From positions 124,001 through 188,000 of IMG/VR virus record IMGVR_UViG_3300010399_000031: a DNA stretch of 64,000 bases; one strand, 5' to 3'. Under the pieces are notes generated by a model, which ran no database searches, had not been told where the DNA came from, and saw only the letters and a list, made by a program, of their open reading frames with translations. Positions 1 through 64,000 of this stretch are shown piece after piece (position 1 is the stretch's first letter; each line of letters opens with the position of its first letter). A program made the position numbers and the translations under genes.

Positions 1-1
1 T

Positions 2-1078
2 ATGCTTGCAATCTTGCAAGAGATTCACAGGCTGAGGGAGAACGTAGCCCCTTATGGGCAAGATTGGAACACGTATTTCACAAGCACTGTGTCACCAAAA
101 GCAACCCTGGTGACCGATCAAGCTGGGAAAAACCAAGCCTGGGTGATGGCTGAGTCTCAGATGCGAGTTCAAGGTTACTGGGATTTGGATGGAGCGGTGG
201 AAAAAGGTGGTCGAGGCGATGATGGTGGCGAGACCTGGCTTATTACCGCAGCGTATAAGTTTCGCTACCATAAGCCTGAAGTGTGCTGGATGCGCTATCC
301 ACTGATGATCCACAATCAGTTGCTCGATCAGAAGTTTCGACCTGAACATGGGCCTTATGAGATCGAGAAACAACAGCGAACCTACCAATGGAGTACGAAG
401 ACATTTAGCTCTTTTGAGAAGGGGCGGCTTATCACCCATTTGCAAAAACGAGACGGAGTTGAGCTACCTTCGTTTGATGAGTGGTATCCGAATGAAGTTT
501 GGCCGTGGACCAAGCGACTCGCATCGATCATGCTCTACATCGATACGAATAATCCGCGACTGATTACGAATCTTATCAGTGACATCAATCCCTACACGTT
601 TGAACCCGAAGTGTTGGTGTTTTTGCAAAGCGAAGCGCCATACATGACAAAACCTTTGGCTTCGCTCATTAGTTTGACGCTTTACCAAGGTAATTCACTC
701 ATGGATCCGTCCTCGATCACCGTGGATAGTAATCTAGACGTGACGACCACGTTTGATCCGGATCTGCGACAATCGTATCATATTCGTCTGGCGTTTTACA
801 GCAACTTAGCGGTTTTGACTCCGGCTGCACGAGAGCGCTTGCAGTCGAGCTGCGGAGCAGCTGTGAAGATCTTTGACTATTTGGATCCGACGTTAAAATT
901 GCGCAATCAACTCCCGACGTGTATTATACCGGGTAACTGGTTGCCTAAACCTGGATTACAACAAATCACAGATACTTTAAACGCTGGAACCATCTCCAAG
1001 GGTAACGGTCAAACCTACGGGACCATGAAAACCGTGTCGACCGCAATCTTGATCGCCCATCGCGCAGAGAGTAAATAA
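2..1078 (+). CDS. jumbo-phage virion structural protein (possibly 5'-truncated by window edge)
   Basis: 358-aa ORF at head of a tightly coupled run of long ORFs leading into the tail cluster; product inferred from context. Confidence 0.55.
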   Translation: MLAILQEIHRLRENVAPYGQDWNTYFTSTVSPKATLVTDQAGKNQAWVMAESQMRVQGYWDLDGAVEKGGRGDDGGETWLITAAYKFRYHKPEVCWMRYPLMIHNQLLDQKFRPEHGPYEIEKQQRTYQWSTKTFSSFEKGRLITHLQKRDGVELPSFDEWYPNEVWPWTKRLASIMLYIDTNNPRLITNLISDINPYTFEPEVLVFLQSEAPYMTKPLASLISLTLYQGNSLMDPSSITVDSNLDVTTTFDPDLRQSYHIRLAFYSNLAVLTPAARERLQSSCGAAVKIFDYLDPTLKLRNQLPTCIIPGNWLPKPGLQQITDTLNAGTISKGNGQTYGTMKTVSTAILIAHRAESK

Positions 1079-1079
1079 C

Positions 1080-2450
1080 ATGCCCGCAGTTCTTCAACCT
1101 GGTCCGAACACTCCGCCAACGGAGCAACCGCACCCCCCCAAGATCTACTCGGAACGCTACAAGGGTGTAACAGTTGACACCCGGTATATTCCGACCACGG
1201 CGTTACTCACTCACGTGGAAGGTTCACCATTGATGGTGAATTACTACGCACAAGTGGTGAGTCGTGATTCAGAAGTGGCGGGACAAAACGTGAATCGTTC
1301 CCCTACGATCCAACAGTATCAATTGATCAAGGGAATGGAGATCCGAGTTACGGAAGCATTAAAGTGGAGTCAAAACGACGAAACTAAACAGTTTACAGCG
1401 ACAGGTTCAGCCAACGTCTATCCGTTTTTGACACCGAATCTAGGTGACATGTTTTTGATGGATGTCGGTAGTGGTCGAGAAGGAATCATGCAGATAACCG
1501 ACACTCGGCGGTTATCTATTTTTGAAGAAGCGATTCACGAGATCGATTACACTTTCGTATCGTTTTCTGACCAGGATCAGTTGCGTTTAGCAGATCTTAA
1601 TACGAAGGTGGTGGAATCATACACCTACGCCAAAGACTTTTTGCAGTACGGACAAAATCCTGTACTGCTCGATCAAGATGCTGAAAACGTCGCGCAATTA
1701 AAGTACGCATATTCAGACATCGTTCGTCAGTATTTTAAGGAGTTTCTTTCCAATGAATACAAGACGTTGATTATCCCTGGTCAGGCGTGGGCGGTTTACG
1801 ATCACTTTCTTACCAAATTCATGCTGAAGTTTTGTACGACACTCAATTCTCCAGAAATTCAGTATTGCCGATTACTGAATGTCGATGGTGTGGACGATAT
1901 GAAAACTCCTACCTTCTGGGATATGTGTCTACAACGTAACGAAATGATCAAACGTATTCTCAACATGCGGATGAGTTTGACAGCGACTTTGTATTTTCCG
2001 TCCGATCCCATGATGGAGGGGATTCATCACTCGGGTATTCAATATGTTATCTACCCAAGTATCCCACGGCAATCGTGGGATGATGTACGCAAGATGAAAC
2101 CCCCTATTGCACTTGCTTACACCCTTACATCGGTACCATCTATTGCAGGTTCACTCGATGATCTGATCACCGATAGTTCACTTGCAGGATTACCCGATGC
2201 GGATTTACCCCTGATCAAAGACGTGCTGGTCGATGACTACTATGTTTTTAGTCAGGCGTTTTACGAGAAAGACCGACCCAATATGTCGCAGTTAGAAGCG
2301 GCCGTGTGGGATATGTTGGATCGAAACGCCGTGAGCTTGCAGTTGCTCGTCTTTTTGATCTCAACGTTGCAGACTTTCGGCGCTTTAGAGCGTTTCTACT
2401 ATACGCCCGTGATCCTCATGTTGATTCGATCACAAATCAAATCGCTGTAA
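1080..2450 (+). CDS. phiKZ-like virion structural protein
   Basis: 456 aa, starts 1 nt after previous stop; style resembles phiKZ-like baseplate-region proteins (inference). Confidence 0.55.
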   Translation: MPAVLQPGPNTPPTEQPHPPKIYSERYKGVTVDTRYIPTTALLTHVEGSPLMVNYYAQVVSRDSEVAGQNVNRSPTIQQYQLIKGMEIRVTEALKWSQNDETKQFTATGSANVYPFLTPNLGDMFLMDVGSGREGIMQITDTRRLSIFEEAIHEIDYTFVSFSDQDQLRLADLNTKVVESYTYAKDFLQYGQNPVLLDQDAENVAQLKYAYSDIVRQYFKEFLSNEYKTLIIPGQAWAVYDHFLTKFMLKFCTTLNSPEIQYCRLLNVDGVDDMKTPTFWDMCLQRNEMIKRILNMRMSLTATLYFPSDPMMEGIHHSGIQYVIYPSIPRQSWDDVRKMKPPIALAYTLTSVPSIAGSLDDLITDSSLAGLPDADLPLIKDVLVDDYYVFSQAFYEKDRPNMSQLEAAVWDMLDRNAVSLQLLVFLISTLQTFGALERFYYTPVILMLIRSQIKSL

Positions 2451-2474
2451 TCAATCAAATAGTTGGAGCTAATC

Positions 2475-3167
2475 ATGAGTCAACTGGGTCAATTTGAACC
2501 GCCTGAGTTCGTTCCGATGCAAGAATCAGGTCCCAATCCGTTCACCCCAACCAGTGGTAATACGGGTGGGACTTGGGTGCCCGAGGAACAACAAACGGCA
2601 ACATGGCGTATCTTTAACAAACTCTATAAGTGTCGTATTTCAGTTTTCCAGACACGCTCGCTCGATGACATTCAGTTTTTTGGAGTGTCTATTTCAGGCG
2701 ATCGAGAGTTTGATGCAACCATGCGAAGTGAAAACCGCCTGTATTACAAGACGGTGGCCCAGATGCTCATGTACTTCAAAAACGACGTAACGGTTGGTTT
2801 GTTCGATGTGCGTGATTCAAAGTTGATCTACGATGACTGTCGTGACCATATGGCTACATGGCAGCGGGTGCTTTTAAAGTCTCCGAACATTAAACCCTCG
2901 CAGGGTACGCTCGACCAACTTCAGCTACTGGATAAATTTGCAGCGACGGTTTATCCACATGCTGCACCGCTTTATACCCAAGAGTTCACTGAATCGGTTC
3001 TTTTGCGGCGCTTCAATGCGGTGGGTTTTGGTAATCTTGGGTTACCTTCGGCGGCGTCTATCCCTGAGGCACCTGAACCGGTGGTTGAGCAAGCCTATTC
3101 ACCACCGTCGCACGATTCGTTTGCAGACGTGTTTGCAAAAAAGCGCAATAATTGGCGGGGAGAATAA
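2475..3167 (+). CDS. conserved jumbo-phage protein in virion block
   Basis: ATG at 2475 after GGAG; stop abuts next gene. Confidence 0.55.
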   Translation: MSQLGQFEPPEFVPMQESGPNPFTPTSGNTGGTWVPEEQQTATWRIFNKLYKCRISVFQTRSLDDIQFFGVSISGDREFDATMRSENRLYYKTVAQMLMYFKNDVTVGLFDVRDSKLIYDDCRDHMATWQRVLLKSPNIKPSQGTLDQLQLLDKFAATVYPHAAPLYTQEFTESVLLRRFNAVGFGNLGLPSAASIPEAPEPVVEQAYSPPSHDSFADVFAKKRNNWRGE

Positions 3168-4562
3168 ATGGACATCCAAGATTCCGCACTGTATCGCGAG
3201 ATCAACGCTATCCTCAGTAGCGGGGTTAAGCCCGTACACTTCGCATGGGCGGCAACAGTGCACGCGAATGGGAAGAACATTCGGGCGATGAAGTTAAGAG
3301 AGATGGACATTCAGCGCGACTATGAAGTTAACTATTCGGATGACATCCATGTTCTATTGGTATTTCCAGCGGGGGATTTCTGGGCCGATATTTACCCGTA
3401 CCATGATAACCTGGAGGTGACGATCTATAAGTACCCTTTATCCGAGGTTGGAGATGCCGCTGATAATAGTTCACCGGTGCAAACTGAACGCTACAAAGCG
3501 ATCTTAAGTATCGGTGATAATGGTTCTCCTTTGTTGGAGAACACGGGCGCCAATAATGATACGCGCGATACGCTCAATTTGAAAGACTTCGTACCAGTGG
3601 AGTTTCAGCTGATTGATCGCTCTCTTTACCAGATGCGGATGATGGAAGTCGGTAATAACTTTCGCAACTGTACAGTCGAGCAAGCACTAAGAGCGATTAT
3701 GACCAGTGAGTCTCAGAAGGTCATCGTCGATCAACAGCGAGTCAATCAAGGGGTGGAGATGGTACCGGCTAATAACCAAACCGTCCGTTCCACTGTCAGT
3801 ATTCCGCAAGGTACAGCTCTGACCGATGTTCCCGCTTGGATTCATCAAAAGTGCGGGGGAGTTTATAGTGCAGGCTTTGGGTACTACCTTCAAAACAATC
3901 ATTGGTATATCTATCCGTGTTATGATCCTACGCGAGTCAATAAAACCGCACCGGCTCTCACGATCATCAATCTACCAAAAAACCGCTTTGTTGGAATAGA
4001 ACGCACTTATCGACTTGATGGAAGTAATTTGGTGGTCCTTGCCACAGGAGACGTTAAATTTCGCGATCGCTCCAATGCCATGCAGTTAAACCGTGGTAAC
4101 GGGGTGCGCTTTGTGGCGGCCGACGAGTTGATTGACAGCTGGGTGACGGTTAAAAACGGCATTCCCATTGCCTCTCGTGGTAAGGTGACAACGGAGGTGA
4201 TGACCACTGCGCGCCCTGACGGAATTAATAATGCACGTGTCAGCCCCCGTGCGATCAATGCTAATCCGTTTGTGGAATATTCGGATATGGCAGCCAGAAA
4301 TGGTTCGCCGTTTGCACTCACCTGGGAGAACTCAGACCCCAGTTTAATTACGCCAGGTATGCTGGCGGTGGTAGTGTATCAGGACGGTGAATCTATCTCG
4401 CAAGTGTATGGCGTAGTGTTAAAGTCCCATACTTTTGTACGAATGCAAGGCAGCGGGATGACTAGTTCTCGACACGCAACTGATACCGCCATCTCGATTT
4501 TTGTGCAACGACCCTTGGGTAACGGTGATAATACCGGCCAAGGAGTGATCACTCTATCGTGA
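3168..4562 (+). CDS. virion structural protein, possibly baseplate hub-like
   Basis: 464 aa, GGAG RBS, beta-rich; hub call is inference only. Confidence 0.5.
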   Translation: MDIQDSALYREINAILSSGVKPVHFAWAATVHANGKNIRAMKLREMDIQRDYEVNYSDDIHVLLVFPAGDFWADIYPYHDNLEVTIYKYPLSEVGDAADNSSPVQTERYKAILSIGDNGSPLLENTGANNDTRDTLNLKDFVPVEFQLIDRSLYQMRMMEVGNNFRNCTVEQALRAIMTSESQKVIVDQQRVNQGVEMVPANNQTVRSTVSIPQGTALTDVPAWIHQKCGGVYSAGFGYYLQNNHWYIYPCYDPTRVNKTAPALTIINLPKNRFVGIERTYRLDGSNLVVLATGDVKFRDRSNAMQLNRGNGVRFVAADELIDSWVTVKNGIPIASRGKVTTEVMTTARPDGINNARVSPRAINANPFVEYSDMAARNGSPFALTWENSDPSLITPGMLAVVVYQDGESISQVYGVVLKSHTFVRMQGSGMTSSRHATDTAISIFVQRPLGNGDNTGQGVITLS

Positions 4563-4572
4563 AAGGTGATGT

Positions 4573-5448
4573 ATGAAGTTCCATGAGAAAGTCCAAGAAT
4601 TGCACAGCATGATTAATTCATGGTATCTGGATGTCCGACATGAATTAAATATGTCGGAATTGCCGCCGAGTTTGCTGACTCATCTCATGGCTCCTTCCTC
4701 TGTTGTCAAAGTTAGGGATAACCAAAAAGTAAGAAATGGTTTTTACACTTCCATGGATGGAAGTGTGCAGGTAAATGTGCTTTCGCAAGATTTAAGCACA
4801 GGACTCATTGTGTTGGAGATGACGGGTGACGTATCAGAAAATACCGATGAGCGTTTTCAGACAATGAGTCCAGGGGTGTTTTTCACGCTATTTAAACCCA
4901 ACGATAGCGGAACGTATCAAAAAGAAGAAATGTTGACTTTGATCAACGAGTCGAAAGCTCAACCTGAAGCAACGCGCCGCCACCTTCAAAAAGAGCGTGA
5001 AGAGTCATTTAGTTGGAATGCCGTGATCACTTCGCACGGTAAGATGGCTGAACGCTATTCCGAACTATATGACTCTATTTTGAAAGAAAACAAAGAAACC
5101 GTTAAATCGGACTATTTGGAGTTTTTGTTTCTGACATTTATTCTAGGGGCACACCTAGGGTTCTCTCCCCGTCACCACTTTCATGCATTGTATTCTAGTT
5201 TGTTTGCTCTGACCGATAGCACGCTAGAGCAGTGTAAGCTCACGCAGAAATACTACGATGAGCAACTCGTCGAGACCACTTACGAGGAGTTTCGATTATA
5301 CGATCCGATTTTGGAGTTCGCTCCAGTAGTGTCGTATTTCGTGGTGATGTCCACCAAGGATCAGACGGGTTTGGATAAAGTATTTTATCCCAAGGGATGT
5401 TTCATGCCGTCTCACTCGGTGGTGAGTAATCTATTACAACGGGCCTAA
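4573..5448 (+). CDS. hypothetical protein
   Basis: 291-aa ORF after AAGGTG. Confidence 0.6.
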   Translation: MKFHEKVQELHSMINSWYLDVRHELNMSELPPSLLTHLMAPSSVVKVRDNQKVRNGFYTSMDGSVQVNVLSQDLSTGLIVLEMTGDVSENTDERFQTMSPGVFFTLFKPNDSGTYQKEEMLTLINESKAQPEATRRHLQKEREESFSWNAVITSHGKMAERYSELYDSILKENKETVKSDYLEFLFLTFILGAHLGFSPRHHFHALYSSLFALTDSTLEQCKLTQKYYDEQLVETTYEEFRLYDPILEFAPVVSYFVVMSTKDQTGLDKVFYPKGCFMPSHSVVSNLLQRA

Positions 5449-5491
5449 AGTCATTTCTATGATCTAGTTTTCATTTTTACGTGGAAATACC

Positions 5492-6025
5492 ATGGGCGAC
5501 AGTACCACTCCTTACGCTGGTTTGAGCGACCAGCGACTCACCGACCTCGTTAACCTGGATAATACCACGACATTGCGAGTGGGGGTGGACTTCACGTTTG
5601 GTCCTCCCCAACCGTATAGCGACGGTAGTGGTCGCAATACCCAGGTAACACTTTATCCTAAAGCGGGAAGTATCTGGTCGAAACCCGAGACCATCCACTA
5701 CACGCGGCTTTCATTGCAAGTGTTAAGAGAGTTGCCAAGTGGATGGGTGAACCCCGTACTAATTACTAGTGCGCCGTTCACGTTAAACGATGTACTCGAT
5801 TCGATCAATACCGCATTGGGACTTAACCTCACAACTGATGAAATCGTTAATGTTCAGTACGATGGCGTGCAACCCACGTATCGGCTTCCCATTAATGAAG
5901 AAGTATCATTGGGTTGGATAGATTCGGATTATGTTTTCCCTGCGATTTTCGCAGATATTGATATCCCCCTCGCCAGTGCTATCCAACAGACAGCACTGAG
6001 TGGGCTCACGTATATTCAGCCGTAA
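5492..6025 (+). CDS. tail/baseplate fibre paralog (shared N-terminal FGxP...NT...YxRxxL domain)
   Basis: FTFGPP...RNTQVTL...TIHYTRLSL; C-terminal LSGLTYIQP shared with next gene. Confidence 0.7.
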   Translation: MGDSTTPYAGLSDQRLTDLVNLDNTTTLRVGVDFTFGPPQPYSDGSGRNTQVTLYPKAGSIWSKPETIHYTRLSLQVLRELPSGWVNPVLITSAPFTLNDVLDSINTALGLNLTTDEIVNVQYDGVQPTYRLPINEEVSLGWIDSDYVFPAIFADIDIPLASAIQQTALSGLTYIQP

Positions 6026-6107
6026 TTTTCCCTGTTTCGTCTAAAATTTCAGTGCATTGTATGCATTGAGTTCTCGCAAAGTTCCCCTTTTCTCCCAGGG
6101 ATTAATC

Positions 6108-6659
6108 ATGGCAAACATCGTCACCGACTTCACTAAGTCGGCTCAGCAAATCATCATTGATTTGGTGAACAACGACAATTCGCTCGCACTTACGCCGGCG
6201 AAGGTCACGTTCGGCGCACCGACGGCTGCAACGGTCGGTGGCAGCGTTACGCGCGACACCGATTTGACTCTTACAGCCGTGTCGGGTTCAGGTTACAGCG
6301 GTAGTGCAACGATTCACTATAATCGAGTGGATCTGGCTTCGGTACCGGGTGCTCGTTCGACGATCTTCCCGATCGGTGCTGCCGTAAACATTTCTGATCT
6401 CATCGCCGAGATCAATGCAGCGTACGGGATCAATCTCTCGAATACGGCCGACACCGCGCACAAAGACTTTGTCGATGGCCCACTACCAACCTTTTCAGGT
6501 ACGGCCAACGAACAACATCAGTTTCAACTGGCCGCTGACGCCGACTCACTCGTCTGGGAAAACAGTGTACAACTCACCGTACAGGCCAACGATATTCCGC
6601 TTTCGACAGCGATCACGAACCCGACGTTGAACGGTTTGACTTACGTGCAACCGTCGTAA
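6108..6659 (+). CDS. tail/baseplate fibre paralog
   Basis: VTFGAP...DTDLTLTA...GYSGSATIHYNRVDL; ends LNGLTYVQPS. Confidence 0.7.
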   Translation: MANIVTDFTKSAQQIIIDLVNNDNSLALTPAKVTFGAPTAATVGGSVTRDTDLTLTAVSGSGYSGSATIHYNRVDLASVPGARSTIFPIGAAVNISDLIAEINAAYGINLSNTADTAHKDFVDGPLPTFSGTANEQHQFQLAADADSLVWENSVQLTVQANDIPLSTAITNPTLNGLTYVQPS

Positions 6660-6697
6660 CGGTTAATCCGGCGAAAAGCGACTTTCGACCTGGACGA

Positions 6698-6725
6698 GGG
6701 AGGGCTCCGTGCCCTCCCTTTTTAT
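6698..6725 (+). terminator. rho-independent terminator
   Basis: GGGAGGGC-tccgt-GCCCTCCC followed by T run. Confidence 0.75.
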
Positions 6726-6741
6726 TTGTTTAGGGGCACCT

Positions 6742-7542
6742 ATGTCATTGTTACCGGCGACACCAAAAGAGGTCGTGTTGTCGCTGATTGATCAGCAAAA
6801 CACACTACCGACTCCTTTGACTGAGGAGAACTTGTATTTTGGCGCAGCGCGACTCGATACCGATGGGGTGACGACAATACTACCTGTCACAGCGATGCTG
6901 GGCGGGCAGTATGTCGGGTATCGTAATCTCACGTACAAACGAATCAATCTGTCACAGATTTTCGATGTCGCACCGGTTGTTCAGGATGTGGGCGGCCCCA
7001 CCCTGTATTCGATGCTCGATGTCGTCAATAAGAATTTAGGGATGAATTTCACCACGGATGACGTGGTCGATACCAACATCGCCGACTTAAATGCCGGCGA
7101 GCAAGTGAACATCAACATGGTGGCCAAGGCTGGCTCAGCGGGATACATCGGTTCGTTTTTCTTCCGGTTTATCCGCCTGTTTGTCACCTTCTCAACCGTC
7201 ATCAAAAATACCACGCTTAATGCTCTGGTATATCCGGCACATCCGGATCTTGTCAACAGCAAGCGCAATATTGCGATGATGATGTGGGATCACGATTTTA
7301 GCGCTGACATCGCGTCGCTGGGTGTGCGTAACAATACGTGGGTCAATCAAACAGCCGTGGCCACTCTCATGCAGGATTTTGGCATCACAGATTGGCCTGC
7401 TCCCCAGGTCAATGGCGTGTCGGATTACGCGACTGCGAATTATCCGGGATCGAACACCAAGTTCCAGCGCGTAGTGGTGCAAAAGGGCGTGAGTGGTGTG
7501 GATTATGCGGGAGACGCGCTCTTCCACTACAACCCATCCTAA
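6742..7542 (+). CDS. tail fibre paralog with C-terminal ...FHYN domain
   Basis: LYFGAA...YVGYRNLTYKRINL; ends ALFHYNPS. Confidence 0.7.
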   Translation: MSLLPATPKEVVLSLIDQQNTLPTPLTEENLYFGAARLDTDGVTTILPVTAMLGGQYVGYRNLTYKRINLSQIFDVAPVVQDVGGPTLYSMLDVVNKNLGMNFTTDDVVDTNIADLNAGEQVNINMVAKAGSAGYIGSFFFRFIRLFVTFSTVIKNTTLNALVYPAHPDLVNSKRNIAMMMWDHDFSADIASLGVRNNTWVNQTAVATLMQDFGITDWPAPQVNGVSDYATANYPGSNTKFQRVVVQKGVSGVDYAGDALFHYNPS

Positions 7543-7551
7543 GGATTCGAA

Positions 7552-8409
7552 ATGGCGCTTTTTCCTGATCCGCTTACCAGTATTTTTGCGGCAATTGACA
7601 CGCAAAATGGGATTACGTTGGATCCAACACAGTACAGTGTCGGGACTCCAACACCCAACAATGATGCAACGGGGGTGACCAACACATCGCTTACGCTCAC
7701 CCCCAACACTTCGCAATGTCCGTACACGGGAGCCGTGACGGTGAATTATTTCCGCTGGCAGTTAACGGATTTAGCCAAACAACTCCCTTTGCCTTTGAAG
7801 TTCAATGGATTGTCATCTTCGCTTCAGATGGCGCTTAAGATGAACGACTACTACGGTACCAACTTTAGCGCTGCCGACATCATCGATAATGCGGTGACAG
7901 TCGCTGGAGATGGTAGCGGAACTTTGACTTTGACGGCGCAGTCGACCTCACTTGGTTGGGTTGGATCAGTGGATCTACCGTTTATCTTGGGTAACTTCGA
8001 TCTATCCACGATCATCACAACCGTTGCTTTGCCGGGTTTGGTTTATCCGGACCGCGATGCAACTCGTCCGTTCGCGGAGATGTACTCTTACTGGCGCGAT
8101 TTCAGCCCTCAGGAGAGCTTGCTGGTTAGTCACACGAGCGCTGATACGGATTTGACTGACATCGCCACAGCGCTCACGCAAAGTGCGAATAACGCACAAG
8201 TAACGTGGGTCACCAGCGGCGCCTCTCGTTATTCTTTGGCCAATGCAAGTATCACGTACAACGGGACAACTGCCGGTTATCCAACGTATTCCAACGGCGA
8301 CTCGCAGGTCAACCTCGATTACACCAACGTAATGGTCGTGCAACTCGATCCGACGGAAAATACCGGCTATTCGGGTAGTCTTTTCATGCACTACAATGTG
8401 CCGCTCTAG
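7552..8409 (+). CDS. tail fibre paralog
   Basis: VGTP...NTSLTLT...YTGAVTVNYFRWQL; ends LFMHYNVPL. Confidence 0.7.
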   Translation: MALFPDPLTSIFAAIDTQNGITLDPTQYSVGTPTPNNDATGVTNTSLTLTPNTSQCPYTGAVTVNYFRWQLTDLAKQLPLPLKFNGLSSSLQMALKMNDYYGTNFSAADIIDNAVTVAGDGSGTLTLTAQSTSLGWVGSVDLPFILGNFDLSTIITTVALPGLVYPDRDATRPFAEMYSYWRDFSPQESLLVSHTSADTDLTDIATALTQSANNAQVTWVTSGASRYSLANASITYNGTTAGYPTYSNGDSQVNLDYTNVMVVQLDPTENTGYSGSLFMHYNVPL

Positions 8410-8418
8410 GAGTGAGGT

Positions 8419-9258
8419 ATGACGAACGTCTTTACCCTCTCGGAGCAAAAGCTGACGGATTTGCTTAACATCAGCAATTTGCCGCCGAAATTGTTTGATA
8501 ATACGCGTCTCGTGTATGGTGCACCTCAATCGGTGGTGGGTAGTGGTTATGATACGCAGGTGGTGGCTACCGGTATTCCAGGTCGAGGGTATTACGGAGA
8601 CCAAACGATCAATTACACGCGCATCGATCTTTCGGTGTTGCAAAGTAAGGTGAGTTTATTTGATGTCAACCCCTTTACGGTTGCTTCGATTGTCGCCATG
8701 ATCAATGCGCAGTACGAGACGTTTTTGGAAGTCTCAGACTTGGTTCCACCTAGCATCCCAAGCCTCACCCAAGGTGGCGCTGCCGGCACAGTCACGCTCA
8801 CAGCTGAGTCAACTTCCATCGGCTGGCAAGGTACGGTGGATATCACCATCACGTATGGCAAACCACCTTTGACATCGGTAATTGGGAGTAAGACACTGAA
8901 CACGTTAAAGTGGGCAGACTACCCCTATCGTAACGGATTGGAGATGCTCTGGAATACGGACTTTACGTCCTATCGAGATGCGTTGGTTGTGAAATATTAC
9001 CAAGCCAGCCCGATCTACCTGTCGTTTAATGGTTTCACTGATTACGAGAAGATTTCGGATATCTGCATCCAACTGGGCATCCCGTGGTTTCCAGCGCCTG
9101 GTTGGAATCAACAGGTCTCGGATCACGCAACGGCAGACGTTCCTGGATCGAACACCGTATTTGATCGCGTGGTGGTGATGGCACCCGTTCAAGGGGGGTT
9201 TTTCCGTACCTACGACGGTGCACTCTATTTCCACTACAATAACTTTGACAAGGCTTGA
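8419..9258 (+). CDS. tail fibre paralog
   Basis: VYGAP...DTQVVAT...YYGDQTINYTRIDL; ends LYFHYNNFDKA. Confidence 0.7.
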   Translation: MTNVFTLSEQKLTDLLNISNLPPKLFDNTRLVYGAPQSVVGSGYDTQVVATGIPGRGYYGDQTINYTRIDLSVLQSKVSLFDVNPFTVASIVAMINAQYETFLEVSDLVPPSIPSLTQGGAAGTVTLTAESTSIGWQGTVDITITYGKPPLTSVIGSKTLNTLKWADYPYRNGLEMLWNTDFTSYRDALVVKYYQASPIYLSFNGFTDYEKISDICIQLGIPWFPAPGWNQQVSDHATADVPGSNTVFDRVVVMAPVQGGFFRTYDGALYFHYNNFDKA

Positions 9259-9260
9259 AA

Positions 9261-10232
9261 ATGGGTATCTACACCAAGACATCGCTGCAAATGGTGGTGG
9301 ACTTGCTCAATGCAAGTAACTCCGGTTTGCCGGTGCCCATCTCGCTATCGAACGTGAAGTTTGGCATCCCCACTGCAATCACTCCCGGTACTGGACAGAT
9401 TCAAGATACCCAAATCAAGGTAATTGCCCTTGCCTCGGGTCAGTATGTGGGCAATCAGTTGCTCACGTATCGTCGCTTAGATTCAACAGTACTCTTTCGC
9501 TCAGTACCGCTACGGGTTGATTTGTATTCAGCTGCGGCCGCCGTCGGGGTGTCACCCTACTCGATGAGTCAGTTGTTGCCGTACATCAACGCCAAGTACG
9601 GTTTGAATCTGCAAACGACTGACATCACCGATGTAGCGTTTGCTGGGTGTACGACCAACGCGCAACCGACCATTGGGTTGGTTGCGGGCTCACTTAACTC
9701 CACAGCACTACTGACCTTTACCACGACCAATACGGCCTGGAAAGGAAGTATCACGGTTTTCTGGGTGCAAGCGCCGCAAGACCTATCGACGCTTTTGGCA
9801 ACCGGTTCGCTGGAAACCGCACTGACATATCCGGGTAACCGCGACGTCGTGAACAACACGGTGTATGTGCCGAACCTGGATACGTACTACGTGGACTTCA
9901 CGGACTACTTGGGTACTGGTGGCAGCAATAGCACCTTGCCAGTTGCGATCGCTAATTCATCGATTACCAATACAGCAAATTACAACACACTCGTTGGTAT
10001 CATCAATACTCTCACGGGTAAGACGTACACCAACGGCGGGGGTGCAGCAGGTAGCACACTCATGGATTTGACGGGTGCAGCCATTTCAGCCGTGATCGAT
10101 CTGACCACAGGCGCGAACCAAGCGCTCTATCCGGAAGCAGATTATCGCTATTACAATCGTTTGCTCGTCATCACGCTTGCAGCGGGTAACACGTGGGGAG
10201 CGGGTCAAATGTTCCTCCACTATAACGTCTAA
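9261..10232 (+). CDS. tail fibre paralog
   Basis: VKFGIP...DTQIKV...YVGNQLLTYRRLD; ends MFLHYNV. Confidence 0.7.
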   Translation: MGIYTKTSLQMVVDLLNASNSGLPVPISLSNVKFGIPTAITPGTGQIQDTQIKVIALASGQYVGNQLLTYRRLDSTVLFRSVPLRVDLYSAAAAVGVSPYSMSQLLPYINAKYGLNLQTTDITDVAFAGCTTNAQPTIGLVAGSLNSTALLTFTTTNTAWKGSITVFWVQAPQDLSTLLATGSLETALTYPGNRDVVNNTVYVPNLDTYYVDFTDYLGTGGSNSTLPVAIANSSITNTANYNTLVGIINTLTGKTYTNGGGAAGSTLMDLTGAAISAVIDLTTGANQALYPEADYRYYNRLLVITLAAGNTWGAGQMFLHYNV

Positions 10233-10241
10233 AGGTGAAGC

Positions 10242-11150
10242 ATGTCCAAGTTTCAATGGCCTTCTGAAAGTGCCTTGTTGGCAGCGATCAATGCGGCCAA
10301 TGGTACCTCGCTGCAACAATCGGACGTGACTTTTTCTGACCCGAAAGTCATCACGGGTGGTACGTGGCAGGGTGTAGCCAGTGACCGTAACACTGCGATT
10401 CAGGTCACGGGTAACGGCACCACGTATAAAGGTAACAAAGTCATTCAGTACAACCGTCGCGACATTTCGCAGATCGTGAACCTGCCCTCGTTTAAGATGG
10501 CGGTCTATGGGATCAATACCGTCTGGGATTTGATTCCCTACTTTGCCTATTGGACCGGGATCAAATTCATCAATGGGGATTTGGTGAACGATGCCGTCAC
10601 GGGTTTGACCGATGGCGCGGGTTCGATCACGGTCAATGTTGACCCGAACTCACTCGGTTGGCAAGGATCCGTGACGATCAACGTCACACAAGGGGGTATC
10701 GGGTTGGATACGGCGGTGCAATCCACAGCACTGACGGGTCTTAACTACCCTGTCTCCGATGCGTCGGCGCCGCCAGCCACTGCCACACAAGGGCCGGTGT
10801 ATCTGTACCCATACGACTTCTCGGCCAATACCTCGACGTATCTGTCATGGACAACCGGGGTGATCACCCAAGCGCAAGCCGATACATTGGTGGCAGCCAT
10901 CAAGGCGGTCGATGTGGGGGCAGGTGCCGCGTTGTGGAACGATGACACCACGACTTCGAATTCGGATTACACGACATGGAACCTCTCGGGTGCCCAGATC
11001 ATCTCCAATGGTCTGAATAACCCGGTCACCATGCCGACCAACCCGAACTACAAGTATGTGATGCAATTGCGCTTGCGAAGCGATGTGACGATTCCGTCCG
11101 GTGACTTGTATTTGCACTACAACGACCCGTTCAATCCGGACACCTTCTAA
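10242..11150 (+). CDS. tail fibre paralog
   Basis: VTFSDP...NTAIQVT...YKGNKVIQYNRRDI; LYLHYND near C-terminus. Confidence 0.7.
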   Translation: MSKFQWPSESALLAAINAANGTSLQQSDVTFSDPKVITGGTWQGVASDRNTAIQVTGNGTTYKGNKVIQYNRRDISQIVNLPSFKMAVYGINTVWDLIPYFAYWTGIKFINGDLVNDAVTGLTDGAGSITVNVDPNSLGWQGSVTINVTQGGIGLDTAVQSTALTGLNYPVSDASAPPATATQGPVYLYPYDFSANTSTYLSWTTGVITQAQADTLVAAIKAVDVGAGAALWNDDTTTSNSDYTTWNLSGAQIISNGLNNPVTMPTNPNYKYVMQLRLRSDVTIPSGDLYLHYNDPFNPDTF

Positions 11151-11200
11151 ACGCCATTTCGGGTTGGGTAAAGTCCCAACCCGTTTAAACGAGGTGTTTA

Positions 11201-12082
11201 ATGTTTCCTTACCAAGCAGCACAGTACGACACCTTCATGGCGCTGGTGCAGGCATCCAATCCCGGATTGATCATTGCCGATCTAAGCGCTGCGCAGCTGC
11301 GTGCGTTGGTACCGTTAGTGATTGCACCTGATTCATTCGGACGAGACACGTCCGTGCGTTTGATGGTGCGCCCCAATAACGTCGAGTACTTCGGTGCTCA
11401 AACCGTCACGTATCGCCGGATTAATCTGGCCGGCTACTTTCGCAGTTTGACTTTGACGCTGGACGATTACATCGGCAGCACGACGATGACGTCGGCTCAG
11501 TTTTGCACTGCATTCAATAACAAATACGGCACCGCGTTGGTAGCAACGGATATCACCAACGCAAGTTTTACTTCGGGGGCGCAGAGCACGGTCACGATTG
11601 CTACGGGGTCGATCTGCTACGAAGGCTCTTTTAGCATCAAATGGACGCAGGGTAAGCAGTACATTAACCAGGTGGTTACTAACCCGGTTCTTGTGGGTCG
11701 ACTTTATCCGGGTGGCAATAACATGCCACCGAGCAAACCGGTAGCGGATTTTCTTACCTACAACCTCGATTGCTCTTCCATCAAAACAGCATTAGCTGCA
11801 TTGACCTCGGGTGCGGTCATCACACCCACTCAGTGGACAACCAATGGTTCAAACTACGCAACGATTCTGAATTTCTTGCAACAAAGTCGCACAGATTTGA
11901 ATTTAAGCGGTAGTGATTCAGCTACCACCGGTGGGTTGGGTAACTTGGTGGTTACACGCTACACGCTACCTTCGGCGAGCTTACCTGGCGCAAACAGTAG
12001 CAAATTTACCGCTGCGGTGACCATTGCTGCGGTAAGTGGTTCCTGGTTTTTGGGTATGTTCTATCTTCACTACACGGCTTAA
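11201..12082 (+). CDS. tail fibre paralog
   Basis: DTSVRL...YFGAQTVTYRRINL; ends FYLHYTA. Confidence 0.7.
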   Translation: MFPYQAAQYDTFMALVQASNPGLIIADLSAAQLRALVPLVIAPDSFGRDTSVRLMVRPNNVEYFGAQTVTYRRINLAGYFRSLTLTLDDYIGSTTMTSAQFCTAFNNKYGTALVATDITNASFTSGAQSTVTIATGSICYEGSFSIKWTQGKQYINQVVTNPVLVGRLYPGGNNMPPSKPVADFLTYNLDCSSIKTALAALTSGAVITPTQWTTNGSNYATILNFLQQSRTDLNLSGSDSATTGGLGNLVVTRYTLPSASLPGANSSKFTAAVTIAAVSGSWFLGMFYLHYTA

Positions 12083-12096
12083 TACGAGAGGGCGTC

Positions 12097-12603
12097 ATGA
12101 GTTTGTATCAAGCATCGCAAGACGACCTGTCGTTAATGCTATCGGTAGCGATAGGCCAAACCATTACCTCCGCGATGTACACAGTGCAAGGGGTGCGGGT
12201 TACTACCACCGCTGAACAAGCCGGGGTAGCGGGAGGTAAGAATAGTAAAGCGCGTATGTTGATGAGTTCGTCTGCGACGTATCGCGGGTATGTGGATGTC
12301 TACTACAACCGACTCGATTTGTCAGCACTATCGAACTACTCACCCATCAAAAGTTCGGTTGATATCGGTTTAGATTTGTATTCGAGCACCGTTATGAACG
12401 CGATCCGAGATATGTACGGGATCATCTTTACGAGTGCTGATTTTGTCGATGTCTCAACGGTCGATGACGGGACTGGTACGGCGCAACTAACTTTGACTGC
12501 TTTGTCGCAATCGCCTGGTTGGATTGGAAACGTGACAATTAGTTTTGCTTCTTTACCCAACATCTCCACCACCTTCAGTAGCGCGATCATGCCGGGCTTT
12601 TAA
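12097..12603 (+). CDS. tail fibre paralog, N-terminal domain only
   Basis: YRGYVDVYYNRLDL and GWIGNVTI motifs, no HYN C-domain. Confidence 0.65.
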   Translation: MSLYQASQDDLSLMLSVAIGQTITSAMYTVQGVRVTTTAEQAGVAGGKNSKARMLMSSSATYRGYVDVYYNRLDLSALSNYSPIKSSVDIGLDLYSSTVMNAIRDMYGIIFTSADFVDVSTVDDGTGTAQLTLTALSQSPGWIGNVTISFASLPNISTTFSSAIMPGF

Positions 12604-12618
12604 ACGAAAGGAACGATT

Positions 12619-12987
12619 ATGGCAGACAATCAGGTTTTCTGGCCCAACTATCTTTTTTTCTGTGATTTCACAGCTGAGAAAGATACGCTCGCAACCTTAC
12701 CACTGGGTCTCATCTCGCAAGCAAGCGCCACTACATTGGCCGCTATGCTTTCTGCGCATGACACAGGCGAAGGTCGTTCATTATGGGTTGACCAATCCAA
12801 TCCTGAATGGGGGTTGCTCGGTGCAGAAATTACCCACAATGGTCCGAATGAAACTGGTTTTTTGAGCAACGGTTTGTACGACACAGTGCTGATGATCCAG
12901 TTCCCTAATACACAAGTGTCCCCCCAGGGTTACGTTGCACTTCACTATAACACCGGGGCAAACGCGGCACCTGCCGCATCGGTTTGA
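12619..12987 (+). CDS. tail fibre paralog, C-terminal domain only
   Basis: CDFT...WGLLGAEITHNG...GYVALHYN matches C-domains of 7552 and 10242 genes. Confidence 0.65.
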   Translation: MADNQVFWPNYLFFCDFTAEKDTLATLPLGLISQASATTLAAMLSAHDTGEGRSLWVDQSNPEWGLLGAEITHNGPNETGFLSNGLYDTVLMIQFPNTQVSPQGYVALHYNTGANAAPAASV

Positions 12988-13069
12988 TGTGAAGTGTATT
13001 CTGGACGACTTTTGAAAGGGAAAGAGTCGTCTGGTATCCACTTCCGTTCTCGACCCAGTAGAGGCACTC

Positions 13070-14140
13070 ATGGCAATTCAGGACATGTGGACATTCGACC
13101 ATGCGCCGCAAGGCACAACCGATGTGTCTACGGGCTCGGGCGGCCCCGCCTACAGCGAAACAAGCCTGTATAATCAGTACACGGGCAATCCCGGTTACGC
13201 GTACAATAATGGTATCACCAATGCCATTCAAGTAACCACAGATGGCTACATGACCATGAATTCGAGTAGTACTTCGAATCCAGGTCTCGTTGTGAAAGCC
13301 AGTGAAGTTCAAGATTGGACCACCGCCACGCAATACTGGATCGGTTTTCGAACCAAAACTTCCAAACAAAATGCATCCACGGCCAATATTTTTGTAATGG
13401 CCAACACAGTGACGCAAAGTTCATACGCGGTGTTAATGACGGAGGCCGATCTTCCCAGTGCGACATTGAATCTGGATTACTACGTCGAGATCTTTATCGA
13501 CCGTGTGAACCTGATTTATCAGTTATGGATCAATAGCGCCTTTATCCGACAAGGGACATTGGCCTCGGTGGTGGTAGTTGCTGGCGGTGGTAGTTTCTAT
13601 TGGTTTGGTCCGTGGAATAGTGGTTTGATCGCCAATGCGTCGCGCGCCTTTAGGGATTTCTATTTCTTGAATGTTGATGCAACGACACCTGGACGACTCG
13701 GTTCGATTCGCTCTAACCTCACCACATTGACGGCAGTTTCTGCGCCGAACTACACGCTTAATGCAGGTTCAAGTGGTGTGGTTGACGCACTCAGTGCGTT
13801 CAACTACGCTTACCCCACCCCGCCGGCGGCGACTCCAAATGAAACCAGTGCAGTCAGTGACGATGCGCTGATTTCGACGTTTAGTACAACTCTTGCATCG
13901 AATGCGAAGATTATCGCAGTCGGTTATCGGTTCGCCGCGCAGTCAACCACAACGGCTAACTTGGGCGTAGGGTTACTCAATGGTGGTACGACGCAAAATC
14001 AGACACCCTACGCCTTTCCGGACACTAACAGCATGCAGTACGGTCGGCGCGCTGTATTGGCCACCAAGGCTACGGATGGTAGTAACTGGACACCTACTAA
14101 GGTCAATGCCACCCAGCTCGTTTTGACCCCGACTAACTAA
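13070..14140 (+). CDS. virion/tail protein, second paralog family
   Basis: MAIQDMWTFDHAPQ...RDFYFL...RLGSI motifs shared with next two genes. Confidence 0.65.
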   Translation: MAIQDMWTFDHAPQGTTDVSTGSGGPAYSETSLYNQYTGNPGYAYNNGITNAIQVTTDGYMTMNSSSTSNPGLVVKASEVQDWTTATQYWIGFRTKTSKQNASTANIFVMANTVTQSSYAVLMTEADLPSATLNLDYYVEIFIDRVNLIYQLWINSAFIRQGTLASVVVVAGGGSFYWFGPWNSGLIANASRAFRDFYFLNVDATTPGRLGSIRSNLTTLTAVSAPNYTLNAGSSGVVDALSAFNYAYPTPPAATPNETSAVSDDALISTFSTTLASNAKIIAVGYRFAAQSTTTANLGVGLLNGGTTQNQTPYAFPDTNSMQYGRRAVLATKATDGSNWTPTKVNATQLVLTPTN

Positions 14141-14161
14141 TGTTTTTTTTTTGAGGTAACC

Positions 14162-15844
14162 ATGGCGATCCACGACATGTGGTCGTATGACCATGCCCCA
14201 CAGTTAGGGACTGATATCTCCAGCGGCACTACGTTGAGTGCATATAGCGAGACCGGGACGTACAACCTTCAAACTGGTTTGCCAGGAATGTTGTACAAGA
14301 ATACAAACGCCACGGGGGTCATCGGAAGTGATGGTTTTTTGAAACTCACCACGGTCAGTGGTAGTAATTCAGCACTTTTGATTCAAGCCAAAGAAGTGCA
14401 GGATTGGAGTGTGGCGACCAAGTACTGGCTTGGTTTTCGCACCAAAACTACTTCGCAAAATGGTGCAGCTTGCAATGTCTTTTCGATTTCAGATTCACTC
14501 GCGGATACGAACTTTCAAGCGTTCATCCAAGAGTCGGATATGACGAGTGCGGGGGCAAACACCGCAAATGTGGAGTACTACGTCGAGGTGATGATTGATC
14601 GCACCAACTTACTCTACGAAGTGTGGATTAACAGTGTAAAAGTCAAAAATGGTTCGATCGCAGTAGCCGCTCTTCCCTCCAGTGGAAATGGTTACTATTG
14701 GTACGGGGCGTATAACTCGCTAAGTGGAGTAACGAACGGTTCAACCCGTTGCTTCAGAGATTTCTATTTCCTCGATGTTGATGTAACAACGCCAAGTCGT
14801 TTGGGTTCAATAAAGTCGAGTTTGCAATCGGTTGCGTCGGCCGCCGCGCCGAACTGGGTCGGAGAAACCGGTACTTTATTGGGAACTGCGGTGATTACCG
14901 CTGCACAATCGAAGTTTGGGGGCGCGTGCTTCACACCTGGTTCGACTGCATCCTCGGCGTTATCTATACCGGATGGTCCAAATGTGAAGTGTCTTAGTGG
15001 TGATTTTACCATTGAAACATTTTGCATGTCAACCAATAATGCGCAAATTGGTGTGTTATTTGGTAAAGACAATGGCTCTGCACCCTATGCGCACTTAACG
15101 TATAACAGCAATCAATGGCAATGGAGCGCCGACAGTTCAGGAGCAATCCTTCTTGCTAGTACAGGGGTTGCTGTCAATACATGGATGCACATCGCCATGG
15201 TGCTGCATAATGGCACTTGGACACTGTATCAAAATGGGGTATCATTGGGAACTGCATCGGGTACTACCTATGGTAATAACTCGTTACCATTTTTGATTGG
15301 TAACTACGGCCCACTTACTAATCAGTGGTTGGGTTACATTGATGAGTTTCGCACCAGTAACATTGCGCGTTATACGGGAGCCTTTACGCCACCGGCTGCA
15401 CCATTCACGGTTGATGCGAATACGCTAATGTTACTGCACTTTGACACCAATGTAAATGGTTTGGTAATAGATAGCGCTCTTTCTGCTTCTGCTGCATTTC
15501 AGCAAGCATACGGGACAGTCAGTGCCAACGTCGGTATCCCGCTTATGGCTAACGCACCGACCGATGACACCATGACGGTGGGGTTCTCCACTAGCTATTC
15601 GAGTAACAAGAACATCTTTGCTGTGGACTTTCGTCTTGCTGCAAAGACTCCCAATTCACCGGCGAGCCTCTCAAGCAGCATTCAGCAGGCAACTAACACC
15701 ACTTCGTTCGGTTCGTACTCGTTCTCGGACGGTAGCATGAACTACGGGCGCCGTTTAGGTCTGACCACCAAAGCCCCAGACGGCGGTGTTTGGACTCCCA
15801 GCAAGATTAGCAGCACGTCACTGCTGATTACCCCGACCAGTTAA
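14162..15844 (+). CDS. virion/tail protein with inserted LamG/ConA-like lectin domain
   Basis: paralog of 13070 plus KFGG...GDFTIE...WMHIAMV...YQNG...IDEFR...ARYT. Confidence 0.7.
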   Translation: MAIHDMWSYDHAPQLGTDISSGTTLSAYSETGTYNLQTGLPGMLYKNTNATGVIGSDGFLKLTTVSGSNSALLIQAKEVQDWSVATKYWLGFRTKTTSQNGAACNVFSISDSLADTNFQAFIQESDMTSAGANTANVEYYVEVMIDRTNLLYEVWINSVKVKNGSIAVAALPSSGNGYYWYGAYNSLSGVTNGSTRCFRDFYFLDVDVTTPSRLGSIKSSLQSVASAAAPNWVGETGTLLGTAVITAAQSKFGGACFTPGSTASSALSIPDGPNVKCLSGDFTIETFCMSTNNAQIGVLFGKDNGSAPYAHLTYNSNQWQWSADSSGAILLASTGVAVNTWMHIAMVLHNGTWTLYQNGVSLGTASGTTYGNNSLPFLIGNYGPLTNQWLGYIDEFRTSNIARYTGAFTPPAAPFTVDANTLMLLHFDTNVNGLVIDSALSASAAFQQAYGTVSANVGIPLMANAPTDDTMTVGFSTSYSSNKNIFAVDFRLAAKTPNSPASLSSSIQQATNTTSFGSYSFSDGSMNYGRRLGLTTKAPDGGVWTPSKISSTSLLITPTS

Positions 15845-15863
15845 GGATTTGAGTGAGTAAATC

Positions 15864-16910
15864 ATGACAAAACGAATGATGTATGCGTTCGACCATATCC
15901 CGGTCACTTTGAGTAGTACTGGTGGTAATGTGTCAGCGTATTGTGATTTTCCATTCACCTACGCACCTAGTGGCGGGCTAAACGCTACTACTGGCGGTAC
16001 CATGTCAGATAGTGACGGTGTATGGTTAGCGTCGAACGCTTATTACTACAACACCGTCACCTCAATGGGGCAGTGGTCACACCCCATCAGTAATGTCTTA
16101 GATATAACCAAAGCACGTAACTGGATCGGTTTTCGATTTAAACCAAGCAGCACCTACATTGGCAACCCTTTTGGTTGCACAGTCAATGGGGTCAACCTAG
16201 CGCTCCTTGCCATTTCGGACTTCAGTTGGACTTCTGGCCACAATTACTACATCGAAGTGATGATTGATCACGTCAATCAAACTCGTTCGGTTTGGGTGGA
16301 TGGCTCGCTAGTTGTAAATGCGCAAGCTGTTTCACTTGCTGGCCAAGTGTCTAGCGATAAGTTGATTTTCGGTTTTTCTGCTGGTATTACGGGTAACACA
16401 AGTTGTACGTATCAGTATAAGGATATGTATTTCATGGATGACCCCAATGATGGTTCTGTCTCGCGTTTAGGACCTATCATTTCCCGTCCAATCACCATCA
16501 ACACAGCCAGCGGTAATGGTTGGACACCATCGTCTGGTTCCATCATTGGAGCGCTTAATACGGCGATCAATACATCGACTCCGTCGACCCCGAATATTGC
16601 ATCGGCAAACGATGGTACACCCCTAGCAATGACACTAGCAAGTACGGTGGATCAAGGAGTAGCTGTGCACGGGGTACTTTTCGTGGCCTCTGGTGAACGC
16701 AATTCCGGCACCGGGACGATGTTGAGATCGACGCTTGCTGATCAAGCGACGCCGGCGAATCAATCAACACTCAACGCGTTGCAGTTTTCAAACACGGCAT
16801 TCCAATATGGTCGCACCATGGGTTTTACACCATTTGCACCAGATGGTAGTACATGGAATGCAACCAAGATTGCGGCGATGAATCTTTCAAGCGTTGCAAG
16901 TGCCACATAA
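15864..16910 (+). CDS. virion/tail protein, second paralog family
   Basis: YAFDHIP...WIGFRF...YYIEVMIDH...KDMYF...SRLGPI. Confidence 0.65.
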   Translation: MTKRMMYAFDHIPVTLSSTGGNVSAYCDFPFTYAPSGGLNATTGGTMSDSDGVWLASNAYYYNTVTSMGQWSHPISNVLDITKARNWIGFRFKPSSTYIGNPFGCTVNGVNLALLAISDFSWTSGHNYYIEVMIDHVNQTRSVWVDGSLVVNAQAVSLAGQVSSDKLIFGFSAGITGNTSCTYQYKDMYFMDDPNDGSVSRLGPIISRPITINTASGNGWTPSSGSIIGALNTAINTSTPSTPNIASANDGTPLAMTLASTVDQGVAVHGVLFVASGERNSGTGTMLRSTLADQATPANQSTLNALQFSNTAFQYGRTMGFTPFAPDGSTWNATKIAAMNLSSVASAT

Positions 16911-16925
16911 GTCGGGAGTGGATTG

Positions 16926-18251
16926 ATGTCAACTACTTTTCGAAAAACCTCAGCGGTTGTCTGGACGCAGGATCCCTCCCCGATTGCGGTTCGGAAAACT
17001 CACGCGTTGGCTTTTGCCAGTGATGTGGGGCTTACATTACGCAACATCCAAGGATTCGCTTTTGAAACCGTACCTCCGGGTATGACGCTACGCAATATTC
17101 AAGGGTTTGCCTTTGAGCGCGCACCACTGGCTATCCCGGTTAATGTTACGGGTGACTTGGCCCTTTACACACTCATCAATAACAATCGGAAACCAGGAGT
17201 ATCGATTACCTGGTCAGCCAGTAACAGCGCGTTAGGAACACCAGTCGCCGACAACACCTATGGTACGACCAATACCCGTATCTCACTTTCTGCCAAATCA
17301 AACAGCGGATACAACGGGTCAGTCAATTTGTTTTATACGCGCCGCTCGATTACTGACGCTGTCTTAGGTTCAGTATCGCTGGGGACGATCTCGTCGGCCA
17401 CGACAGTGGTATCGATGCTACCTACGATCAATTCGAAGTATGGATTGAATCTAACAGCACAGGACGTAGTTGATGGACCGGTAGCGGCTGGTGCGACGTT
17501 TATTACACTTACAATCGCATCATCAAGTTGGGTGTTTTTACCTGGTTCAGTTGTTGCTGTTGGGATCGTTACGAGTTTGGCATCGGCAACGCCCGTTGTG
17601 GATCTACTCGGTTTTGACAACGCGGCCGGGGTGGGGCCGTCGCCGTTTACGAAGGCATTGCTCCATTTCGATGGTAATTTTTCAGATGCTTCTGGCCGAA
17701 TTTGGACAGCAGCGGCCGGAGCAACAACTGAGTCTTCGACGGTTAAATTCGGCAGTGGTGCTTTCCAAAATACAGGGGTGGTTGGGAAATACATCAGCAC
17801 CCCAGACGCCAATGATCTGCATCTAACAGGTGACTTTACAGTCGAGGGGTTTATTAACCCAAATAACATCACTCAGAGTCAAGTTCTAATTATCAAGGGA
17901 TCGGCTTCACCCAACACTGGTGCGCGTTTGATTTTAAGTTCTGGTCAAATTTTCGCTTATGACGACGCTGTAAGTAACCAGATGAGTGGCGGGTCGATCT
18001 CGACAGGAAGTTGGTATCACGTGGCATTGGTTAAATACAACGGTACAGCGACGATCTATGTTGGTGGTAGTCCGGTAGCTAGTAGTACATCATTTGGTAC
18101 CTTCGGTAACAACAATTATCCGCTTTATGTGGGTACGGCGTCCGACGGCTCTTTCCCGATGTATACCACGATGGATGAACTACGTATCAGTGCCGAAGCT
18201 CGTTACAAATCCAGCTTCACACCACCTACGTCGTCGTTCGTGTTCGACTGA
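16926..18251 (+). CDS. tail fibre paralog with C-terminal LamG-like domain
   Basis: internal family-1 domain (LGTP...NTRISL...GYNGSVNLFYTR) then LLHFDG...GDFTVE...WYHVALV...MDELR. Confidence 0.7.
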   Translation: MSTTFRKTSAVVWTQDPSPIAVRKTHALAFASDVGLTLRNIQGFAFETVPPGMTLRNIQGFAFERAPLAIPVNVTGDLALYTLINNNRKPGVSITWSASNSALGTPVADNTYGTTNTRISLSAKSNSGYNGSVNLFYTRRSITDAVLGSVSLGTISSATTVVSMLPTINSKYGLNLTAQDVVDGPVAAGATFITLTIASSSWVFLPGSVVAVGIVTSLASATPVVDLLGFDNAAGVGPSPFTKALLHFDGNFSDASGRIWTAAAGATTESSTVKFGSGAFQNTGVVGKYISTPDANDLHLTGDFTVEGFINPNNITQSQVLIIKGSASPNTGARLILSSGQIFAYDDAVSNQMSGGSISTGSWYHVALVKYNGTATIYVGGSPVASSTSFGTFGNNNYPLYVGTASDGSFPMYTTMDELRISAEARYKSSFTPPTSSFVFD

Positions 18252-18354
18252 TTTTGAACATTTCATCTAAAAAAATAAGGCAATCCTATGCAGGCTGCCT
18301 ATTTAGCGGCCTCATTCCGAGGGCCCCCCCTCTCTTTCCTGATTGGAGTAATCC

Positions 18355-18885
18355 ATGTCAAAAATCGACTCAACCAAGTCAGCCATCGATAACGTGTTGG
18401 TGCTGGTCAATGCCGCTAACAGCACGTCCATTGTCAACACGCAAGTCACGGCTGGTACCCCGACGGCTCAAACCGCAGACGGCCAAGGACGCAACACACA
18501 ACTCACGCTCACAGCGGTAGGTGGACAAGGTTTCACTGGTTCGCAGACCTACACGTACGTGCGACGTGGGTTGAACGATTCGGTTTTGAGTCCAGTTGAC
18601 AGTTACACTGCCGCGCACGGTATCGATGCCACGGCGCTGCTCGACGCACTGTGCACACAACTTGGTCTCGTGAACACGGATGTGCACCTGGAAGATCCAG
18701 CCAATGCTGGAGTGGCACTGTCCGGATCGATCACAGCAGATCAAGCAACACTCGATCTCGTGGCAAACGCCAACTCGCTACTGTACGTGGATGCTTCGAG
18801 CCAGGCCATTACGATGACTTGGACGCACGACCTTGCTGCCGCAACGCCGACCACGGCGCTTACGGGTTTCGACGCAGCCAGTTAA
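18355..18885 (+). CDS. tail fibre paralog (short)
   Basis: AGTP...RNTQLTLT...GFTGSQTYTYVR. Confidence 0.7.
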   Translation: MSKIDSTKSAIDNVLVLVNAANSTSIVNTQVTAGTPTAQTADGQGRNTQLTLTAVGGQGFTGSQTYTYVRRGLNDSVLSPVDSYTAAHGIDATALLDALCTQLGLVNTDVHLEDPANAGVALSGSITADQATLDLVANANSLLYVDASSQAITMTWTHDLAAATPTTALTGFDAAS

Positions 18886-18976
18886 TTATTTGGCGTACTC
18901 AGCAGTTGGGGGATTCCCCCAACTGCTTTTATGCCCCAATCTAATGAAGTCCCTTATCTTTCACTTGGATGTTGAC

Positions 18977-20059
18977 ATGCAAATCGACCCTAGCAAAAGC
19001 GCCATGCAAAATTTGTTGAACTTGATTGACTCGGCCAGTGGTAATAGCGCTGGTCCAACCAATCCCAATCAAGTCACTTATCAAAACCTTCAGGCCGCTA
19101 CCTTAGAAGGCGACGCAGCGGCTAATACTTCGGTTGAACTCGTTGGTGTCACGGACAATGGCTTTACGGGTAATCAAACGTATTACTACGGACGACTTGA
19201 CCCCGCAGCCGAAGTAACTTCTCCAACAAGTCACGCAGTGGTACCGGCTGGCACCACCGATGCACCCACCATCTTGGGAATTGTGGCTAACCATTATGGT
19301 TTTATCGAATCGGAAATTAGTTGGGTGAGTACACCCACCAAACCGAGTACGATGTCCTCCGATCCTACGACTTCCACTCCAGTTGTACAAACAAGCAATT
19401 CGTTGATTTATTTGGATGGGCAAGCAAATATCAATTTGGATTGGCAAGCGTCAACGGTTGCACTGCTCCACTTTGATGGCGATGTTACCGATCAACGCGG
19501 GCACACTGCGACCAATGTGGGGAGTAATACCTGGGCATCCAGCAATAGTGGTCCGATTAAATTCGGCACAGACGCGCTAGGTATTGGAAGTGGTGGTTCG
19601 TGCGTGGAACTCGCCGATCCAGGTGATTTGACGTTCTTGAATAACTTCACAATCGAAAGTGAAGTGTATCTCGCCTCGCACGGGGGTTACCTGTGGGCAA
19701 AAAACGATGGTACAAATTCTTGCTATGCCTTCATGGATAGCACCACAAAAAACTTCAACGTTAAAACGGATACAGCAAGTGTGGTGACGGTTGGTAACTA
19801 TGGTTCAATCCAGAACCAATATAACCATATCGCACTTACCAAAAACGGTACGACTTGGACCGTATGGGTCAACGGGGTGGCTATCGGTACATTCACCAGT
19901 TCGGATAGTTTTGGCAACATCAGTACGTTTTGGACGATCGGTAACATGAACAACGCCAATAACCCGGTTGCCGCTAACCTCGATGAAACTCGCTTTAGCC
20001 GAGTATGTCGTTACACAAGCGCTTTTACCCAACCGAGTGCTGCGTTCACACTCGATTAA
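18977..20059 (+). CDS. tail fibre paralog with C-terminal LamG-like domain
   Basis: N-terminus nearly parallels 18355 gene; LLHFDG...FTIE...YNHIAL...LDETR. Confidence 0.7.
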   Translation: MQIDPSKSAMQNLLNLIDSASGNSAGPTNPNQVTYQNLQAATLEGDAAANTSVELVGVTDNGFTGNQTYYYGRLDPAAEVTSPTSHAVVPAGTTDAPTILGIVANHYGFIESEISWVSTPTKPSTMSSDPTTSTPVVQTSNSLIYLDGQANINLDWQASTVALLHFDGDVTDQRGHTATNVGSNTWASSNSGPIKFGTDALGIGSGGSCVELADPGDLTFLNNFTIESEVYLASHGGYLWAKNDGTNSCYAFMDSTTKNFNVKTDTASVVTVGNYGSIQNQYNHIALTKNGTTWTVWVNGVAIGTFTSSDSFGNISTFWTIGNMNNANNPVAANLDETRFSRVCRYTSAFTQPSAAFTLD

Positions 20060-20074
20060 ACTGTCGATTCAATT

Positions 20075-20104
20075 CCCCGCTCCCCGATAAGGAGCGGGGT
20101 TTAT
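20075..20104 (+). terminator. terminator ending virion block
   Basis: CCCCGCTCC-ccgataa-GGAGCGGGG-TTT. Confidence 0.75.
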
Positions 20105-20187
20105 GTCCTTAACTCCTTAAGCGAGATGTTAAATTTACATAATCCATTGATACTGTAGTGTGGGGGGGGGGCTGTTAATCTTGAATG

Positions 20188-20212
20188 TAGAATTTTTCAG
20201 ACATATATTCTT
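20188..20212 (+). promoter_or_regulatory. putative phage early promoter motif (copy 1)
   Basis: TAGAATTTTTCAGACATATATTCTT; aligns with 42204 and 54804; TATAT core recalls phiKZ early promoters (inference). Confidence 0.55.
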
Positions 20213-20280
20213 TTCGTGCGATGAGAACATCATCGATTTATTGTGACCTTATTCGAACAAATATTTCTCAGGAGTTTATC

Positions 20281-20460
20281 ATGATGGATGTTGCGATCAA
20301 GAACTATCATTCCGGCAAACAAACCATGAAGAACAAAGTCACCCGTTTTCTCGTCATCACCGCCACCTTCGCTGGTCTTGGTTTGTTGATCATCGCTGCG
20401 GATCAAGTCGGCCATTACCTGCAAACGCATCGCGCAGATTACGTAAGCGGCAACCGATAA
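20281..20460 (+). CDS. small membrane protein
   Basis: AGGAG RBS; one hydrophobic segment FLVITATFAGLGLLIIAA. Confidence 0.55.
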   Translation: MMDVAIKNYHSGKQTMKNKVTRFLVITATFAGLGLLIIAADQVGHYLQTHRADYVSGNR

Positions 20461-20481
20461 CCGACAGTTGAGGACCGGTAA

Positions 20482-20871
20482 ATGGAACAACGCCCAGATT
20501 GGATGGCGTTCTTGTCAACCTTTGTTGACGAATGCAAACACATGGGTCAGAAGTTCGAGAAGAAGGAAATGACCCAGCAAGATGTGTTGGATGTGGCGGG
20601 AGAGTACTTTATCCGTGCGCATGATTACCAAGAGCCTCGACTTCATGAAGCCATGCGTACAGCTTGGGTACACATCCAAGAGGCCATGTTCAAAATCGTG
20701 GCTGAGTGGAAAGGGGAGAATAAACTCACCAAGGACGAGCTTTTTCGCAAACACATGGGTGAGATCTTCCTTGAGTTGTGGAAGCTTAACGACGAGTGTA
20801 TCCCAATTCAGACGCGTGAGTATTTTCGTTTTGTTTACGAGCGCGAGGCGGCGATACCTTGGTTTCATTAA
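20482..20871 (+). CDS. hypothetical protein
   Basis: GAGGA RBS, 129 aa. Confidence 0.65.
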   Translation: MEQRPDWMAFLSTFVDECKHMGQKFEKKEMTQQDVLDVAGEYFIRAHDYQEPRLHEAMRTAWVHIQEAMFKIVAEWKGENKLTKDELFRKHMGEIFLELWKLNDECIPIQTREYFRFVYEREAAIPWFH

Positions 20872-20897
20872 CCTTTGAAGAATAAAGAGGAATTACA

Positions 20898-21089
20898 ATG
20901 TTCGAGATGATTGTCATCGACAACGACACGCAAGACATTTACGTGAACGGCAGAAAGTGGGAAAAGTCACCCGAGTCGTACATGCACTTGCGTGAAAACC
21001 ATGTCCACACAAAAGCTACCGTTATCAGGCAGTTGGAGGTGAATGAACTATCTGCGATCAAAATGTATCGGGCAGTTCAAGCGATGTAA
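20898..21089 (+). CDS. hypothetical protein
   Basis: GAGGA RBS, 63 aa. Confidence 0.55.
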   Translation: MFEMIVIDNDTQDIYVNGRKWEKSPESYMHLRENHVHTKATVIRQLEVNELSAIKMYRAVQAM

Positions 21090-21211
21090 GTTGGTAGTTC
21101 GTTAAAATACAAGAACAGCGACAATAAAACAAACCTTAGGCGATTCGCTCCTTTTTTCAGCGAATCAATCGTTCATTAGAAGAATAATAGAGAAAAGTAC
21201 AGGGAGTAACC

Positions 21212-21541
21212 ATGCGTAGCTTGTATAAGCGGCACATCAAGATTACGCTCTTGTCTGAAAGTGAGAAGGACCAAGCACATGGTTGGTTCACTACGAGGAA
21301 CAGAGACGATCAAGAAGTAGTTCATTATTTTAAAGGAGAACAAGCGCGTTTTATCGAAACCATTAAGCGTGAGAAGATCATCGGATTAAAGCTGGCTTTG
21401 GAGAAAATCGGCTACACCCCGACATCGATCACCATTCAATATTCACATAACACTTTTACCTTCAAAAACCTCTCGCGGGCTCCGCTCGATCCATTCGAGC
21501 AAGTAACGCAGCCGTTGTACGTGGTACGGGCAATGCAGTAA
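21212..21541 (+). CDS. hypothetical protein
   Basis: GGGAG RBS, 109 aa. Confidence 0.6.
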   Translation: MRSLYKRHIKITLLSESEKDQAHGWFTTRNRDDQEVVHYFKGEQARFIETIKREKIIGLKLALEKIGYTPTSITIQYSHNTFTFKNLSRAPLDPFEQVTQPLYVVRAMQ

Positions 21542-21646
21542 TATTGGTAGTTTCCCAAGGGATTTACCCACCGGGGGAGCTTCATCGAATCTCTTGGGCT
21601 TTTTTTCACCCAGTAATGTTGATAAGAAACTTTTTGGAGAATAAAC

Positions 21647-22753
21647 ATGAGCATCATTGCAAAGATCAAGGCAAAGCTGATTTCCCTGCTCGGTGGTTTA
21701 CCGCGCAATGCTTATAACGAAGTTGACATTCTCTTTTACAAGGATTGCCGACACGCGGGTCACCACGGTATGGTGGTGGTCTCTCACAAGAAACTTCGAC
21801 TTCAGCATGTGGCGGTTCCCTTTCTCTTTCCCGATTTGGCCACTCCTCCGGTTCTGACTGCTCGACTGATGCGAGATATTCAGTCGGCAGCGGAATCGCA
21901 AGGCTATATCTTCCATTATCTCGTCGCTCAGTCGTACGGGGTGGTGGATGATGTCGATTTGTCCGGCGGACAAGAAGCCACCGACGAATGGGACGATCTT
22001 AGCCAAGTTGGCAGCCACTACGCGTTCGATCAACGTAACCTCGAACACCGTATTCCGGCTGTCAATCGTCGCACTACGGTATCTCAACGAAGCCCCATCG
22101 TCGAGCGTCGGGAATCGCTGGGTCGGGCAGCGCGCGAAACACTCGGCGAGTACTCTCAAGAAGAGCGCCAACACGCCGCTCGCACGCACGTTGGTGTGAG
22201 TCACTCGGACATCGAAACCTACCTGGCTCGTTGGTGGTCCGAGAACAATACACGTATTGCGGTCCGCGCCAGTTTGACGATCGATCAAAACCAAGCTGTC
22301 TCGGAGATGATCGAGGTTCGCGTGGCGCACGGCTTCATGAAGCGCGATAAGGTTGGTGTCATCGACCACGATCTGGACGAGATCCTGAACACGTATCTGA
22401 AGGGAATCGGACGTACTGTCCAGAGTGTAAGCGGCAAACATCTGATGGGGGTACAATCGAAGTTGCCGATACCATTCTCCAAACTCAAGGAAGGTAGCAC
22501 GTTGGAACAAATCCAAGAGATGGAGCGCACCGTCGAGCAATTCTTCCCGCGCGGTGAGTACGACGCCTTAACGCAACAGCTGCAAGAGGAGATTCAGACG
22601 CGCGTGCTTATGTCGATCAACAACGACACGGCCCGGCAAAAAGAGCCGGCTGTCATTCGGACGAATGCTCAGCAGATCATCGATGAGTTCCGTCAAGTGC
22701 ATGTACCGGGGGCAGGTTCGCTTAAATTCACGCGGCAAAATACGCAGTCGTAA
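21647..22753 (+). CDS. hypothetical protein
   Basis: GGAG RBS, 368 aa. Confidence 0.7.
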   Translation: MSIIAKIKAKLISLLGGLPRNAYNEVDILFYKDCRHAGHHGMVVVSHKKLRLQHVAVPFLFPDLATPPVLTARLMRDIQSAAESQGYIFHYLVAQSYGVVDDVDLSGGQEATDEWDDLSQVGSHYAFDQRNLEHRIPAVNRRTTVSQRSPIVERRESLGRAARETLGEYSQEERQHAARTHVGVSHSDIETYLARWWSENNTRIAVRASLTIDQNQAVSEMIEVRVAHGFMKRDKVGVIDHDLDEILNTYLKGIGRTVQSVSGKHLMGVQSKLPIPFSKLKEGSTLEQIQEMERTVEQFFPRGEYDALTQQLQEEIQTRVLMSINNDTARQKEPAVIRTNAQQIIDEFRQVHVPGAGSLKFTRQNTQS

Positions 22754-22813
22754 CTCAGAGGCGGGAGGGGATTACTCCTCTCTCATTCAAAGAAATTACG
22801 AGGATGACCTATC

Positions 22814-23101
22814 ATGTTGGAAGCTCTGGGTTTTGTGGACCACACGGTCCAAGTAGTCGTGGTCGATTTTCCGATTCATCGCCACGGCGTGGCGTCGTTT
22901 CAGGGTCAAAGGGTTCCCTTTACCGTGGATCGTCCAGCCAAACTGACTCGACCGCACAAGAGTACAATCGTCAGTATCTTCGAGCAATTCAAAAAGCTGG
23001 AGATACCGGCGCAACTCATTGAATTATGCGTGGGTCGAAAGCGACGTGTGTATAAACTGGTGGATGGCCGGCCTGAACTGGTTCGTTCAGTCTCCGCCTA
23101 G
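22814..23101 (+). CDS. hypothetical protein
   Basis: GAGGA RBS, 95 aa. Confidence 0.55.
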   Translation: MLEALGFVDHTVQVVVVDFPIHRHGVASFQGQRVPFTVDRPAKLTRPHKSTIVSIFEQFKKLEIPAQLIELCVGRKRRVYKLVDGRPELVRSVSA

Positions 23102-23142
23102 CCAAGTAGCCGCAATACCCGTTAGCTAGGCGGTTTTTCAGG

Positions 23143-23180
23143 GGGAGTACACCGAGTCCAGTGTACTCCCTTCTTTTTTT
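23143..23180 (+). terminator. rho-independent terminator
   Basis: GGGAGTACAC...GTGTACTCCC + T run. Confidence 0.7.
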
Positions 23181-23197
23181 ATCGTCGTTGAGCCAAA

Positions 23198-23638
23198 ATG
23201 AAAAATAACCAAGGTATTATTACCACAAGTATGTTCGGGGAAAGCACAGTTGCAGCTTTTCGTCGGATACAGAAGGAAGTGAAAGAAGTTCAAACGCTAA
23301 CCGACCAATCGCTACATTCCATTTTGTTCAACGGCGATTTGATTCCCCACATTGGGTTTGGCAAGCTCTTTCGAATCTCACTGGGTCGACCTAGTGATAT
23401 ACTGGCTATCTCTACCCGGTATGGACCGGTGGTGATGAAGATAGCAGGTAAAGCTCAGGTGGAAGTGTTAGTCAATCGAGCGCTGGAGACATACTTGCTG
23501 TACAAACGTAGCGAGTTGAACTTGAGTTTACTTTCGACCCATAATGCTTTTGTTCAATTTGTTGGATATAAGAACAATCAGGTCGATTTTAAGAATATCG
23601 GGGAGATGGTGGAGTTAGCCCAAACCCATCAAATTTGA
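23198..23638 (+). CDS. conserved jumbo-phage hypothetical protein
   Basis: 146-aa ORF, STRYGPVV motif. Confidence 0.55.
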   Translation: MKNNQGIITTSMFGESTVAAFRRIQKEVKEVQTLTDQSLHSILFNGDLIPHIGFGKLFRISLGRPSDILAISTRYGPVVMKIAGKAQVEVLVNRALETYLLYKRSELNLSLLSTHNAFVQFVGYKNNQVDFKNIGEMVELAQTHQI

Positions 23639-23769
23639 ACTACATATCACCTTAATAGGCTGGTGTTAGCCAACAAACTTTCTCCAGCTTATTTCTCACC
23701 ATCAGCCACATTGCCACCTAGCAGCAAATATTGGGTTGCTAAGAAACCCGCTTAGAACTAAAGGAAAAC

Positions 23770-24432
23770 ATGATGTTGGAGAATAACAAGCATGGGGTTT
23801 TTGTCACATTGGAAGGCAGTGACGGCGCCGGTAAGACGTCCAATGTCTCATTCATCGCTGAGTGTTTGCGTGAGTACGGGTTTCGCATATTGACGACCCG
23901 TGAACCAGGTGGTACTCCCGTTGCTGAGCAACTGCGACATTTGGTACTCCATGAACACATGACAGATGACGCCGAGTTGTTGATCTTTGCAGCGGCCCGC
24001 GCTGACCACATCGCTACCGTCATTAAACCAGCGATGGCCGAAGGTACGGTTGTACTTTCTGATCGTTTCCACGACTCCACTATAGCGTATCAAGGTTGGG
24101 GTCGAAAGTTGCTTAGTAAGGTGCACGAACTAGATAAGTTCGTTCGGCAAGGGTTCGAGCCGGACCATACGCTTTTTTTCGATATTCCCTTTGAAGAGTG
24201 TTTGAATCGTTTATCCAAACGCAGCGACAAACAAGATCGAATCGATCAGGAAGCCATCGATTTCAAAAAGCGTGTTTGGGAAGGATACCAAAATTGCTTT
24301 AATTCCAATCGCCATCGAATGGTGCGGATTGATGCACTGAACGATCCTGAACATGTTCGTGAACAATTGCGTCGTTGGGTGCACGAGAAATTCACACCCA
24401 AGTACGAACATCTGCGCCATTTTCCGCGATAA
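23770..24432 (+). CDS. tmk: thymidylate (dTMP) kinase
   Basis: P-loop LEGSDGAGKTS, TREPGGT, LIFAAARADH, SDRF. Confidence 0.93.
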   Translation: MMLENNKHGVFVTLEGSDGAGKTSNVSFIAECLREYGFRILTTREPGGTPVAEQLRHLVLHEHMTDDAELLIFAAARADHIATVIKPAMAEGTVVLSDRFHDSTIAYQGWGRKLLSKVHELDKFVRQGFEPDHTLFFDIPFEECLNRLSKRSDKQDRIDQEAIDFKKRVWEGYQNCFNSNRHRMVRIDALNDPEHVREQLRRWVHEKFTPKYEHLRHFPR

Positions 24433-24443
24433 GGAGTTTAAAT

Positions 24444-25199
24444 ATGCAGTTCTTCCCACATTTGGTTGATGAAAGAGAAATCACTCGGGAACAGCGTATC
24501 GAGTTCATGACAGATCTCCAGAAATGGGGTATCATGGTCAATGGTACTCCCGCGCAACAAGAGCAAGCGCGCCAGTGGTTTAAAGAACACTACATCGGTA
24601 TTGCTGATGGTTCGGTGTGTTTTCGTATTGAACCGGAACAAGTAGAAAAGGTAGAGAAAACCGAGAAAGCAAAAGCCGAAGATATCCTGGCTTTCAACGA
24701 GCTTTTTAAGCATTACATCCATCTTGCAGAGGGCGGTGATCTCGGTTTGAAAGAAGTGTGTGAATGGATTGCCAATCGGTTTTGGTGTAAGGACATACAA
24801 ACTAGGGAAATGCTTTATATCGCCATTAAAGGACATGAGAGGTTCGACGGTTTTGCGCTCTCAGTTGCTAAAATGAACGAATGGCATCCTTTTACACTGG
24901 CGTTTGAGGCGCACCGAATAGGTAAAGACGGGTTGATTTCAGCCATGAATCAACCAGGAATGAACCATCAGTATAATGCTTACATGCGGCTGGTGGCGAT
25001 GTTTCTGATTTTGTGCCGACAGTATAAAGTTGTAATGCGATTCATGCAAAACTGTGTGTTTTACACAGTCCAGAAAGGTGACACCATGGATGTCATTGCC
25101 AGTAAGTTTAACACTTCGATCGGCAAACTACTGGAGTTGAACCAACTCCAAGCGGCTGATCGAATCTACGCGGGACAAAAGTTACGCGTCGTTATTTAG
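24444..25199 (+). CDS. protein with C-terminal LysM domain
   Basis: YTVQKGDTMDVIASKFNTSIGKLLELNQL...IYAGQKLRV; start moved to ATG after AAGGAG. Confidence 0.8.
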   Translation: MQFFPHLVDEREITREQRIEFMTDLQKWGIMVNGTPAQQEQARQWFKEHYIGIADGSVCFRIEPEQVEKVEKTEKAKAEDILAFNELFKHYIHLAEGGDLGLKEVCEWIANRFWCKDIQTREMLYIAIKGHERFDGFALSVAKMNEWHPFTLAFEAHRIGKDGLISAMNQPGMNHQYNAYMRLVAMFLILCRQYKVVMRFMQNCVFYTVQKGDTMDVIASKFNTSIGKLLELNQLQAADRIYAGQKLRVVI

Positions 25200-25209
25200 G
25201 AGTATTATC

Positions 25210-25500
25210 GTGAACATCCATCAATCGGATCAACTTCGTGAGCGCCTCGATCGCGAGCTTGCTCCGTTTCTTCGACTCGGCAAAAGTGAGGACATGGAGG
25301 ATTTTTACCAGGCAGTTGACTGGGTCCGGGAAAATTGCACTTTCACCGAGGATGGGAGCGTGATGTATCACGGTGGCACCAACGAGGCAATCCCGCTGCA
25401 CATGCAGGTCAAACGTGGTGATCGGTTCTATCGTCTACTGGAAGACGAAGCCGAGCGCAACAACAAACACTTGAACAAAGCGGCATTGGCGGCCGCCTAA
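25210..25500 (+). CDS. hypothetical protein
   Basis: GGAG RBS, GTG start, 96 aa. Confidence 0.6.
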   Translation: MNIHQSDQLRERLDRELAPFLRLGKSEDMEDFYQAVDWVRENCTFTEDGSVMYHGGTNEAIPLHMQVKRGDRFYRLLEDEAERNNKHLNKAALAAA

Positions 25501-25519
25501 AAGAGGAAGGGAAAATGAA

Positions 25520-26206
25520 ATGTATTCACTGGGAGGAATAAAGATTCCGAGAATCAAACTCTGTGGGGCATACACCATTACCCATGTCGCATCCGGTGGC
25601 GTCTACATTGGTAGTACCCAGGATCTCCGATTACGAGAGATGCAACACCGGTGGACATTGCGGAAAAATAGACATAGAAATCCGAAACTACAAGCCGCTT
25701 TCAATAGTGATCCGAGATTGGAATTTTTCCATGTCATCACGGAAACACGGGAAGAAGCGTATGATTTTGAACAACAGATGTTGAATCATCATAAAGACAA
25801 TCCGCTGTTGTTCAATGTCGCATTGGATGCAAGAAATCCGGCTTCTAATCCGACGTTATATAGCTCAGAATCACGTGAAAAACAACGTTTGAAGTTGCTT
25901 GGTAGAAAACCTTCTGCTGAAACAAGAGCAAAATGGGTAGCGCAACGTACCGGTTTAAAAGCCCGGCCAGAAACACGTGCAAAGATGTCCGCAGCTGGGA
26001 AAAAGGTAGATAAAACAATTTGTATTAACAATCTCCTGCGGTCGAGTTTGAAAAGAAGAAAACCTATTATTGCGGGTGGTGCTCAATATCCGTCAATCAA
26101 GGATGCTTGTCGCGCTTTTAATTTAACCATCTCTGCGGTCTTGAATAGATGCAGACACCAAACGAAGTATCAGGATTGGTATTTCATTAGCCCAGAAAAG
26201 GAATAA
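25520..26206 (+). CDS. free-standing GIY-YIG homing endonuclease
   Basis: GAY-10-YIG variant, R...H, FNV; NUMOD-like repeats and C-terminal HTH (YPSIKDACR). Confidence 0.85.
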   Translation: MYSLGGIKIPRIKLCGAYTITHVASGGVYIGSTQDLRLREMQHRWTLRKNRHRNPKLQAAFNSDPRLEFFHVITETREEAYDFEQQMLNHHKDNPLLFNVALDARNPASNPTLYSSESREKQRLKLLGRKPSAETRAKWVAQRTGLKARPETRAKMSAAGKKVDKTICINNLLRSSLKRRKPIIAGGAQYPSIKDACRAFNLTISAVLNRCRHQTKYQDWYFISPEKE

Positions 26207-26212
26207 ATCAAA

Positions 26213-27181
26213 ATGATTGAACTTGAACAAAAACGCCACGCCCAATGGATCATTGCGATCGATTTGGAATACTGCATGAAGTTCTTCAAGCCGGGGTTTA
26301 ACGCGGTTTCGCTGGAGGACTTCATCAAAGGGGTCCCGGCGCACCGACTTATCGAGAAGGGTGTGGAAGTGAAAACGATCCACTACCAGGACGATCTGGC
26401 CAGCCGCACGATGCTGCGTGAGCGCCATCGGTTGGAGTTCGATAAGAACTTCCTCCAACCGCTGAACTATCTCGTGCTCAAGCAGAGCTTGCTCACCCAG
26501 AAGCACGATATCTCGGGTTCGACGTGGGATGACTTCTTCTCCACGTACTACCGTAAGAAGGGTGTGGGTGAATCGCGACTCGAAGACAAGATGTCAATCG
26601 GCTGGGGTGGGCACACCGACTGGGACATGGTGGCGTGGGATAAGCATGACGCGGTCGATTACCTTCAGACGGCGCGCAATAACATGATGCTGGAGTTATC
26701 TCAAGAGTGTCGCTTTCGCTTCATCGATACGGATCGGGAGTACGAGTCGAACGATCTGATTGATAAGCACACCACGTTCAAGGGTTTCATCTGGGATCCG
26801 TCGGACGATGTCGGTCAGCACCACCTTGCACTTGTCTGGGAGGTGAAGGTGCCTGAATCGATCGCAATCGAGTCGCGTGAAGACGAGCATAAGCTCGGAG
26901 CGATGTGCAATCGCGATGAGTTGATGAAGCAAAAGAACTCTCGCGCCGACCTGTACGAGAACTGGTCGAATATCGTGATCGACGAGATCTGCAAAGACAG
27001 CTGGGACTACTTTGGCTCAGTCAGCGAGGTGCAAACTCATCCTTTCGCGAAGTACGACAGCAACCTTGTCGAACCCGCGATCGAGTGGCCGCAGCCCCAA
27101 GTCGATATCCAAGAAGAAGCGGTAAAGGCCGTGGATCCGCTCACCGAGTTGCAGTCTCAACTCGGACCGCGTATGCAGTAA
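26213..27181 (+). CDS. MutT/NUDIX-like phosphoesterase (COG4112/YmaB-like)
   Basis: SIGWGGH, degenerate Nudix box (LELSQE), GFIWDPSDDVGQHHL. Confidence 0.65.
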   Translation: MIELEQKRHAQWIIAIDLEYCMKFFKPGFNAVSLEDFIKGVPAHRLIEKGVEVKTIHYQDDLASRTMLRERHRLEFDKNFLQPLNYLVLKQSLLTQKHDISGSTWDDFFSTYYRKKGVGESRLEDKMSIGWGGHTDWDMVAWDKHDAVDYLQTARNNMMLELSQECRFRFIDTDREYESNDLIDKHTTFKGFIWDPSDDVGQHHLALVWEVKVPESIAIESREDEHKLGAMCNRDELMKQKNSRADLYENWSNIVIDEICKDSWDYFGSVSEVQTHPFAKYDSNLVEPAIEWPQPQVDIQEEAVKAVDPLTELQSQLGPRMQ

Positions 27182-27206
27182 ATACACGGTGTGTTTGTTG
27201 CCAAAA

Positions 27207-27234
27207 GGGAGTGGTTACAGCCACTCCCTTTTTA
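27207..27234 (+). terminator. rho-independent terminator
   Basis: GGGAGTGG...CCACTCCC + T6. Confidence 0.75.
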
Positions 27235-27256
27235 TTCCCTCGATCAATAAGGTGCA

Positions 27257-27703
27257 GTGATGACCAATATCATCTCAGGCGGTAAGGAATTGATTCCTCC
27301 GTTTAGTCGTTCCCCGATTGTGATGAAACCGGTATCTCCCATTGAATTTCTCGATATGTTGCGCGAGAAGGTGGCTAATAAGCAACTGATGCCGACTTCA
27401 GAAGGTTCGTCGCTTCACTCCAAACCCGAATACATTCAGGGTAGGGATTTGGAGCACTTTCACCATAAGTGTCTTTTCGAAGCATATCCAACGTACGCAT
27501 GCTGGGACGGTGCTTACGGCCACGCGTCTGAAACTTACGTTGTACTGCCTGTTGGCGATTTAGTTATTCTCGCTGCACTTAAGAGTCTGAATTTGTGGGT
27601 CGGTTTTCCAGGTAATGGTGAAGCCTGGATCTGGCCATGGCAGAATCAAGAACTTTGCATCGATCGCATTGAACTTGCAAACCAATTTAACCAATTAGGC
27701 TAA
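27257..27703 (+). CDS. hypothetical protein
   Basis: 148-aa ORF after AAGGTG. Confidence 0.55.
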   Translation: MMTNIISGGKELIPPFSRSPIVMKPVSPIEFLDMLREKVANKQLMPTSEGSSLHSKPEYIQGRDLEHFHHKCLFEAYPTYACWDGAYGHASETYVVLPVGDLVILAALKSLNLWVGFPGNGEAWIWPWQNQELCIDRIELANQFNQLG

Positions 27704-27715
27704 GGAGCCAAGAAC

Positions 27716-28897
27716 ATGCAAATCCTGAAGGGTCAAATCGAAATCTCGATGAACGCCGGTGTCATGATCACCGACATTCGCTCCGGCAATTTGCTTGTCG
27801 AGACGCGCGACATCGAAGGTAGCGCTCCGACGGATCGGGTGGTTGCGTTGAGTACGGTAGGAGTGAAGGACCAACTCGGCGAGTTCTTCTCGAACTGCAC
27901 GTTCAAAGAGCGCGAGATCGATAAGTACACCTTCGGCGACAATCTTTACGATCGACTGATCGAAATCAACATGGACCGGCAAACGATCGCCGGTATGCTC
28001 TATTGGTCGAGCGAGACGGGTGATTACAAAATGGTTCCGTCTACCATTTCGATGACCAGTGACTGGAAAGTGGTCTTGACGGTTATGCGTACGGGTGATG
28101 CGCAGGAAATCGTTCAGAAAGAACACGTCGACTGGGACAACATGAGTAAGATCGAGAAGTATGATTTCATCCTCTCGAAGTTTTCTCAACTACTCACCGA
28201 TGAACCCCTGACCGAACAAGAAGGGTTCGAGTTGGCCACCCATAAGCACTACAAGGGTGGGTTGTATCGTGAACTAGGTAAGATCCGTAACGCCGACGAT
28301 GGTTCGGACCGAGCGCTTTACTTGCATCTGCATCCGCACGAGCTTAGCGCTTGGCACCGTGATACCAACGAATTCAACGGTTTTCTCGAAGACAGCCGTC
28401 AGCGTTTTGCACCGATCGAGGATGAATTGCCATTCATCTTGAACGACGACGGAGTCTCAACGCAAGTACATGTTGTTTTGCGCAAGCTCTCGGACGAACC
28501 GATCTCTGGCATTAAGCTCTCGGTTGATGATACTCAAACGATGCTATCCAATCTGAACGAGCGGGCTAATACAACTGGTGTTCACGGTGAATTCGGTCAA
28601 CCAGCGGCTAACGCTGGCGATAATCGTTTTCAGAAGGTGGAAGAGTTCAACCAGTGTTGCAGCTTCACGAATTTCTCTATTCAGGAAGTGGTGACGCGCA
28701 AGAATAAGCGAGTATCTGCTTTGGCTGCGCGGGTTCAACCAAGTGGTTTGATGGCGATGGATTTTCTCGATTCAATGCGAAAGAACGGCGTCGGCTTTGC
28801 AATGCGGTGTTTTGGTGAATCGGTGATTACGAACGGTGGAAACTACCTTGTTCCGAAGCAGATCATCACGTTCGATTTCGTCGCCAAGAAAAAATAA
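27716..28897 (+). CDS. multidomain protein: DUF1653-like domain plus degenerate prohead-protease-like C-terminus
   Basis: HYKGGLY...ALY...WHRD..EF; C-term GEFGQP...GFAMR...ITFDFV. Confidence 0.55.
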   Translation: MQILKGQIEISMNAGVMITDIRSGNLLVETRDIEGSAPTDRVVALSTVGVKDQLGEFFSNCTFKEREIDKYTFGDNLYDRLIEINMDRQTIAGMLYWSSETGDYKMVPSTISMTSDWKVVLTVMRTGDAQEIVQKEHVDWDNMSKIEKYDFILSKFSQLLTDEPLTEQEGFELATHKHYKGGLYRELGKIRNADDGSDRALYLHLHPHELSAWHRDTNEFNGFLEDSRQRFAPIEDELPFILNDDGVSTQVHVVLRKLSDEPISGIKLSVDDTQTMLSNLNERANTTGVHGEFGQPAANAGDNRFQKVEEFNQCCSFTNFSIQEVVTRKNKRVSALAARVQPSGLMAMDFLDSMRKNGVGFAMRCFGESVITNGGNYLVPKQIITFDFVAKKK

Positions 28898-28952
28898 GAA
28901 AGATTGCGACGGAAGATAAAATTCTTCCGCCACTTTTAATGCGAGGTTTTCC

Positions 28953-29825
28953 ATGGGTCTCGACGTTTATCTCTACAAGTGCCCAAATTTAAAGTACGCC
29001 ATCAAGATGCAAGAAGCGTACCAAGCGGCGCTCGATCAGATTTACAAAGAGTGGGATGAACTGAGTAAAGCCGGTCCTCCCACTCAAGCAACTGAAGACG
29101 AGTTTAATAAGAAAAGAGCAGACGCGAAAGAGAAGTTCGAGATCGATGGATATAACCACAAGAGTCTCGAACATATCGAGTTCGATTCAAAGACGGAACC
29201 CGAGCATCTCTTTAAAATCGGGTACATGCGTTCCAGTTACAACGGAGCAGGAATCAACTCAGTGGCCAGGGTATTTGATCTGCCTGATTTGTACACGATC
29301 TTTGAGATCGATAACGATGAGTACTATCAGGAAATCGATTGGGATACGATTTACCTGAACGTGAATGATGCACTGGAGAAGTGGCAAGCACACGCCGATA
29401 GTCCAGCTGGTAAGTATTACGTGCAGACGTTTCGTCCGAACTTCAGCAACAAACTCAACTCTTCTGGCCGCTTGATCCCGGATGGTGTCACCAACGAACA
29501 TGAAGCCATCGAGCGACTGAATGAAAACTACCTAAAGAAAAAGGAAGAGATCGATAAAGACGAGTGGAAATCATCAGGATGGATTAGCCGTGAGGGTGCG
29601 TTTTATCCCAAACCGCTGAAAGTTGCCGCCATTATCGCAGGTGCTTGGAATCCTGAACAACCGCTTCATTTTCTCAATATGCCAGTGACCTATCTGGTGT
29701 GTGAGCGAGAAGACGGCAATTCCATTCAGTGGTACGTCACAGCGCTTCAGATCGTTCAAGAAATGGTTGAATGGATCTTGGAGCACCCGGATAAAAATCA
29801 GTTCTATCTGGGTTGGTCGGGCTAA
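28953..29825 (+). CDS. conserved phage hypothetical protein
   Basis: MGLDVYLY...FKIGYMRSSYN, GAGGT RBS. Confidence 0.7.
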   Translation: MGLDVYLYKCPNLKYAIKMQEAYQAALDQIYKEWDELSKAGPPTQATEDEFNKKRADAKEKFEIDGYNHKSLEHIEFDSKTEPEHLFKIGYMRSSYNGAGINSVARVFDLPDLYTIFEIDNDEYYQEIDWDTIYLNVNDALEKWQAHADSPAGKYYVQTFRPNFSNKLNSSGRLIPDGVTNEHEAIERLNENYLKKKEEIDKDEWKSSGWISREGAFYPKPLKVAAIIAGAWNPEQPLHFLNMPVTYLVCEREDGNSIQWYVTALQIVQEMVEWILEHPDKNQFYLGWSG

Positions 29826-29835
29826 GGAGAAGACG

Positions 29836-30096
29836 GTGGATATTGAAGAGCAACTAAAGAAATGGGAAGAAGGGCAGTCGCTCCACAACGAAGAACGCGG
29901 TGAATGTTGTCCTGACTTCTCCTGTTGTCAGCCGAACTTGCTCGCCCCTTCACACGAGAGGCAAGCTTTCGCTAAAGCTTATCGAGAAGAAGGTTCAGAT
30001 TCGCCGATTGTGCAATCGATGTTGATGGGTTTTCTGACCAGGATGATCGGCAATCAAACGTACGTTGCTGGAAATACATCCGATACGATCAATTAA
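29836..30096 (+). CDS. small Cys-containing hypothetical protein
   Basis: AAGGAG RBS, GTG start, CCPDFSCC. Confidence 0.6.
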   Translation: MDIEEQLKKWEEGQSLHNEERGECCPDFSCCQPNLLAPSHERQAFAKAYREEGSDSPIVQSMLMGFLTRMIGNQTYVAGNTSDTIN

Positions 30097-30106
30097 GAGA
30101 GGGCGA

Positions 30107-30343
30107 ATGAATACTGAAGACTTATCTTACGCGCTCGTTCAACGCTTGCGGTTAATTGACATCGTTTTAGAACACTCCAATGTGTTTAACCGCAAGATTC
30201 TGATGGATTATTTCGGTATCTCGATGCCTCAGGCGAGTACCGATTTGGCCAATTACATCAAACTCACGCCGGGTAACCTCATCTACGATAAGAGCAATAA
30301 AACCTATCGGCGTGCACCCACCTTTCAGCGAGTTTGGAAATGA
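30107..30343 (+). CDS. stand-alone CapW/BrxR-like winged-HTH (no WYL domain)
   Basis: QRLRLID...NRKILMDYFGISMPQASTDLANY...PGNLIYDKSNKTY matches N-terminus of WYL repressors. Confidence 0.7.
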   Translation: MNTEDLSYALVQRLRLIDIVLEHSNVFNRKILMDYFGISMPQASTDLANYIKLTPGNLIYDKSNKTYRRAPTFQRVWK

Positions 30344-30591
30344 AATTCATCTTCAACGATCACAATCAGTCGATTTGCCGTGTCCAGTCGATCAAATTCC
30401 TCACTGCCGGGGAAGACTTTGCTGATCCCCGCATCCTGATCTCGGCCTTCGGTACGAGTGCTGGTCGCATGGATCCACTCAAAGCAGCGATGCAGTGCAA
30501 ATTGGCGTACAAACATGTGCATCGTGCACCGATCGAAGCAATCACCCAGCAGATGTTTGCTGACCACCAAGCCATTGCGCAATGGGTTTAA
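30340..30591 (+). CDS. hypothetical protein
   Basis: ATGA overlap with upstream gene. Confidence 0.6.
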   Translation: MKFIFNDHNQSICRVQSIKFLTAGEDFADPRILISAFGTSAGRMDPLKAAMQCKLAYKHVHRAPIEAITQQMFADHQAIAQWV

Positions 30592-30600
30592 GGAGTATAA

Positions 30601-31152
30601 ATGGGTACGGATATGTGGTGTGTCGTCGGTCGGGTAAAACCGAATACCGGCGATAAGGAGCAGGGTACTGAACTCGCGGTGTTCGGCGACAAGAGAGTGT
30701 TGTTCGAGGATCTGGAGTTCTACTCCGGGAAGGAAACCAATCTGTCCCGCAACTACAAACTGTACTATTTCCTCGGGGACAATGATCATTGGTTAAACCC
30801 TGATAATCCTTCTCTATCCATCCTTCCCAATTTGACTGAGCGACAAATTGCAACCGAAGCGTTTATTGCTTGGGTCAATGGGGGGTACGAGAAGTCATCG
30901 ATCCAGTTCAAGAACGAATACGGCAACTACGGTCCGTTCATAGGTAACGATGTTGACGAATGTCTTCACTTCATCGGGGATCGTTGCCATACGTTGCATC
31001 GGGTCGAAGACCTAAGGAAATTTGATTACGATCAGCAAGAACCCATTGAAGGTAAAACGTATCGCGAACTCTTCCCGTCGTGGTGGTTCCAGTTTCTCGA
31101 TTGGTGTAAAGAACAGAAATGGGAGTTTGCGATCTTCGGATTTTCGTTCTAA
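30601..31152 (+). CDS. hypothetical protein
   Basis: AAGGAG RBS, 183 aa. Confidence 0.7.
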   Translation: MGTDMWCVVGRVKPNTGDKEQGTELAVFGDKRVLFEDLEFYSGKETNLSRNYKLYYFLGDNDHWLNPDNPSLSILPNLTERQIATEAFIAWVNGGYEKSSIQFKNEYGNYGPFIGNDVDECLHFIGDRCHTLHRVEDLRKFDYDQQEPIEGKTYRELFPSWWFQFLDWCKEQKWEFAIFGFSF

Positions 31153-31174
31153 CAAAGTTCAACAGGAGTAGAAC

Positions 31175-31570
31175 ATGCCTGCAAAGATCAAGATCGAAAC
31201 GCAAGATGCGGCACTCAGTGCCGCACTTCAGGTTGTCATCGCAGAAGCCATTCAGAGCGCTGGCTTCACCAATACCAAAGTCAAGATCGTCATGGTCTCT
31301 AATGGTGTGGAAGTTCCGGGGCAATTTGCTCGGGTCGCTGACATCAATATTCAAGCAGGCCATGAGCGGGCTTCACCGCGCCGCGAACCACCTGTCTTGG
31401 AAGATTTGCGGTTCGTTGTTCCGCATCCAGAAGGTGGTGCTAAGGAATTCATCAAACCCATGATCGAGAAAAATCCCGATCTCATGGATCGACCGATCGT
31501 ACTGGACGGCTATGCCGATGTTAGCGAAAAGTACGCGGAACAAGAAGTCGCTTTTCTTTACGGGAAATAA
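31175..31570 (+). CDS. hypothetical protein
   Basis: AGGAG RBS, 131 aa. Confidence 0.7.
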   Translation: MPAKIKIETQDAALSAALQVVIAEAIQSAGFTNTKVKIVMVSNGVEVPGQFARVADINIQAGHERASPRREPPVLEDLRFVVPHPEGGAKEFIKPMIEKNPDLMDRPIVLDGYADVSEKYAEQEVAFLYGK

Positions 31571-31579
31571 AGGAACATC

Positions 31580-32329
31580 ATGTCCGAACAAAACTATCTG
31601 AACACGATGCGCGATGTACTGGATAACGGTACATGGCAGAAGAACGACCGCACGGGCGAAATGTGTTGCATGCTCGACGGCGCGATGGCGCGCTTTGACA
31701 TCAGTCAAGCGTTCACGTGTGCGGTGACAACAAAGAAGCTCGCGTGGAAGTCGATCACCGGTGAGTTCTGTGGCTTTCTGCGCGGTGTAACGAGCGCTGC
31801 TGACTTCCGTGCGCTCGGTTCGAAGGTGTGGGACCAGAATGCTAACGAGAACGCCGCATGGCTCGCTAATACCTTCCGTAAAGGTCCTGATGATTTGGGC
31901 GATGTATACGGTGCGCAATGGCGTCGTTGGCCTGCATACAAACATCTCAAAATGGCTGAATTAAATACGACCGTTGCGATTCCGGGTGCTACAGCGCGTC
32001 TTGATGAAGCCTATCGTAATGGCTGGATGATTCTTACACAGCATAAAGTCAACCTTGCGTTTAAAGGTAAGACTGAAGACGGGTTGGATTTTGAGATCAA
32101 AGATGCAATGAATTTTGAACCCGGACAATATCTGGTTCTTACTAAGCAAATCGATCAACTCGGTGACTGCATTCGCAAGCTGATTCTCAATCCGTCTGAT
32201 CGACGAATTCTCTTCCACGGCTGGAACCCAGCCAAGCTCGACGAGATCGCGTTGCCAGCTTGCCACATTTTGTATCAGTTTCTGCCGAATCTTGCAACTC
32301 GTGAATTGAATCTCGCGATGTACATCCGT
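31580..32329 (+). CDS. thyA: thymidylate synthase, exon 1
   Basis: DRTG, VTTKKL, YGAQWR, RRI...WNP...ALPACH; breaks at MYIR. Confidence 0.93.
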
Positions 32330-33425
32330 TAAATCCATGAGCGGCTTCTGCGAGTAATCGCAGTCGAACAACTTCTCTAAAACGGGAAACCCTCATTCGT
32401 GAGACAATCCGTTGCTAACCTGTTACAAACTGCGATCGTCTAACCACTTGGTGTGGACGCCAAGGAAATTACGATGATTGGTGCGTATATCTTGACCCAT
32501 GTGAAATCGAAAATGTTTTATGTGGGTAGCTCGAAAGATGTTGATAAGCGCGTAAAGCTTCATTGGTATTTACTGATGAAGGGCAAACACATTTCAAAGA
32601 CTTTTCAAAAGCTTTGGGATGAATCGCCGAAATTTGATGTTCGGACCATTCGAGCAGAAAGTAGAGACGAAGCGTTTGCCGTTGAACAAGCTTTCATCAC
32701 GGAGAATGAAGATAATCCGAAGATGATAAACATCGGTCGTGGTGTTTATGGGGGCGATAACTTGACCCGCCATCCAGAACGTGCTGCGATTATTGAGAAA
32801 ATAACTTCGTCATGGAGAACACTCATTCGTGAGATGTCTCCGGAAGAACGAAAGATGCGATTTGGACGCGCAGGGGAATTGAATCCCATGTACGGTAAGA
32901 CGCATTCTGACGAAGTTAAAGCCATGCTTTCCGCTATCAATAAGGGAAATCGGTACGCACTTGGCGCAGTAAGAAGTATTGAACAAAGGAAAGCTATTTC
33001 AGATTTCGCAAAAACGAGAACTGGAAAAGCAAATTCGTTTTACGGTCGAACACATTCGGAAGAAACAAAGAGAAAGTTATCTGAGCAATTGAAAGGACGA
33101 CTTCCTCCTACTATCCGGGCTGTATCGATCAATGGTGTTACTTATCCGTCGGTTACAGAAGCTTCGCGAACTATCGGCGTTGTTCCTGCAACCATTCTTT
33201 TTCGGATAAAAAGTAACAATCCTAAGTTCAAAGATTACTTCTACGTAACAGCAATGCCCAACGACTAGCCGAAAGGCGTAGGGTTCAAGCGAACTCGAAA
33301 CGGGAAGGGCCTCAGAAATGAGGTCGTGATATAGTCTGATCTGCATGGCGACATGCAGCGGCTGACAGGTGCCTAAGACTGTCAGCGGGTTACGTCTAGC
33401 GAACGTAACTGAACGCCCCCACATG
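32330..33425 (+). mobile_element. group I intron (IA-like) in thyA
   Basis: exon ends in U and intron ends in G; P1 CCGU/GCGG with U.G; P10 CCATGA/TCATGG; P7 GACTA/TAGTC (CAACGACTAG...GATATAGTC); splicing restores MYIR-SWDTFLGGPFN. Confidence 0.92.
32474..33268 (+). CDS. intron-encoded GIY-YIG homing endonuclease
   Basis: GAY...FYVGSS...R...H; NUMOD3 repeats (MYGKTHSDEVK, FYGRTHSEETK); C-terminal INGVTYPSVTEASR. Confidence 0.9.
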   Translation: MIGAYILTHVKSKMFYVGSSKDVDKRVKLHWYLLMKGKHISKTFQKLWDESPKFDVRTIRAESRDEAFAVEQAFITENEDNPKMINIGRGVYGGDNLTRHPERAAIIEKITSSWRTLIREMSPEERKMRFGRAGELNPMYGKTHSDEVKAMLSAINKGNRYALGAVRSIEQRKAISDFAKTRTGKANSFYGRTHSEETKRKLSEQLKGRLPPTIRAVSINGVTYPSVTEASRTIGVVPATILFRIKSNNPKFKDYFYVTAMPND

Positions 33426-33839
33426 TCATGGGATACTTTTTTAGGTGGCCCCTTCAACATCGCGGAAGGTGGTTTACTGCTCGAACTGGTCTCGCGACTG
33501 ACAGGCTTTAAGCCCAAGCGAGTGACGATCTTCTCGGGCGATACCCACGTGTACGAAAATCATCTACCCATGGTCGAGGAACAGCTGAGTCGTACCCCGC
33601 TTGGTCCGCCTCAACTGGACATCAATGATCGTATTCCGTACTTCAACACTGCACTCACTCGCTTCAAAGACGAGCGCGGCGAAGAATTGCACGATCTCGA
33701 TCCGTTGGAATTTGACAAACGGGCGCGCGAACATGCAGTCTCGGTTGCAATTGATTGGCTCTCGATGGTCGAACCGACGGATTTCACGCTGGATGGATAT
33801 TTCCATCACCCCGAACTGAAGGCACCCATGGCTGTCTAA
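33426..33839 (+). CDS. thyA: thymidylate synthase, exon 2
   Basis: SWDTFLGGPFNIA, GDTHVYENH, C-terminal APMAV. Confidence 0.93.
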   Translation, partial: SWDTFLGGPFNIAEGGLLLELVSRLTGFKPKRVTIFSGDTHVYENHLPMVEEQLSRTPLGPPQLDINDRIPYFNTALTRFKDERGEELHDLDPLEFDKRAREHAVSVAIDWLSMVEPTDFTLDGYFHHPELKAPMAV

Positions 33840-33976
33840 TCAAGGAGAATATCATGGTCGTAATCGCAAGCGGTGTAAAGCAAGGTATTAAATAATCACT
33901 GCACAACCTATCGTGTGGAAGAGTTGCGTTTTCCACACGTAAAGAAACGTCTGTCAGGAAGTAATGCAAGGAGACC

Positions 33977-34228
33977 GTGATGTCAGCAGCCATAGCGGAT
34001 TATTCTGCTACTCTGTTGTTGGTTCACCAGAAGTTATTCAAGGGAATGTTTTCAGCAACCGAGCGTGCTAGTATATACTCGGATGCTAAAGAACTTCTCT
34101 TTAACAACAAGGTTCCACCCGTGGACTCCAAGCTTTGCGCAAAGACGCACGTTGAACTGGAATCGAGGTATCCGGAGCTTACCTCCTACCTCATCACTGG
34201 TAAGTTGACGTCAGTTCGTTGGTGTTAA
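33977..34228 (+). CDS. hypothetical protein
   Basis: AAGGAG RBS, 83 aa. Confidence 0.55.
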   Translation: MMSAAIADYSATLLLVHQKLFKGMFSATERASIYSDAKELLFNNKVPPVDSKLCAKTHVELESRYPELTSYLITGKLTSVRWC

Positions 34229-34240
34229 GTCACCCTTTGT

Positions 34241-34260
34241 GGGAGAGCTTCGGCTCTCCC
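34241..34260. terminator. GC hairpin GGGAGAGC-TTCG-GCTCTCCC (copy 1)
   Basis: 8-bp stem, UUCG loop; identical at 35808. Confidence 0.65.
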
Positions 34261-34393
34261 AAATATGTCACCATTAATTTTTTTTAGCCTATACAAGCAT
34301 CCTTTGGCGGGTAATCTAAAAACACGAAGCGTTTGAAAGCGAAACGACATCAAGGTAATTTCCGAGAAATAAACATCCTTAGAAAGTGATCCA

Positions 34394-34957
34394 ATGAAAC
34401 CGAAGATCGCCGTCATCGAAGCTAAGCAATCTCGCGCTAAGCAATCGCTCAATTACATTCGGGGTTACACAGAAGAACCCAATGAAGGAGTGCGTAAAGC
34501 TGTTCGATGCTTTTTAGAGAAACAACAAATCCTTAAGCGACGTATTCTGTTAAACGATACGTGGCCCACAAAGACAACGATTCGCACCCCTTTTAAGGGG
34601 ATGTTTAATCTGAATCATCATTTTTACTACGGTACTGCCGAGAACTTCATTCGTTGGAAGGACTTCTGTAGTAAAGAAGAGCGCATCATCGGGGTGGCGT
34701 GTCACGATGAGTTGGATAACCTCATCTGGTATTCACCCCCGCCTGCAAGACATGGAAACCTGGTGGCAATCATCAACGAGTACACTAGCGATCGATGGCA
34801 TAAAGCCAAAATCGTGCAAGGCTTTCTCACCTCGCACGGGCGCTTTCTTAATCGAGAGCAAGCCTTGATCGTTGCACTGCTGCAAAACCAACTCATTAGA
34901 AAAACACCACCTGAGAATCGACTCTTTTCTGAAGACCTATTTGTAGGGTGCATTTGA
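34394..34957 (+). CDS. phage protein with conserved RH...QGF.T..GRF..RE.A...LFSEDL domain
   Basis: widespread phage motif of unknown function in C-terminal half. Confidence 0.65.
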   Translation: MKPKIAVIEAKQSRAKQSLNYIRGYTEEPNEGVRKAVRCFLEKQQILKRRILLNDTWPTKTTIRTPFKGMFNLNHHFYYGTAENFIRWKDFCSKEERIIGVACHDELDNLIWYSPPPARHGNLVAIINEYTSDRWHKAKIVQGFLTSHGRFLNREQALIVALLQNQLIRKTPPENRLFSEDLFVGCI

Positions 34958-35034
34958 GCCTCATGGAAATTGATAGGTGGTAATGGTGTGTATCGTTGCC
35001 ACCTATTTGAACCACCCCCCTATTGAGGACACTC

Positions 35035-35358
35035 ATGAGCACACCGATCAACAACGAGACACTGGATCAGATGTATCAGGATGCAACCGCCCAGTGTCAG
35101 GCGGTATGGAAGGCGATTGACAATGCGCGCAAAGCGGGTTGTCAGATCTACGTGGAGATTCACCCCGACCGCGTGATCGTGCAGTCGCTTAAAGCCATGC
35201 AGCGGGTGTGGATTGACGCTGCATCAGCGGTGGACTATTCCAGCTGGATTCCTTCGACCGTACCGAGTGAAGGGGAGATCGATCCCGATAGCGGTGGCAC
35301 GCCGTTGCAATTGAATTTGGCCCGACCACGGATTGTGCCGACGGTCAATGACGACTAG
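35035..35358 (+). CDS. hypothetical protein
   Basis: GAGGA RBS. Confidence 0.65.
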   Translation: MSTPINNETLDQMYQDATAQCQAVWKAIDNARKAGCQIYVEIHPDRVIVQSLKAMQRVWIDAASAVDYSSWIPSTVPSEGEIDPDSGGTPLQLNLARPRIVPTVNDD

Positions 35359-35381
35359 CTTTTATGTACACGGAGTATTAG

Positions 35382-35738
35382 ATGACGACGGATAAAATCA
35401 CCGAGTTCGAAAAGATTGTAAAGCAGCAAAGCTTTGACCATTCGAATGATGTCTACAGAGCATTCGAAGTGTTACTGGAGAAAGCACAGAGTGCTGGATT
35501 TGCAGTCGATGTATTCGAAGATGCGGGTCAGACTTGTATTCGCGTGGTCAAACAAGGTGAAGTGCGCATCGCGGCTTCTTTGCCAGGTGTGACCAAGAGT
35601 TTACTTTTTGCACAACAGGTGGAAACGTACCTTAACAAACACATCGAAATTGCACGCCGACAAGGGTTCCCTATTACGTTTCGTGTTTTGGCCGATGGTA
35701 CAGCCGAAGCAGCAGTTTTGAAACTCGGATCAAATTAG
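35382..35738 (+). CDS. hypothetical protein
   Basis: GGAG RBS, 118 aa. Confidence 0.65.
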   Translation: MTTDKITEFEKIVKQQSFDHSNDVYRAFEVLLEKAQSAGFAVDVFEDAGQTCIRVVKQGEVRIAASLPGVTKSLLFAQQVETYLNKHIEIARRQGFPITFRVLADGTAEAAVLKLGSN

Positions 35739-35807
35739 GATGCTCCAATCCCCTACCTTGCATTGGGTCTCTTCTCATGCCTCGGAAAAAGGTAGGGGAT
35801 TTTTAGA

Positions 35808-35837
35808 GGGAGAGCTTCGGCTCTCCCTTATTTTTTC
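35808..35837 (+). terminator. terminator GGGAGAGC-TTCG-GCTCTCCC (copy 2)
   Basis: hairpin plus T-rich tail. Confidence 0.75.
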
Positions 35838-35861
35838 TCAATTAGAGTAAAAGGATAAAAC

Positions 35862-36596
35862 ATGAACGACATGAAAGTGCGTGAAATCGCTAAGAAGAAC
35901 TTCGAAGATGCTTTGAAGATGCTTCAAGAACAAGCCAAGCTCGCTGGCTTTCGTATCGAAGCGAGTGTGAACGACCCGATGGAAGACGCGGTTGCCGATG
36001 GCCCGATGCTCATCGACGCCAAAGCGATCTTACTTGACACCTTGCATGGCAACGTCATGTTGGCTCATTCGCTTGGCTATAACGTACGGGTCGATCATCG
36101 AATCGACCCTCTCTCACCGAGAGACCCGATCATCGGGATCGATGTGTGGGCCAAGCGTAACGAAGACGGTGGTTACGATGAAGATGTTCAAGAAGAAAAA
36201 GTGGTGAAGCCTGCCGTCCTCCCGATCGAGAACTACATGCCGGAGCGAGCCATCACGGAAGGTTTCCAGAAGATGAACTACGCTATTTCGGATTCCACCG
36301 ATACACAGGCGTTTTATCCGGCATGGCAGTTTGTCGATCCGGTTCCGAATCTGATCCCGGAAGTCATGAAGGTCTTCGCAAGTAACGAACATTACAAGTC
36401 TCGGATGCATGCTTTTTTCGTGACACAACTCGATCAACTGAACGAACTCAGTCCGGCTGAAGTTTTAGCGGGTATGGTATTCGCAACCCGTAAAGATATT
36501 CATTCTTCCCAGCAACGCTTCCTCGACTACCCGGTGGACACGCGTCTAAAGATAGTGATGCATCAGGCGAGGATGTTTGTCAATCCCGAGATGTGA
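35862..36596 (+). CDS. hypothetical protein
   Basis: AAGGA RBS, 244 aa. Confidence 0.7.
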   Translation: MNDMKVREIAKKNFEDALKMLQEQAKLAGFRIEASVNDPMEDAVADGPMLIDAKAILLDTLHGNVMLAHSLGYNVRVDHRIDPLSPRDPIIGIDVWAKRNEDGGYDEDVQEEKVVKPAVLPIENYMPERAITEGFQKMNYAISDSTDTQAFYPAWQFVDPVPNLIPEVMKVFASNEHYKSRMHAFFVTQLDQLNELSPAEVLAGMVFATRKDIHSSQQRFLDYPVDTRLKIVMHQARMFVNPEM

Positions 36597-36605
36597 GGAG
36601 AAGCG

Positions 36606-36794
36606 ATGCACTACCAAGATTCAGCCTACTTGATGGGAGCGAAAGCATTTCTAGAGGGTATTCCTAAGGCGGAGAACCCTTTTCCGCACACCAGCACAGT
36701 CTATTTACATTGGTCTTTAGGTTGGTGTGCGGCCAGGCGCTATCACAACCGATACGCGAATAGGTCGAATCAATGTTCCCACAATTCACTTTAG
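36606..36794 (+). CDS. small protein, Rmf-like aromatic motif
   Basis: AY..GA.AF..G.....NPF......W..GW. Confidence 0.4.
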   Translation: MHYQDSAYLMGAKAFLEGIPKAENPFPHTSTVYLHWSLGWCAARRYHNRYANRSNQCSHNSL

Positions 36795-36803
36795 GAGAAA
36801 CGC

Positions 36804-37337
36804 ATGCGTGTGGTCGGGAACGTCACAGCCTACTACTCCAAGCATGATTTTCCTAGTCATCATTTTCTGTGTGACTTTACCGTTCGAGGAGTGCACTTCA
36901 CCTCGATGGAGCAGATGATGATGTATAGCAAAGCGATGCTCTTTAAGGATAAGAAAAACGCTAAGCGCATCTTGGAGACAAACATCTGTCAAGCCCAGAA
37001 AATGATTGGCCGAGACGTCACTCCCTTTGTTCAACAAGAGTGGGATGAAAAGTGTGAGAACATCGTCTACATCGGTAACAAAGAGAAGTATCGGCAAAAT
37101 CCGACGCTGCTTAAGTTACTGATGATGACAGGTGAGACCATCTTAGCGGAGGCTACTAAGAGGGATTTGATCTGGGGATGTGGGGTCGATGAAGATGATG
37201 ATCGAGTCGCAGACCCATCACTTTGGACTGGGCAAAACAAACACGGTAAAGTCCAAATGCGAGTGCGTGAATACTTCCAGAACCACCCAGAGTTTGTTTT
37301 ACCGACCAAAACACTTGCCACATTCACCGGGGATTAG
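36804..37337 (+). CDS. NADAR (YbiA-like) hydrolase
   Basis: SMEQMMMYSKA.LF.D, QKMIGR, KYRQNP.L..LL..TG...LAEA...D.IWG.G, GQN..G. Confidence 0.9.
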   Translation: MRVVGNVTAYYSKHDFPSHHFLCDFTVRGVHFTSMEQMMMYSKAMLFKDKKNAKRILETNICQAQKMIGRDVTPFVQQEWDEKCENIVYIGNKEKYRQNPTLLKLLMMTGETILAEATKRDLIWGCGVDEDDDRVADPSLWTGQNKHGKVQMRVREYFQNHPEFVLPTKTLATFTGD

Positions 37338-37363
37338 GCAAGTTCATTTCAGAAGAAAAAACC

Positions 37364-37684
37364 ATGATCAGACCGTATGAAGTGGTCGAACAGTATTTGA
37401 CCAAGGTCTTCCCTAATCAACCAAGCTGCTCAGAGATTGCATCCAGTTTGGGCCGGGAGACCAAATGGGTTAGCATGCAACTTTTCGTGCTAAAGAAAAC
37501 GGGAGTGGCGCGGGTGAAGGGGCGTGCGCAATGGGCGAAGTGGAGATTGACGGGTCGCAACTACGAAGACAAAGATGCGTTTAATAAATCCAACTGCGAC
37601 GACCCTTCTGGTCCGTACGCTATTTTATCGGCCATGCAAACGGTGGCGCGTGATCGCTTACTGAACGGAACGTACCATGACTGA
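37364..37684 (+). CDS. winged-HTH DNA-binding protein
   Basis: SEIASSLG...VSMQLFVLKKTGVA. Confidence 0.55.
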   Translation: MIRPYEVVEQYLTKVFPNQPSCSEIASSLGRETKWVSMQLFVLKKTGVARVKGRAQWAKWRLTGRNYEDKDAFNKSNCDDPSGPYAILSAMQTVARDRLLNGTYHD

Positions 37685-38480
37685 AGAGACAAAACCAACG
37701 CGTCTTTATTGCAAGGGCTGTGCGACGATGCGTAAAGTCACCCCTTGCTTTAAATGCGGTAGCGAGTGCATCATTCCATGCGATGAGTGGGAGGAGCCCG
37801 CGCTGCCGGATGTAGAGATGATTCGCGCCGCAGCCAAAGAAATTGGCTACGCGCTTGCAGTGCATGGTTCACTTGAACGCGACTTGGATGTAGTAGCCAT
37901 CCCCTGGACACAAGAGGCGCTTAAGTACAACTATCGCGAGGTGATGGAGCATATCGCCAAAGCGATTAATGGGCGAATGATCGATGCGGAGTATAAACCC
38001 TTCGGTCGACGCGCCACCACTATCCAAGTGCACGGATGGTACAAAGATGTTGATCTATCGGTGTGTCCGATGGTGATCGATGAGAGGGCAAAGACACCGG
38101 GTAAGATCGAGCGGCTTTTCGAAGGCTTTCAGCGTCAAGTGATTTATTGGTTCACGACGTGCTTTTCGAAAGACGATCTCGACGATGGCGAGGAGCGCGG
38201 ACTAAGATTTGCCGAGGAAGCGATTGAGGCTTCTCAAGCAGGAGACGTCCCAGAAGAGAAGATGCACGAACTCGTACGACACGTCTACAGTCGCCCCAAG
38301 GGAGAGTTCAAACAAGAAGTCGGCGGGGTACTCACAACCCTAGCAGTGTGGTGTACCAATAAAAAGGTTGACCTTATCGAGTGCGGGTTCGATGAATTGG
38401 TCCGTATCTGGACTAAGATCCCGCTTATTCGAGAAAAACAAAAAGCCAAGATTCACGCAAGTAAAGAGGAATCCAAATGA
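37677..38480 (+). CDS. Zn-ribbon plus MazG-like NTP pyrophosphohydrolase domain protein
   Basis: CxxC...CxxC; ERGLRFAEEAIE...YSRPKGEFKQEVGGV. Confidence 0.55.
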   Translation: MTEETKPTRLYCKGCATMRKVTPCFKCGSECIIPCDEWEEPALPDVEMIRAAAKEIGYALAVHGSLERDLDVVAIPWTQEALKYNYREVMEHIAKAINGRMIDAEYKPFGRRATTIQVHGWYKDVDLSVCPMVIDERAKTPGKIERLFEGFQRQVIYWFTTCFSKDDLDDGEERGLRFAEEAIEASQAGDVPEEKMHELVRHVYSRPKGEFKQEVGGVLTTLAVWCTNKKVDLIECGFDELVRIWTKIPLIREKQKAKIHASKEESK

Positions 38481-39454
38481 ACGAACAGTATTTGATTTGC
38501 TTTCACACTTCATGCATCGACGGATTTGCATCGGCGTGGTGTGTCTATGATGCACTGAATAAGGAAGGAGTAAAAGACGAGGACATGGAGTTCATCCCGT
38601 GCGACTATGGCGACCCCATCCCCGATATGACGGGTAAGGTTGTCTACATTGCCGACTTCTCCTGGTACGACGTGGATGCGTTGTTGACTGAAGTGACCAA
38701 AGCCGAACGGGTGGTCATGATCGATCACCATATCGGTGCACAAAAGGTATGGGCAGAAGTCAAACTTCCGAAGAACATGCTTTACGTTTATTCAGATAAA
38801 GAATCAGGAATTGGCTTGACGTGGGATTATTTCCATTCTGGTCAACCCATGCCGCTTATTCTTTCCCACATCCAGGACCGAGATTTGTGGAAGTGGAGTA
38901 TCACTGGTTCACCCCAGGTACATGCAGTGCTCAAATCCGAAGGTTTTATGTCTCGCGAGAAGGATCAAAGAAAACTGCGAGAAAAGTTCCTCCGATTCTC
39001 AAAGTATGCATTCATGTGGAAAGACGAGGAAATCACGAGACTACTTGCTTTCGGTGTGGTGATCGAACGCGCGGAATCGGCTTTAATCGATTTGATTTTG
39101 GAGCGAACTTCAACTTTCGTGGATTTTCCGACGTATAAGGATGATCCCAATCACCCTGGCAATTATCTCCTCGATGCAACTTATCGAGTCCCGGTTGCAG
39201 AGGTACCGTACGACCTCGCATCAGAAGCAGGAGATAAACTTAACCAAGGCTATCCGTTCTCTGTAACTTATGAGACCCAGTGGGCATTGGGTCGGCGTAA
39301 GTTCTCGATTCGCAGTAATAAGGAGACAGGGATCGATGTGGTTGAGATTGCAAAACAACAAGGTGGCGCCGGCCACAAGCATGCCGCTGGGTGGATCGAA
39401 CCGATTATCGGGTCCGATGACTTCCCGTGGAACTTCGTCAAAAAATTCACCTAA
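38477..39454 (+). CDS. DHH/DHHA1 phosphoesterase
   Basis: H..C.DG, ADFS, IDHH, DRDLW, GAGHKHAAG. Confidence 0.85.
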   Translation: MNEQYLICFHTSCIDGFASAWCVYDALNKEGVKDEDMEFIPCDYGDPIPDMTGKVVYIADFSWYDVDALLTEVTKAERVVMIDHHIGAQKVWAEVKLPKNMLYVYSDKESGIGLTWDYFHSGQPMPLILSHIQDRDLWKWSITGSPQVHAVLKSEGFMSREKDQRKLREKFLRFSKYAFMWKDEEITRLLAFGVVIERAESALIDLILERTSTFVDFPTYKDDPNHPGNYLLDATYRVPVAEVPYDLASEAGDKLNQGYPFSVTYETQWALGRRKFSIRSNKETGIDVVEIAKQQGGAGHKHAAGWIEPIIGSDDFPWNFVKKFT

Positions 39455-39552
39455 GTGTTGCCAGTCTTGTGGGTATTGGGTCTTAAGAGGTGAGGAGTAC
39501 TGTGGAAGATGTGGTCGTCCTTTTCCACTAGGTCATCGCCACGAATAAAATC

Positions 39553-39577
39553 GGGGAGCCACTGGCTCCCCCCTTTA
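39553..39577 (+). terminator. rho-independent terminator
   Basis: GGGGAGCC-act-GGCTCCCC. Confidence 0.65.
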
Positions 39578-39591
39578 TATCGGCGCATTTT

Positions 39592-40332
39592 ATGACCAAC
39601 CCTTTTGGATATAAAATGAATCCATTAAGCGTGCTGGCCGCCGCCCAGCGTTGTAATGCGGCGTATGTCATGGACAAATCAGCAGTCGCCCAAGCATTCG
39701 CTGCACTTGGGATGATTTTTGTTGACCAGTACCGGAACGCCACGCATCAAGCGGTCTATTCCAAAGACCAACATGGATATCACTATCTGAGTATCTCGGG
39801 TACCCGTTTCTTTGAAGGGGATAATCTGGATTTGCTCGATGATATCTGGCTTGCTCCAGTGAAAGTGCAACGTGGTGGAGAAGTGGCTAGTGGCGTCTAT
39901 AGCGGAATGGATGATTTGTGGATGTGGATGAAATCCCACCTACCCACTAGTGCGACATTGAACATTGAAGGTCATTCGCTTGGTGCAGAGCGCGCGTTGC
40001 TCGCTCCTCTTTTTTTGCCCAAAGAGCAAATCGGAGACCTGCATGCGTTTGAAGCGCCGCAGACCGCCACGCAAGAATTCTGGGATGCTTATCGGGAAGA
40101 ACTCTCACGCGCGGTCCATACCGTCTGCGGGGCGGATATCTTCTATAATTGGCCGCCTAAACAAGGATACACCCACGATGCGCAGAGTGACGTGTTGTGG
40201 TTAAAAGCGAATTCTATTGAAGTCATCAGACCATCACAGTGGCCAATTGGAGCTAATGAAGGTGATCACGCCATTGAAAGGGTAATCGCATACATCCAAG
40301 CTGCAATCGTTAACGGCTACTTCCCGCACTGA
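39592..40332 (+). CDS. class 3 lipase-like alpha/beta hydrolase
   Basis: ISGT, nucleophile elbow IEGHSLGA, downstream D and terminal DH. Confidence 0.75.
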   Translation: MTNPFGYKMNPLSVLAAAQRCNAAYVMDKSAVAQAFAALGMIFVDQYRNATHQAVYSKDQHGYHYLSISGTRFFEGDNLDLLDDIWLAPVKVQRGGEVASGVYSGMDDLWMWMKSHLPTSATLNIEGHSLGAERALLAPLFLPKEQIGDLHAFEAPQTATQEFWDAYREELSRAVHTVCGADIFYNWPPKQGYTHDAQSDVLWLKANSIEVIRPSQWPIGANEGDHAIERVIAYIQAAIVNGYFPH

Positions 40333-40340
40333 GGTAAGAC

Positions 40341-41237
40341 ATGAGTAATACTGTTCAAGCTGCATTCACCGCCGTCAATAACGCTATCGGAGATACGAGT
40401 ACTGCCGTTACTGGAAAGATTCAAACGCTTGATGCGGAGGTCTCTCCACTTACCACTGTTCCATCTGCACTTGCCGCCAGTCGGTTTTATAACGGTCTGA
40501 AGATTTCCTGCACTACCGCGAACGCAGTTTCATTGACCATTGCCGCTAAGGGACTTTTACTCTCTGATGGTTCGGGCCATTACGAATTGTGTCAAAGTTT
40601 CTTAGGGGGTGCAAACCTAGGGATTGTTGGTGCTAATGGGTTGGATACCGGGGTACTTGCTGCCAATACGTTGTATGCACTCTGGGTAGTCGGAGATGGT
40701 AACAATAACTTCGACTCCCTCTTATCTTTGAGTGCGACTGCACCGGTAATGCCCAGTGGGTTTTCGTATAAAATTCGTGTTGGTTGGTTCAAAACTGATG
40801 CGAATAAGAATATCATGCCGTTTATTCAAAATGGCGCAGATTTCCATTTCACCCCTATTGCAGGTAGTGGTCTAACGGCTATCCCGCAGGTGGGCACCGG
40901 TGAAGCGGGTGACGTAACTGTTCCGACGTGGGTACCGATTGACCTCACGCCGTGGGTGCCGAGTACTGCTGTTGCCGTTACACTACAAGTCAGAGGGTTG
41001 GGTAACGCAGTGGTGATGGCGGCACCCAATAATGGTTACGGTGCCTACAACGATGCCGTCAATCCCCCGCCAGTAAGTTACATCGGACAGGGAAGTTATC
41101 AAGTAGGGTTGGAAAAGCTCCCGCTCGAATCCATGTCGATTTACTGGGCAAGTAATGCCGGTAACCCACCTCTCGCTTCCAACACTACTGGACCATTCGG
41201 AAGTCTGGGGGTATTTGGCTGGACCGATAGTCTCTAA
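40341..41237 (+). CDS. tail-fibre-like protein (prophage-type receptor domain)
   Basis: GANGLDTG.LAANT.YALWV...LSLSATAP.MPSGF....RVGW..TD. Confidence 0.6.
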   Translation: MSNTVQAAFTAVNNAIGDTSTAVTGKIQTLDAEVSPLTTVPSALAASRFYNGLKISCTTANAVSLTIAAKGLLLSDGSGHYELCQSFLGGANLGIVGANGLDTGVLAANTLYALWVVGDGNNNFDSLLSLSATAPVMPSGFSYKIRVGWFKTDANKNIMPFIQNGADFHFTPIAGSGLTAIPQVGTGEAGDVTVPTWVPIDLTPWVPSTAVAVTLQVRGLGNAVVMAAPNNGYGAYNDAVNPPPVSYIGQGSYQVGLEKLPLESMSIYWASNAGNPPLASNTTGPFGSLGVFGWTDSL

Positions 41238-41318
41238 AAGCTTTTAAATTTCTACGCTCGCAGTGGATGCTGTAGTGAGGAAAAACAGGCTGTGGATAAA
41301 ACCACAGACGCTTTTGAG

Positions 41319-41343
41319 CCCTCCCTACGGGGAGGGTTTTTTA
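41319..41343 (+). terminator. rho-independent terminator
   Basis: CCCTCCC-tacg-GGGAGGG + T6. Confidence 0.75.
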
Positions 41344-41360
41344 TTCCGTTGAGTGTTCAA

Positions 41361-41780
41361 ATGGTCATTCAAACTGTACCCGATTACGTGATTTTAGAGG
41401 TACCGTCTTTGGTTAAAGTGCGTGAGACGTTATACCGCTCTTACGAACATTTACCCGAGGCGTTGCCCGAAGGCCACATCGAGGAGGAGATAAATGACTC
41501 CATCACAGACATCGTCTCTTCTCTGGAAGAAAGAGACGTAGCGCAAGAAAATCTTCAGCACATGTGCGAAGCGCAGTGCATGCACGATGTGGAGTTTGAC
41601 CAAGGGCAATTTAAATACGCGCAGTGCTTGTTTGATTTTGGTCAAGAATTACTCACTCAGTTTCATCAGTTTAGAATGTACTACGGGGAAGAGTACTTAC
41701 CTTTCTTTTATAAGGAAAGTCTCAGTCATGATTGCATCATCTTGCAGCGCATCGGATACAGCGAACAAAGTGCACAGTGA
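41361..41780 (+). CDS. jumbo-phage paralog family protein
   Basis: PDYVILE...FGQEL..Q....Y....LP..Y pattern shared with 41770 and 51077. Confidence 0.6.
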   Translation: MVIQTVPDYVILEVPSLVKVRETLYRSYEHLPEALPEGHIEEEINDSITDIVSSLEERDVAQENLQHMCEAQCMHDVEFDQGQFKYAQCLFDFGQELLTQFHQFRMYYGEEYLPFFYKESLSHDCIILQRIGYSEQSAQ

Positions 41781-42174
41781 GTGGGAGTTTTACCAGCAGT
41801 TACCCGATTATGCACTTATCGAGATCACACCTGAGTTGCGTTTTCACTACGAGCAAAAATCTTGGTTGTTAAGGAGTGAATACGGGTTTGTTTTTGAAGA
41901 CCTCATTGACGATTGCTTGGCAAGAAGTCTGGTTAAAGAGAACGCAGAAGAAGAGCTTGAAAGTTGGTTTGATGATATCTGCGAAGAACTCTCCGCAAGC
42001 GATTGGATGAACGATAACTCGTTAGAATATCTGAATGCCATTGGAATGCTCTTCACCCATCTTCGTGAACAGATCAACCCCCTTTACACACCCACAGGGT
42101 ATCATCACTACGAATTCACCGGTTGGCTCGATAAACATACGGTGGTATTGACAAAAAGAAGATTTGTAGAGTAA
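41770..42174 (+). CDS. jumbo-phage paralog family protein
   Basis: PDYALIE...IG.LF...LY...G...YEF.GWL; start uncertain. Confidence 0.55.
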   Translation: MHSEWEFYQQLPDYALIEITPELRFHYEQKSWLLRSEYGFVFEDLIDDCLARSLVKENAEEELESWFDDICEELSASDWMNDNSLEYLNAIGMLFTHLREQINPLYTPTGYHHYEFTGWLDKHTVVLTKRRFVE

Positions 42175-42203
42175 AGGTGGTAGGGAGGTAAGAAACTGGA
42201 TTG

Positions 42204-42228
42204 TAGAAAATCTCAGTTATATATTCTT
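42204..42228 (+). promoter_or_regulatory. putative phage early promoter motif (copy 2)
   Basis: TAGAAAATCTCAGTTATATATTCTT. Confidence 0.55.
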
Positions 42229-42348
42229 CTCTTGAACTGGTAGCATTATCAACTGGTTTAACACCTTTCTTAAGCTTCATTGATCGGATATCCGGGGAGT
42301 TCGATCTCTTATTTCCCCCATCCCCTTTCTCTACAAGGAAATACGAAA

Positions 42349-43035
42349 ATGAAGAAGACCCACATCTCCCTGTTTGCAGCTGTTCTGATTTCCGCCGCTT
42401 TCGCCGTCCCCGCTTTCGCCGATGGTAGCCAAGCGCCGGGTACCAGCGTCACGGCTGCGGGCGGTGGAGTCGGTGTGGCCGGGGCAGTCGGCGCGGGTGT
42501 TTTCGGTATCAACAGTAACAGCAACAGCTCGGTGAACGGCGGCTTCGGCGCATCGCTGAATGCACCGGGTTCGGTGAACGGCGGCTACAGCGCCGGCAAC
42601 CAAAGCTATGCCAACACGTCGGTCGGTTTCGGCACGGTTACGGCCAACACCACGACGGCAAGCAACACGGTCACCACGGGTAATCCGGCCGGCACGTCGG
42701 TGTCGAGCGGCTTTCAACAATCGACGTCTTCGGGTCTGTCGGTCGTGAGCCAATCGGGTAGCGAAAACTACGGTACGGAAAACCTCACCACGGCAGGTGC
42801 GGGTAAGTCGGGTTTCGGTTCGTACGCGAGCGGTTCGGGCGACGCCAAAACCCAAGGTATCGCTGTGGTGGCCGGCACAGGTTTCGGTGGGTTCGGGGGT
42901 TTCGACAACAGCAATTCGTCGGCACCCGTTACGGTTCCGTCGACTAACACCGGTAGCCAAGGTGGTAACGGTGGTCAAGGCGGTGACAACGGTCAGGGTA
43001 ACAACGGTAACGACAACGGCCATCATCACGGCTAA
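42349..43035 (+). CDS. secreted Gly/Ser/Asn-rich low-complexity protein
   Basis: Sec signal MKKTHISLFAAVLISAAFAVPAFA; AAGGA RBS. Confidence 0.75.
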   Translation: MKKTHISLFAAVLISAAFAVPAFADGSQAPGTSVTAAGGGVGVAGAVGAGVFGINSNSNSSVNGGFGASLNAPGSVNGGYSAGNQSYANTSVGFGTVTANTTTASNTVTTGNPAGTSVSSGFQQSTSSGLSVVSQSGSENYGTENLTTAGAGKSGFGSYASGSGDAKTQGIAVVAGTGFGGFGGFDNSNSSAPVTVPSTNTGSQGGNGGQGGDNGQGNNGNDNGHHHG

Positions 43036-43158
43036 GTCGGTCAAGGGCCGATGCAGTAGAATCAAAGCACGCGTCATACGCGTGTCTCGTTAGAATCGCA
43101 CCGGTGGGAGCGATTCCACCGGTGCTCTTTCTCGAATGAAAAAGAACTAGGACCGGAA

Positions 43159-43779
43159 ATGAAAATCTATAAGCTCTTCGTCGCAGCGCTCTTCTCCCTG
43201 AGCGCTGCAACCTGTTTTGCGCAAGCCAACGGTACCATCACCAATGGCACGAATTCCAACGCACAACAGGCGGTGAATGTCCATAATACCGTGGACTTTC
43301 CGTCGGGTGGTCCCTCTGACGTGACGTACCATGGTAACTACACCGTGAAATCTGCACCGACTGTCTATGCGCCGTCGCTTACGGCATCCATTACCGAAAC
43401 CTGCTGGGGTTCGGTCTCGGGTGCTGTGTCGGCCGTGGGCTTCGGAATCACGGGTGCGGCAACCATCAAAGACTATGATTGCAATCGTCGTCTGACGGCG
43501 GCAGTAGCCGGTAAGATGGGTCGCATGGATATCGCTTTCAATCTGATGTGTCAGGACGATCAGTTCCGAGCAGCCGCAGCCATCACCGACAAGCCGTGTC
43601 CGTCGGGCGCGGTAGAAGGTAAGCAAGGCACTCAAATCGTTCCGGCAGCAAAAGATGCGAAGACAGCCGAGAAGAACGGTAACCTGAAAGCGGATAGCAT
43701 CGCATCGACACCCAAGACGGTGGTCGATCCGAAAACCGGCCAAGCAACATACAGCGTGGCCGATACGTCCGTCAAGTAA
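43159..43779 (+). CDS. secreted Cys-motif protein
   Basis: signal peptide MKIYKLFVAALFSLSAATCFA; APSL...TCWGS.SG...GFG...D..C. Confidence 0.75.
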   Translation: MKIYKLFVAALFSLSAATCFAQANGTITNGTNSNAQQAVNVHNTVDFPSGGPSDVTYHGNYTVKSAPTVYAPSLTASITETCWGSVSGAVSAVGFGITGAATIKDYDCNRRLTAAVAGKMGRMDIAFNLMCQDDQFRAAAAITDKPCPSGAVEGKQGTQIVPAAKDAKTAEKNGNLKADSIASTPKTVVDPKTGQATYSVADTSVK

Positions 43780-43800
43780 TGGCTTCGGTAGTACCGGCTT

Positions 43801-43835
43801 GGGTGTGGAATTGCTCCACACCCTTGCCATTTTAT
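43801..43835 (+). terminator. rho-independent terminator
   Basis: GGGTGTGGA...TCCACACCC then T-rich. Confidence 0.6.
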
Positions 43836-43879
43836 TTTTTATTCCCTCACAGAACCAATAACTAGGTGGGTACAAAGAG

Positions 43880-44206
43880 ATGAAACAGATTACATTGAAG
43901 GGGTTGATCCTTCGCATGATGTTGGCGTTTGTCGCCATCGCGATGGTACTCTATGTGTACCCGAGCTATGCCGGTGAAATGCAACCCTACGCCCAGGTCG
44001 ATGCGCTTGCACAAGCGCACGTAGCGCAACTGCCAGCTGCTCCCACACTAGAGGAACACAGACAAGCGCAAGAGCGTGTACTTCAGCTGCGTGCGCTGCA
44101 TCCGGTAGAACCTGACGCCATTGGTAGCATCAGACCGATGGTGCCGTATCGATCGCGGCTTCAGGCACCTGCTTTCGGTGAATGGAACGAACAAGGAAAG
44201 GAGTAA
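43880..44206 (+). CDS. exported/membrane-anchored protein
   Basis: N-terminal hydrophobic segment ending PSYA. Confidence 0.6.
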   Translation: MKQITLKGLILRMMLAFVAIAMVLYVYPSYAGEMQPYAQVDALAQAHVAQLPAAPTLEEHRQAQERVLQLRALHPVEPDAIGSIRPMVPYRSRLQAPAFGEWNEQGKE

Positions 44207-44210
44207 GATC

Positions 44211-44567
44211 ATGAGCGATGAATTCAATGTTTTTGGTGCTAAATCACTCGCGCCGCTTGAACCAATTGCCAAAGCTTTACACAGTTCGAGGGAGGCGGTG
44301 ATTGGTTGGGTCATCACCGCGCAGCAAGAAGGTAAAGCCACACTTTATCTGATCGACCTCGAACTCGCCGATGCGAATTATGCTTGGAGTATCAACGAGC
44401 AAGCTGCCATTCGCCACGATGATGTAGCAGCTGCCTCCAAGTATTACGAAGCGATCCTCGCTAACCCCAGACTCCCGGAGGGGTATAGCGAGGAGTGTGT
44501 TGAATTCAAGATTCGACCCCTCTTGCTCGGTCCGGGAGTAGAAATCAAACCACCACAACGAGGGTAA
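44211..44567 (+). CDS. hypothetical protein
   Basis: AAGGAG RBS. Confidence 0.65.
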   Translation: MSDEFNVFGAKSLAPLEPIAKALHSSREAVIGWVITAQQEGKATLYLIDLELADANYAWSINEQAAIRHDDVAAASKYYEAILANPRLPEGYSEECVEFKIRPLLLGPGVEIKPPQRG

Positions 44568-44570
44568 AAA

Positions 44571-44951
44571 GTGATCAGGCAGCTTGTTTCTATGGTAGGC
44601 GCGGCTCTGGTAGCGGTATCTGTATGTGCTCATGCGGCGTCACAAGTGATCGTGACGCAAAGCGTCGTAGGAGAAGCTGCCCAAAGCAAGATGGATCAGT
44701 GCAACCTTGCTGCCCAGTACGCGGTGGTAGCAGCTGAGATCCGCAGCACCAGCAACAATTACCACGCCTACGTGGTCGGAGTGGATGAGATCATTCAGCA
44801 CAACAGCGATCAGTTCAAAAACGCATGGGGTATTGCTAATGAGTCGGGTAAGTACGTCTTTCGAGACGGACACATCCAACCAGAGGTAGCTTATGCGGAG
44901 ATTTACAAGCGCTGTATGAAACACCCTGAGTACTTTGGGGTACGATACTAG
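44571..44951 (+). CDS. exported protein
   Basis: signal peptide ...AALVAVSVCAHA; two Cys. Confidence 0.6.
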   Translation: MIRQLVSMVGAALVAVSVCAHAASQVIVTQSVVGEAAQSKMDQCNLAAQYAVVAAEIRSTSNNYHAYVVGVDEIIQHNSDQFKNAWGIANESGKYVFRDGHIQPEVAYAEIYKRCMKHPEYFGVRY

Positions 44952-44961
44952 GGAGAGTGAG

Positions 44962-45360
44962 ATGTATTACGTGATCGTCGGGAAGGTCGAAGGTCAACCC
45001 GATATGTACTATTACGAACGTAGCAACCCGCCCGAAGCTTGGACGCAGGAGTTGAAATTCGCCAGCATTTATCGCGATGTGGCTGATGTGTACGGGGTGT
45101 TCGATCGGATTCGCCGCTCGATGGAGATTCACCTCGGTCGGGATTTGAAGACAGGTAAACCGATTCTCGATTCGATGACCAAGCAGCCGATCAAACGCAT
45201 CGATCTACCTTACCACATCTTTCAGTTGTTAGCGCTTAACTCCCTACCGGGACCAGATCGCAAGATGGAGGGTAAGGCCACGATCTTTATCTGCGAGTTA
45301 AAGATCGAGCCGACCGAACACTACATTGAGGTTGAGGGTCACCACCCGCAAGCAGGTTAA
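44962..45360 (+). CDS. hypothetical protein
   Basis: GGGAG RBS. Confidence 0.65.
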   Translation: MYYVIVGKVEGQPDMYYYERSNPPEAWTQELKFASIYRDVADVYGVFDRIRRSMEIHLGRDLKTGKPILDSMTKQPIKRIDLPYHIFQLLALNSLPGPDRKMEGKATIFICELKIEPTEHYIEVEGHHPQAG

Positions 45361-45380
45361 TTTAAAGAACAAGGAGAATC

Positions 45381-45668
45381 ATGGCGTTCATGATTGCAGC
45401 GTCCCCCAAAGCAGCTACCCACGATTGGTATTTGGATAGCAGTTGTATGGAGTGGACTTTGAAAGAAGAAGATGCATTTCAGACCGAGAGTTGGTCTGAG
45501 ATCGACCGGCTGTACAAGAAGTTCACCGATGAGCTTCACGAACACGATTCTCGGCGCAAGCCAGTCAGTGAATTGTTGAGAAAAGCATTCCCCACTTCAG
45601 CCGGTACTTTGCTGATCGTGGAGCGTGTCATCAAGCGGGTCGCCACCCGCGTGGTGGTGTTGCGTTAA
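45381..45668 (+). CDS. hypothetical protein
   Basis: AAGGAG RBS. Confidence 0.65.
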   Translation: MAFMIAASPKAATHDWYLDSSCMEWTLKEEDAFQTESWSEIDRLYKKFTDELHEHDSRRKPVSELLRKAFPTSAGTLLIVERVIKRVATRVVVLR

Positions 45669-45691
45669 GTGTTTCTTTGCTCTGCTTTTTG

Positions 45692-45717
45692 GAGGGACCG
45701 AAGTCCCTCTTTTTTTT
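45692..45717 (+). terminator. rho-independent terminator
   Basis: GAGGGAC-cgaa-GTCCCTC + T8. Confidence 0.75.
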
Positions 45718-45785
45718 GTTTCGTCGATCTTTTTTTGGTCTTCACTTTTGATATGTCAATTTCCTTAATTGAGTAGAGAAAACAA

Positions 45786-46388
45786 ATGAGCGACGCAAAC
45801 ACCAACGAAATCCGCCTTCACACGTACCAAAGTAGTCTCATCCCGGTTTATCAACCGGAAAGCAAACAGTATTTTTGTGAATTCACCCAACCGACCAAGA
45901 TCGAAGTCGACGGCGCGGCATTCGAGACGAATTACCTGAAACCGGATGTTCAATTCTCGCTACTTGGTCTGAGCCAATCGATCAGCTTGCTCGAAAGCGG
46001 TTTACTGGACGTGACCGATGCGATCGATCCGGACATGAGTCTCGCCGAGATCGCGATCACCTTCAAGCACAATGGCGAAGACCACGTCTGGTATCACAAG
46101 CTGGAAACGCCCGAAAGTGCCGATCCTCTTGGCGCATTCACCTATTCACCGCAAGGCGGTTATCACGTACTTCAGCTGAACTACGCCGGTGTCATCGTCA
46201 TGACCTCGAAAGCGAATGTCACGAACTCGATTGGCGTGAACGGCTTCGGAACCTGCAATTTGGAACTCGGCAACACCAAACTCAACTTCAAGATCACGAA
46301 CCGAGAAGACGCCGACTTCACCGACGTGCGCGTCGTCGGCTATAAGCTCAAAGCCAAACGCGTGAATTACAACCGTCGACCGGCATAA
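45786..46388 (+). CDS. hypothetical protein
   Basis: 200 aa, strong C-ending codon bias. Confidence 0.7.
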   Translation: MSDANTNEIRLHTYQSSLIPVYQPESKQYFCEFTQPTKIEVDGAAFETNYLKPDVQFSLLGLSQSISLLESGLLDVTDAIDPDMSLAEIAITFKHNGEDHVWYHKLETPESADPLGAFTYSPQGGYHVLQLNYAGVIVMTSKANVTNSIGVNGFGTCNLELGNTKLNFKITNREDADFTDVRVVGYKLKAKRVNYNRRPA

Positions 46389-46514
46389 ACTAAGATGGGG
46401 TACTCCAGTGAAAACTCACTGGAGCGCTCCCTCATATGCCGTAATGTAGTCATTTTCAATGATATATCATGTCAACGTGGATCAAGCAATCCCGCTCTTA
46501 ACTGGAGAAAGTAC

Positions 46515-47036
46515 ATGTCGATCAAGAAACAAGTAAATCAATCCCAATTGGCTTTGCTAAGGAGAAGACTGGTTGACCCTAAGCTTAGGGAGAATTATCC
46601 AGCAGAGTATCTGGCTGAAATTCGCCTAAGTGGTTGGAAAGAAATCAACTGGACGCGTTTTCGGGAAGACGCAGAACTCTATGATAAGTCGCGTCTTAAG
46701 CGTGACATTTTCGAGAGAATTGAATTACTCTCGGTCGAATATCGAGATTTTAAGATCCAGATCAACGGGGAAAGCGTTGAGACTGAATTCGAAGTCGTGG
46801 AACTCATCGAGAAGAAGTCGTTTGGTTTTCTTATTCGACGAAAATTCAAAGACACCTACGAATATTTGAAAGGTGACGAAACCATCGTGGGTTCTAAATT
46901 AGATGCGAAGTATTGGGAAACCAATCCTTTACTCGTTGATGTCTATAAGGCTGAAGCTAAGGATAGATTGCTGGAAAAACTCAAGCAGTGTTTTCCAGAT
47001 GAGCAATTTAGCAGTCAAGAACTCTTCTGTGAATAA
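46515..47036 (+). CDS. hypothetical protein
   Basis: GGAG RBS before MSIKKQ. Confidence 0.6.
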   Translation: MSIKKQVNQSQLALLRRRLVDPKLRENYPAEYLAEIRLSGWKEINWTRFREDAELYDKSRLKRDIFERIELLSVEYRDFKIQINGESVETEFEVVELIEKKSFGFLIRRKFKDTYEYLKGDETIVGSKLDAKYWETNPLLVDVYKAEAKDRLLEKLKQCFPDEQFSSQELFCE

Positions 47037-47063
47037 CGGGCACGAAGAGGACAAAAAAAATCC

Positions 47064-47423
47064 ATGAACAAGACAATTGAAGAAACAACAATGCAACAGA
47101 CGCAGACCAAGAACCTATGTCATTGGAAATGCACGTGCTTGATTGATGTGGGTTACTGCTCAGCCAAAACCGGCGTGGATAGTGGACACTTCCACGTGGT
47201 CAATCAACTTCATACAACCTTGATTCGTTTGCCTGCGTCACTTGGGGCGAGTGTGAATCAAGCAATCATCGAGCAGTGCAAAGAAATCATCGAGCAACGC
47301 TTTTTCTTACGCTTAGCTAAAAGCGATTGCAACTACAGCGTCGTCGGTTTGAAACGTTGGCACCCCGTGGTGATCAGTATCTCGGTAGTCAAGGTTGATC
47401 AGCCAGCTGACGAAGTCGAGTAG
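47064..47423 (+). CDS. hypothetical protein
   Basis: GAGGA RBS. Confidence 0.55.
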   Translation: MNKTIEETTMQQTQTKNLCHWKCTCLIDVGYCSAKTGVDSGHFHVVNQLHTTLIRLPASLGASVNQAIIEQCKEIIEQRFFLRLAKSDCNYSVVGLKRWHPVVISISVVKVDQPADEVE

Positions 47424-47427
47424 TGCC

Positions 47428-47703
47428 ATGGCGTTAAGTTTAAAGAAGCGATCGCCGAGATCGAAGGAAGTGTTACCTTCTGTACGTGAACGTGTGCTTG
47501 CACTGCGTAAAGAAGGTAAGAAACTAGAGCGCTTTATGGTGGTGTGGATTCGTGAATGCCGAATGCTTGATGAGCATCGAGCAATGATCGAGTCCCTCGA
47601 CCAATTCGGTGTAAGACGTCGCAAAGCTTTTGACGTCAGTGACGTCATCCTTGAAACAGTGGAAGAACTCTTTGGGGGTAATGATGGAAACGAATCAACC
47701 TGA
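47428..47703 (+). CDS. hypothetical basic protein
   Basis: coupled between neighbours. Confidence 0.55.
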   Translation: MALSLKKRSPRSKEVLPSVRERVLALRKEGKKLERFMVVWIRECRMLDEHRAMIESLDQFGVRRRKAFDVSDVILETVEELFGGNDGNEST

Positions 47704-48169
47704 GAAGACCAATGAATTTCCTGCCATCAATAAACCGGTTCGGTTTTTGACCGGGGTTTTGTTGAACGAACCCCCTTCGTTCAGTGTGGAATTGAACTTT
47801 ACTGCGCATGAACAAGAACCTCAGTTGCAGGCAGCGTCGTCTTCGCCTAATTTCATTTTACACGACGATCCTCTGGCGCTAAACGAGCGCAGTGTGGAGG
47901 AGTTCTTCGGCGAATGGCGCAAGTTCGTCGGCTTAGATCAACCTGTTGGCCGTAACTTCCCCTCTGTCGATCAGCGTGATCCACGAGCCATGTATGATGA
48001 TCGTGGAGTGATCATCGGAGTTAATGGCAACTTCACGCAAGAAGAAGTCAATTTCATCTTCGACGCGCTCGATGCTCGTACCAAAGCGCTTAGGCAAGAG
48101 CGCGAAGGCAGCAGCGAGTACCAAGCGCAGAATAACATCATCAAAGCGTTCGGCTATAAGGGGGAGTAA
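47681..48169 (+). CDS. hypothetical protein
   Basis: GGGGGT RBS before MMETNQ. Confidence 0.6.
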   Translation: MMETNQPEKTNEFPAINKPVRFLTGVLLNEPPSFSVELNFTAHEQEPQLQAASSSPNFILHDDPLALNERSVEEFFGEWRKFVGLDQPVGRNFPSVDQRDPRAMYDDRGVIIGVNGNFTQEEVNFIFDALDARTKALRQEREGSSEYQAQNNIIKAFGYKGE

Positions 48170-48372
48170 TGGAGGAGAAGGATTGTGAAGGGTGGAGAAC
48201 ACCTCTTCGGTGCGATAAGAAGGTAACAGATGGCGGGGTGAACAGTTCTGGTTTTTGCGAGGACTGTCACCGCTCGATTGACGACATCAGGAAATACCGA
48301 GAGTTGCGTCGGGAAGGCTACAGCCAGACGCAAGCTGCCCTTATGTCAGGACTGTCCGACCCATCGGAGTGA
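48169..48372 (+). CDS. small Cys-containing protein
   Basis: TAATG coupling, CxxC. Confidence 0.55.
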   Translation: MEEKDCEGWRTPLRCDKKVTDGGVNSSGFCEDCHRSIDDIRKYRELRREGYSQTQAALMSGLSDPSE

Positions 48373-48908
48373 TAATGGTTAGCATTCAAAACCCCGGTAT
48401 TCAAATGCGGGGCGGTCCCCAGGACCAAGCGTTTCTCACGAGTATCGCTCAAGCTGTGATGACCGATCTTCAGGCGCGTAATTTGCCAAGACTCTCAGTG
48501 CAGCTAATGTACAAGTACGCCTATACGGACCTGCCGTGTCCGTCCATTGCCACGAGCAATCCCGAGATTCATGCAGTTTTTATTGATCACAACGATAGTA
48601 CGGACACTGTCTTCATGGTGTTCCGAAAAGCCGGTGATCAAACGCTCTCGTACCAAGGGTTCTTCCCCTTTGGAGCTGATGAGCAAAACATCGTACTCAT
48701 GTCGTTTTACGTGGGGATGTACCTCACCCTTGAGTACGATCGTCAGTATCGTAACGAGTGGTCGATGCAAGCGATTCTGAAAGCGTATCCGGAATTGGAG
48801 GTTGACCCCACTCAGTTGGGCAATAGCCTTCAGCGTTTCGGAGTGGAAGTGCTCGGCTACGATCCTCGGATTTTCCAACCACCGTATAACATCGTACTCG
48901 CGACATGA
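48369..48908 (+). CDS. hypothetical protein
   Basis: 179 aa, overlap coupling. Confidence 0.65.
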   Translation: MIMVSIQNPGIQMRGGPQDQAFLTSIAQAVMTDLQARNLPRLSVQLMYKYAYTDLPCPSIATSNPEIHAVFIDHNDSTDTVFMVFRKAGDQTLSYQGFFPFGADEQNIVLMSFYVGMYLTLEYDRQYRNEWSMQAILKAYPELEVDPTQLGNSLQRFGVEVLGYDPRIFQPPYNIVLAT

Positions 48909-49084
48909 GTAAGACCGAAGAGCTTTACGAGAGGATGAGAGATTTAGCGAAGCAGTATGACATAGTCATCGTGACTCCTCATCAACCTAGGTCGCCTTAT
49001 AGGGGGATACCATGGCAGGATCCCCCCGAGATTATCTTCGTTGATTATCTCGATATCATCAAACCCAATAGGAGTGAATCTTGA
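48905..49084 (+). CDS. 59-aa protein (missed by ORF track)
   Basis: ATGA overlap at both ends; MSKTEELYERMRDLAKQYDIVIVTPHQ...IIFVDYLDII. Confidence 0.55.
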   Translation: MSKTEELYERMRDLAKQYDIVIVTPHQPRSPYRGIPWQDPPEIIFVDYLDIIKPNRSES

Positions 49085-50127
49085 CAACCGATTCGTACCA
49101 ACTTTCATCCGTATATCTGACTTATAAAGATGGAAAACCGATCATTTTCATGCATTATCCATTCATCGCCAAGGCAGGGCAAATACAGTATTACTACACG
49201 GGAATAGATGGAGTAAGCATCGATCAAAACGAAGCTATGCTTTTTGATGACCATACCGAAGCGATTGGTTTCTCGGAGGTACTTCGTATCGCACTTGCAC
49301 GATACTTGAAGTCTACAGATAAAGAATTCGCCGATCAACCCGTGATTGAAGAAAAGAAAGAAGTTGAGTCCAGTTTCGACTTCATGCTTTCAATCCAAGG
49401 CGGGGATGGATGGAGTGCGTATTCGCTTTATTTCGCCGAACACGCCGATGGTACTAAGTTTGCGACGCCGACAATCTCGTTGGCAAAACACTTCGACACA
49501 CCCATCGAAGCTGCCCAGTCCAAAGAAGAATTTCTGGCTCGTTTCAAAGACCAAGAAGCCAGTATCTTACCGCCTATCAGAATCTTACCGTTCGATAAGA
49601 ACGCGCTGATTCCCGTTTCACCCAATGAAGCAGCGCAGCATTTGGGGATACCGGCCAATCCTGATCCAAAACCTTCACGTGAGTCGTACTTCGTCATTCG
49701 TTTTGTTGATCCTACTCGGGAAAACGATACGACGGGTGAAATTACCACATCGAACTGGGTGCGTTACTATTGCGAGGCAGACACCGCAGACTTCATGGAG
49801 GCCGCTGAAGTATTCGACGATGTGACGAGTGCCACCAAAATCTTTAATCGTCTGCGAGAGGCCAGCATCGAAGATGGCCCGCTCATCGAGCTTGCCAAAG
49901 AAAGTATCATACTCAAGCTGCGCTTGCTCGGCCAGATCGAGCAAGAAATGGGGATGGATGGAGTGCGAATCCGTTTTAACGAGAACATGATCATTCAGGT
50001 GCTCTCGGTGATGGAGACAGAGACGGGTGAGTTGCAATGGAACATCATCGTGCAGGATGACTATCGATGGGTCTATACCGATCACAGTCAAGACGCTGAG
50101 GACGAGCAAGAAGAAGACGAAGACTAA
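49081..50127 (+). CDS. acidic protein with three small repeated domains
   Basis: 348 aa, GGAG RBS, TTG start. Confidence 0.65.
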   Translation: MTTDSYQLSSVYLTYKDGKPIIFMHYPFIAKAGQIQYYYTGIDGVSIDQNEAMLFDDHTEAIGFSEVLRIALARYLKSTDKEFADQPVIEEKKEVESSFDFMLSIQGGDGWSAYSLYFAEHADGTKFATPTISLAKHFDTPIEAAQSKEEFLARFKDQEASILPPIRILPFDKNALIPVSPNEAAQHLGIPANPDPKPSRESYFVIRFVDPTRENDTTGEITTSNWVRYYCEADTADFMEAAEVFDDVTSATKIFNRLREASIEDGPLIELAKESIILKLRLLGQIEQEMGMDGVRIRFNENMIIQVLSVMETETGELQWNIIVQDDYRWVYTDHSQDAEDEQEEDED

Positions 50128-50184
50128 GCAATTGTCCGGGGAGCCTAAGCTCCCCTGAATATTTCGAGAAAATAAGGTAAAGAC

Positions 50185-51066
50185 ATGAGTGCAAAGTTCA
50201 ATCCAGAGGAAGAACAATACGCTATCCGTTTCATGTGCTATCAGTGGTCATCGGATGAGTCTCCGGAAGCCATTCAGGATCGCTTTGGGTTGCCACCTAT
50301 AAAAGCGCCGCTGTATCTGGACTGCGAACCGCATGAGCCATGTTTTCTGACATCCGATCTTAATATCGTGACCCCTGTGAATCTTTACCGGGCGCGAGAT
50401 TATGTCAACAATTTCATGCGTGCAGGGTTACCGGCTAGACTTAGCGAAGCCAGTGTGTTCGAGAAATTCAAACTCACCGTTATGACAGGTGAGATCGGTA
50501 TTGACGAAGACGGCCAACTTAAGATTGAATGGCACGCTGGGAATCTTTTTATCGAGATCGTCATGCTTTATGACGAGCCTGCCACGTCGAAACAAATCTA
50601 CAGGGTTGGTAAGGTATTGGCACGCTATGAAGTCTTGGCCAAAGCAGCCGAGGAAGATTACTTCCCACCGTGGGAGATGGACGAAGACCACAAAAAGAAC
50701 AGAGAAGAAGCGCAGCGTATTATTCAAGACGAGGAACTCGTCAAACCTTTCTGCGATAGTCTTCGTTTGCGGGAACGGGTTGTTGCACTTTACAATACCT
50801 CCAATGGTGCGAAGCTCGAAGCGCAGCACTTTAAGATCTTCGGCATTTTACACGAATCAGGACAAATCACGGCGCGTGTGTGTTGCCAGCCGGGCGCGCC
50901 TTACTCGGGCGATCAAGTTATCTTGTTTAATCGCACAGATGACTTCGAAGACCTCACAAGACTCGGTCAACCGATGAAGTTGGGGGAATTTCGCCACTTT
51001 TTCGAGTCTAAAAAGGATCGGGTTTTCGACGATTTCGAAACATGGTTTAACAGTGTCAATCAATAG
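50185..51066 (+). CDS. hypothetical protein
   Basis: AAGGT RBS, 293 aa. Confidence 0.7.
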   Translation: MSAKFNPEEEQYAIRFMCYQWSSDESPEAIQDRFGLPPIKAPLYLDCEPHEPCFLTSDLNIVTPVNLYRARDYVNNFMRAGLPARLSEASVFEKFKLTVMTGEIGIDEDGQLKIEWHAGNLFIEIVMLYDEPATSKQIYRVGKVLARYEVLAKAAEEDYFPPWEMDEDHKKNREEAQRIIQDEELVKPFCDSLRLRERVVALYNTSNGAKLEAQHFKIFGILHESGQITARVCCQPGAPYSGDQVILFNRTDDFEDLTRLGQPMKLGEFRHFFESKKDRVFDDFETWFNSVNQ

Positions 51067-51076
51067 TTAAAAGAAG

Positions 51077-51448
51077 ATGATTCCAAAACTCGTCCTCCTT
51101 GAGCTTCCCGATGACGTGAAGTATCTGGACGACCTTTTGTACACGTTTAAATTTCCAGACTCTTACCTGGAAAAACTCATGTGCAACATTGTCCAGACTT
51201 TGCGTAAGAAGTCGGAAGCTTATATCAACCTTGGTGAGTATGTCGACGACATTCGCCTCAAGGAGGGCGAGCGAGTCGCCAAACACGTCGATAAAATCGG
51301 ACGTGAGATTTACCATCAGTTGTTAGACATCAAAGCGTACTTGCCTAGCGGCGTTACACCCTACGAGTACGCTGGTCGAGAAGAAAACAATTATCTCATC
51401 TTGGAGTTTGATGAGGCGTTCGAAGTAAAAGCAATGGGGTTGCGATGA
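51077..51448 (+). CDS. jumbo-phage paralog family protein
   Basis: PKLVLLELP...IG.EIY.QL...Y...G..PY.Y.G. Confidence 0.6.
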   Translation: MIPKLVLLELPDDVKYLDDLLYTFKFPDSYLEKLMCNIVQTLRKKSEAYINLGEYVDDIRLKEGERVAKHVDKIGREIYHQLLDIKAYLPSGVTPYEYAGREENNYLILEFDEAFEVKAMGLR

Positions 51449-51654
51449 TTATTCTGGGAAGTGATAGCCACAGTTGTGGTGAATTGGAGTGTCCGTTGAC
51501 ATTCTGTAATTGCTCGTGCCACCGTGGTACGGGTATGGTGCATTTCATGCAGTGCTGCTGGATGGAGACGTGCAACAAGTGCGGCAAGACGTTCAATAAC
51601 GTCACGGCTAATTTCGACCGCCTAAGGGGACGAAATGGCGAACAGACAACCTGA
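51445..51654 (+). CDS. Cys-rich small protein
   Basis: ATGA overlap; 9 Cys in 69 aa. Confidence 0.5.
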   Translation: MIILGSDSHSCGELECPLTFCNCSCHRGTGMVHFMQCCWMETCNKCGKTFNNVTANFDRLRGRNGEQTT

Positions 51655-52117
51655 TAAGTACATCATGAAGAAAAAATATCGGATTCAGATCGCCATTTGC
51701 GGGGAAAACCCACAAGCGTTGGGTACACGTGAACACGATCGTAAATTCTTCTTTTTCAAGATCCCGCCAAAGTTAGAGTGGGTTCCTTTTGGTGGCGATC
51801 GGAAAGCTAGAGTGCTTCAATTCGATCGCGATGAAGCAAAATACATTATCGCGCACATCCTGGGTGGTTCACACCGCGAGCGTCAATGGTGGGCCAATGA
51901 ATGGGACTACCTGAAAATGGCTGCGTGCATTCGTCATAGTCCGACGAATGTGGTAACGGAGAAAGTGGCTTATTCCGAACACTTGAAACGACACGTGAAG
52001 CTGATTCACGCGCTTTGGGTGAGCATTGAGCTAGTCGACACGAGTAAAGATGACTTTGTCGTGTACGAGCAGGAGCTTGACTTTTTCACTTCGCAGAACT
52101 TTACGCTGCAAGACTAA
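51635..52117 (+). CDS. hypothetical protein
   Basis: AAGGGG RBS, 160 aa. Confidence 0.6.
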   Translation: MANRQPDKYIMKKKYRIQIAICGENPQALGTREHDRKFFFFKIPPKLEWVPFGGDRKARVLQFDRDEAKYIIAHILGGSHRERQWWANEWDYLKMAACIRHSPTNVVTEKVAYSEHLKRHVKLIHALWVSIELVDTSKDDFVVYEQELDFFTSQNFTLQD

Positions 52118-52145
52118 AAACGTCTTTCAAAAAGGAACAAAAGAA

Positions 52146-52205
52146 ATGAGCATCAAATCAGATCGCTGGATTCGACGCCAATGTATCCCTCCCGATGGTA
52201 CGTGA
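52146..52205 (+). pseudogene. dcd: 5' remnant of dCTP deaminase gene
   Basis: AAGGA RBS then MSIKSDRWIRRQCIPPDGT*, matching betaproteobacterial Dcd N-terminus MSIKSDKWIRR. Confidence 0.5.
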
Positions 52206-52303
52206 TGTCTAAGTCGTTTAACTTCAACCCACAGGTAATTGTTCTGATCCTGATGGCGATTGACGTACTTGTTCGTGTCGCTCTGTGGTTCTTTAACCAT
52301 TGA
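52205..52303 (+). CDS. 32-aa membrane peptide (missed by ORF track)
   Basis: TGATG coupling on both sides; VIVLILMAIDVLVRVALWFF. Confidence 0.5.
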   Translation: MSKSFNFNPQVIVLILMAIDVLVRVALWFFNH

Positions 52304-52632
52304 TGTTGGTGCGAACTATTGGAGAAGTCATGAGAATCGATTCGGTTATAAAGGAATTGGACGGAGCCAACGAGAATGTGGGTCGTGCATTGGCTCTTAA
52401 TCGAATAGCTTTTTGGTTATGTGCAGTGGTAACACTAATCGTTGTGTTCTTTGCCGCAGGACTCTTCTTCCACTGGGCTGCTTCTATTTGGATACTCGAT
52501 GGACAGCAGTACAAGTTCTGCCTTCAACATGGTTTCACGGATTCAGTAACAGTCAGTCTTGGCGATAAGCAATTTTATTGCACTACTGTTGTTCAGACGG
52601 TTCCGGCTCAAGCACTCGGTTGGAAAAACTAA
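52303..52632 (+). CDS. membrane protein
   Basis: TGATG coupling; TM IAFWLCAVVTLIVVFFAAGLFF. Confidence 0.6.
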   Translation: MLVRTIGEVMRIDSVIKELDGANENVGRALALNRIAFWLCAVVTLIVVFFAAGLFFHWAASIWILDGQQYKFCLQHGFTDSVTVSLGDKQFYCTTVVQTVPAQALGWKN

Positions 52633-52721
52633 ATTCAACAACAAGATGATTGGGGAGGGATATAATACGAGGTGGATGCTTCATCTCGTATACATTCCAT
52701 GTTTTGATTGGGGGCCTTAAA

Positions 52722-52877
52722 GTGAGTGAGACCGCGAGAGATTTGATTTTGACTCGTTCAGACATGCAACGCATGGTCGATGTTGAGTTGAAGAAACAGT
52801 TGAAAGAAGAGCTGCGTAAGATGGCTCGCAACATCATTGCACCGGGTGTACGCCAGCAATGTAAAGAAGGCTGTTAA
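52722..52877 (+). CDS. small hypothetical protein
   Basis: GGGGG RBS-like, GTG start; start uncertain. Confidence 0.4.
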   Translation: MSETARDLILTRSDMQRMVDVELKKQLKEELRKMARNIIAPGVRQQCKEGC

Positions 52878-52980
52878 GTTTGCCACGGGGCCGGGGAGGA
52901 AACTCTCCGGCTTTATGCCCTAGGGTATTGTGTTTTTACTGGTTCGATCGATTTTGTGGATATAGATTGGAGAACAAAAA

Positions 52981-53340
52981 ATGCCTAAGTATTACGTGGT
53001 TGACGCTGATGCGCTACATCATCTCTTGAACGCAATCAGTGGACCTGGACACCACATACGGGAGTTACAAGTTACGCGCAATCTACCGCTTCTACCGGGT
53101 CAGTCGCCTAACCCGATTGATGTGATCGAAAAGCAAGTCAAGATGCAGTATCATCTTCCGACTGAAGAAATCATCAGGGAGATGAAGTTTGAGCCAGATG
53201 ATGCGCAAACGCTCAAATTCACCATCAATGCACGCACACTTTTGCATAATCCCGATGCAGCTGGGTTGGCATTGAAGGAGTTGGAACCACACTACTGTAA
53301 GAACGGTGGTTGGAAGTTACCTGAGAAGAAAGAAAGTTAA
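52981..53340 (+). CDS. hypothetical protein
   Basis: GGAG RBS, 119 aa. Confidence 0.65.
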   Translation: MPKYYVVDADALHHLLNAISGPGHHIRELQVTRNLPLLPGQSPNPIDVIEKQVKMQYHLPTEEIIREMKFEPDDAQTLKFTINARTLLHNPDAAGLALKELEPHYCKNGGWKLPEKKES

Positions 53341-53361
53341 ACACACTCAAAGAGGAACCAA

Positions 53362-54060
53362 ATGACGACTTCATCAGTTGAAACTACACTTCAGTCGCTT
53401 ATGGATGCGATTGTCTCCGGGGAATTCGAATACGGCGTGCCGCCGCAAGACGTGTTGGCGTTGCGCTACAATGTCAGTCGGACCGTGCTGCGCGAAGCGA
53501 TTGCCAAGTTGGAAGCCAACAACGTCTTGGACTCGCGCCCCAAGATCGGCACCAAGGTCAAACCGCGTAGCGAGTGGCTCTTGATCAACCAGATCATCTC
53601 GCAAAACTACTTCAAGAACAATTCCAGCAAGCAGCAGTTGGGTGATACGTTGGACTTGTTCTACACGGCGGGGTCTCACGCCGCGTACCTGACGAGCGGG
53701 CGCATCGAATCCGTGCTCGAAATCTTTCCACCATTTGAGTTCGATGTTCAAGGTGTTGCCGAGATGCACCGGTGGATCTTCGAGAAATGCGGTAACGCCA
53801 TCTACGCACAGATGGGTACTCTCATGGAGGAGTTCATCTTGGCAACTGCGGATGCGGCTGGACTGGAGAACCCGAAGTCCACGAATCTGTACTACCACCG
53901 CAACATCTACTCGATACTCGCAGGAGAGAAGCACCCCAAGACCATGGAGTTTTTACGCCAAGCGTATTCGAATCTTTACCACTCGATGTATCAGTGCATT
54001 TTCTCCGAGTCCACTAAACCGGTCTTCCGAGATACACCGAAAGAAGAGAAGGTGTCTTAA
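53362..54060 (+). CDS. GntR (FadR-type) transcriptional regulator
   Basis: IVSGEF...LALRYNVSRTVLREAI..LEA...L.SRPKIGT.V.PRSEW. Confidence 0.85.
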   Translation: MTTSSVETTLQSLMDAIVSGEFEYGVPPQDVLALRYNVSRTVLREAIAKLEANNVLDSRPKIGTKVKPRSEWLLINQIISQNYFKNNSSKQQLGDTLDLFYTAGSHAAYLTSGRIESVLEIFPPFEFDVQGVAEMHRWIFEKCGNAIYAQMGTLMEEFILATADAAGLENPKSTNLYYHRNIYSILAGEKHPKTMEFLRQAYSNLYHSMYQCIFSESTKPVFRDTPKEEKVS

Positions 54061-54119
54061 GCGACAGCATAATCCGGGAGGAGAATCTCCTCCCGTGTTT
54101 AACCATTTAGAGGTGGACA

Positions 54120-54746
54120 ATGAGAATCCCGATCGATAGTGTTTCAAAGAAACCGGTGTGGTGGGCGTGGGGAGATGGCGGTCACAAAGTTGTGAGTGAC
54201 TTCGCGGGTAAGAGGATTGTAGCGGTTCAGCCTAAGGTGCCGGGTCAATTGAATAATCCGCTCCCGCAATGGTCAACAAATATGGAAGAGCTTACAGCGA
54301 TGCCGAAGAATTACTCCGGCTGGGTGTTGAAGCATCATGAGAGAAAACAAACGATCGAGGAGTTCAACCAAGGAATAGCGGTAGTCGAGTACGACTATGC
54401 TTACTTCTTCCTGCGTCGTCTCGAAGATGTAACTGAAAATCGCATCGTTATCAAGCTCAACAACGTACAGCTTTACGAGATGCGCAGCGCCCGTAAGAGT
54501 TTTCTTGAATTGACTGACAAGGAAGACGATGAATTGGTCAAACCGATGCTCACCTCAGAGGTTGCACTTTACGATGAAGATTTGAAATTCATCGGAAGTA
54601 TCAATCCTTTTTATTCTATCAATAGCGGTGGGTTCGATTCGATAGAAATCTTGATCGATACTCGCAGCGCCGAGCAGATTGCAGCAAGCGATGCTGCGTG
54701 GGAGCGTAGTGAGCGCGAGCGGGTAGCGCGCGGTGCGTTGATGTAA
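54120..54746 (+). CDS. hypothetical protein
   Basis: GAGGTG RBS, 208 aa. Confidence 0.65.
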   Translation: MRIPIDSVSKKPVWWAWGDGGHKVVSDFAGKRIVAVQPKVPGQLNNPLPQWSTNMEELTAMPKNYSGWVLKHHERKQTIEEFNQGIAVVEYDYAYFFLRRLEDVTENRIVIKLNNVQLYEMRSARKSFLELTDKEDDELVKPMLTSEVALYDEDLKFIGSINPFYSINSGGFDSIEILIDTRSAEQIAASDAAWERSERERVARGALM

Positions 54747-54764
54747 AACGATTGACAGCATATT

Positions 54765-54795
54765 GGGAGGAAATACTCCTCCCTCTTTTTTTTTT
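54765..54795 (+). terminator. terminator insulating the array operon
   Basis: GGGAGGA...TCCTCCC + T10. Confidence 0.75.
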
Positions 54796-54803
54796 GTCTA
54801 TTC

Positions 54804-54828
54804 TAGAAAATTTGAGACATATATAACT
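54804..54828 (+). promoter_or_regulatory. putative phage early promoter motif (copy 3), array leader
   Basis: TAGAAAATTTGAGACATATATAACT, about 20 nt before first array unit. Confidence 0.55.
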
Positions 54829-54846
54829 TACTGGATTAGACTAGGT

Positions 54847-55755
54847 ATTTAATCAAACTCCAACAAACACCCAATAAGTATTAGTGTATCAAATTGCCGT
54901 AATCATCCATTGTTGGACAGTGTATCATTGAAAGAATAATCACTCATTAGCCATTAGTGTATCAATCGCATATATTCACCCAGGTGACGTAAGTGTATCA
55001 ATCAGCCCCATTCACCCATTGGAATAAAGTGTATCAATGTCCAATAACCACCCACTGCTTACTAGTGTATCACAGTGAACTAGACACCCAATCGAGAATA
55101 GTGTACCACGTTACGGTATTCACCCAATGGATGCGAGTGTATCAATGCAAGCCATACATCCAAACAAAGAAAGTGCGTCAAGATACCAGAACCACACAGT
55201 ACGAGGTAACGCATCAAACAAGGCAAAACATCCATCGTGAAAGAGTGTATCAGTCGACCCAATCACCCATTGAAGGAAAATGAGACGTATCGGATTAGAC
55301 AACCCGTGATGGCCATCGAATCAAGGACCTCAATTCATCCAGAAAAGGAAAGTGCATCAATGGAACGAAGTCGCCCAAGAGAGTAAAATGTATCAGAAGA
55401 GGTGAATCGCCCGTGGTTATTCAATGTATCAAACGGCCACAGTCACCCAGTATAGCGGAGTGCATCAATAGCAGACATTCACACAAGGTGGGTCAGTGTA
55501 TCATGGAAAGTTAATTACCCATGGCATGAGAGTGTATTAGAGGATCAAAGACATCCAATCCCAAGCAATGTATCATAGTAGGGAATTCACCCAGTTGGAA
55601 CAAATGTATCAAAATGTCGTATTCACCCATTCTTTGAAAATGCACCATCACCCCTTATTCATCCACCAAAAGGAAGTGTATCAAGAAGCACAACTCACCC
55701 ATTGGGTTGTAGTGTATCAACAGCAGCAATTCACCCAATGCGATACAGTGTCGCC
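54847..55755 (+). ncRNA. TIGR-like dual-repeat guide RNA array (25 x ~36-bp units plus partial terminal repeat)
   Basis: period 36 nt: ARTGYATCA - 9-nt spacer - A(T/A/G)TCACCCA - 9-nt spacer; repeat A starts at 54883, 54919, 54956, 54992 ... 55675, 55711, 55747; reading frames interrupted by stops; directly 5' of Nop-domain gene. Confidence 0.88.
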
Positions 55756-55812
55756 CACCACGACACACTAAGAAACCATTTTTATTCGAACTAAAGAAAG
55801 GAATAGAGCACC

Positions 55813-57066
55813 ATGAGCCAAGAAACGATTATCCCCACATACAACCCGAACATCTCCGTGATTCGCACGATGGTGCGCTCAGCTTACGACATGCAACTGT
55901 TGCGCATCCAGATGGGCAACCGCGTGACCGCCAGCTTCAAAGTCAAGCTCGGCCTTCGCCAAGACGGCATGAGTGAGAAGGACCTCGAAAAGCAAGAAAA
56001 GGGTCTACTCGATCAGCTACGTGCTTCTTACGCCCGCATCACCGACGGCATCATCGAAGAGCATGGTGAAGACATCAAGGTCAAGAAGTTGCCGACTGAA
56101 AAGAAGTTCGTCGGCGATGAGCTGATTACCCACTACAGCGAATTGTTGCTCGTAGATAACTACCTGGCTACGCTCAGGAATGAAGAGCGACATTTCAAGG
56201 ACATGGAGAAGATCCTAAAGAAGATCCCGGTCTACACCGAGTTCCTCGAAAACGTTCGTGGTATTGGTCCAGCCATGGCGGGCGTGATCATCTCCGAGAT
56301 TGACATCTACAAGGCGCAGTATCCGTCTAGCCTTTGGATGTTGGCAGGGCTCGATGTCGTTCACGTCGGTAAGTACACCGACGATAAAGGGGTCGAGCGC
56401 ACAGTGCGGGGTTGGGAGATCGACCAATGGTACTCCAACGACCAGAACATCGATAAGGAGTTCCTCGCTGAAGGCAAGTACCCGGTTCACTTCGAAGCCC
56501 ATGGTCGTTCGCGTAAAGAGTTTTGTCTCGTGCGACGCACCTACGTCAACAAAGCGGGTGAGCAAAGTGAGCGTGACTCAATCACGTTCAATCCGTTTCT
56601 GAAGACGAAGTTGGTCGGGGTGCTCGGCACGTCTTTCTTGCGTGCTGGTATCGCAACGGTTGATGGTAAGAAGACCGGTGGTGCGGCTCGCTTGGCACTT
56701 GCCAAGGCAGAAGGGTTCGATCCGAAGGATTACGTTGAGATGGACGAAGATCAAGCAGTGATCGTCTACCTACGTGCTAAGGGTCACGAGGTTGTGGTGG
56801 AGCCGAGCCCTTACTCGGTGATTTACAACAACTACAAGAACCGTCTGAACAACGATCCGCGTCACATCGAGAAGAGCGCGCTTCACAAGCACAACATGGC
56901 CATTCGCTACATGGTCAAGCGTTTTCTGGTTGACCTCTATAACCACTGGCGTAAGCTGGAAGGTTTGGTTGTCGCCCCGGAGTATTCGGAAGGGGTACTC
57001 GGCAAAGTACACGGTGAAGCTAAGGAAGCTGGTTGGCAACATCCGCGCTATCGTAGGTCCGCTTAA
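55813..57066 (+). CDS. TasA-like Nop-domain RNA-guided protein (IS110 C-terminal/Nop56-58-related), no RuvC or HNH
   Basis: coiled N-terminus (YDMQ.LRI..GNR), L..VRGIGP..AG.IISEID...PSSLW..AGL, FNPFLKTKL, H..A.R..VK.FL.DLY..WR.LEG; 57 nt after array. Confidence 0.82.
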   Translation: MSQETIIPTYNPNISVIRTMVRSAYDMQLLRIQMGNRVTASFKVKLGLRQDGMSEKDLEKQEKGLLDQLRASYARITDGIIEEHGEDIKVKKLPTEKKFVGDELITHYSELLLVDNYLATLRNEERHFKDMEKILKKIPVYTEFLENVRGIGPAMAGVIISEIDIYKAQYPSSLWMLAGLDVVHVGKYTDDKGVERTVRGWEIDQWYSNDQNIDKEFLAEGKYPVHFEAHGRSRKEFCLVRRTYVNKAGEQSERDSITFNPFLKTKLVGVLGTSFLRAGIATVDGKKTGGAARLALAKAEGFDPKDYVEMDEDQAVIVYLRAKGHEVVVEPSPYSVIYNNYKNRLNNDPRHIEKSALHKHNMAIRYMVKRFLVDLYNHWRKLEGLVVAPEYSEGVLGKVHGEAKEAGWQHPRYRRSA

Positions 57067-57093
57067 ATCCAGTCATTCAGAGAGGAATTTACC

Positions 57094-57468
57094 ATGAGCA
57101 TCAAAGAACTTCTGGAACCGTTTCAAGTCGACGCTGAACAGCAACCGATTACACCCGAAGTGTTTTTTGCACGAAGCTTTCAAGTCGCATTGAGGGACCT
57201 GAATATCACTTCGGTGAAATGGGACGAACTGATGTCGGCGTATCTGGAGAAACACTTCGCTGCACAAGGGGTGGTGGCAACTCGTGCAGATATTAAATCT
57301 GCACGAGCAAACCTCTCGAAGCAACTGTGCGAACTGAACATGTCGTGGAAAGTCTATCTGAAGGGCATGGAAATGCTCGGCTTCGATATGGTCAATATCC
57401 GACTTGCTGGCGTCAAGCAGGAAGAGGTCCAGACTACCTTGGGATTAGCGGTTAAGCTTCCTCAATAA
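57094..57468 (+). CDS. conserved jumbo-phage hypothetical protein
   Basis: GAGGA RBS; ANL.KQL...NMSWKVY.KG motif. Confidence 0.65.
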   Translation: MSIKELLEPFQVDAEQQPITPEVFFARSFQVALRDLNITSVKWDELMSAYLEKHFAAQGVVATRADIKSARANLSKQLCELNMSWKVYLKGMEMLGFDMVNIRLAGVKQEEVQTTLGLAVKLPQ

Positions 57469-57490
57469 ACAAAAAGGATGGAATAGAAAC

Positions 57491-57520
57491 GAGAGCTTCG
57501 GCTCTCCCTTTTCTTTTTTT
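57491..57520 (+). terminator. terminator GAGAGC-TTCG-GCTCTC (copy 3) closing array/tas operon
   Basis: hairpin plus T run. Confidence 0.75.
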
Positions 57521-57582
57521 CCCGAAATACCAGAAATCGAACCCCTCAACAAGCTACAGTAAGAAAATATAAGGGAAACAAA

Positions 57583-57924
57583 ATGAGTGAGAGAAAGTTG
57601 TTTGGAATCGGTCAACGTGTGACCCACTTCGACGGGGGTCCAGGTACGCATGGTAAAGGTACGATCGTCGCTTATAACGGTGTGAAGCCAGATAGCTATG
57701 CGGCTAAGAATCCCGCTAAGGCAGCTGAATTAGTGGCTGGGTGTTTTACTGACCCGAAACTGAAAGAAGCGATGGCGGGCGCTTTGGTCAACAGCTTCTA
57801 CGATGGTGATCGATATCCCTACGTCGTACAGTGGGATCCGCGTGTCGACGATAGCGACATCGCGCGGAAATACCCGAATGGGTACAAAGACGTCTACGGT
57901 GACGAACTCAAACCCATCGAGTGA
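57583..57924 (+). CDS. hypothetical protein
   Basis: AAGGGA RBS, 113 aa. Confidence 0.7.
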   Translation: MSERKLFGIGQRVTHFDGGPGTHGKGTIVAYNGVKPDSYAAKNPAKAAELVAGCFTDPKLKEAMAGALVNSFYDGDRYPYVVQWDPRVDDSDIARKYPNGYKDVYGDELKPIE

Positions 57925-57950
57925 AAAAATCTTCGATTGACGACATAAGT

Positions 57951-57972
57951 GGGGACTCCGTAAGGAGTCCCC
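57951..57972. terminator. bidirectional hairpin between convergent genes
   Basis: GGGGACTCC-gtaa-GGAGTCCCC. Confidence 0.7.
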
Positions 57973-57977
57973 AAACG

Positions 57978-58727
57978 TTACTCTATCGACGTAACGCTCC
58001 AGAAGTCTTCAGCCAGATCTGGCGAAAGGACATAGTCGAAGGGCAGGTAGAAGTAACCATTTTCACCCCAGCCCGATCCCCAGCTATTCCTAATAATGAA
58101 GAGACGCTTGATGCGATCGTAACCGACGATCAACACGGCGTGACCACCCAAGCATTGTTCCTTGTTCACATCGGGCATGGGTACCAAACCGCTGGCTGCC
58201 ACTTCGTCCGATTCGAGCGAATCGTAGACGTAGATGCCAAAGGCGATCGGGTAACCCGATGCAAGCGCGTGCAAAAGGTCGTCTTCGGTTTGATTCACAC
58301 GGCGGTACGCAATCGCTTTGTGTTTCAAAGCGTCGTTGTACGCTTCGAGCGAGGGCTTCAGTTTGAAGTTTTCCTCGACGTACGGACACAGCGTTTCGTT
58401 GCAGGTACCCAGCTGTGCGATCACTTTGATGCCGTCGCGGATCTCGGCACCCGAGTCTTCCGTGAGTGTGCCTTCGAGACCGCGCTCGCCGTAGTAGACG
58501 AAAAGGCGCGAGAGACGAATCGGTTGCTCACGCTGTTTGTTCTCGTCGTACTCCAGCGCCCCGACGATGGCGTGGGCCGTGCACGAACCCAACTCACCTT
58601 GGTCTTCGACCGGGGAGCAGCCAGGGCGCAAATCGATCTGGTCGGGAATATCGATCGGTGCAGCTGCCGAGTATTTGTGGTCACGCGGATCGTGTTTGTC
58701 TTTGACACGATTGTACAGTCGCTTCAT
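57978..58727 (-). CDS. papain-family (C1A) cysteine peptidase
   Basis: DQGELGSCTAHA (catalytic Cys), GGHAVLIVGY (His), IRNSWG..WGENGY (Asn). Confidence 0.92.
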   Translation of the reverse strand: MKRLYNRVKDKHDPRDHKYSAAAPIDIPDQIDLRPGCSPVEDQGELGSCTAHAIVGALEYDENKQREQPIRLSRLFVYYGERGLEGTLTEDSGAEIRDGIKVIAQLGTCNETLCPYVEENFKLKPSLEAYNDALKHKAIAYRRVNQTEDDLLHALASGYPIAFGIYVYDSLESDEVAASGLVPMPDVNKEQCLGGHAVLIVGYDRIKRLFIIRNSWGSGWGENGYFYLPFDYVLSPDLAEDFWSVTSIE

Positions 58728-58805
58728 GTTTCACCTTAAGCGTAGCGTTGAAGTGGGATACTTCATACGATCGCATTAACTTTTTATATCGAGAAGGAAC
58801 AAATC

Positions 58806-59261
58806 ATGAGCGAGCATCAAACTCAGAATGTAGGTGAATCTTCCAGGACACGCGATGTTGTTCTGGCAATGAAGTCTGGAATGAAAGATGAATCGATTTG
58901 GGAGAAATTTAAAGATTGGGGAGAACAAGCTGAAAATCAGATGTATCGGCAGGCTGATGTCGATCTTCAAATCCCGAAAGAAAATTCACCCTACTCCTGC
59001 GACATCTGCATGGTTGCGATGCCGCATATTTTCCAAAGGAAGACAGACGAGTCTTGGGTGGTTGGATATCGGTTTATCATCGATCACATCTATTTTGATG
59101 GTGAAGAAAAAGAAGTCAAGCGCTATCAAGACTACTGCTTTTTAGTGTTAGCTGAAGGTAGCAGTTTTGCTGGAGTAGGACTCGGTAAAGACACCTTCAT
59201 CGGTGAATTCATTCTTAAAGAAGACATCGAGAAATTCCAGTCGATGATCAAGACTCACTAA
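58806..59261 (+). CDS. hypothetical protein
   Basis: AAGGA RBS. Confidence 0.65.
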   Translation: MSEHQTQNVGESSRTRDVVLAMKSGMKDESIWEKFKDWGEQAENQMYRQADVDLQIPKENSPYSCDICMVAMPHIFQRKTDESWVVGYRFIIDHIYFDGEEKEVKRYQDYCFLVLAEGSSFAGVGLGKDTFIGEFILKEDIEKFQSMIKTH

Positions 59262-59272
59262 AAATAAACGAG

Positions 59273-59638
59273 GTGTTTCAAATGCATGCAATCAAAGCAG
59301 ATACTCCGGAGATTCTGATCGACTGGATTCGAGACCACTGTGTCTCGGTCGAAGTGTTTCGGGAGATCAAAGACTGGACCATTCAAAAGCTCCAGCAAAG
59401 TTTGGATAATAACCCTCACGCCCATGATCAAATTTCTTACCTGATTTCACCGGTAAGAGCCACCCCAGCTGTGGGTGAGACGTTCGATGGATATTCGTTT
59501 GAAATCATCATCGAGCATCCGAACGCCGATCCGGAGATGGCCATTACCTTCTTTCGCGCTGACACCATGGGGCGTATCGTCGGTACCCTGAGTCGCAAAG
59601 GAGTGCTCTCCTGGGTGACGGCTCAAGACGAGGAGTAA
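59273..59638 (+). CDS. hypothetical protein
   Basis: GAGGT RBS. Confidence 0.65.
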   Translation: MFQMHAIKADTPEILIDWIRDHCVSVEVFREIKDWTIQKLQQSLDNNPHAHDQISYLISPVRATPAVGETFDGYSFEIIIEHPNADPEMAITFFRADTMGRIVGTLSRKGVLSWVTAQDEE

Positions 59639-59641
59639 GCT

Positions 59642-60214
59642 TTGAAGATCATTCGCAACCCCTATTGGCGCGATGAAGAGTTAATGATGCTCACCATCAA
59701 AGACTTGGAACGCCGCCGACTACCCAGCATCGGAGTATTCGAGTGTAATCAATTGACTCGGGCAACACAAAAGGGTAGTAAGTTAAGATCGCCGATCACC
59801 TCGCTCTCTATCCTACCCGAGGATCTCCACGCATGTGTCACCATTGTGAGTGATCCAGAAGACGAGGGAAAGGAGATCGTCAGTATTCGGTTTTATCAAA
59901 AAGTGAAAGAATCACCTGATCTTGTTGTCTTAGAAGACTGGTGTATCTATATCCCTAAAGGGTTGACCCATCTTACGGAGATAGCGCACCGCGTTTCAAG
60001 TCGCTTTGCTCAATTCTTTTTCTATTACCGCGATGCATTTGATGACCCAGTATTCGTTAGAGATTGGGATCGTGTGATTTACGGTTCTTTTAGCGATACA
60101 TCGGATAGTTTAGCTGTATTTTTGAAACACAAGCAAGAAGAGGAGCAGCAAAATGATCAAGAAGATAGCACCAGTGACGGGAGTGCTGGGAGGGATGGTT
60201 CTGGAGCAACTTAA
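59642..60214 (+). CDS. hypothetical protein
   Basis: GAGGAG RBS, TTG start. Confidence 0.6.
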   Translation: MKIIRNPYWRDEELMMLTIKDLERRRLPSIGVFECNQLTRATQKGSKLRSPITSLSILPEDLHACVTIVSDPEDEGKEIVSIRFYQKVKESPDLVVLEDWCIYIPKGLTHLTEIAHRVSSRFAQFFFYYRDAFDDPVFVRDWDRVIYGSFSDTSDSLAVFLKHKQEEEQQNDQEDSTSDGSAGRDGSGAT

Positions 60215-60371
60215 GACGCGACTCGGTTTGATGACGAGCGATGAAGCGAAAGCCAAGGCTTCGCACTACGATGCGTGCATGCAGGCGCTTGCTCCGGATG
60301 ATCCGATGCATGTGGATTACTCGATCAAATACTACGACTACGCGCTGTACGCGGATCTACTTGCCGCTTAA
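60153..60371 (+). CDS. small hypothetical protein
   Basis: GAGGAG RBS; overlaps 3' end of previous ORF. Confidence 0.55.
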   Translation: MIKKIAPVTGVLGGMVLEQLKTRLGLMTSDEAKAKASHYDACMQALAPDDPMHVDYSIKYYDYALYADLLAA

Positions 60372-60377
60372 AAGGAG

Positions 60378-60758
60378 GTGGTCGTGAAAGCTGGCAAATT
60401 CATCTTAGGGCTTCAGGCGTTGGAAGTGGTGGCTTCACATGCCAAAGACGTGCAGAACGCCAAGCTCTTTTTGGCATCCATTGCCATTGCCAAGACCAAG
60501 CAACGCCAAGCTGAACTCGGGGTGCCGTGTGGTTCAACTTATCGGGCTCGGTTTGTAGAAGGGATCGAAAACATTGAGTTTGCCGGTTCAATCTCAATGG
60601 ATGGTTTTCTCATCGAGTACAAGATCGGACCCAATCCACCGGTTGAGGACAGGTCGAAGTACGTTTATCTGCATTACTTCGGCCAAGTGGATGAGCAAAA
60701 AATGCTTGTGCAGTTTTACAAGATCGACAATTTCCCAGAACTGGACGATTCAGAATGA
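60378..60758 (+). CDS. hypothetical protein
   Basis: AAGGAGG RBS. Confidence 0.65.
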   Translation: MVVKAGKFILGLQALEVVASHAKDVQNAKLFLASIAIAKTKQRQAELGVPCGSTYRARFVEGIENIEFAGSISMDGFLIEYKIGPNPPVEDRSKYVYLHYFGQVDEQKMLVQFYKIDNFPELDDSE

Positions 60759-61348
60759 AGATCAAGAACTTTGGTTTTGACGCGCCGCGTGAGACACAGA
60801 CCATGCAGCGCATTTTGAGTGACATCGAAAAGCGCGCGCCACTGCCGCAACTGAACCTCGTGTATCAGACTTCGTCATTACGTCTACCAACTGAGACGGG
60901 CGGACAACGCATGATTCCTTGTATTTCGTGCACCGTCAACAACGAGAGCAAGGAAGCGTTTCATGCCGCAGTGGTCGATACCGATCCAACCAATGAAGAG
61001 TTGACTGTACTGCTCACCCACACGAACGGTGGGTCGGTTGGTTTTCGCACAATCTACACGTTCAAACCCCAGGCGGCGGTTTTTATCTCGTTCGACATTT
61101 TGAAGTTCTTCTACGAACGCGTGCCGACGCTTGAAGCGCTCGATGAGGAAGGTAACACCTTGCCTAACCCACTTTTTCACAAACCGCTTGAAGTGGAAAA
61201 CGCACTGAAAGCGGCGTACAAGGATCTTCCGGAGAGCTACACCTGGAAGCTCAATGTCGAGGCACGCAAGCCCGATAACAAGCCAATTATCGTGTGGCAC
61301 GCCGAGAAAGACGAAGATTCGCAATCGCCCACGGAGAGCGAGCAATGA
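60755..61348 (+). CDS. hypothetical protein
   Basis: ATGA coupling. Confidence 0.65.
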   Translation: MKIKNFGFDAPRETQTMQRILSDIEKRAPLPQLNLVYQTSSLRLPTETGGQRMIPCISCTVNNESKEAFHAAVVDTDPTNEELTVLLTHTNGGSVGFRTIYTFKPQAAVFISFDILKFFYERVPTLEALDEEGNTLPNPLFHKPLEVENALKAAYKDLPESYTWKLNVEARKPDNKPIIVWHAEKDEDSQSPTESEQ

Positions 61349-61761
61349 CGCATGAGTGTATCGAGTTAAATGGTCCGGAAGTAATTCACTTCATCCAAGA
61401 GAATCAGATCAATCCTCAGCTATTGGAGGACTTGGCTCAAAGCGTGATGCGATTTGAAACTCGCTACAGCGGCGAGATGAACCAAGTGATCTCCTCCAGC
61501 ACCGATCTGCGCGCCGTTACCGTTCGCACCGACGAAGGTGAGCATGACGGGTACATGGTCACGGTTCATTACTACAAACAAGCCGATCCGAAAGACCCAT
61601 CGGGCTGGCACACCCGACTTTGGTTCTTGACCAAAACCGAAGAAGACAAGATCAACGGCATCTGGGAGTTGGGTGAAAACATCGAACAGGCGGATCTTAA
61701 TGAATCCGCACTCAAGATGACCAAGTACGACGTACCCTTATTCGTGCCGAAGGCTGATTAG
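61345..61761 (+). CDS. hypothetical protein
   Basis: ATGA coupling. Confidence 0.65.
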   Translation: MTHECIELNGPEVIHFIQENQINPQLLEDLAQSVMRFETRYSGEMNQVISSSTDLRAVTVRTDEGEHDGYMVTVHYYKQADPKDPSGWHTRLWFLTKTEEDKINGIWELGENIEQADLNESALKMTKYDVPLFVPKAD

Positions 61762-61843
61762 AAACAATAAAAAACAATAAAAGGTATGAAGGGGTTGACC
61801 TTCCCTTCATTCTTAACCTTTACTGGAAGACCGAGAACCAAAC

Positions 61844-62281
61844 ATGAGCAGAGCGAAAAAGCTGTTCAGTGCCCTGATCGATGAATTCCAACGCATCGAT
61901 ATTCCGGGACTAAAGGACGCGATCAAAGAAGGGGCACTGCATCGCAACGGGGTAAGCGAGAAGACCATCGAAATCGCGTCGGCCCACATCGCGATCCACA
62001 CAGAGCCATCGGGGGTGACCAATGTTACCGTATTTGATCGCCCGCAGGGCTATCCGTACAAACCCGGCGTTGGCATCACGTTCTTTCTTGAAGAAAGTGA
62101 CGAGGTGCATGATCCAGCGCGCGTTGCACGCGATGTCCTGTACTGGATGAGCTTGCATGCAACTATATTCCGACAGCGATTTGATCTACATCGGATTGTG
62201 GAAGTTTTCAAAGAACTCGATTCGCCGACTTTACGTCACGAGTATTGGCGAACCCAGCGTAAAATTCCAGCCTACACGTAA
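61844..62281 (+). CDS. hypothetical protein
   Basis: 145-aa ORF. Confidence 0.65.
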   Translation: MSRAKKLFSALIDEFQRIDIPGLKDAIKEGALHRNGVSEKTIEIASAHIAIHTEPSGVTNVTVFDRPQGYPYKPGVGITFFLEESDEVHDPARVARDVLYWMSLHATIFRQRFDLHRIVEVFKELDSPTLRHEYWRTQRKIPAYT

Positions 62282-62334
62282 AAGTGATGCTATGACACTG
62301 GGCAATATAGCCTAGGTCTAGCGGAGGAAGACCG

Positions 62335-62535
62335 ATGAATATGAGTCATTTAATCGCGGCTCTGGTGGTGTTGTGGGTGGTCGGGGTATTGGGGTGGATG
62401 TGGTTTTCAATGGTAAAAGGTGCTTCTAATCCGAATAGTTTGCAAGTTATTCGAGTTCGAATCGCAGTGGTCATCGGTGGCGTGGTTTCAATCTTGCTAC
62501 TATATGGCAACGCCATGCTCACAAGTACGCCGTAA
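62335..62535 (+). CDS. two-TM small membrane protein
   Basis: GGAGG RBS; two hydrophobic helices. Confidence 0.6.
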   Translation: MNMSHLIAALVVLWVVGVLGWMWFSMVKGASNPNSLQVIRVRIAVVIGGVVSILLLYGNAMLTSTP

Positions 62536-62542
62536 GGATACG

Positions 62543-62566
62543 GGGGTTCCAAAAGGAACCCCTTTT
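62543..62566 (+). terminator. rho-independent terminator
   Basis: GGGGTTCC-aaaa-GGAACCCC-TTTT. Confidence 0.7.
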
Positions 62567-62743
62567 ATGCCCACGGTTAATCAAGTCAGTTCATGGCACA
62601 AAAGTTGTTTTATACGTCGTCAGTAGATCATCTGGGTACGGGGGTTTAGTTGTTTAGTTGAGTAGTTGATAATCATTAGTCTAAAGACAGGATGAAACGC
62701 TGTTGTTTTTGTTTTCACTTTTTTAACATAAAGCGGAGATAAG

Positions 62744-63169
62744 ATGCGAATCAGAAAATCTAGACTACTGATGACCTTCGAGGCACTCTGTCATGAGTTA
62801 GAAAAAAGGTCACGCCGAGACATTGATGTGTGTGCTTTTCATACCCGATTAACGGGTAAAACAGCGTACGCACTTTCGATCTCAAAACACGGTCTCTTCG
62901 TGGTGTTATCCCACCCAGAGCAAGCCAAGTATATTCAACTTACCACCATGAAACTGACTGGTGGTGAGACGCGTTATTGTGCCCAAATCCATACCGTCGA
63001 AGAAAATAACGTTATGAAAATGGCGTACCTCACGATGGAATTCTTCTACGAGAGGTTATTTAATGGTAACCTGGGAGAGCTTCGTGACGCGTTTCCTGAT
63101 TTAAACCGACACCAGGAAATTGTGACCATTCAATCCCAAGAATTGGACTTGACTGAGTTTCCGACCTGA
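62744..63169 (+). CDS. hypothetical protein
   Basis: GGAG RBS. Confidence 0.6.
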   Translation: MRIRKSRLLMTFEALCHELEKRSRRDIDVCAFHTRLTGKTAYALSISKHGLFVVLSHPEQAKYIQLTTMKLTGGETRYCAQIHTVEENNVMKMAYLTMEFFYERLFNGNLGELRDAFPDLNRHQEIVTIQSQELDLTEFPT

Positions 63170-63198
63170 GTGTACGGTCAAACGGGGAGATAAGAAAA

Positions 63199-63621
63199 AT
63201 GAAGACGAACACAGCTTTAAACGTAGGAACGGATAACTTCTGGCAATATGTTTCTCGTAGCGATTACAAAATGGAAACATTTGATCGTGATCGCGCGATG
63301 GAGTATATCCGAAGAAATTGCTTTAATGCGCGCGTCTTTAAATTAGTACTGTTGGGGGCCAACATCGCGTTTAATCAGGTACGTAAAACGGATAAGGAAG
63401 TATTGGGCTTTTTTGCTGACTTCCATCTAGAACTGGACCATCCTGAAATAGATCACCCAGTTAATCATCGAATCATGATGAAGATGGAAATTCGCCGAGA
63501 AGTCAAAGATTCTAAGGGAAAACTCCCTCCGGTATTTTACGAGATGGCACTCCTGATCAACCACGACGGAATAATCGTCGACGTCGATTATCAGCCATTG
63601 GAACGTCAACTAGCGAAATAG
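63199..63621 (+). CDS. hypothetical protein
   Basis: GGGGAG RBS. Confidence 0.6.
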   Translation: MKTNTALNVGTDNFWQYVSRSDYKMETFDRDRAMEYIRRNCFNARVFKLVLLGANIAFNQVRKTDKEVLGFFADFHLELDHPEIDHPVNHRIMMKMEIRREVKDSKGKLPPVFYEMALLINHDGIIVDVDYQPLERQLAK

Positions 63622-63652
63622 TCTTCTCGACTACTCCAATAGGGTACCCAAA

Positions 63653-64000
63653 ATGCTAGGTTTAATGCGACAAAGAAAACGTAAATTAAATGACACCGAT
63701 CCGCCGCCTAAGCCTCGGTGTATTCCAGAAAACGTTTATATGTGGGGTGGATCATTTTGGGATCCATGGAGAAGTATCTCGACCCCATATGCGCAGCAGC
63801 AAATGGACGAAGTGATTGCTCAATTTAAGCGTTCCACAAAAACCGCGTCACTGCGTTTCATTCGTTACGGTAGTACCTTAATTGCCGATGCAGGTCAGCG
63901 CAGCTTGCATCTGGAATTCGTTTGGGAAGGCGAACAAGTCGTTGAGATTATCAGTCGCTCACGTCGCTACCCAACGAATAACCAAGGCGATTATCGCACA
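63653..64000 (+). CDS. hypothetical protein, runs off window end
   Basis: 116 open codons from ATG 63653 (MLGLMRQRKR...). Confidence 0.45.
   Translation, partial: MLGLMRQRKRKLNDTDPPPKPRCIPENVYMWGGSFWDPWRSISTPYAQQQMDEVIAQFKRSTKTASLRFIRYGSTLIADAGQRSLHLEFVWEGEQVVEIISRSRRYPTNNQGDYRT

What the first reader, a model, noticed from the sequence alone, without database searches (positions are those of the whole stretch)
55813..57066. Nuclease-less TasA with two large insertions: silencer or recruiter rather than cutter
Seen: no N-terminal DEDD RuvC, no HNH, and no IS110 SG catalytic-serine loop after the AGL motif. Instead there appear to be two extra segments, after AGL (DVVHVGKY...RRTYVNKAG) and after SFLR (GIATVDG...EVVVEPS). 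Known: TasA lacks a nuclease, whereas TasR and TasH carry RuvC and HNH. Inference: the protein could block transcription or replication at targets or dock a partner via these insertions, making it a compact programmable DNA binder.
Basis: partly seen in the sequence, partly recalled or inferred. Interest (0 to 1): 0.8.

Follow-up and report, generated by a model that had tools for sequence, protein, structure and literature searches.

The report
Jumbo-phage TasA with two inserted domains
This soil jumbo-phage gene encodes a nuclease-free, RNA-guided DNA-binding protein (TasA) beside its 25-unit guide-RNA array; it carries two extra folded domains at known variable sites of the family, so it is a sub-type of a recently described system, not a new kind.

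Summary
ORF 55813-57066 (+, 417 aa) is a solo-Nop TIGR-associated protein (TasA). It has no RuvC or HNH domain and no IS110-type serine loop. A 25-unit, 36-nt dual-repeat TIGR array lies directly upstream (54847-55751). Its best sequence and fold matches are the solved TasR and TasH structures.

Both extra segments are real. Against compact TasA they are a 34-aa domain at the tip of the wedge hairpin (residues 196-229) and a 50-aa domain at the published "insertion 1" site (residues 280-329). Both fold confidently but match no known fold.

They are not peculiar to this protein. About a third of the sampled TasA clusters carry the same pair, many of them on contigs of 100-315 kb. Each domain has been lost separately in nested lineages. 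The same sites vary widely across TasA.

The "silencer, not cutter" reading matches 2025-2026 experiments on other TasA proteins, so it is not new, and it is untested here. Partner docking has no support: no neighbouring gene is conserved and the wedge-tip domain evolves fast. Natural targets could not be found.

By-product: six homologue clusters carry an intein exactly at the AGLD motif.

Verdict: a new structural variant of a known kind, of moderate to low interest.

The parts
54765..54790 (+). Intrinsic terminator of the upstream gene (54120-54746). It marks the start of a separate array-tasA unit.
   Evidence: A 7-bp GC-rich stem followed by a T-run; sequence seen.
54802..54828 (+). 27-nt element between the terminator and the array; candidate phage promoter or array leader.
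   Evidence: A second exact copy lies about 128 kb away in the same phage genome, in contigs of runs X1 and X3. There is no other copy in the window. A TATAT(A/T)AC-like motif also precedes or lies near the arrays of L003, L007 and L008. The promoter role is inferred.
54847..55751 (+). Dual-repeat TIGR array of 25 units of 36 nt: edge repeat AGTGTATCA, 9-nt spacer A, loop repeat ATTCACCCA, 9-nt spacer B. One unit has 37 nt and one has 35 nt. The repeats are degenerate in units 55172-55340. The first edge repeat is truncated at its 5' end and the last at its 3' end.
   Evidence: units verified against the sequence; 15 matches against 0.05 expected. The transcribed strand is inferred from the family-wide AG...[C/T]CA pattern on the tasA-sense strand.
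55747..55790 (+). 3'-truncated edge repeat merging into a hairpin (AGTGTCG / CGACACT) followed by ATTTTTATT; possible array terminator or attenuator before tasA.
   Evidence: Read directly. The terminator scan does not call it, because the T-run starts 11 nt after the stem.
55813..57066 (+). tasA, 417 aa: coiled-coil dimerisation helices (residues 12-46 and 108-135, with an extra helix and linker at 47-107), a helix-hairpin-helix CTD ending in AGLD (136-181), the wedge (182-255), CTD helices, and a C-terminal Y/H loop.
   Evidence: AF2 model with pLDDT 82.4 and pTM 0.73; Foldseek to TasH and TasR at probability 1.0; HMM to 9mty at 1e-17; PHROG 4285 at 8e-28.
56398..56499 (+). Insert W (residues 196-229): an extra strand-helix-strand module at the tip of the wedge beta-hairpin. 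It is net acidic and fast-evolving.
   Evidence: Gap against compact TasA P0209. The site maps onto the TaTasR wedge G210-K230. Sub-model pLDDT is 94.9. Mean charge is -2.4. Identity is 28% in distant clade members against 46-82% for the core segments.
56650..56799 (+). Insert I (residues 280-329): a beta-alpha-alpha-beta module at the published "insertion 1" site (TaTasR Q247-T249). R293, A297, G301 and L320 are conserved.
   Evidence: P0111 lacks it naturally.
56983..57012 (+). Y391...H400, aligned to the Y289/H296 tigRNA-processing dyad of SpTasH (the spacing is 2 residues longer).
   Evidence: Alignment to 21kl_A. H400 is invariant and Y391 at least 90% conserved in A1, and both are conserved in nearly all 150 cluster representatives. 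Dyad defined.
57491..57506 (+). Terminator after the small ORF 57094-57468; possible end of an array-tasA-ORF transcript.
   Evidence: The ORF is not conserved next to tasA in relatives.

Best explanation
This is a complete dual-repeat TIGR-TasA module of a soil jumbo phage.

Proposed mechanism:
1. The array is transcribed on the + strand, probably from the 27-nt element at 54802-54828.
2. TasA binds the precursor as a coiled-coil dimer and cuts it within the edge repeats with its Y391/H400 dyad. This yields 36-nt tigRNAs of the form half edge, spacer A, loop, spacer B, half edge.
3. The RNP recognises 18-bp DNA sites of the form spacer A + reverse complement of spacer B, pairing one spacer to each strand.
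4. Having no nuclease, it stays bound and acts as a roadblock to transcription, and perhaps to replication.

The two extra domains are lineage-specific decorations of two known variable sites. Insert W sits at the tip of the wedge, the element that in TasR separates the DNA strands at the unwinding junction. Insert I sits at the "insertion 1" site, which in solved complexes lies inside the tigRNA figure-eight between the spacers. They most likely modulate or stabilise the R-loop complex, or enlarge the roadblock; they are unlikely to supply a new catalytic activity.

Shown here: the identity of the protein, the array, the lack of a nuclease, the presence and positions of the inserts, and their spread across the family. 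Inferred by homology: processing, binding and repression. Speculative: the role of the inserts.
For: Family membership:
- Foldseek top ten hits are all TasH or TasR complexes (probability 1.0, TM-target 0.48-0.71).
- A profile HMM hits TaTasR 9mty at 1.1e-17 and TasH at 2.6e-8.
- NCBIfam TIGR_Tas_endo scores 1.9e-26.

Array and processing:
- Adjacent 25-unit array of 36-nt period with 9-nt spacers.
- Relatives with and without the inserts all have 36-nt arrays, so the inserts do not track guide length.
- The Y/H processing dyad is conserved.

No nuclease or recombinase residues.

Published experiments on relatives:
- TasA binds 36-nt tigRNAs (PMC12045711).
- MbTasA binds its target without cleaving it and represses transcription reversibly.
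- FpTasA-VPR and PlTasA-VPR activate reporters.

The inserts:
- They map onto published structural landmarks.
- The basic, conserved GRSRK / NPFLKTK core flanks them (+5.9 mean charge), while the inserts themselves are acidic or neutral.
- The family is large and the gene intact: 1827 clusters at 50% identity.

The locus is identical in soil metagenomes of 2017 and 2023.
Against: - No RNA data exist for this phage; no RNA run was listed. Transcription, strand and processing are therefore inferred.
- No natural target was found. In the 64-kb window the only near-site has 2 mismatches, with about 0.07 expected by chance. Relatives' guides do not hit the window. 18-mer scans of IMG/VR gave 1, 1, 1 and 0 hits against 0 and 1 for wrong-geometry decoys.
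- The loop repeat has a degenerate box D, and several central units are decayed.
- The protein scores just under NCBIfam's cut-off (93.4 against 100 bits).
- The repression experiments were done on stem-loop TasA, not on a dual-repeat TasA with these inserts.
- The position of the inserts in the complex is transferred from alignments, not from a superposition or a complex model.
Confidence: 0.62

Rival explanations
1. Recruiter model: the RNP binds DNA, and insert W and/or insert I dock a trans-acting phage or host protein (a nuclease, a polymerase factor, a ParB-like protein), so the effect at the target is not simple steric blocking.
For: - Both inserts are well-folded independent modules (pLDDT 94.9) with no nucleic-acid-binding signature.
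- Insert W is acidic and fast-evolving, as expected for a protein-protein or arms-race surface.
- In TasH, a hairpin at another variable site recruits the nuclease domain.
- Some TasA loci are operonic with ParB-like genes.
Against: - No gene is conserved next to tasA across relatives.
- No ParB, nuclease or integrase is among the neighbours.
- The inserts are lost singly or together in nested lineages that keep the array system.
- Neither insert matches any known interaction domain.
Confidence: 0.15
2. R-loop clamp model: the enlarged wedge and insert I replace the DNA-holding role that dead RuvC domains keep in inactive TasR. They grip the displaced strands or flanking duplex, giving tighter or longer-lived binding than compact TasA. 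This is a sub-case of the best explanation, listed because it predicts a different phenotype for the deletions.
For: - The wedge separates the strands at the junction in TasR.
- Inactive RuvC domains retain strong DNA contacts.
- Weak hits of the wedge profile to the ArgR DNA-binding domain (E 0.026, 0.06 and 0.52).
- R293 in insert I and the GRSRK motif at the wedge base are conserved.
Against: - Insert W is net acidic (-2.4) and insert I about neutral.
- The predicted fold is beta-rich, not a winged helix, and Foldseek gives no ArgR or other DNA-binding match.
- Compact TasA such as FpTasA already works as a DNA binder.
Confidence: 0.15
3. IS110-like recombinase or other catalytic activity hidden in the inserts (cutter or recombinase after all).
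For: - PHROG and UniProt-style annotations call the family "transposase".
- PF02371 hits relatives.
- S233 in GRSRK is conserved.
Against: - PF02371 matches only the helix-hairpin-helix half (profile positions 2-43 to 66 of 87) and never the serine loop.
- There is no DEDD domain and no SG.
- GRSRK belongs to the ordinary wedge, which is also present in compact forms.
- The inserts carry no conserved acidic, His or Ser constellation.
Confidence: 0.03
4. Decaying or idle module: the array and gene are relics without current function in this phage.
For: - Several central units have degenerate repeats and two have off-length spacers.
- No targets were found.
- There was no spacer turnover over about six years.
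Against: - The 417-aa ORF is intact, with all core motifs and the Y/H dyad.
- 15 units match the repeat consensus at 3 or fewer mismatches.
- The clade is large and is retained in many phage contigs of 100-315 kb.
Confidence: 0.05

Closest known systems
FpTasA (Flavonifractor plautii TasA, prototype dual-repeat TasA; Faure et al. 2025, PMC12045711)
   Same: Solo Nop protein without a nuclease. Motifs are shared along the whole length (LRIxxGNR, YxRITD, GxGP, AGLDV, YxxKDG, NPFLKTKLVGVLG, FLR, YxYKNRL, the Y/H loop). It is associated with a 36-nt dual-repeat array with 9-nt spacers.
   Different: FpTasA has 293 aa. Its wedge has 21 aa where ours has 61, and it has 3 aa where ours has the 54-aa segment (by eye). 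Our array is upstream of the gene; the FpTIGR array used in the experiments is downstream.
TaTasR (PDB 9MTY) and SpTasH (PDB 9W04, 9VZX, 21KL)
   Same: Best sequence and fold matches: the same coiled-coil plus Nop CTD scaffold, the wedge, and the Y/H loop (TasH).
   Different: They carry N-terminal RuvC or HNH nucleases and cut both strands; ours has no such domain. Their wedge has 21 aa and their insertion 1 has 3 aa (TaTasR numbering).
MbTasA and PlTasA (stem-loop TasA; bioRxiv 2026.09.09.750476 and 2026.08.11.744272)
   Same: Nuclease-less. They have been shown experimentally to bind targets and to repress or, as fusions, activate transcription. They carry accessory hairpins or insertions around the guide-binding region.
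   Different: [quoted passage not shown] Ours is a dual-repeat system that has the dyad. In stem-loop clades the insertions co-vary with longer RNA stems, whereas here the guide stays at 36 nt.
IS110-family RNA-guided recombinases (IS621, IS110)
   Same: A distantly related helix-hairpin-helix / Nop-like RNA-binding domain ending in a (A/F)GL motif.
   Different: No DEDD RuvC domain, no catalytic Ser-Gly loop, no bridge RNA and no transposon ends.
Archaeal Nop5 / box C/D snoRNP
   Same: Coiled-coil dimer plus Nop domain; weak fold resemblance (Foldseek E about 0.5, probability 0.6-0.87).
   Different: No fibrillarin-binding N-terminal domain, no K-turn or L7Ae partner, and the target is DNA, not RNA.

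Membership tests
TIGR-Tas, TasA subtype | Nop-type fold (coiled-coil dimerisation helices plus a helix-hairpin-helix C-terminal domain) related to solved Tas proteins | tested here: met
   Foldseek to TasH and TasR at probability 1.0, TM-target 0.48-0.71; hmmsearch E 1.1e-17 to 9mty and 2.6e-8 to TasH.
TIGR-Tas, TasA subtype | Adjacent TIGR array: two alternating 8-12-nt repeats separated by ~9-nt spacers, 36-nt unit | tested here: met
   25 units at 54847-55751, 9+9+9+9 nt; 15 matches against 0.05 expected.
TIGR-Tas, TasA subtype | Box D at the start and box C (CCA-like) at the end of both repeats, on the transcribed strand | tested here: inconclusive
   Edge repeat: AG...TCA. Loop repeat: A[U/A/G]...CCA. 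The same AG...[C/T]CA pattern is seen on the tasA-sense strand in 12 or more related loci. However, the loop box D is degenerate, and the strand has not been confirmed by RNA data.
TIGR-Tas, TasA subtype | No nuclease domain (this separates TasA from TasR and TasH) | tested here: met
   Only about 11 residues precede the coiled coil. No Pfam or NCBIfam nuclease hit. The TasR N-terminal 108 residues have no counterpart.
TIGR-Tas, TasA subtype | Y/H tigRNA-processing dyad of dual-repeat systems | tested here: met
   Y391 aligns to SpTasH Y289. H400 is invariant but lies 2 residues further along than H296. Its catalytic role is inferred.
TIGR-Tas, TasA subtype | Array expressed and processed into 36-nt tigRNAs bound by the protein | not testable with these tools
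   No RNA run was listed for this sequence.
TIGR-Tas, TasA subtype | Guide-dependent binding of 18-bp DNA targets | not testable with these tools
   This needs EMSA or a reporter assay. No natural target could be identified.
NCBIfam NF052498 "TIGR-Tas system RNA-guided endonuclease" (equivalog) | Score at or above the curated cut-off of 100 bits | tested here: not met
   93.4 bits in two stretches (E 1.9e-26). The match is split by the inserts. The model's name implies a nuclease, which this protein lacks.
IS110-family recombinase | N-terminal DEDD RuvC-like domain | tested here: not met
   The NF033542 alignment starts at profile position 120; no N-terminal domain is present.
IS110-family recombinase | Catalytic serine (SG loop) after the GL motif | tested here: not met
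   No SG dipeptide in the protein. PF02371 matches in relatives stop before that part of the profile. IS110 comparison sequence.
Box C/D Nop5 / Nop56/58 | Fibrillarin-binding N-terminal domain and significant similarity to the Nop domain (PF01798) | tested here: not met
   No PF01798 hit. Foldseek to Nop5 gives only E 0.45-1.6 over about 180 columns.

The most novel reading that the evidence does not exclude
The W+I clade is a functionally distinct TasA subclass of jumbo phages. In it, the wedge-tip and insertion-1 domains, which have no relatives of known fold, act together as a platform at the DNA-unwinding junction, either clamping the R-loop in place of the missing nuclease domain or docking a phage or host factor. 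The RNP would then do more than passive blocking, for example targeted recruitment, exclusion of competitor phages, or timing of phage genes. Their fast evolution would reflect an arms race.
Probability: 0.15. Interest if true: 0.6.

Novelty: new variant of a known kind. Interest (0 to 1): 0.35.

Why it matters
TIGR-Tas systems were described only in 2025, and nuclease-free TasA is their commonest and least understood effector. This locus does three things.

1. It gives a clean, complete natural example in a jumbo phage: candidate leader element, 25 guides and the effector gene.
2. It shows that dual-repeat TasA proteins are not uniformly compact. In the relatives sampled here, four sites vary: wedge 18-155 aa, insertion 1 4-78 aa, insertion 2 up to 168 aa, and coiled-coil linker up to 92 aa. 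A recent survey described the dual-repeat Nop core as having minimal variation.
3. Nature has already made the deletion controls: clade members lacking one insert, the other, or both. This makes the role of the inserts directly testable.

For tool building the compact 285-293-aa relatives are more attractive. The inserts could still mark sites that tolerate grafted domains.

The inteins at the AGLD motif single out that motif as functionally critical.

Tried and rejected
Fold and family of the inserts:
- Pfam on 57 insert-region sequences gave only scattered noise and no SAP, HeH or wHTH family.
- Foldseek of a high-confidence sub-model against the PDB gave a best E of 0.5 (WWE and SSB-like noise). 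Against BFVD the only hit was a compact TasA, through the shared core.
- ESM Atlas searches on both parts gave scores below 0.9 and only TasA / IS110-like or unnamed phage clusters.
- The wedge profile hits the ArgR N-terminal domain at E 0.026-0.5. The predicted secondary structure and Foldseek do not support this, so it is kept only as a lead.

Natural targets:
- The geometry spacer A + rc(spacer B) was derived from the published 8-nt 3' overhang.
- The window scan gave one 2-mismatch site, at 10262-10279 inside a virion-protein gene. About 0.07 are expected by chance, and its perfect version is absent from IMG/VR.
- Guides of four related phages against the window gave nothing.
- Three exact 18-mers gave one IMG/VR hit each on unrelated contigs, the same rate as decoys.

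Other checks:
- Spacer conservation between phages with 79%-identical TasA: none beyond background, apart from one partial case. This is uninformative, because silent sites are saturated at that distance.
- Embedded tigRNA units inside tasA, as reported for BlTasA: none.
- Rfam: no family.
- Megablast against GenBank phages: no match.
- RNA-seq evidence: no run listed.
- A second copy of the 27-nt leader could not be fetched from IMG/VR; only the window's own site came back.

The comparison with it is by eye. P0209, a compact TasA of the same length, served as the computed stand-in.
Full report
**What is there**

The ORF at 55813-57066 on the + strand is real: 417 aa, ATG start, preceded by AAAGGAA. 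The 900 bases upstream are not coding. They form a 36-nt-period array of two alternating 9-nt repeats, AGTGTATCA and ATTCACCCA, separated by 9-nt variable spacers.

I verified 25 units from 54847 to 55751 against the sequence. The pattern edge-N9-loop with up to 3 mismatches occurs 15 times in the array, against 0.05 expected in shuffles. It occurs once elsewhere in the window, a lone 3-mismatch hit at 42096.

This is the architecture of a dual-repeat TIGR array as defined by Faure et al. 2025 (PMC12045711). The first edge repeat is truncated at its 5' end. The last is truncated at its 3' end and runs into a hairpin followed by a T-rich stretch.

The window is part of a 243-kb soil phage contig, IMGVR_UViG_3300010399_000031. 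It has jumbo-phage virion genes, and 85 of 89 ORFs lie on one strand.

**Identity of the protein**

- Pfam gives nothing significant.
- PHROG 4285 ("transposase") matches at 8e-28.
- NCBIfam's TIGR-Tas model matches at 1.9e-26, but at 93.4 bits it is just under the 100-bit cut-off, and the match is in two stretches.
- Against PDB sequences, the only real hits are TaTasR (9mty; 3e-8 alone, 1.1e-17 with a family profile) and SpTasH.
- An AlphaFold2 model built on 33 homologues has pLDDT 82.4 and pTM 0.73. Its ten best Foldseek matches are all TasH or TasR complexes at probability 1.0. Nop5 follows far behind.

Only about 11 residues precede the first coiled-coil helix, and TaTasR residue 123 aligns to our residue 24. 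The RuvC or HNH position is therefore simply absent.

The IS110 model aligns from its position 120 onward only. The protein has no SG dipeptide, whereas IS110 enzymes read ...GLTPRKFTSG... after the equivalent GL motif.

The C-terminal loop carries Y391 and H400. They are aligned to, and conserved like, the Y289/H296 tigRNA-processing dyad that marks dual-repeat systems. The protein is a TasA.

**The two segments**

A BLASTP alignment with a compact 293-aa TasA (P0209) leaves two clean gaps: residues 196-229 (34 aa) and 280-329 (50 aa).

I combined the residue ranges published for TaTasR (wedge G210-K230, insertion 1 Q247-T249, insertion 2 V267-S269) with the HMM alignment.

- The first segment is an enlargement of the wedge loop.
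- The second segment sits exactly at "insertion 1".

In solved complexes the wedge separates the two DNA strands at the unwinding junction. Insertion 1 lies inside the tigRNA loop between the two spacers.

A sub-model of residues 176-338, built on 57 sequences, is very confident (pLDDT 94.9). Insert W adds a strand-helix-strand module to the wedge hairpin. Insert I is a beta-alpha-alpha-beta module.

Neither insert has a detectable relative:

- Pfam finds none.
- The PDB finds none by fold.
- BFVD finds none.
- The ESM Atlas finds none.
- A borderline sequence resemblance of the wedge to the ArgR DNA-binding domain (E 0.026) is not backed by the predicted fold.

**How common are they?**

The family is large. 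There are at least 1966 hits at 90% clustering, many on contigs of 100-285 kb. There are 1827 clusters at 50% identity, 435 of them below 1e-30.

I aligned the best 150 cluster representatives.

| Site | Ground state | Range seen |
|---|---|---|
| Wedge | 19 aa | up to 155 aa |
| Insertion 1 | 4-5 aa | up to 78 aa |
| Insertion 2 | 13 aa | up to 168 aa |
| Linker between the coiled-coil helices | 19 aa | up to 92 aa |

The window's combination (about 60 aa plus about 56 aa) occurs in 63 of 171 sequences.

On a tree built from core columns only, these 63 are strongly clustered. That tree is FastTree and many forks are weakly supported, so it is a guide and not proof. Nested within them are:

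- forms that lack only W (P0088 and P0130),
- a form that lacks only I (P0111),
- forms that lack both (P0209; possibly P0214, which pairs with one W+I form outside the main cluster).

Elsewhere both sites change state many times: at least 30 changes for the wedge and 16 for insertion 1.

The inserts are therefore standard in a large clade found largely on jumbo-size phage contigs. They are not standard in all Tas proteins, and they are separable. [quoted passage not shown]

Within the clade, insert W is the least conserved folded part (59% identity in close relatives and 28% in distant ones) and is net acidic (-2.4). Insert I is intermediate (77% and 39%) and has a conserved arginine. The wedge base and the following helix are strongly basic (+5.9).

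All related loci examined, with or without the inserts, have 36-nt arrays. The inserts therefore do not accommodate longer guides, unlike the insertions of stem-loop Tas proteins.

**Strand and transcription**

Across related loci oriented by tasA, both repeats read AG...[C/T]CA on the tasA-sense strand. This agrees with box D at the start and box C at the end, and it places the window's tigRNAs on the + strand.

A terminator closes the upstream gene at 54765-54790. Between it and the array lies a 27-nt element (54802-54828). A second exact copy lies about 128 kb away in the same genome. It is a candidate promoter; this is an inference.

No RNA data set holds this sequence.

The locus is identical in soil metagenomes of 2017 and 2023 apart from one SNP and one T-run indel. 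No spacer was gained or lost in that time.

**Function**

By homology the protein should process its array and bind 18-bp targets without cutting them. This has been shown for other TasA proteins:

- They bind 36-nt tigRNAs.
- MbTasA binds targets and represses transcription reversibly.
- TasA-VPR fusions activate reporters.

The "silencer" reading is therefore reasonable but already published. It is untested for a dual-repeat TasA with these inserts.

For partner recruitment I found no support. The flanking genes differ among relatives. The GntR-type regulator at 53362-54060, the ORF at 54120-54746 and the ORF at 57094-57468 are all absent next to tasA in relatives. No ParB, integrase or nuclease gene is nearby.

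Targets remain unknown, as the field also reports for most TIGR spacers.

**By-product**

Six long homologue clusters (672-879 aa) contain a Hint plus LAGLIDADG intein. It is inserted precisely between ...SSLWKY and the AGLD motif, whose alanine becomes the +1 cysteine. Neither of the two papers in the library that contain both "intein" and "TIGR-Tas" appears from its title or abstract to concern this (both are general reviews; I did not read them).

**Verdict**

- The object is a structurally decorated sub-type of a known system.

Noticed in passing
homologues P0124, P0139, P0160, P0163, P0177, P0179 (site corresponds to window residues 177/178, nt ~56342-56347): Six TasA homologue clusters (672-879 aa) carry a Hint + LAGLIDADG intein. 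It is inserted exactly before the conserved AGLD motif (junctions ...Y|CFP... and ...VHN|CGLD). It occurs in both compact and insert-bearing forms. Neither of the two library papers that contain both 'intein' and 'TIGR-Tas' appears from its title or abstract to concern it (both are general reviews; not read).
   Followed up: partly
window 54802-54828: A 27-nt element just upstream of the array has a second exact copy about 128 kb away in the same phage genome (seen in contigs of two runs). A TATAT(A/T)AC-like motif also lies upstream of or near the arrays in L003, L007 and L008. It is a candidate phage promoter. The second copy could not be fetched.
   Followed up: partly
window 10262-10279 (+), inside ORF 10242-11150 (PHROG 1037 virion structural protein): This is the only near-target of any window tigRNA. 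Unit 55208 matches in the correct geometry, with spacer A at 9/9 and spacer B at 7/9, 20 nt into the gene. About 0.07 such hits are expected by chance, and the perfect 18-mer is absent from IMG/VR, so it is probably chance.
   Followed up: yes
window 55172-55340 and units at 54919, 55244: The middle of the array has decayed repeats (for example AACGCATCA, AATGAGACG, AGACAACCC). One unit has 37 nt and one has 35 nt. These guides may be non-functional.
   Followed up: no
alignment of 150 cluster representatives (P0121-P0267): TasA relatives vary at four sites: wedge 18-155 aa, insertion 1 4-78 aa, insertion 2 mostly 13 and up to 168 aa, and coiled-coil linker up to 92 aa, in many combinations. 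The nature of the other large inserts (for example the 155-aa wedge of P0228 and the 168-aa insertion 2 of P0205) was not examined.
   Followed up: partly
window 57978-58727 (-): A papain-family (C1) cysteine peptidase gene lies on the minus strand, one of only about four minus-strand genes in the window. It is conserved downstream of tasA in the five closest jumbo-phage relatives (49-51% identity). An overlapping + strand ORF (57921-58739) is probably spurious.
   Followed up: partly
window 53362-54060 (+): A GntR-family transcription regulator gene (Pfam 7.8e-10) lies two genes upstream of tasA. It is not conserved at this position in relatives.
   Followed up: partly
window 54600-57200 in runs X1, X2 (2017) and X3 (2023): The same phage locus occurs in at least three soil metagenome runs (2017 and 2023; some may be the window's own source sample). 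The only differences are one SNP (56628 C>T, in tasA) and a 1-nt T-run indel (54786). The array did not change.
   Followed up: yes
window residues ~195-255 of TasA (nt ~56395-56577): A family profile of the wedge region gives ArgR N-terminal DNA-binding domains as the three top PDB sequence hits (E 0.026, 0.06, 0.52), with a shared V-T-x3-V-[SG]-R-x2-K-E-x2-L-V-K pattern. The predicted fold and Foldseek do not agree. This is unresolved.
   Followed up: partly
window 6709-12082 and 14162-20059: There are runs of paralogous virion-structural genes. One run is six tandem ORFs of 277-325 aa, of which only 10242-11150 was tested (PHROG 1037). The other is larger proteins that share a C-terminal module with baseplate-wedge-like PHROGs.
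   Followed up: no
window 42096-42122 (+): An isolated sequence resembles one edge-N9-loop unit at 3 mismatches. It has no neighbouring units and is probably chance.
   Followed up: no
loci L001-L031: In the insert-bearing relatives (L001-L008) the array lies upstream of tasA. In most compact relatives it lies downstream, and some loci (L010, L022) have arrays on both sides.
   Followed up: partly
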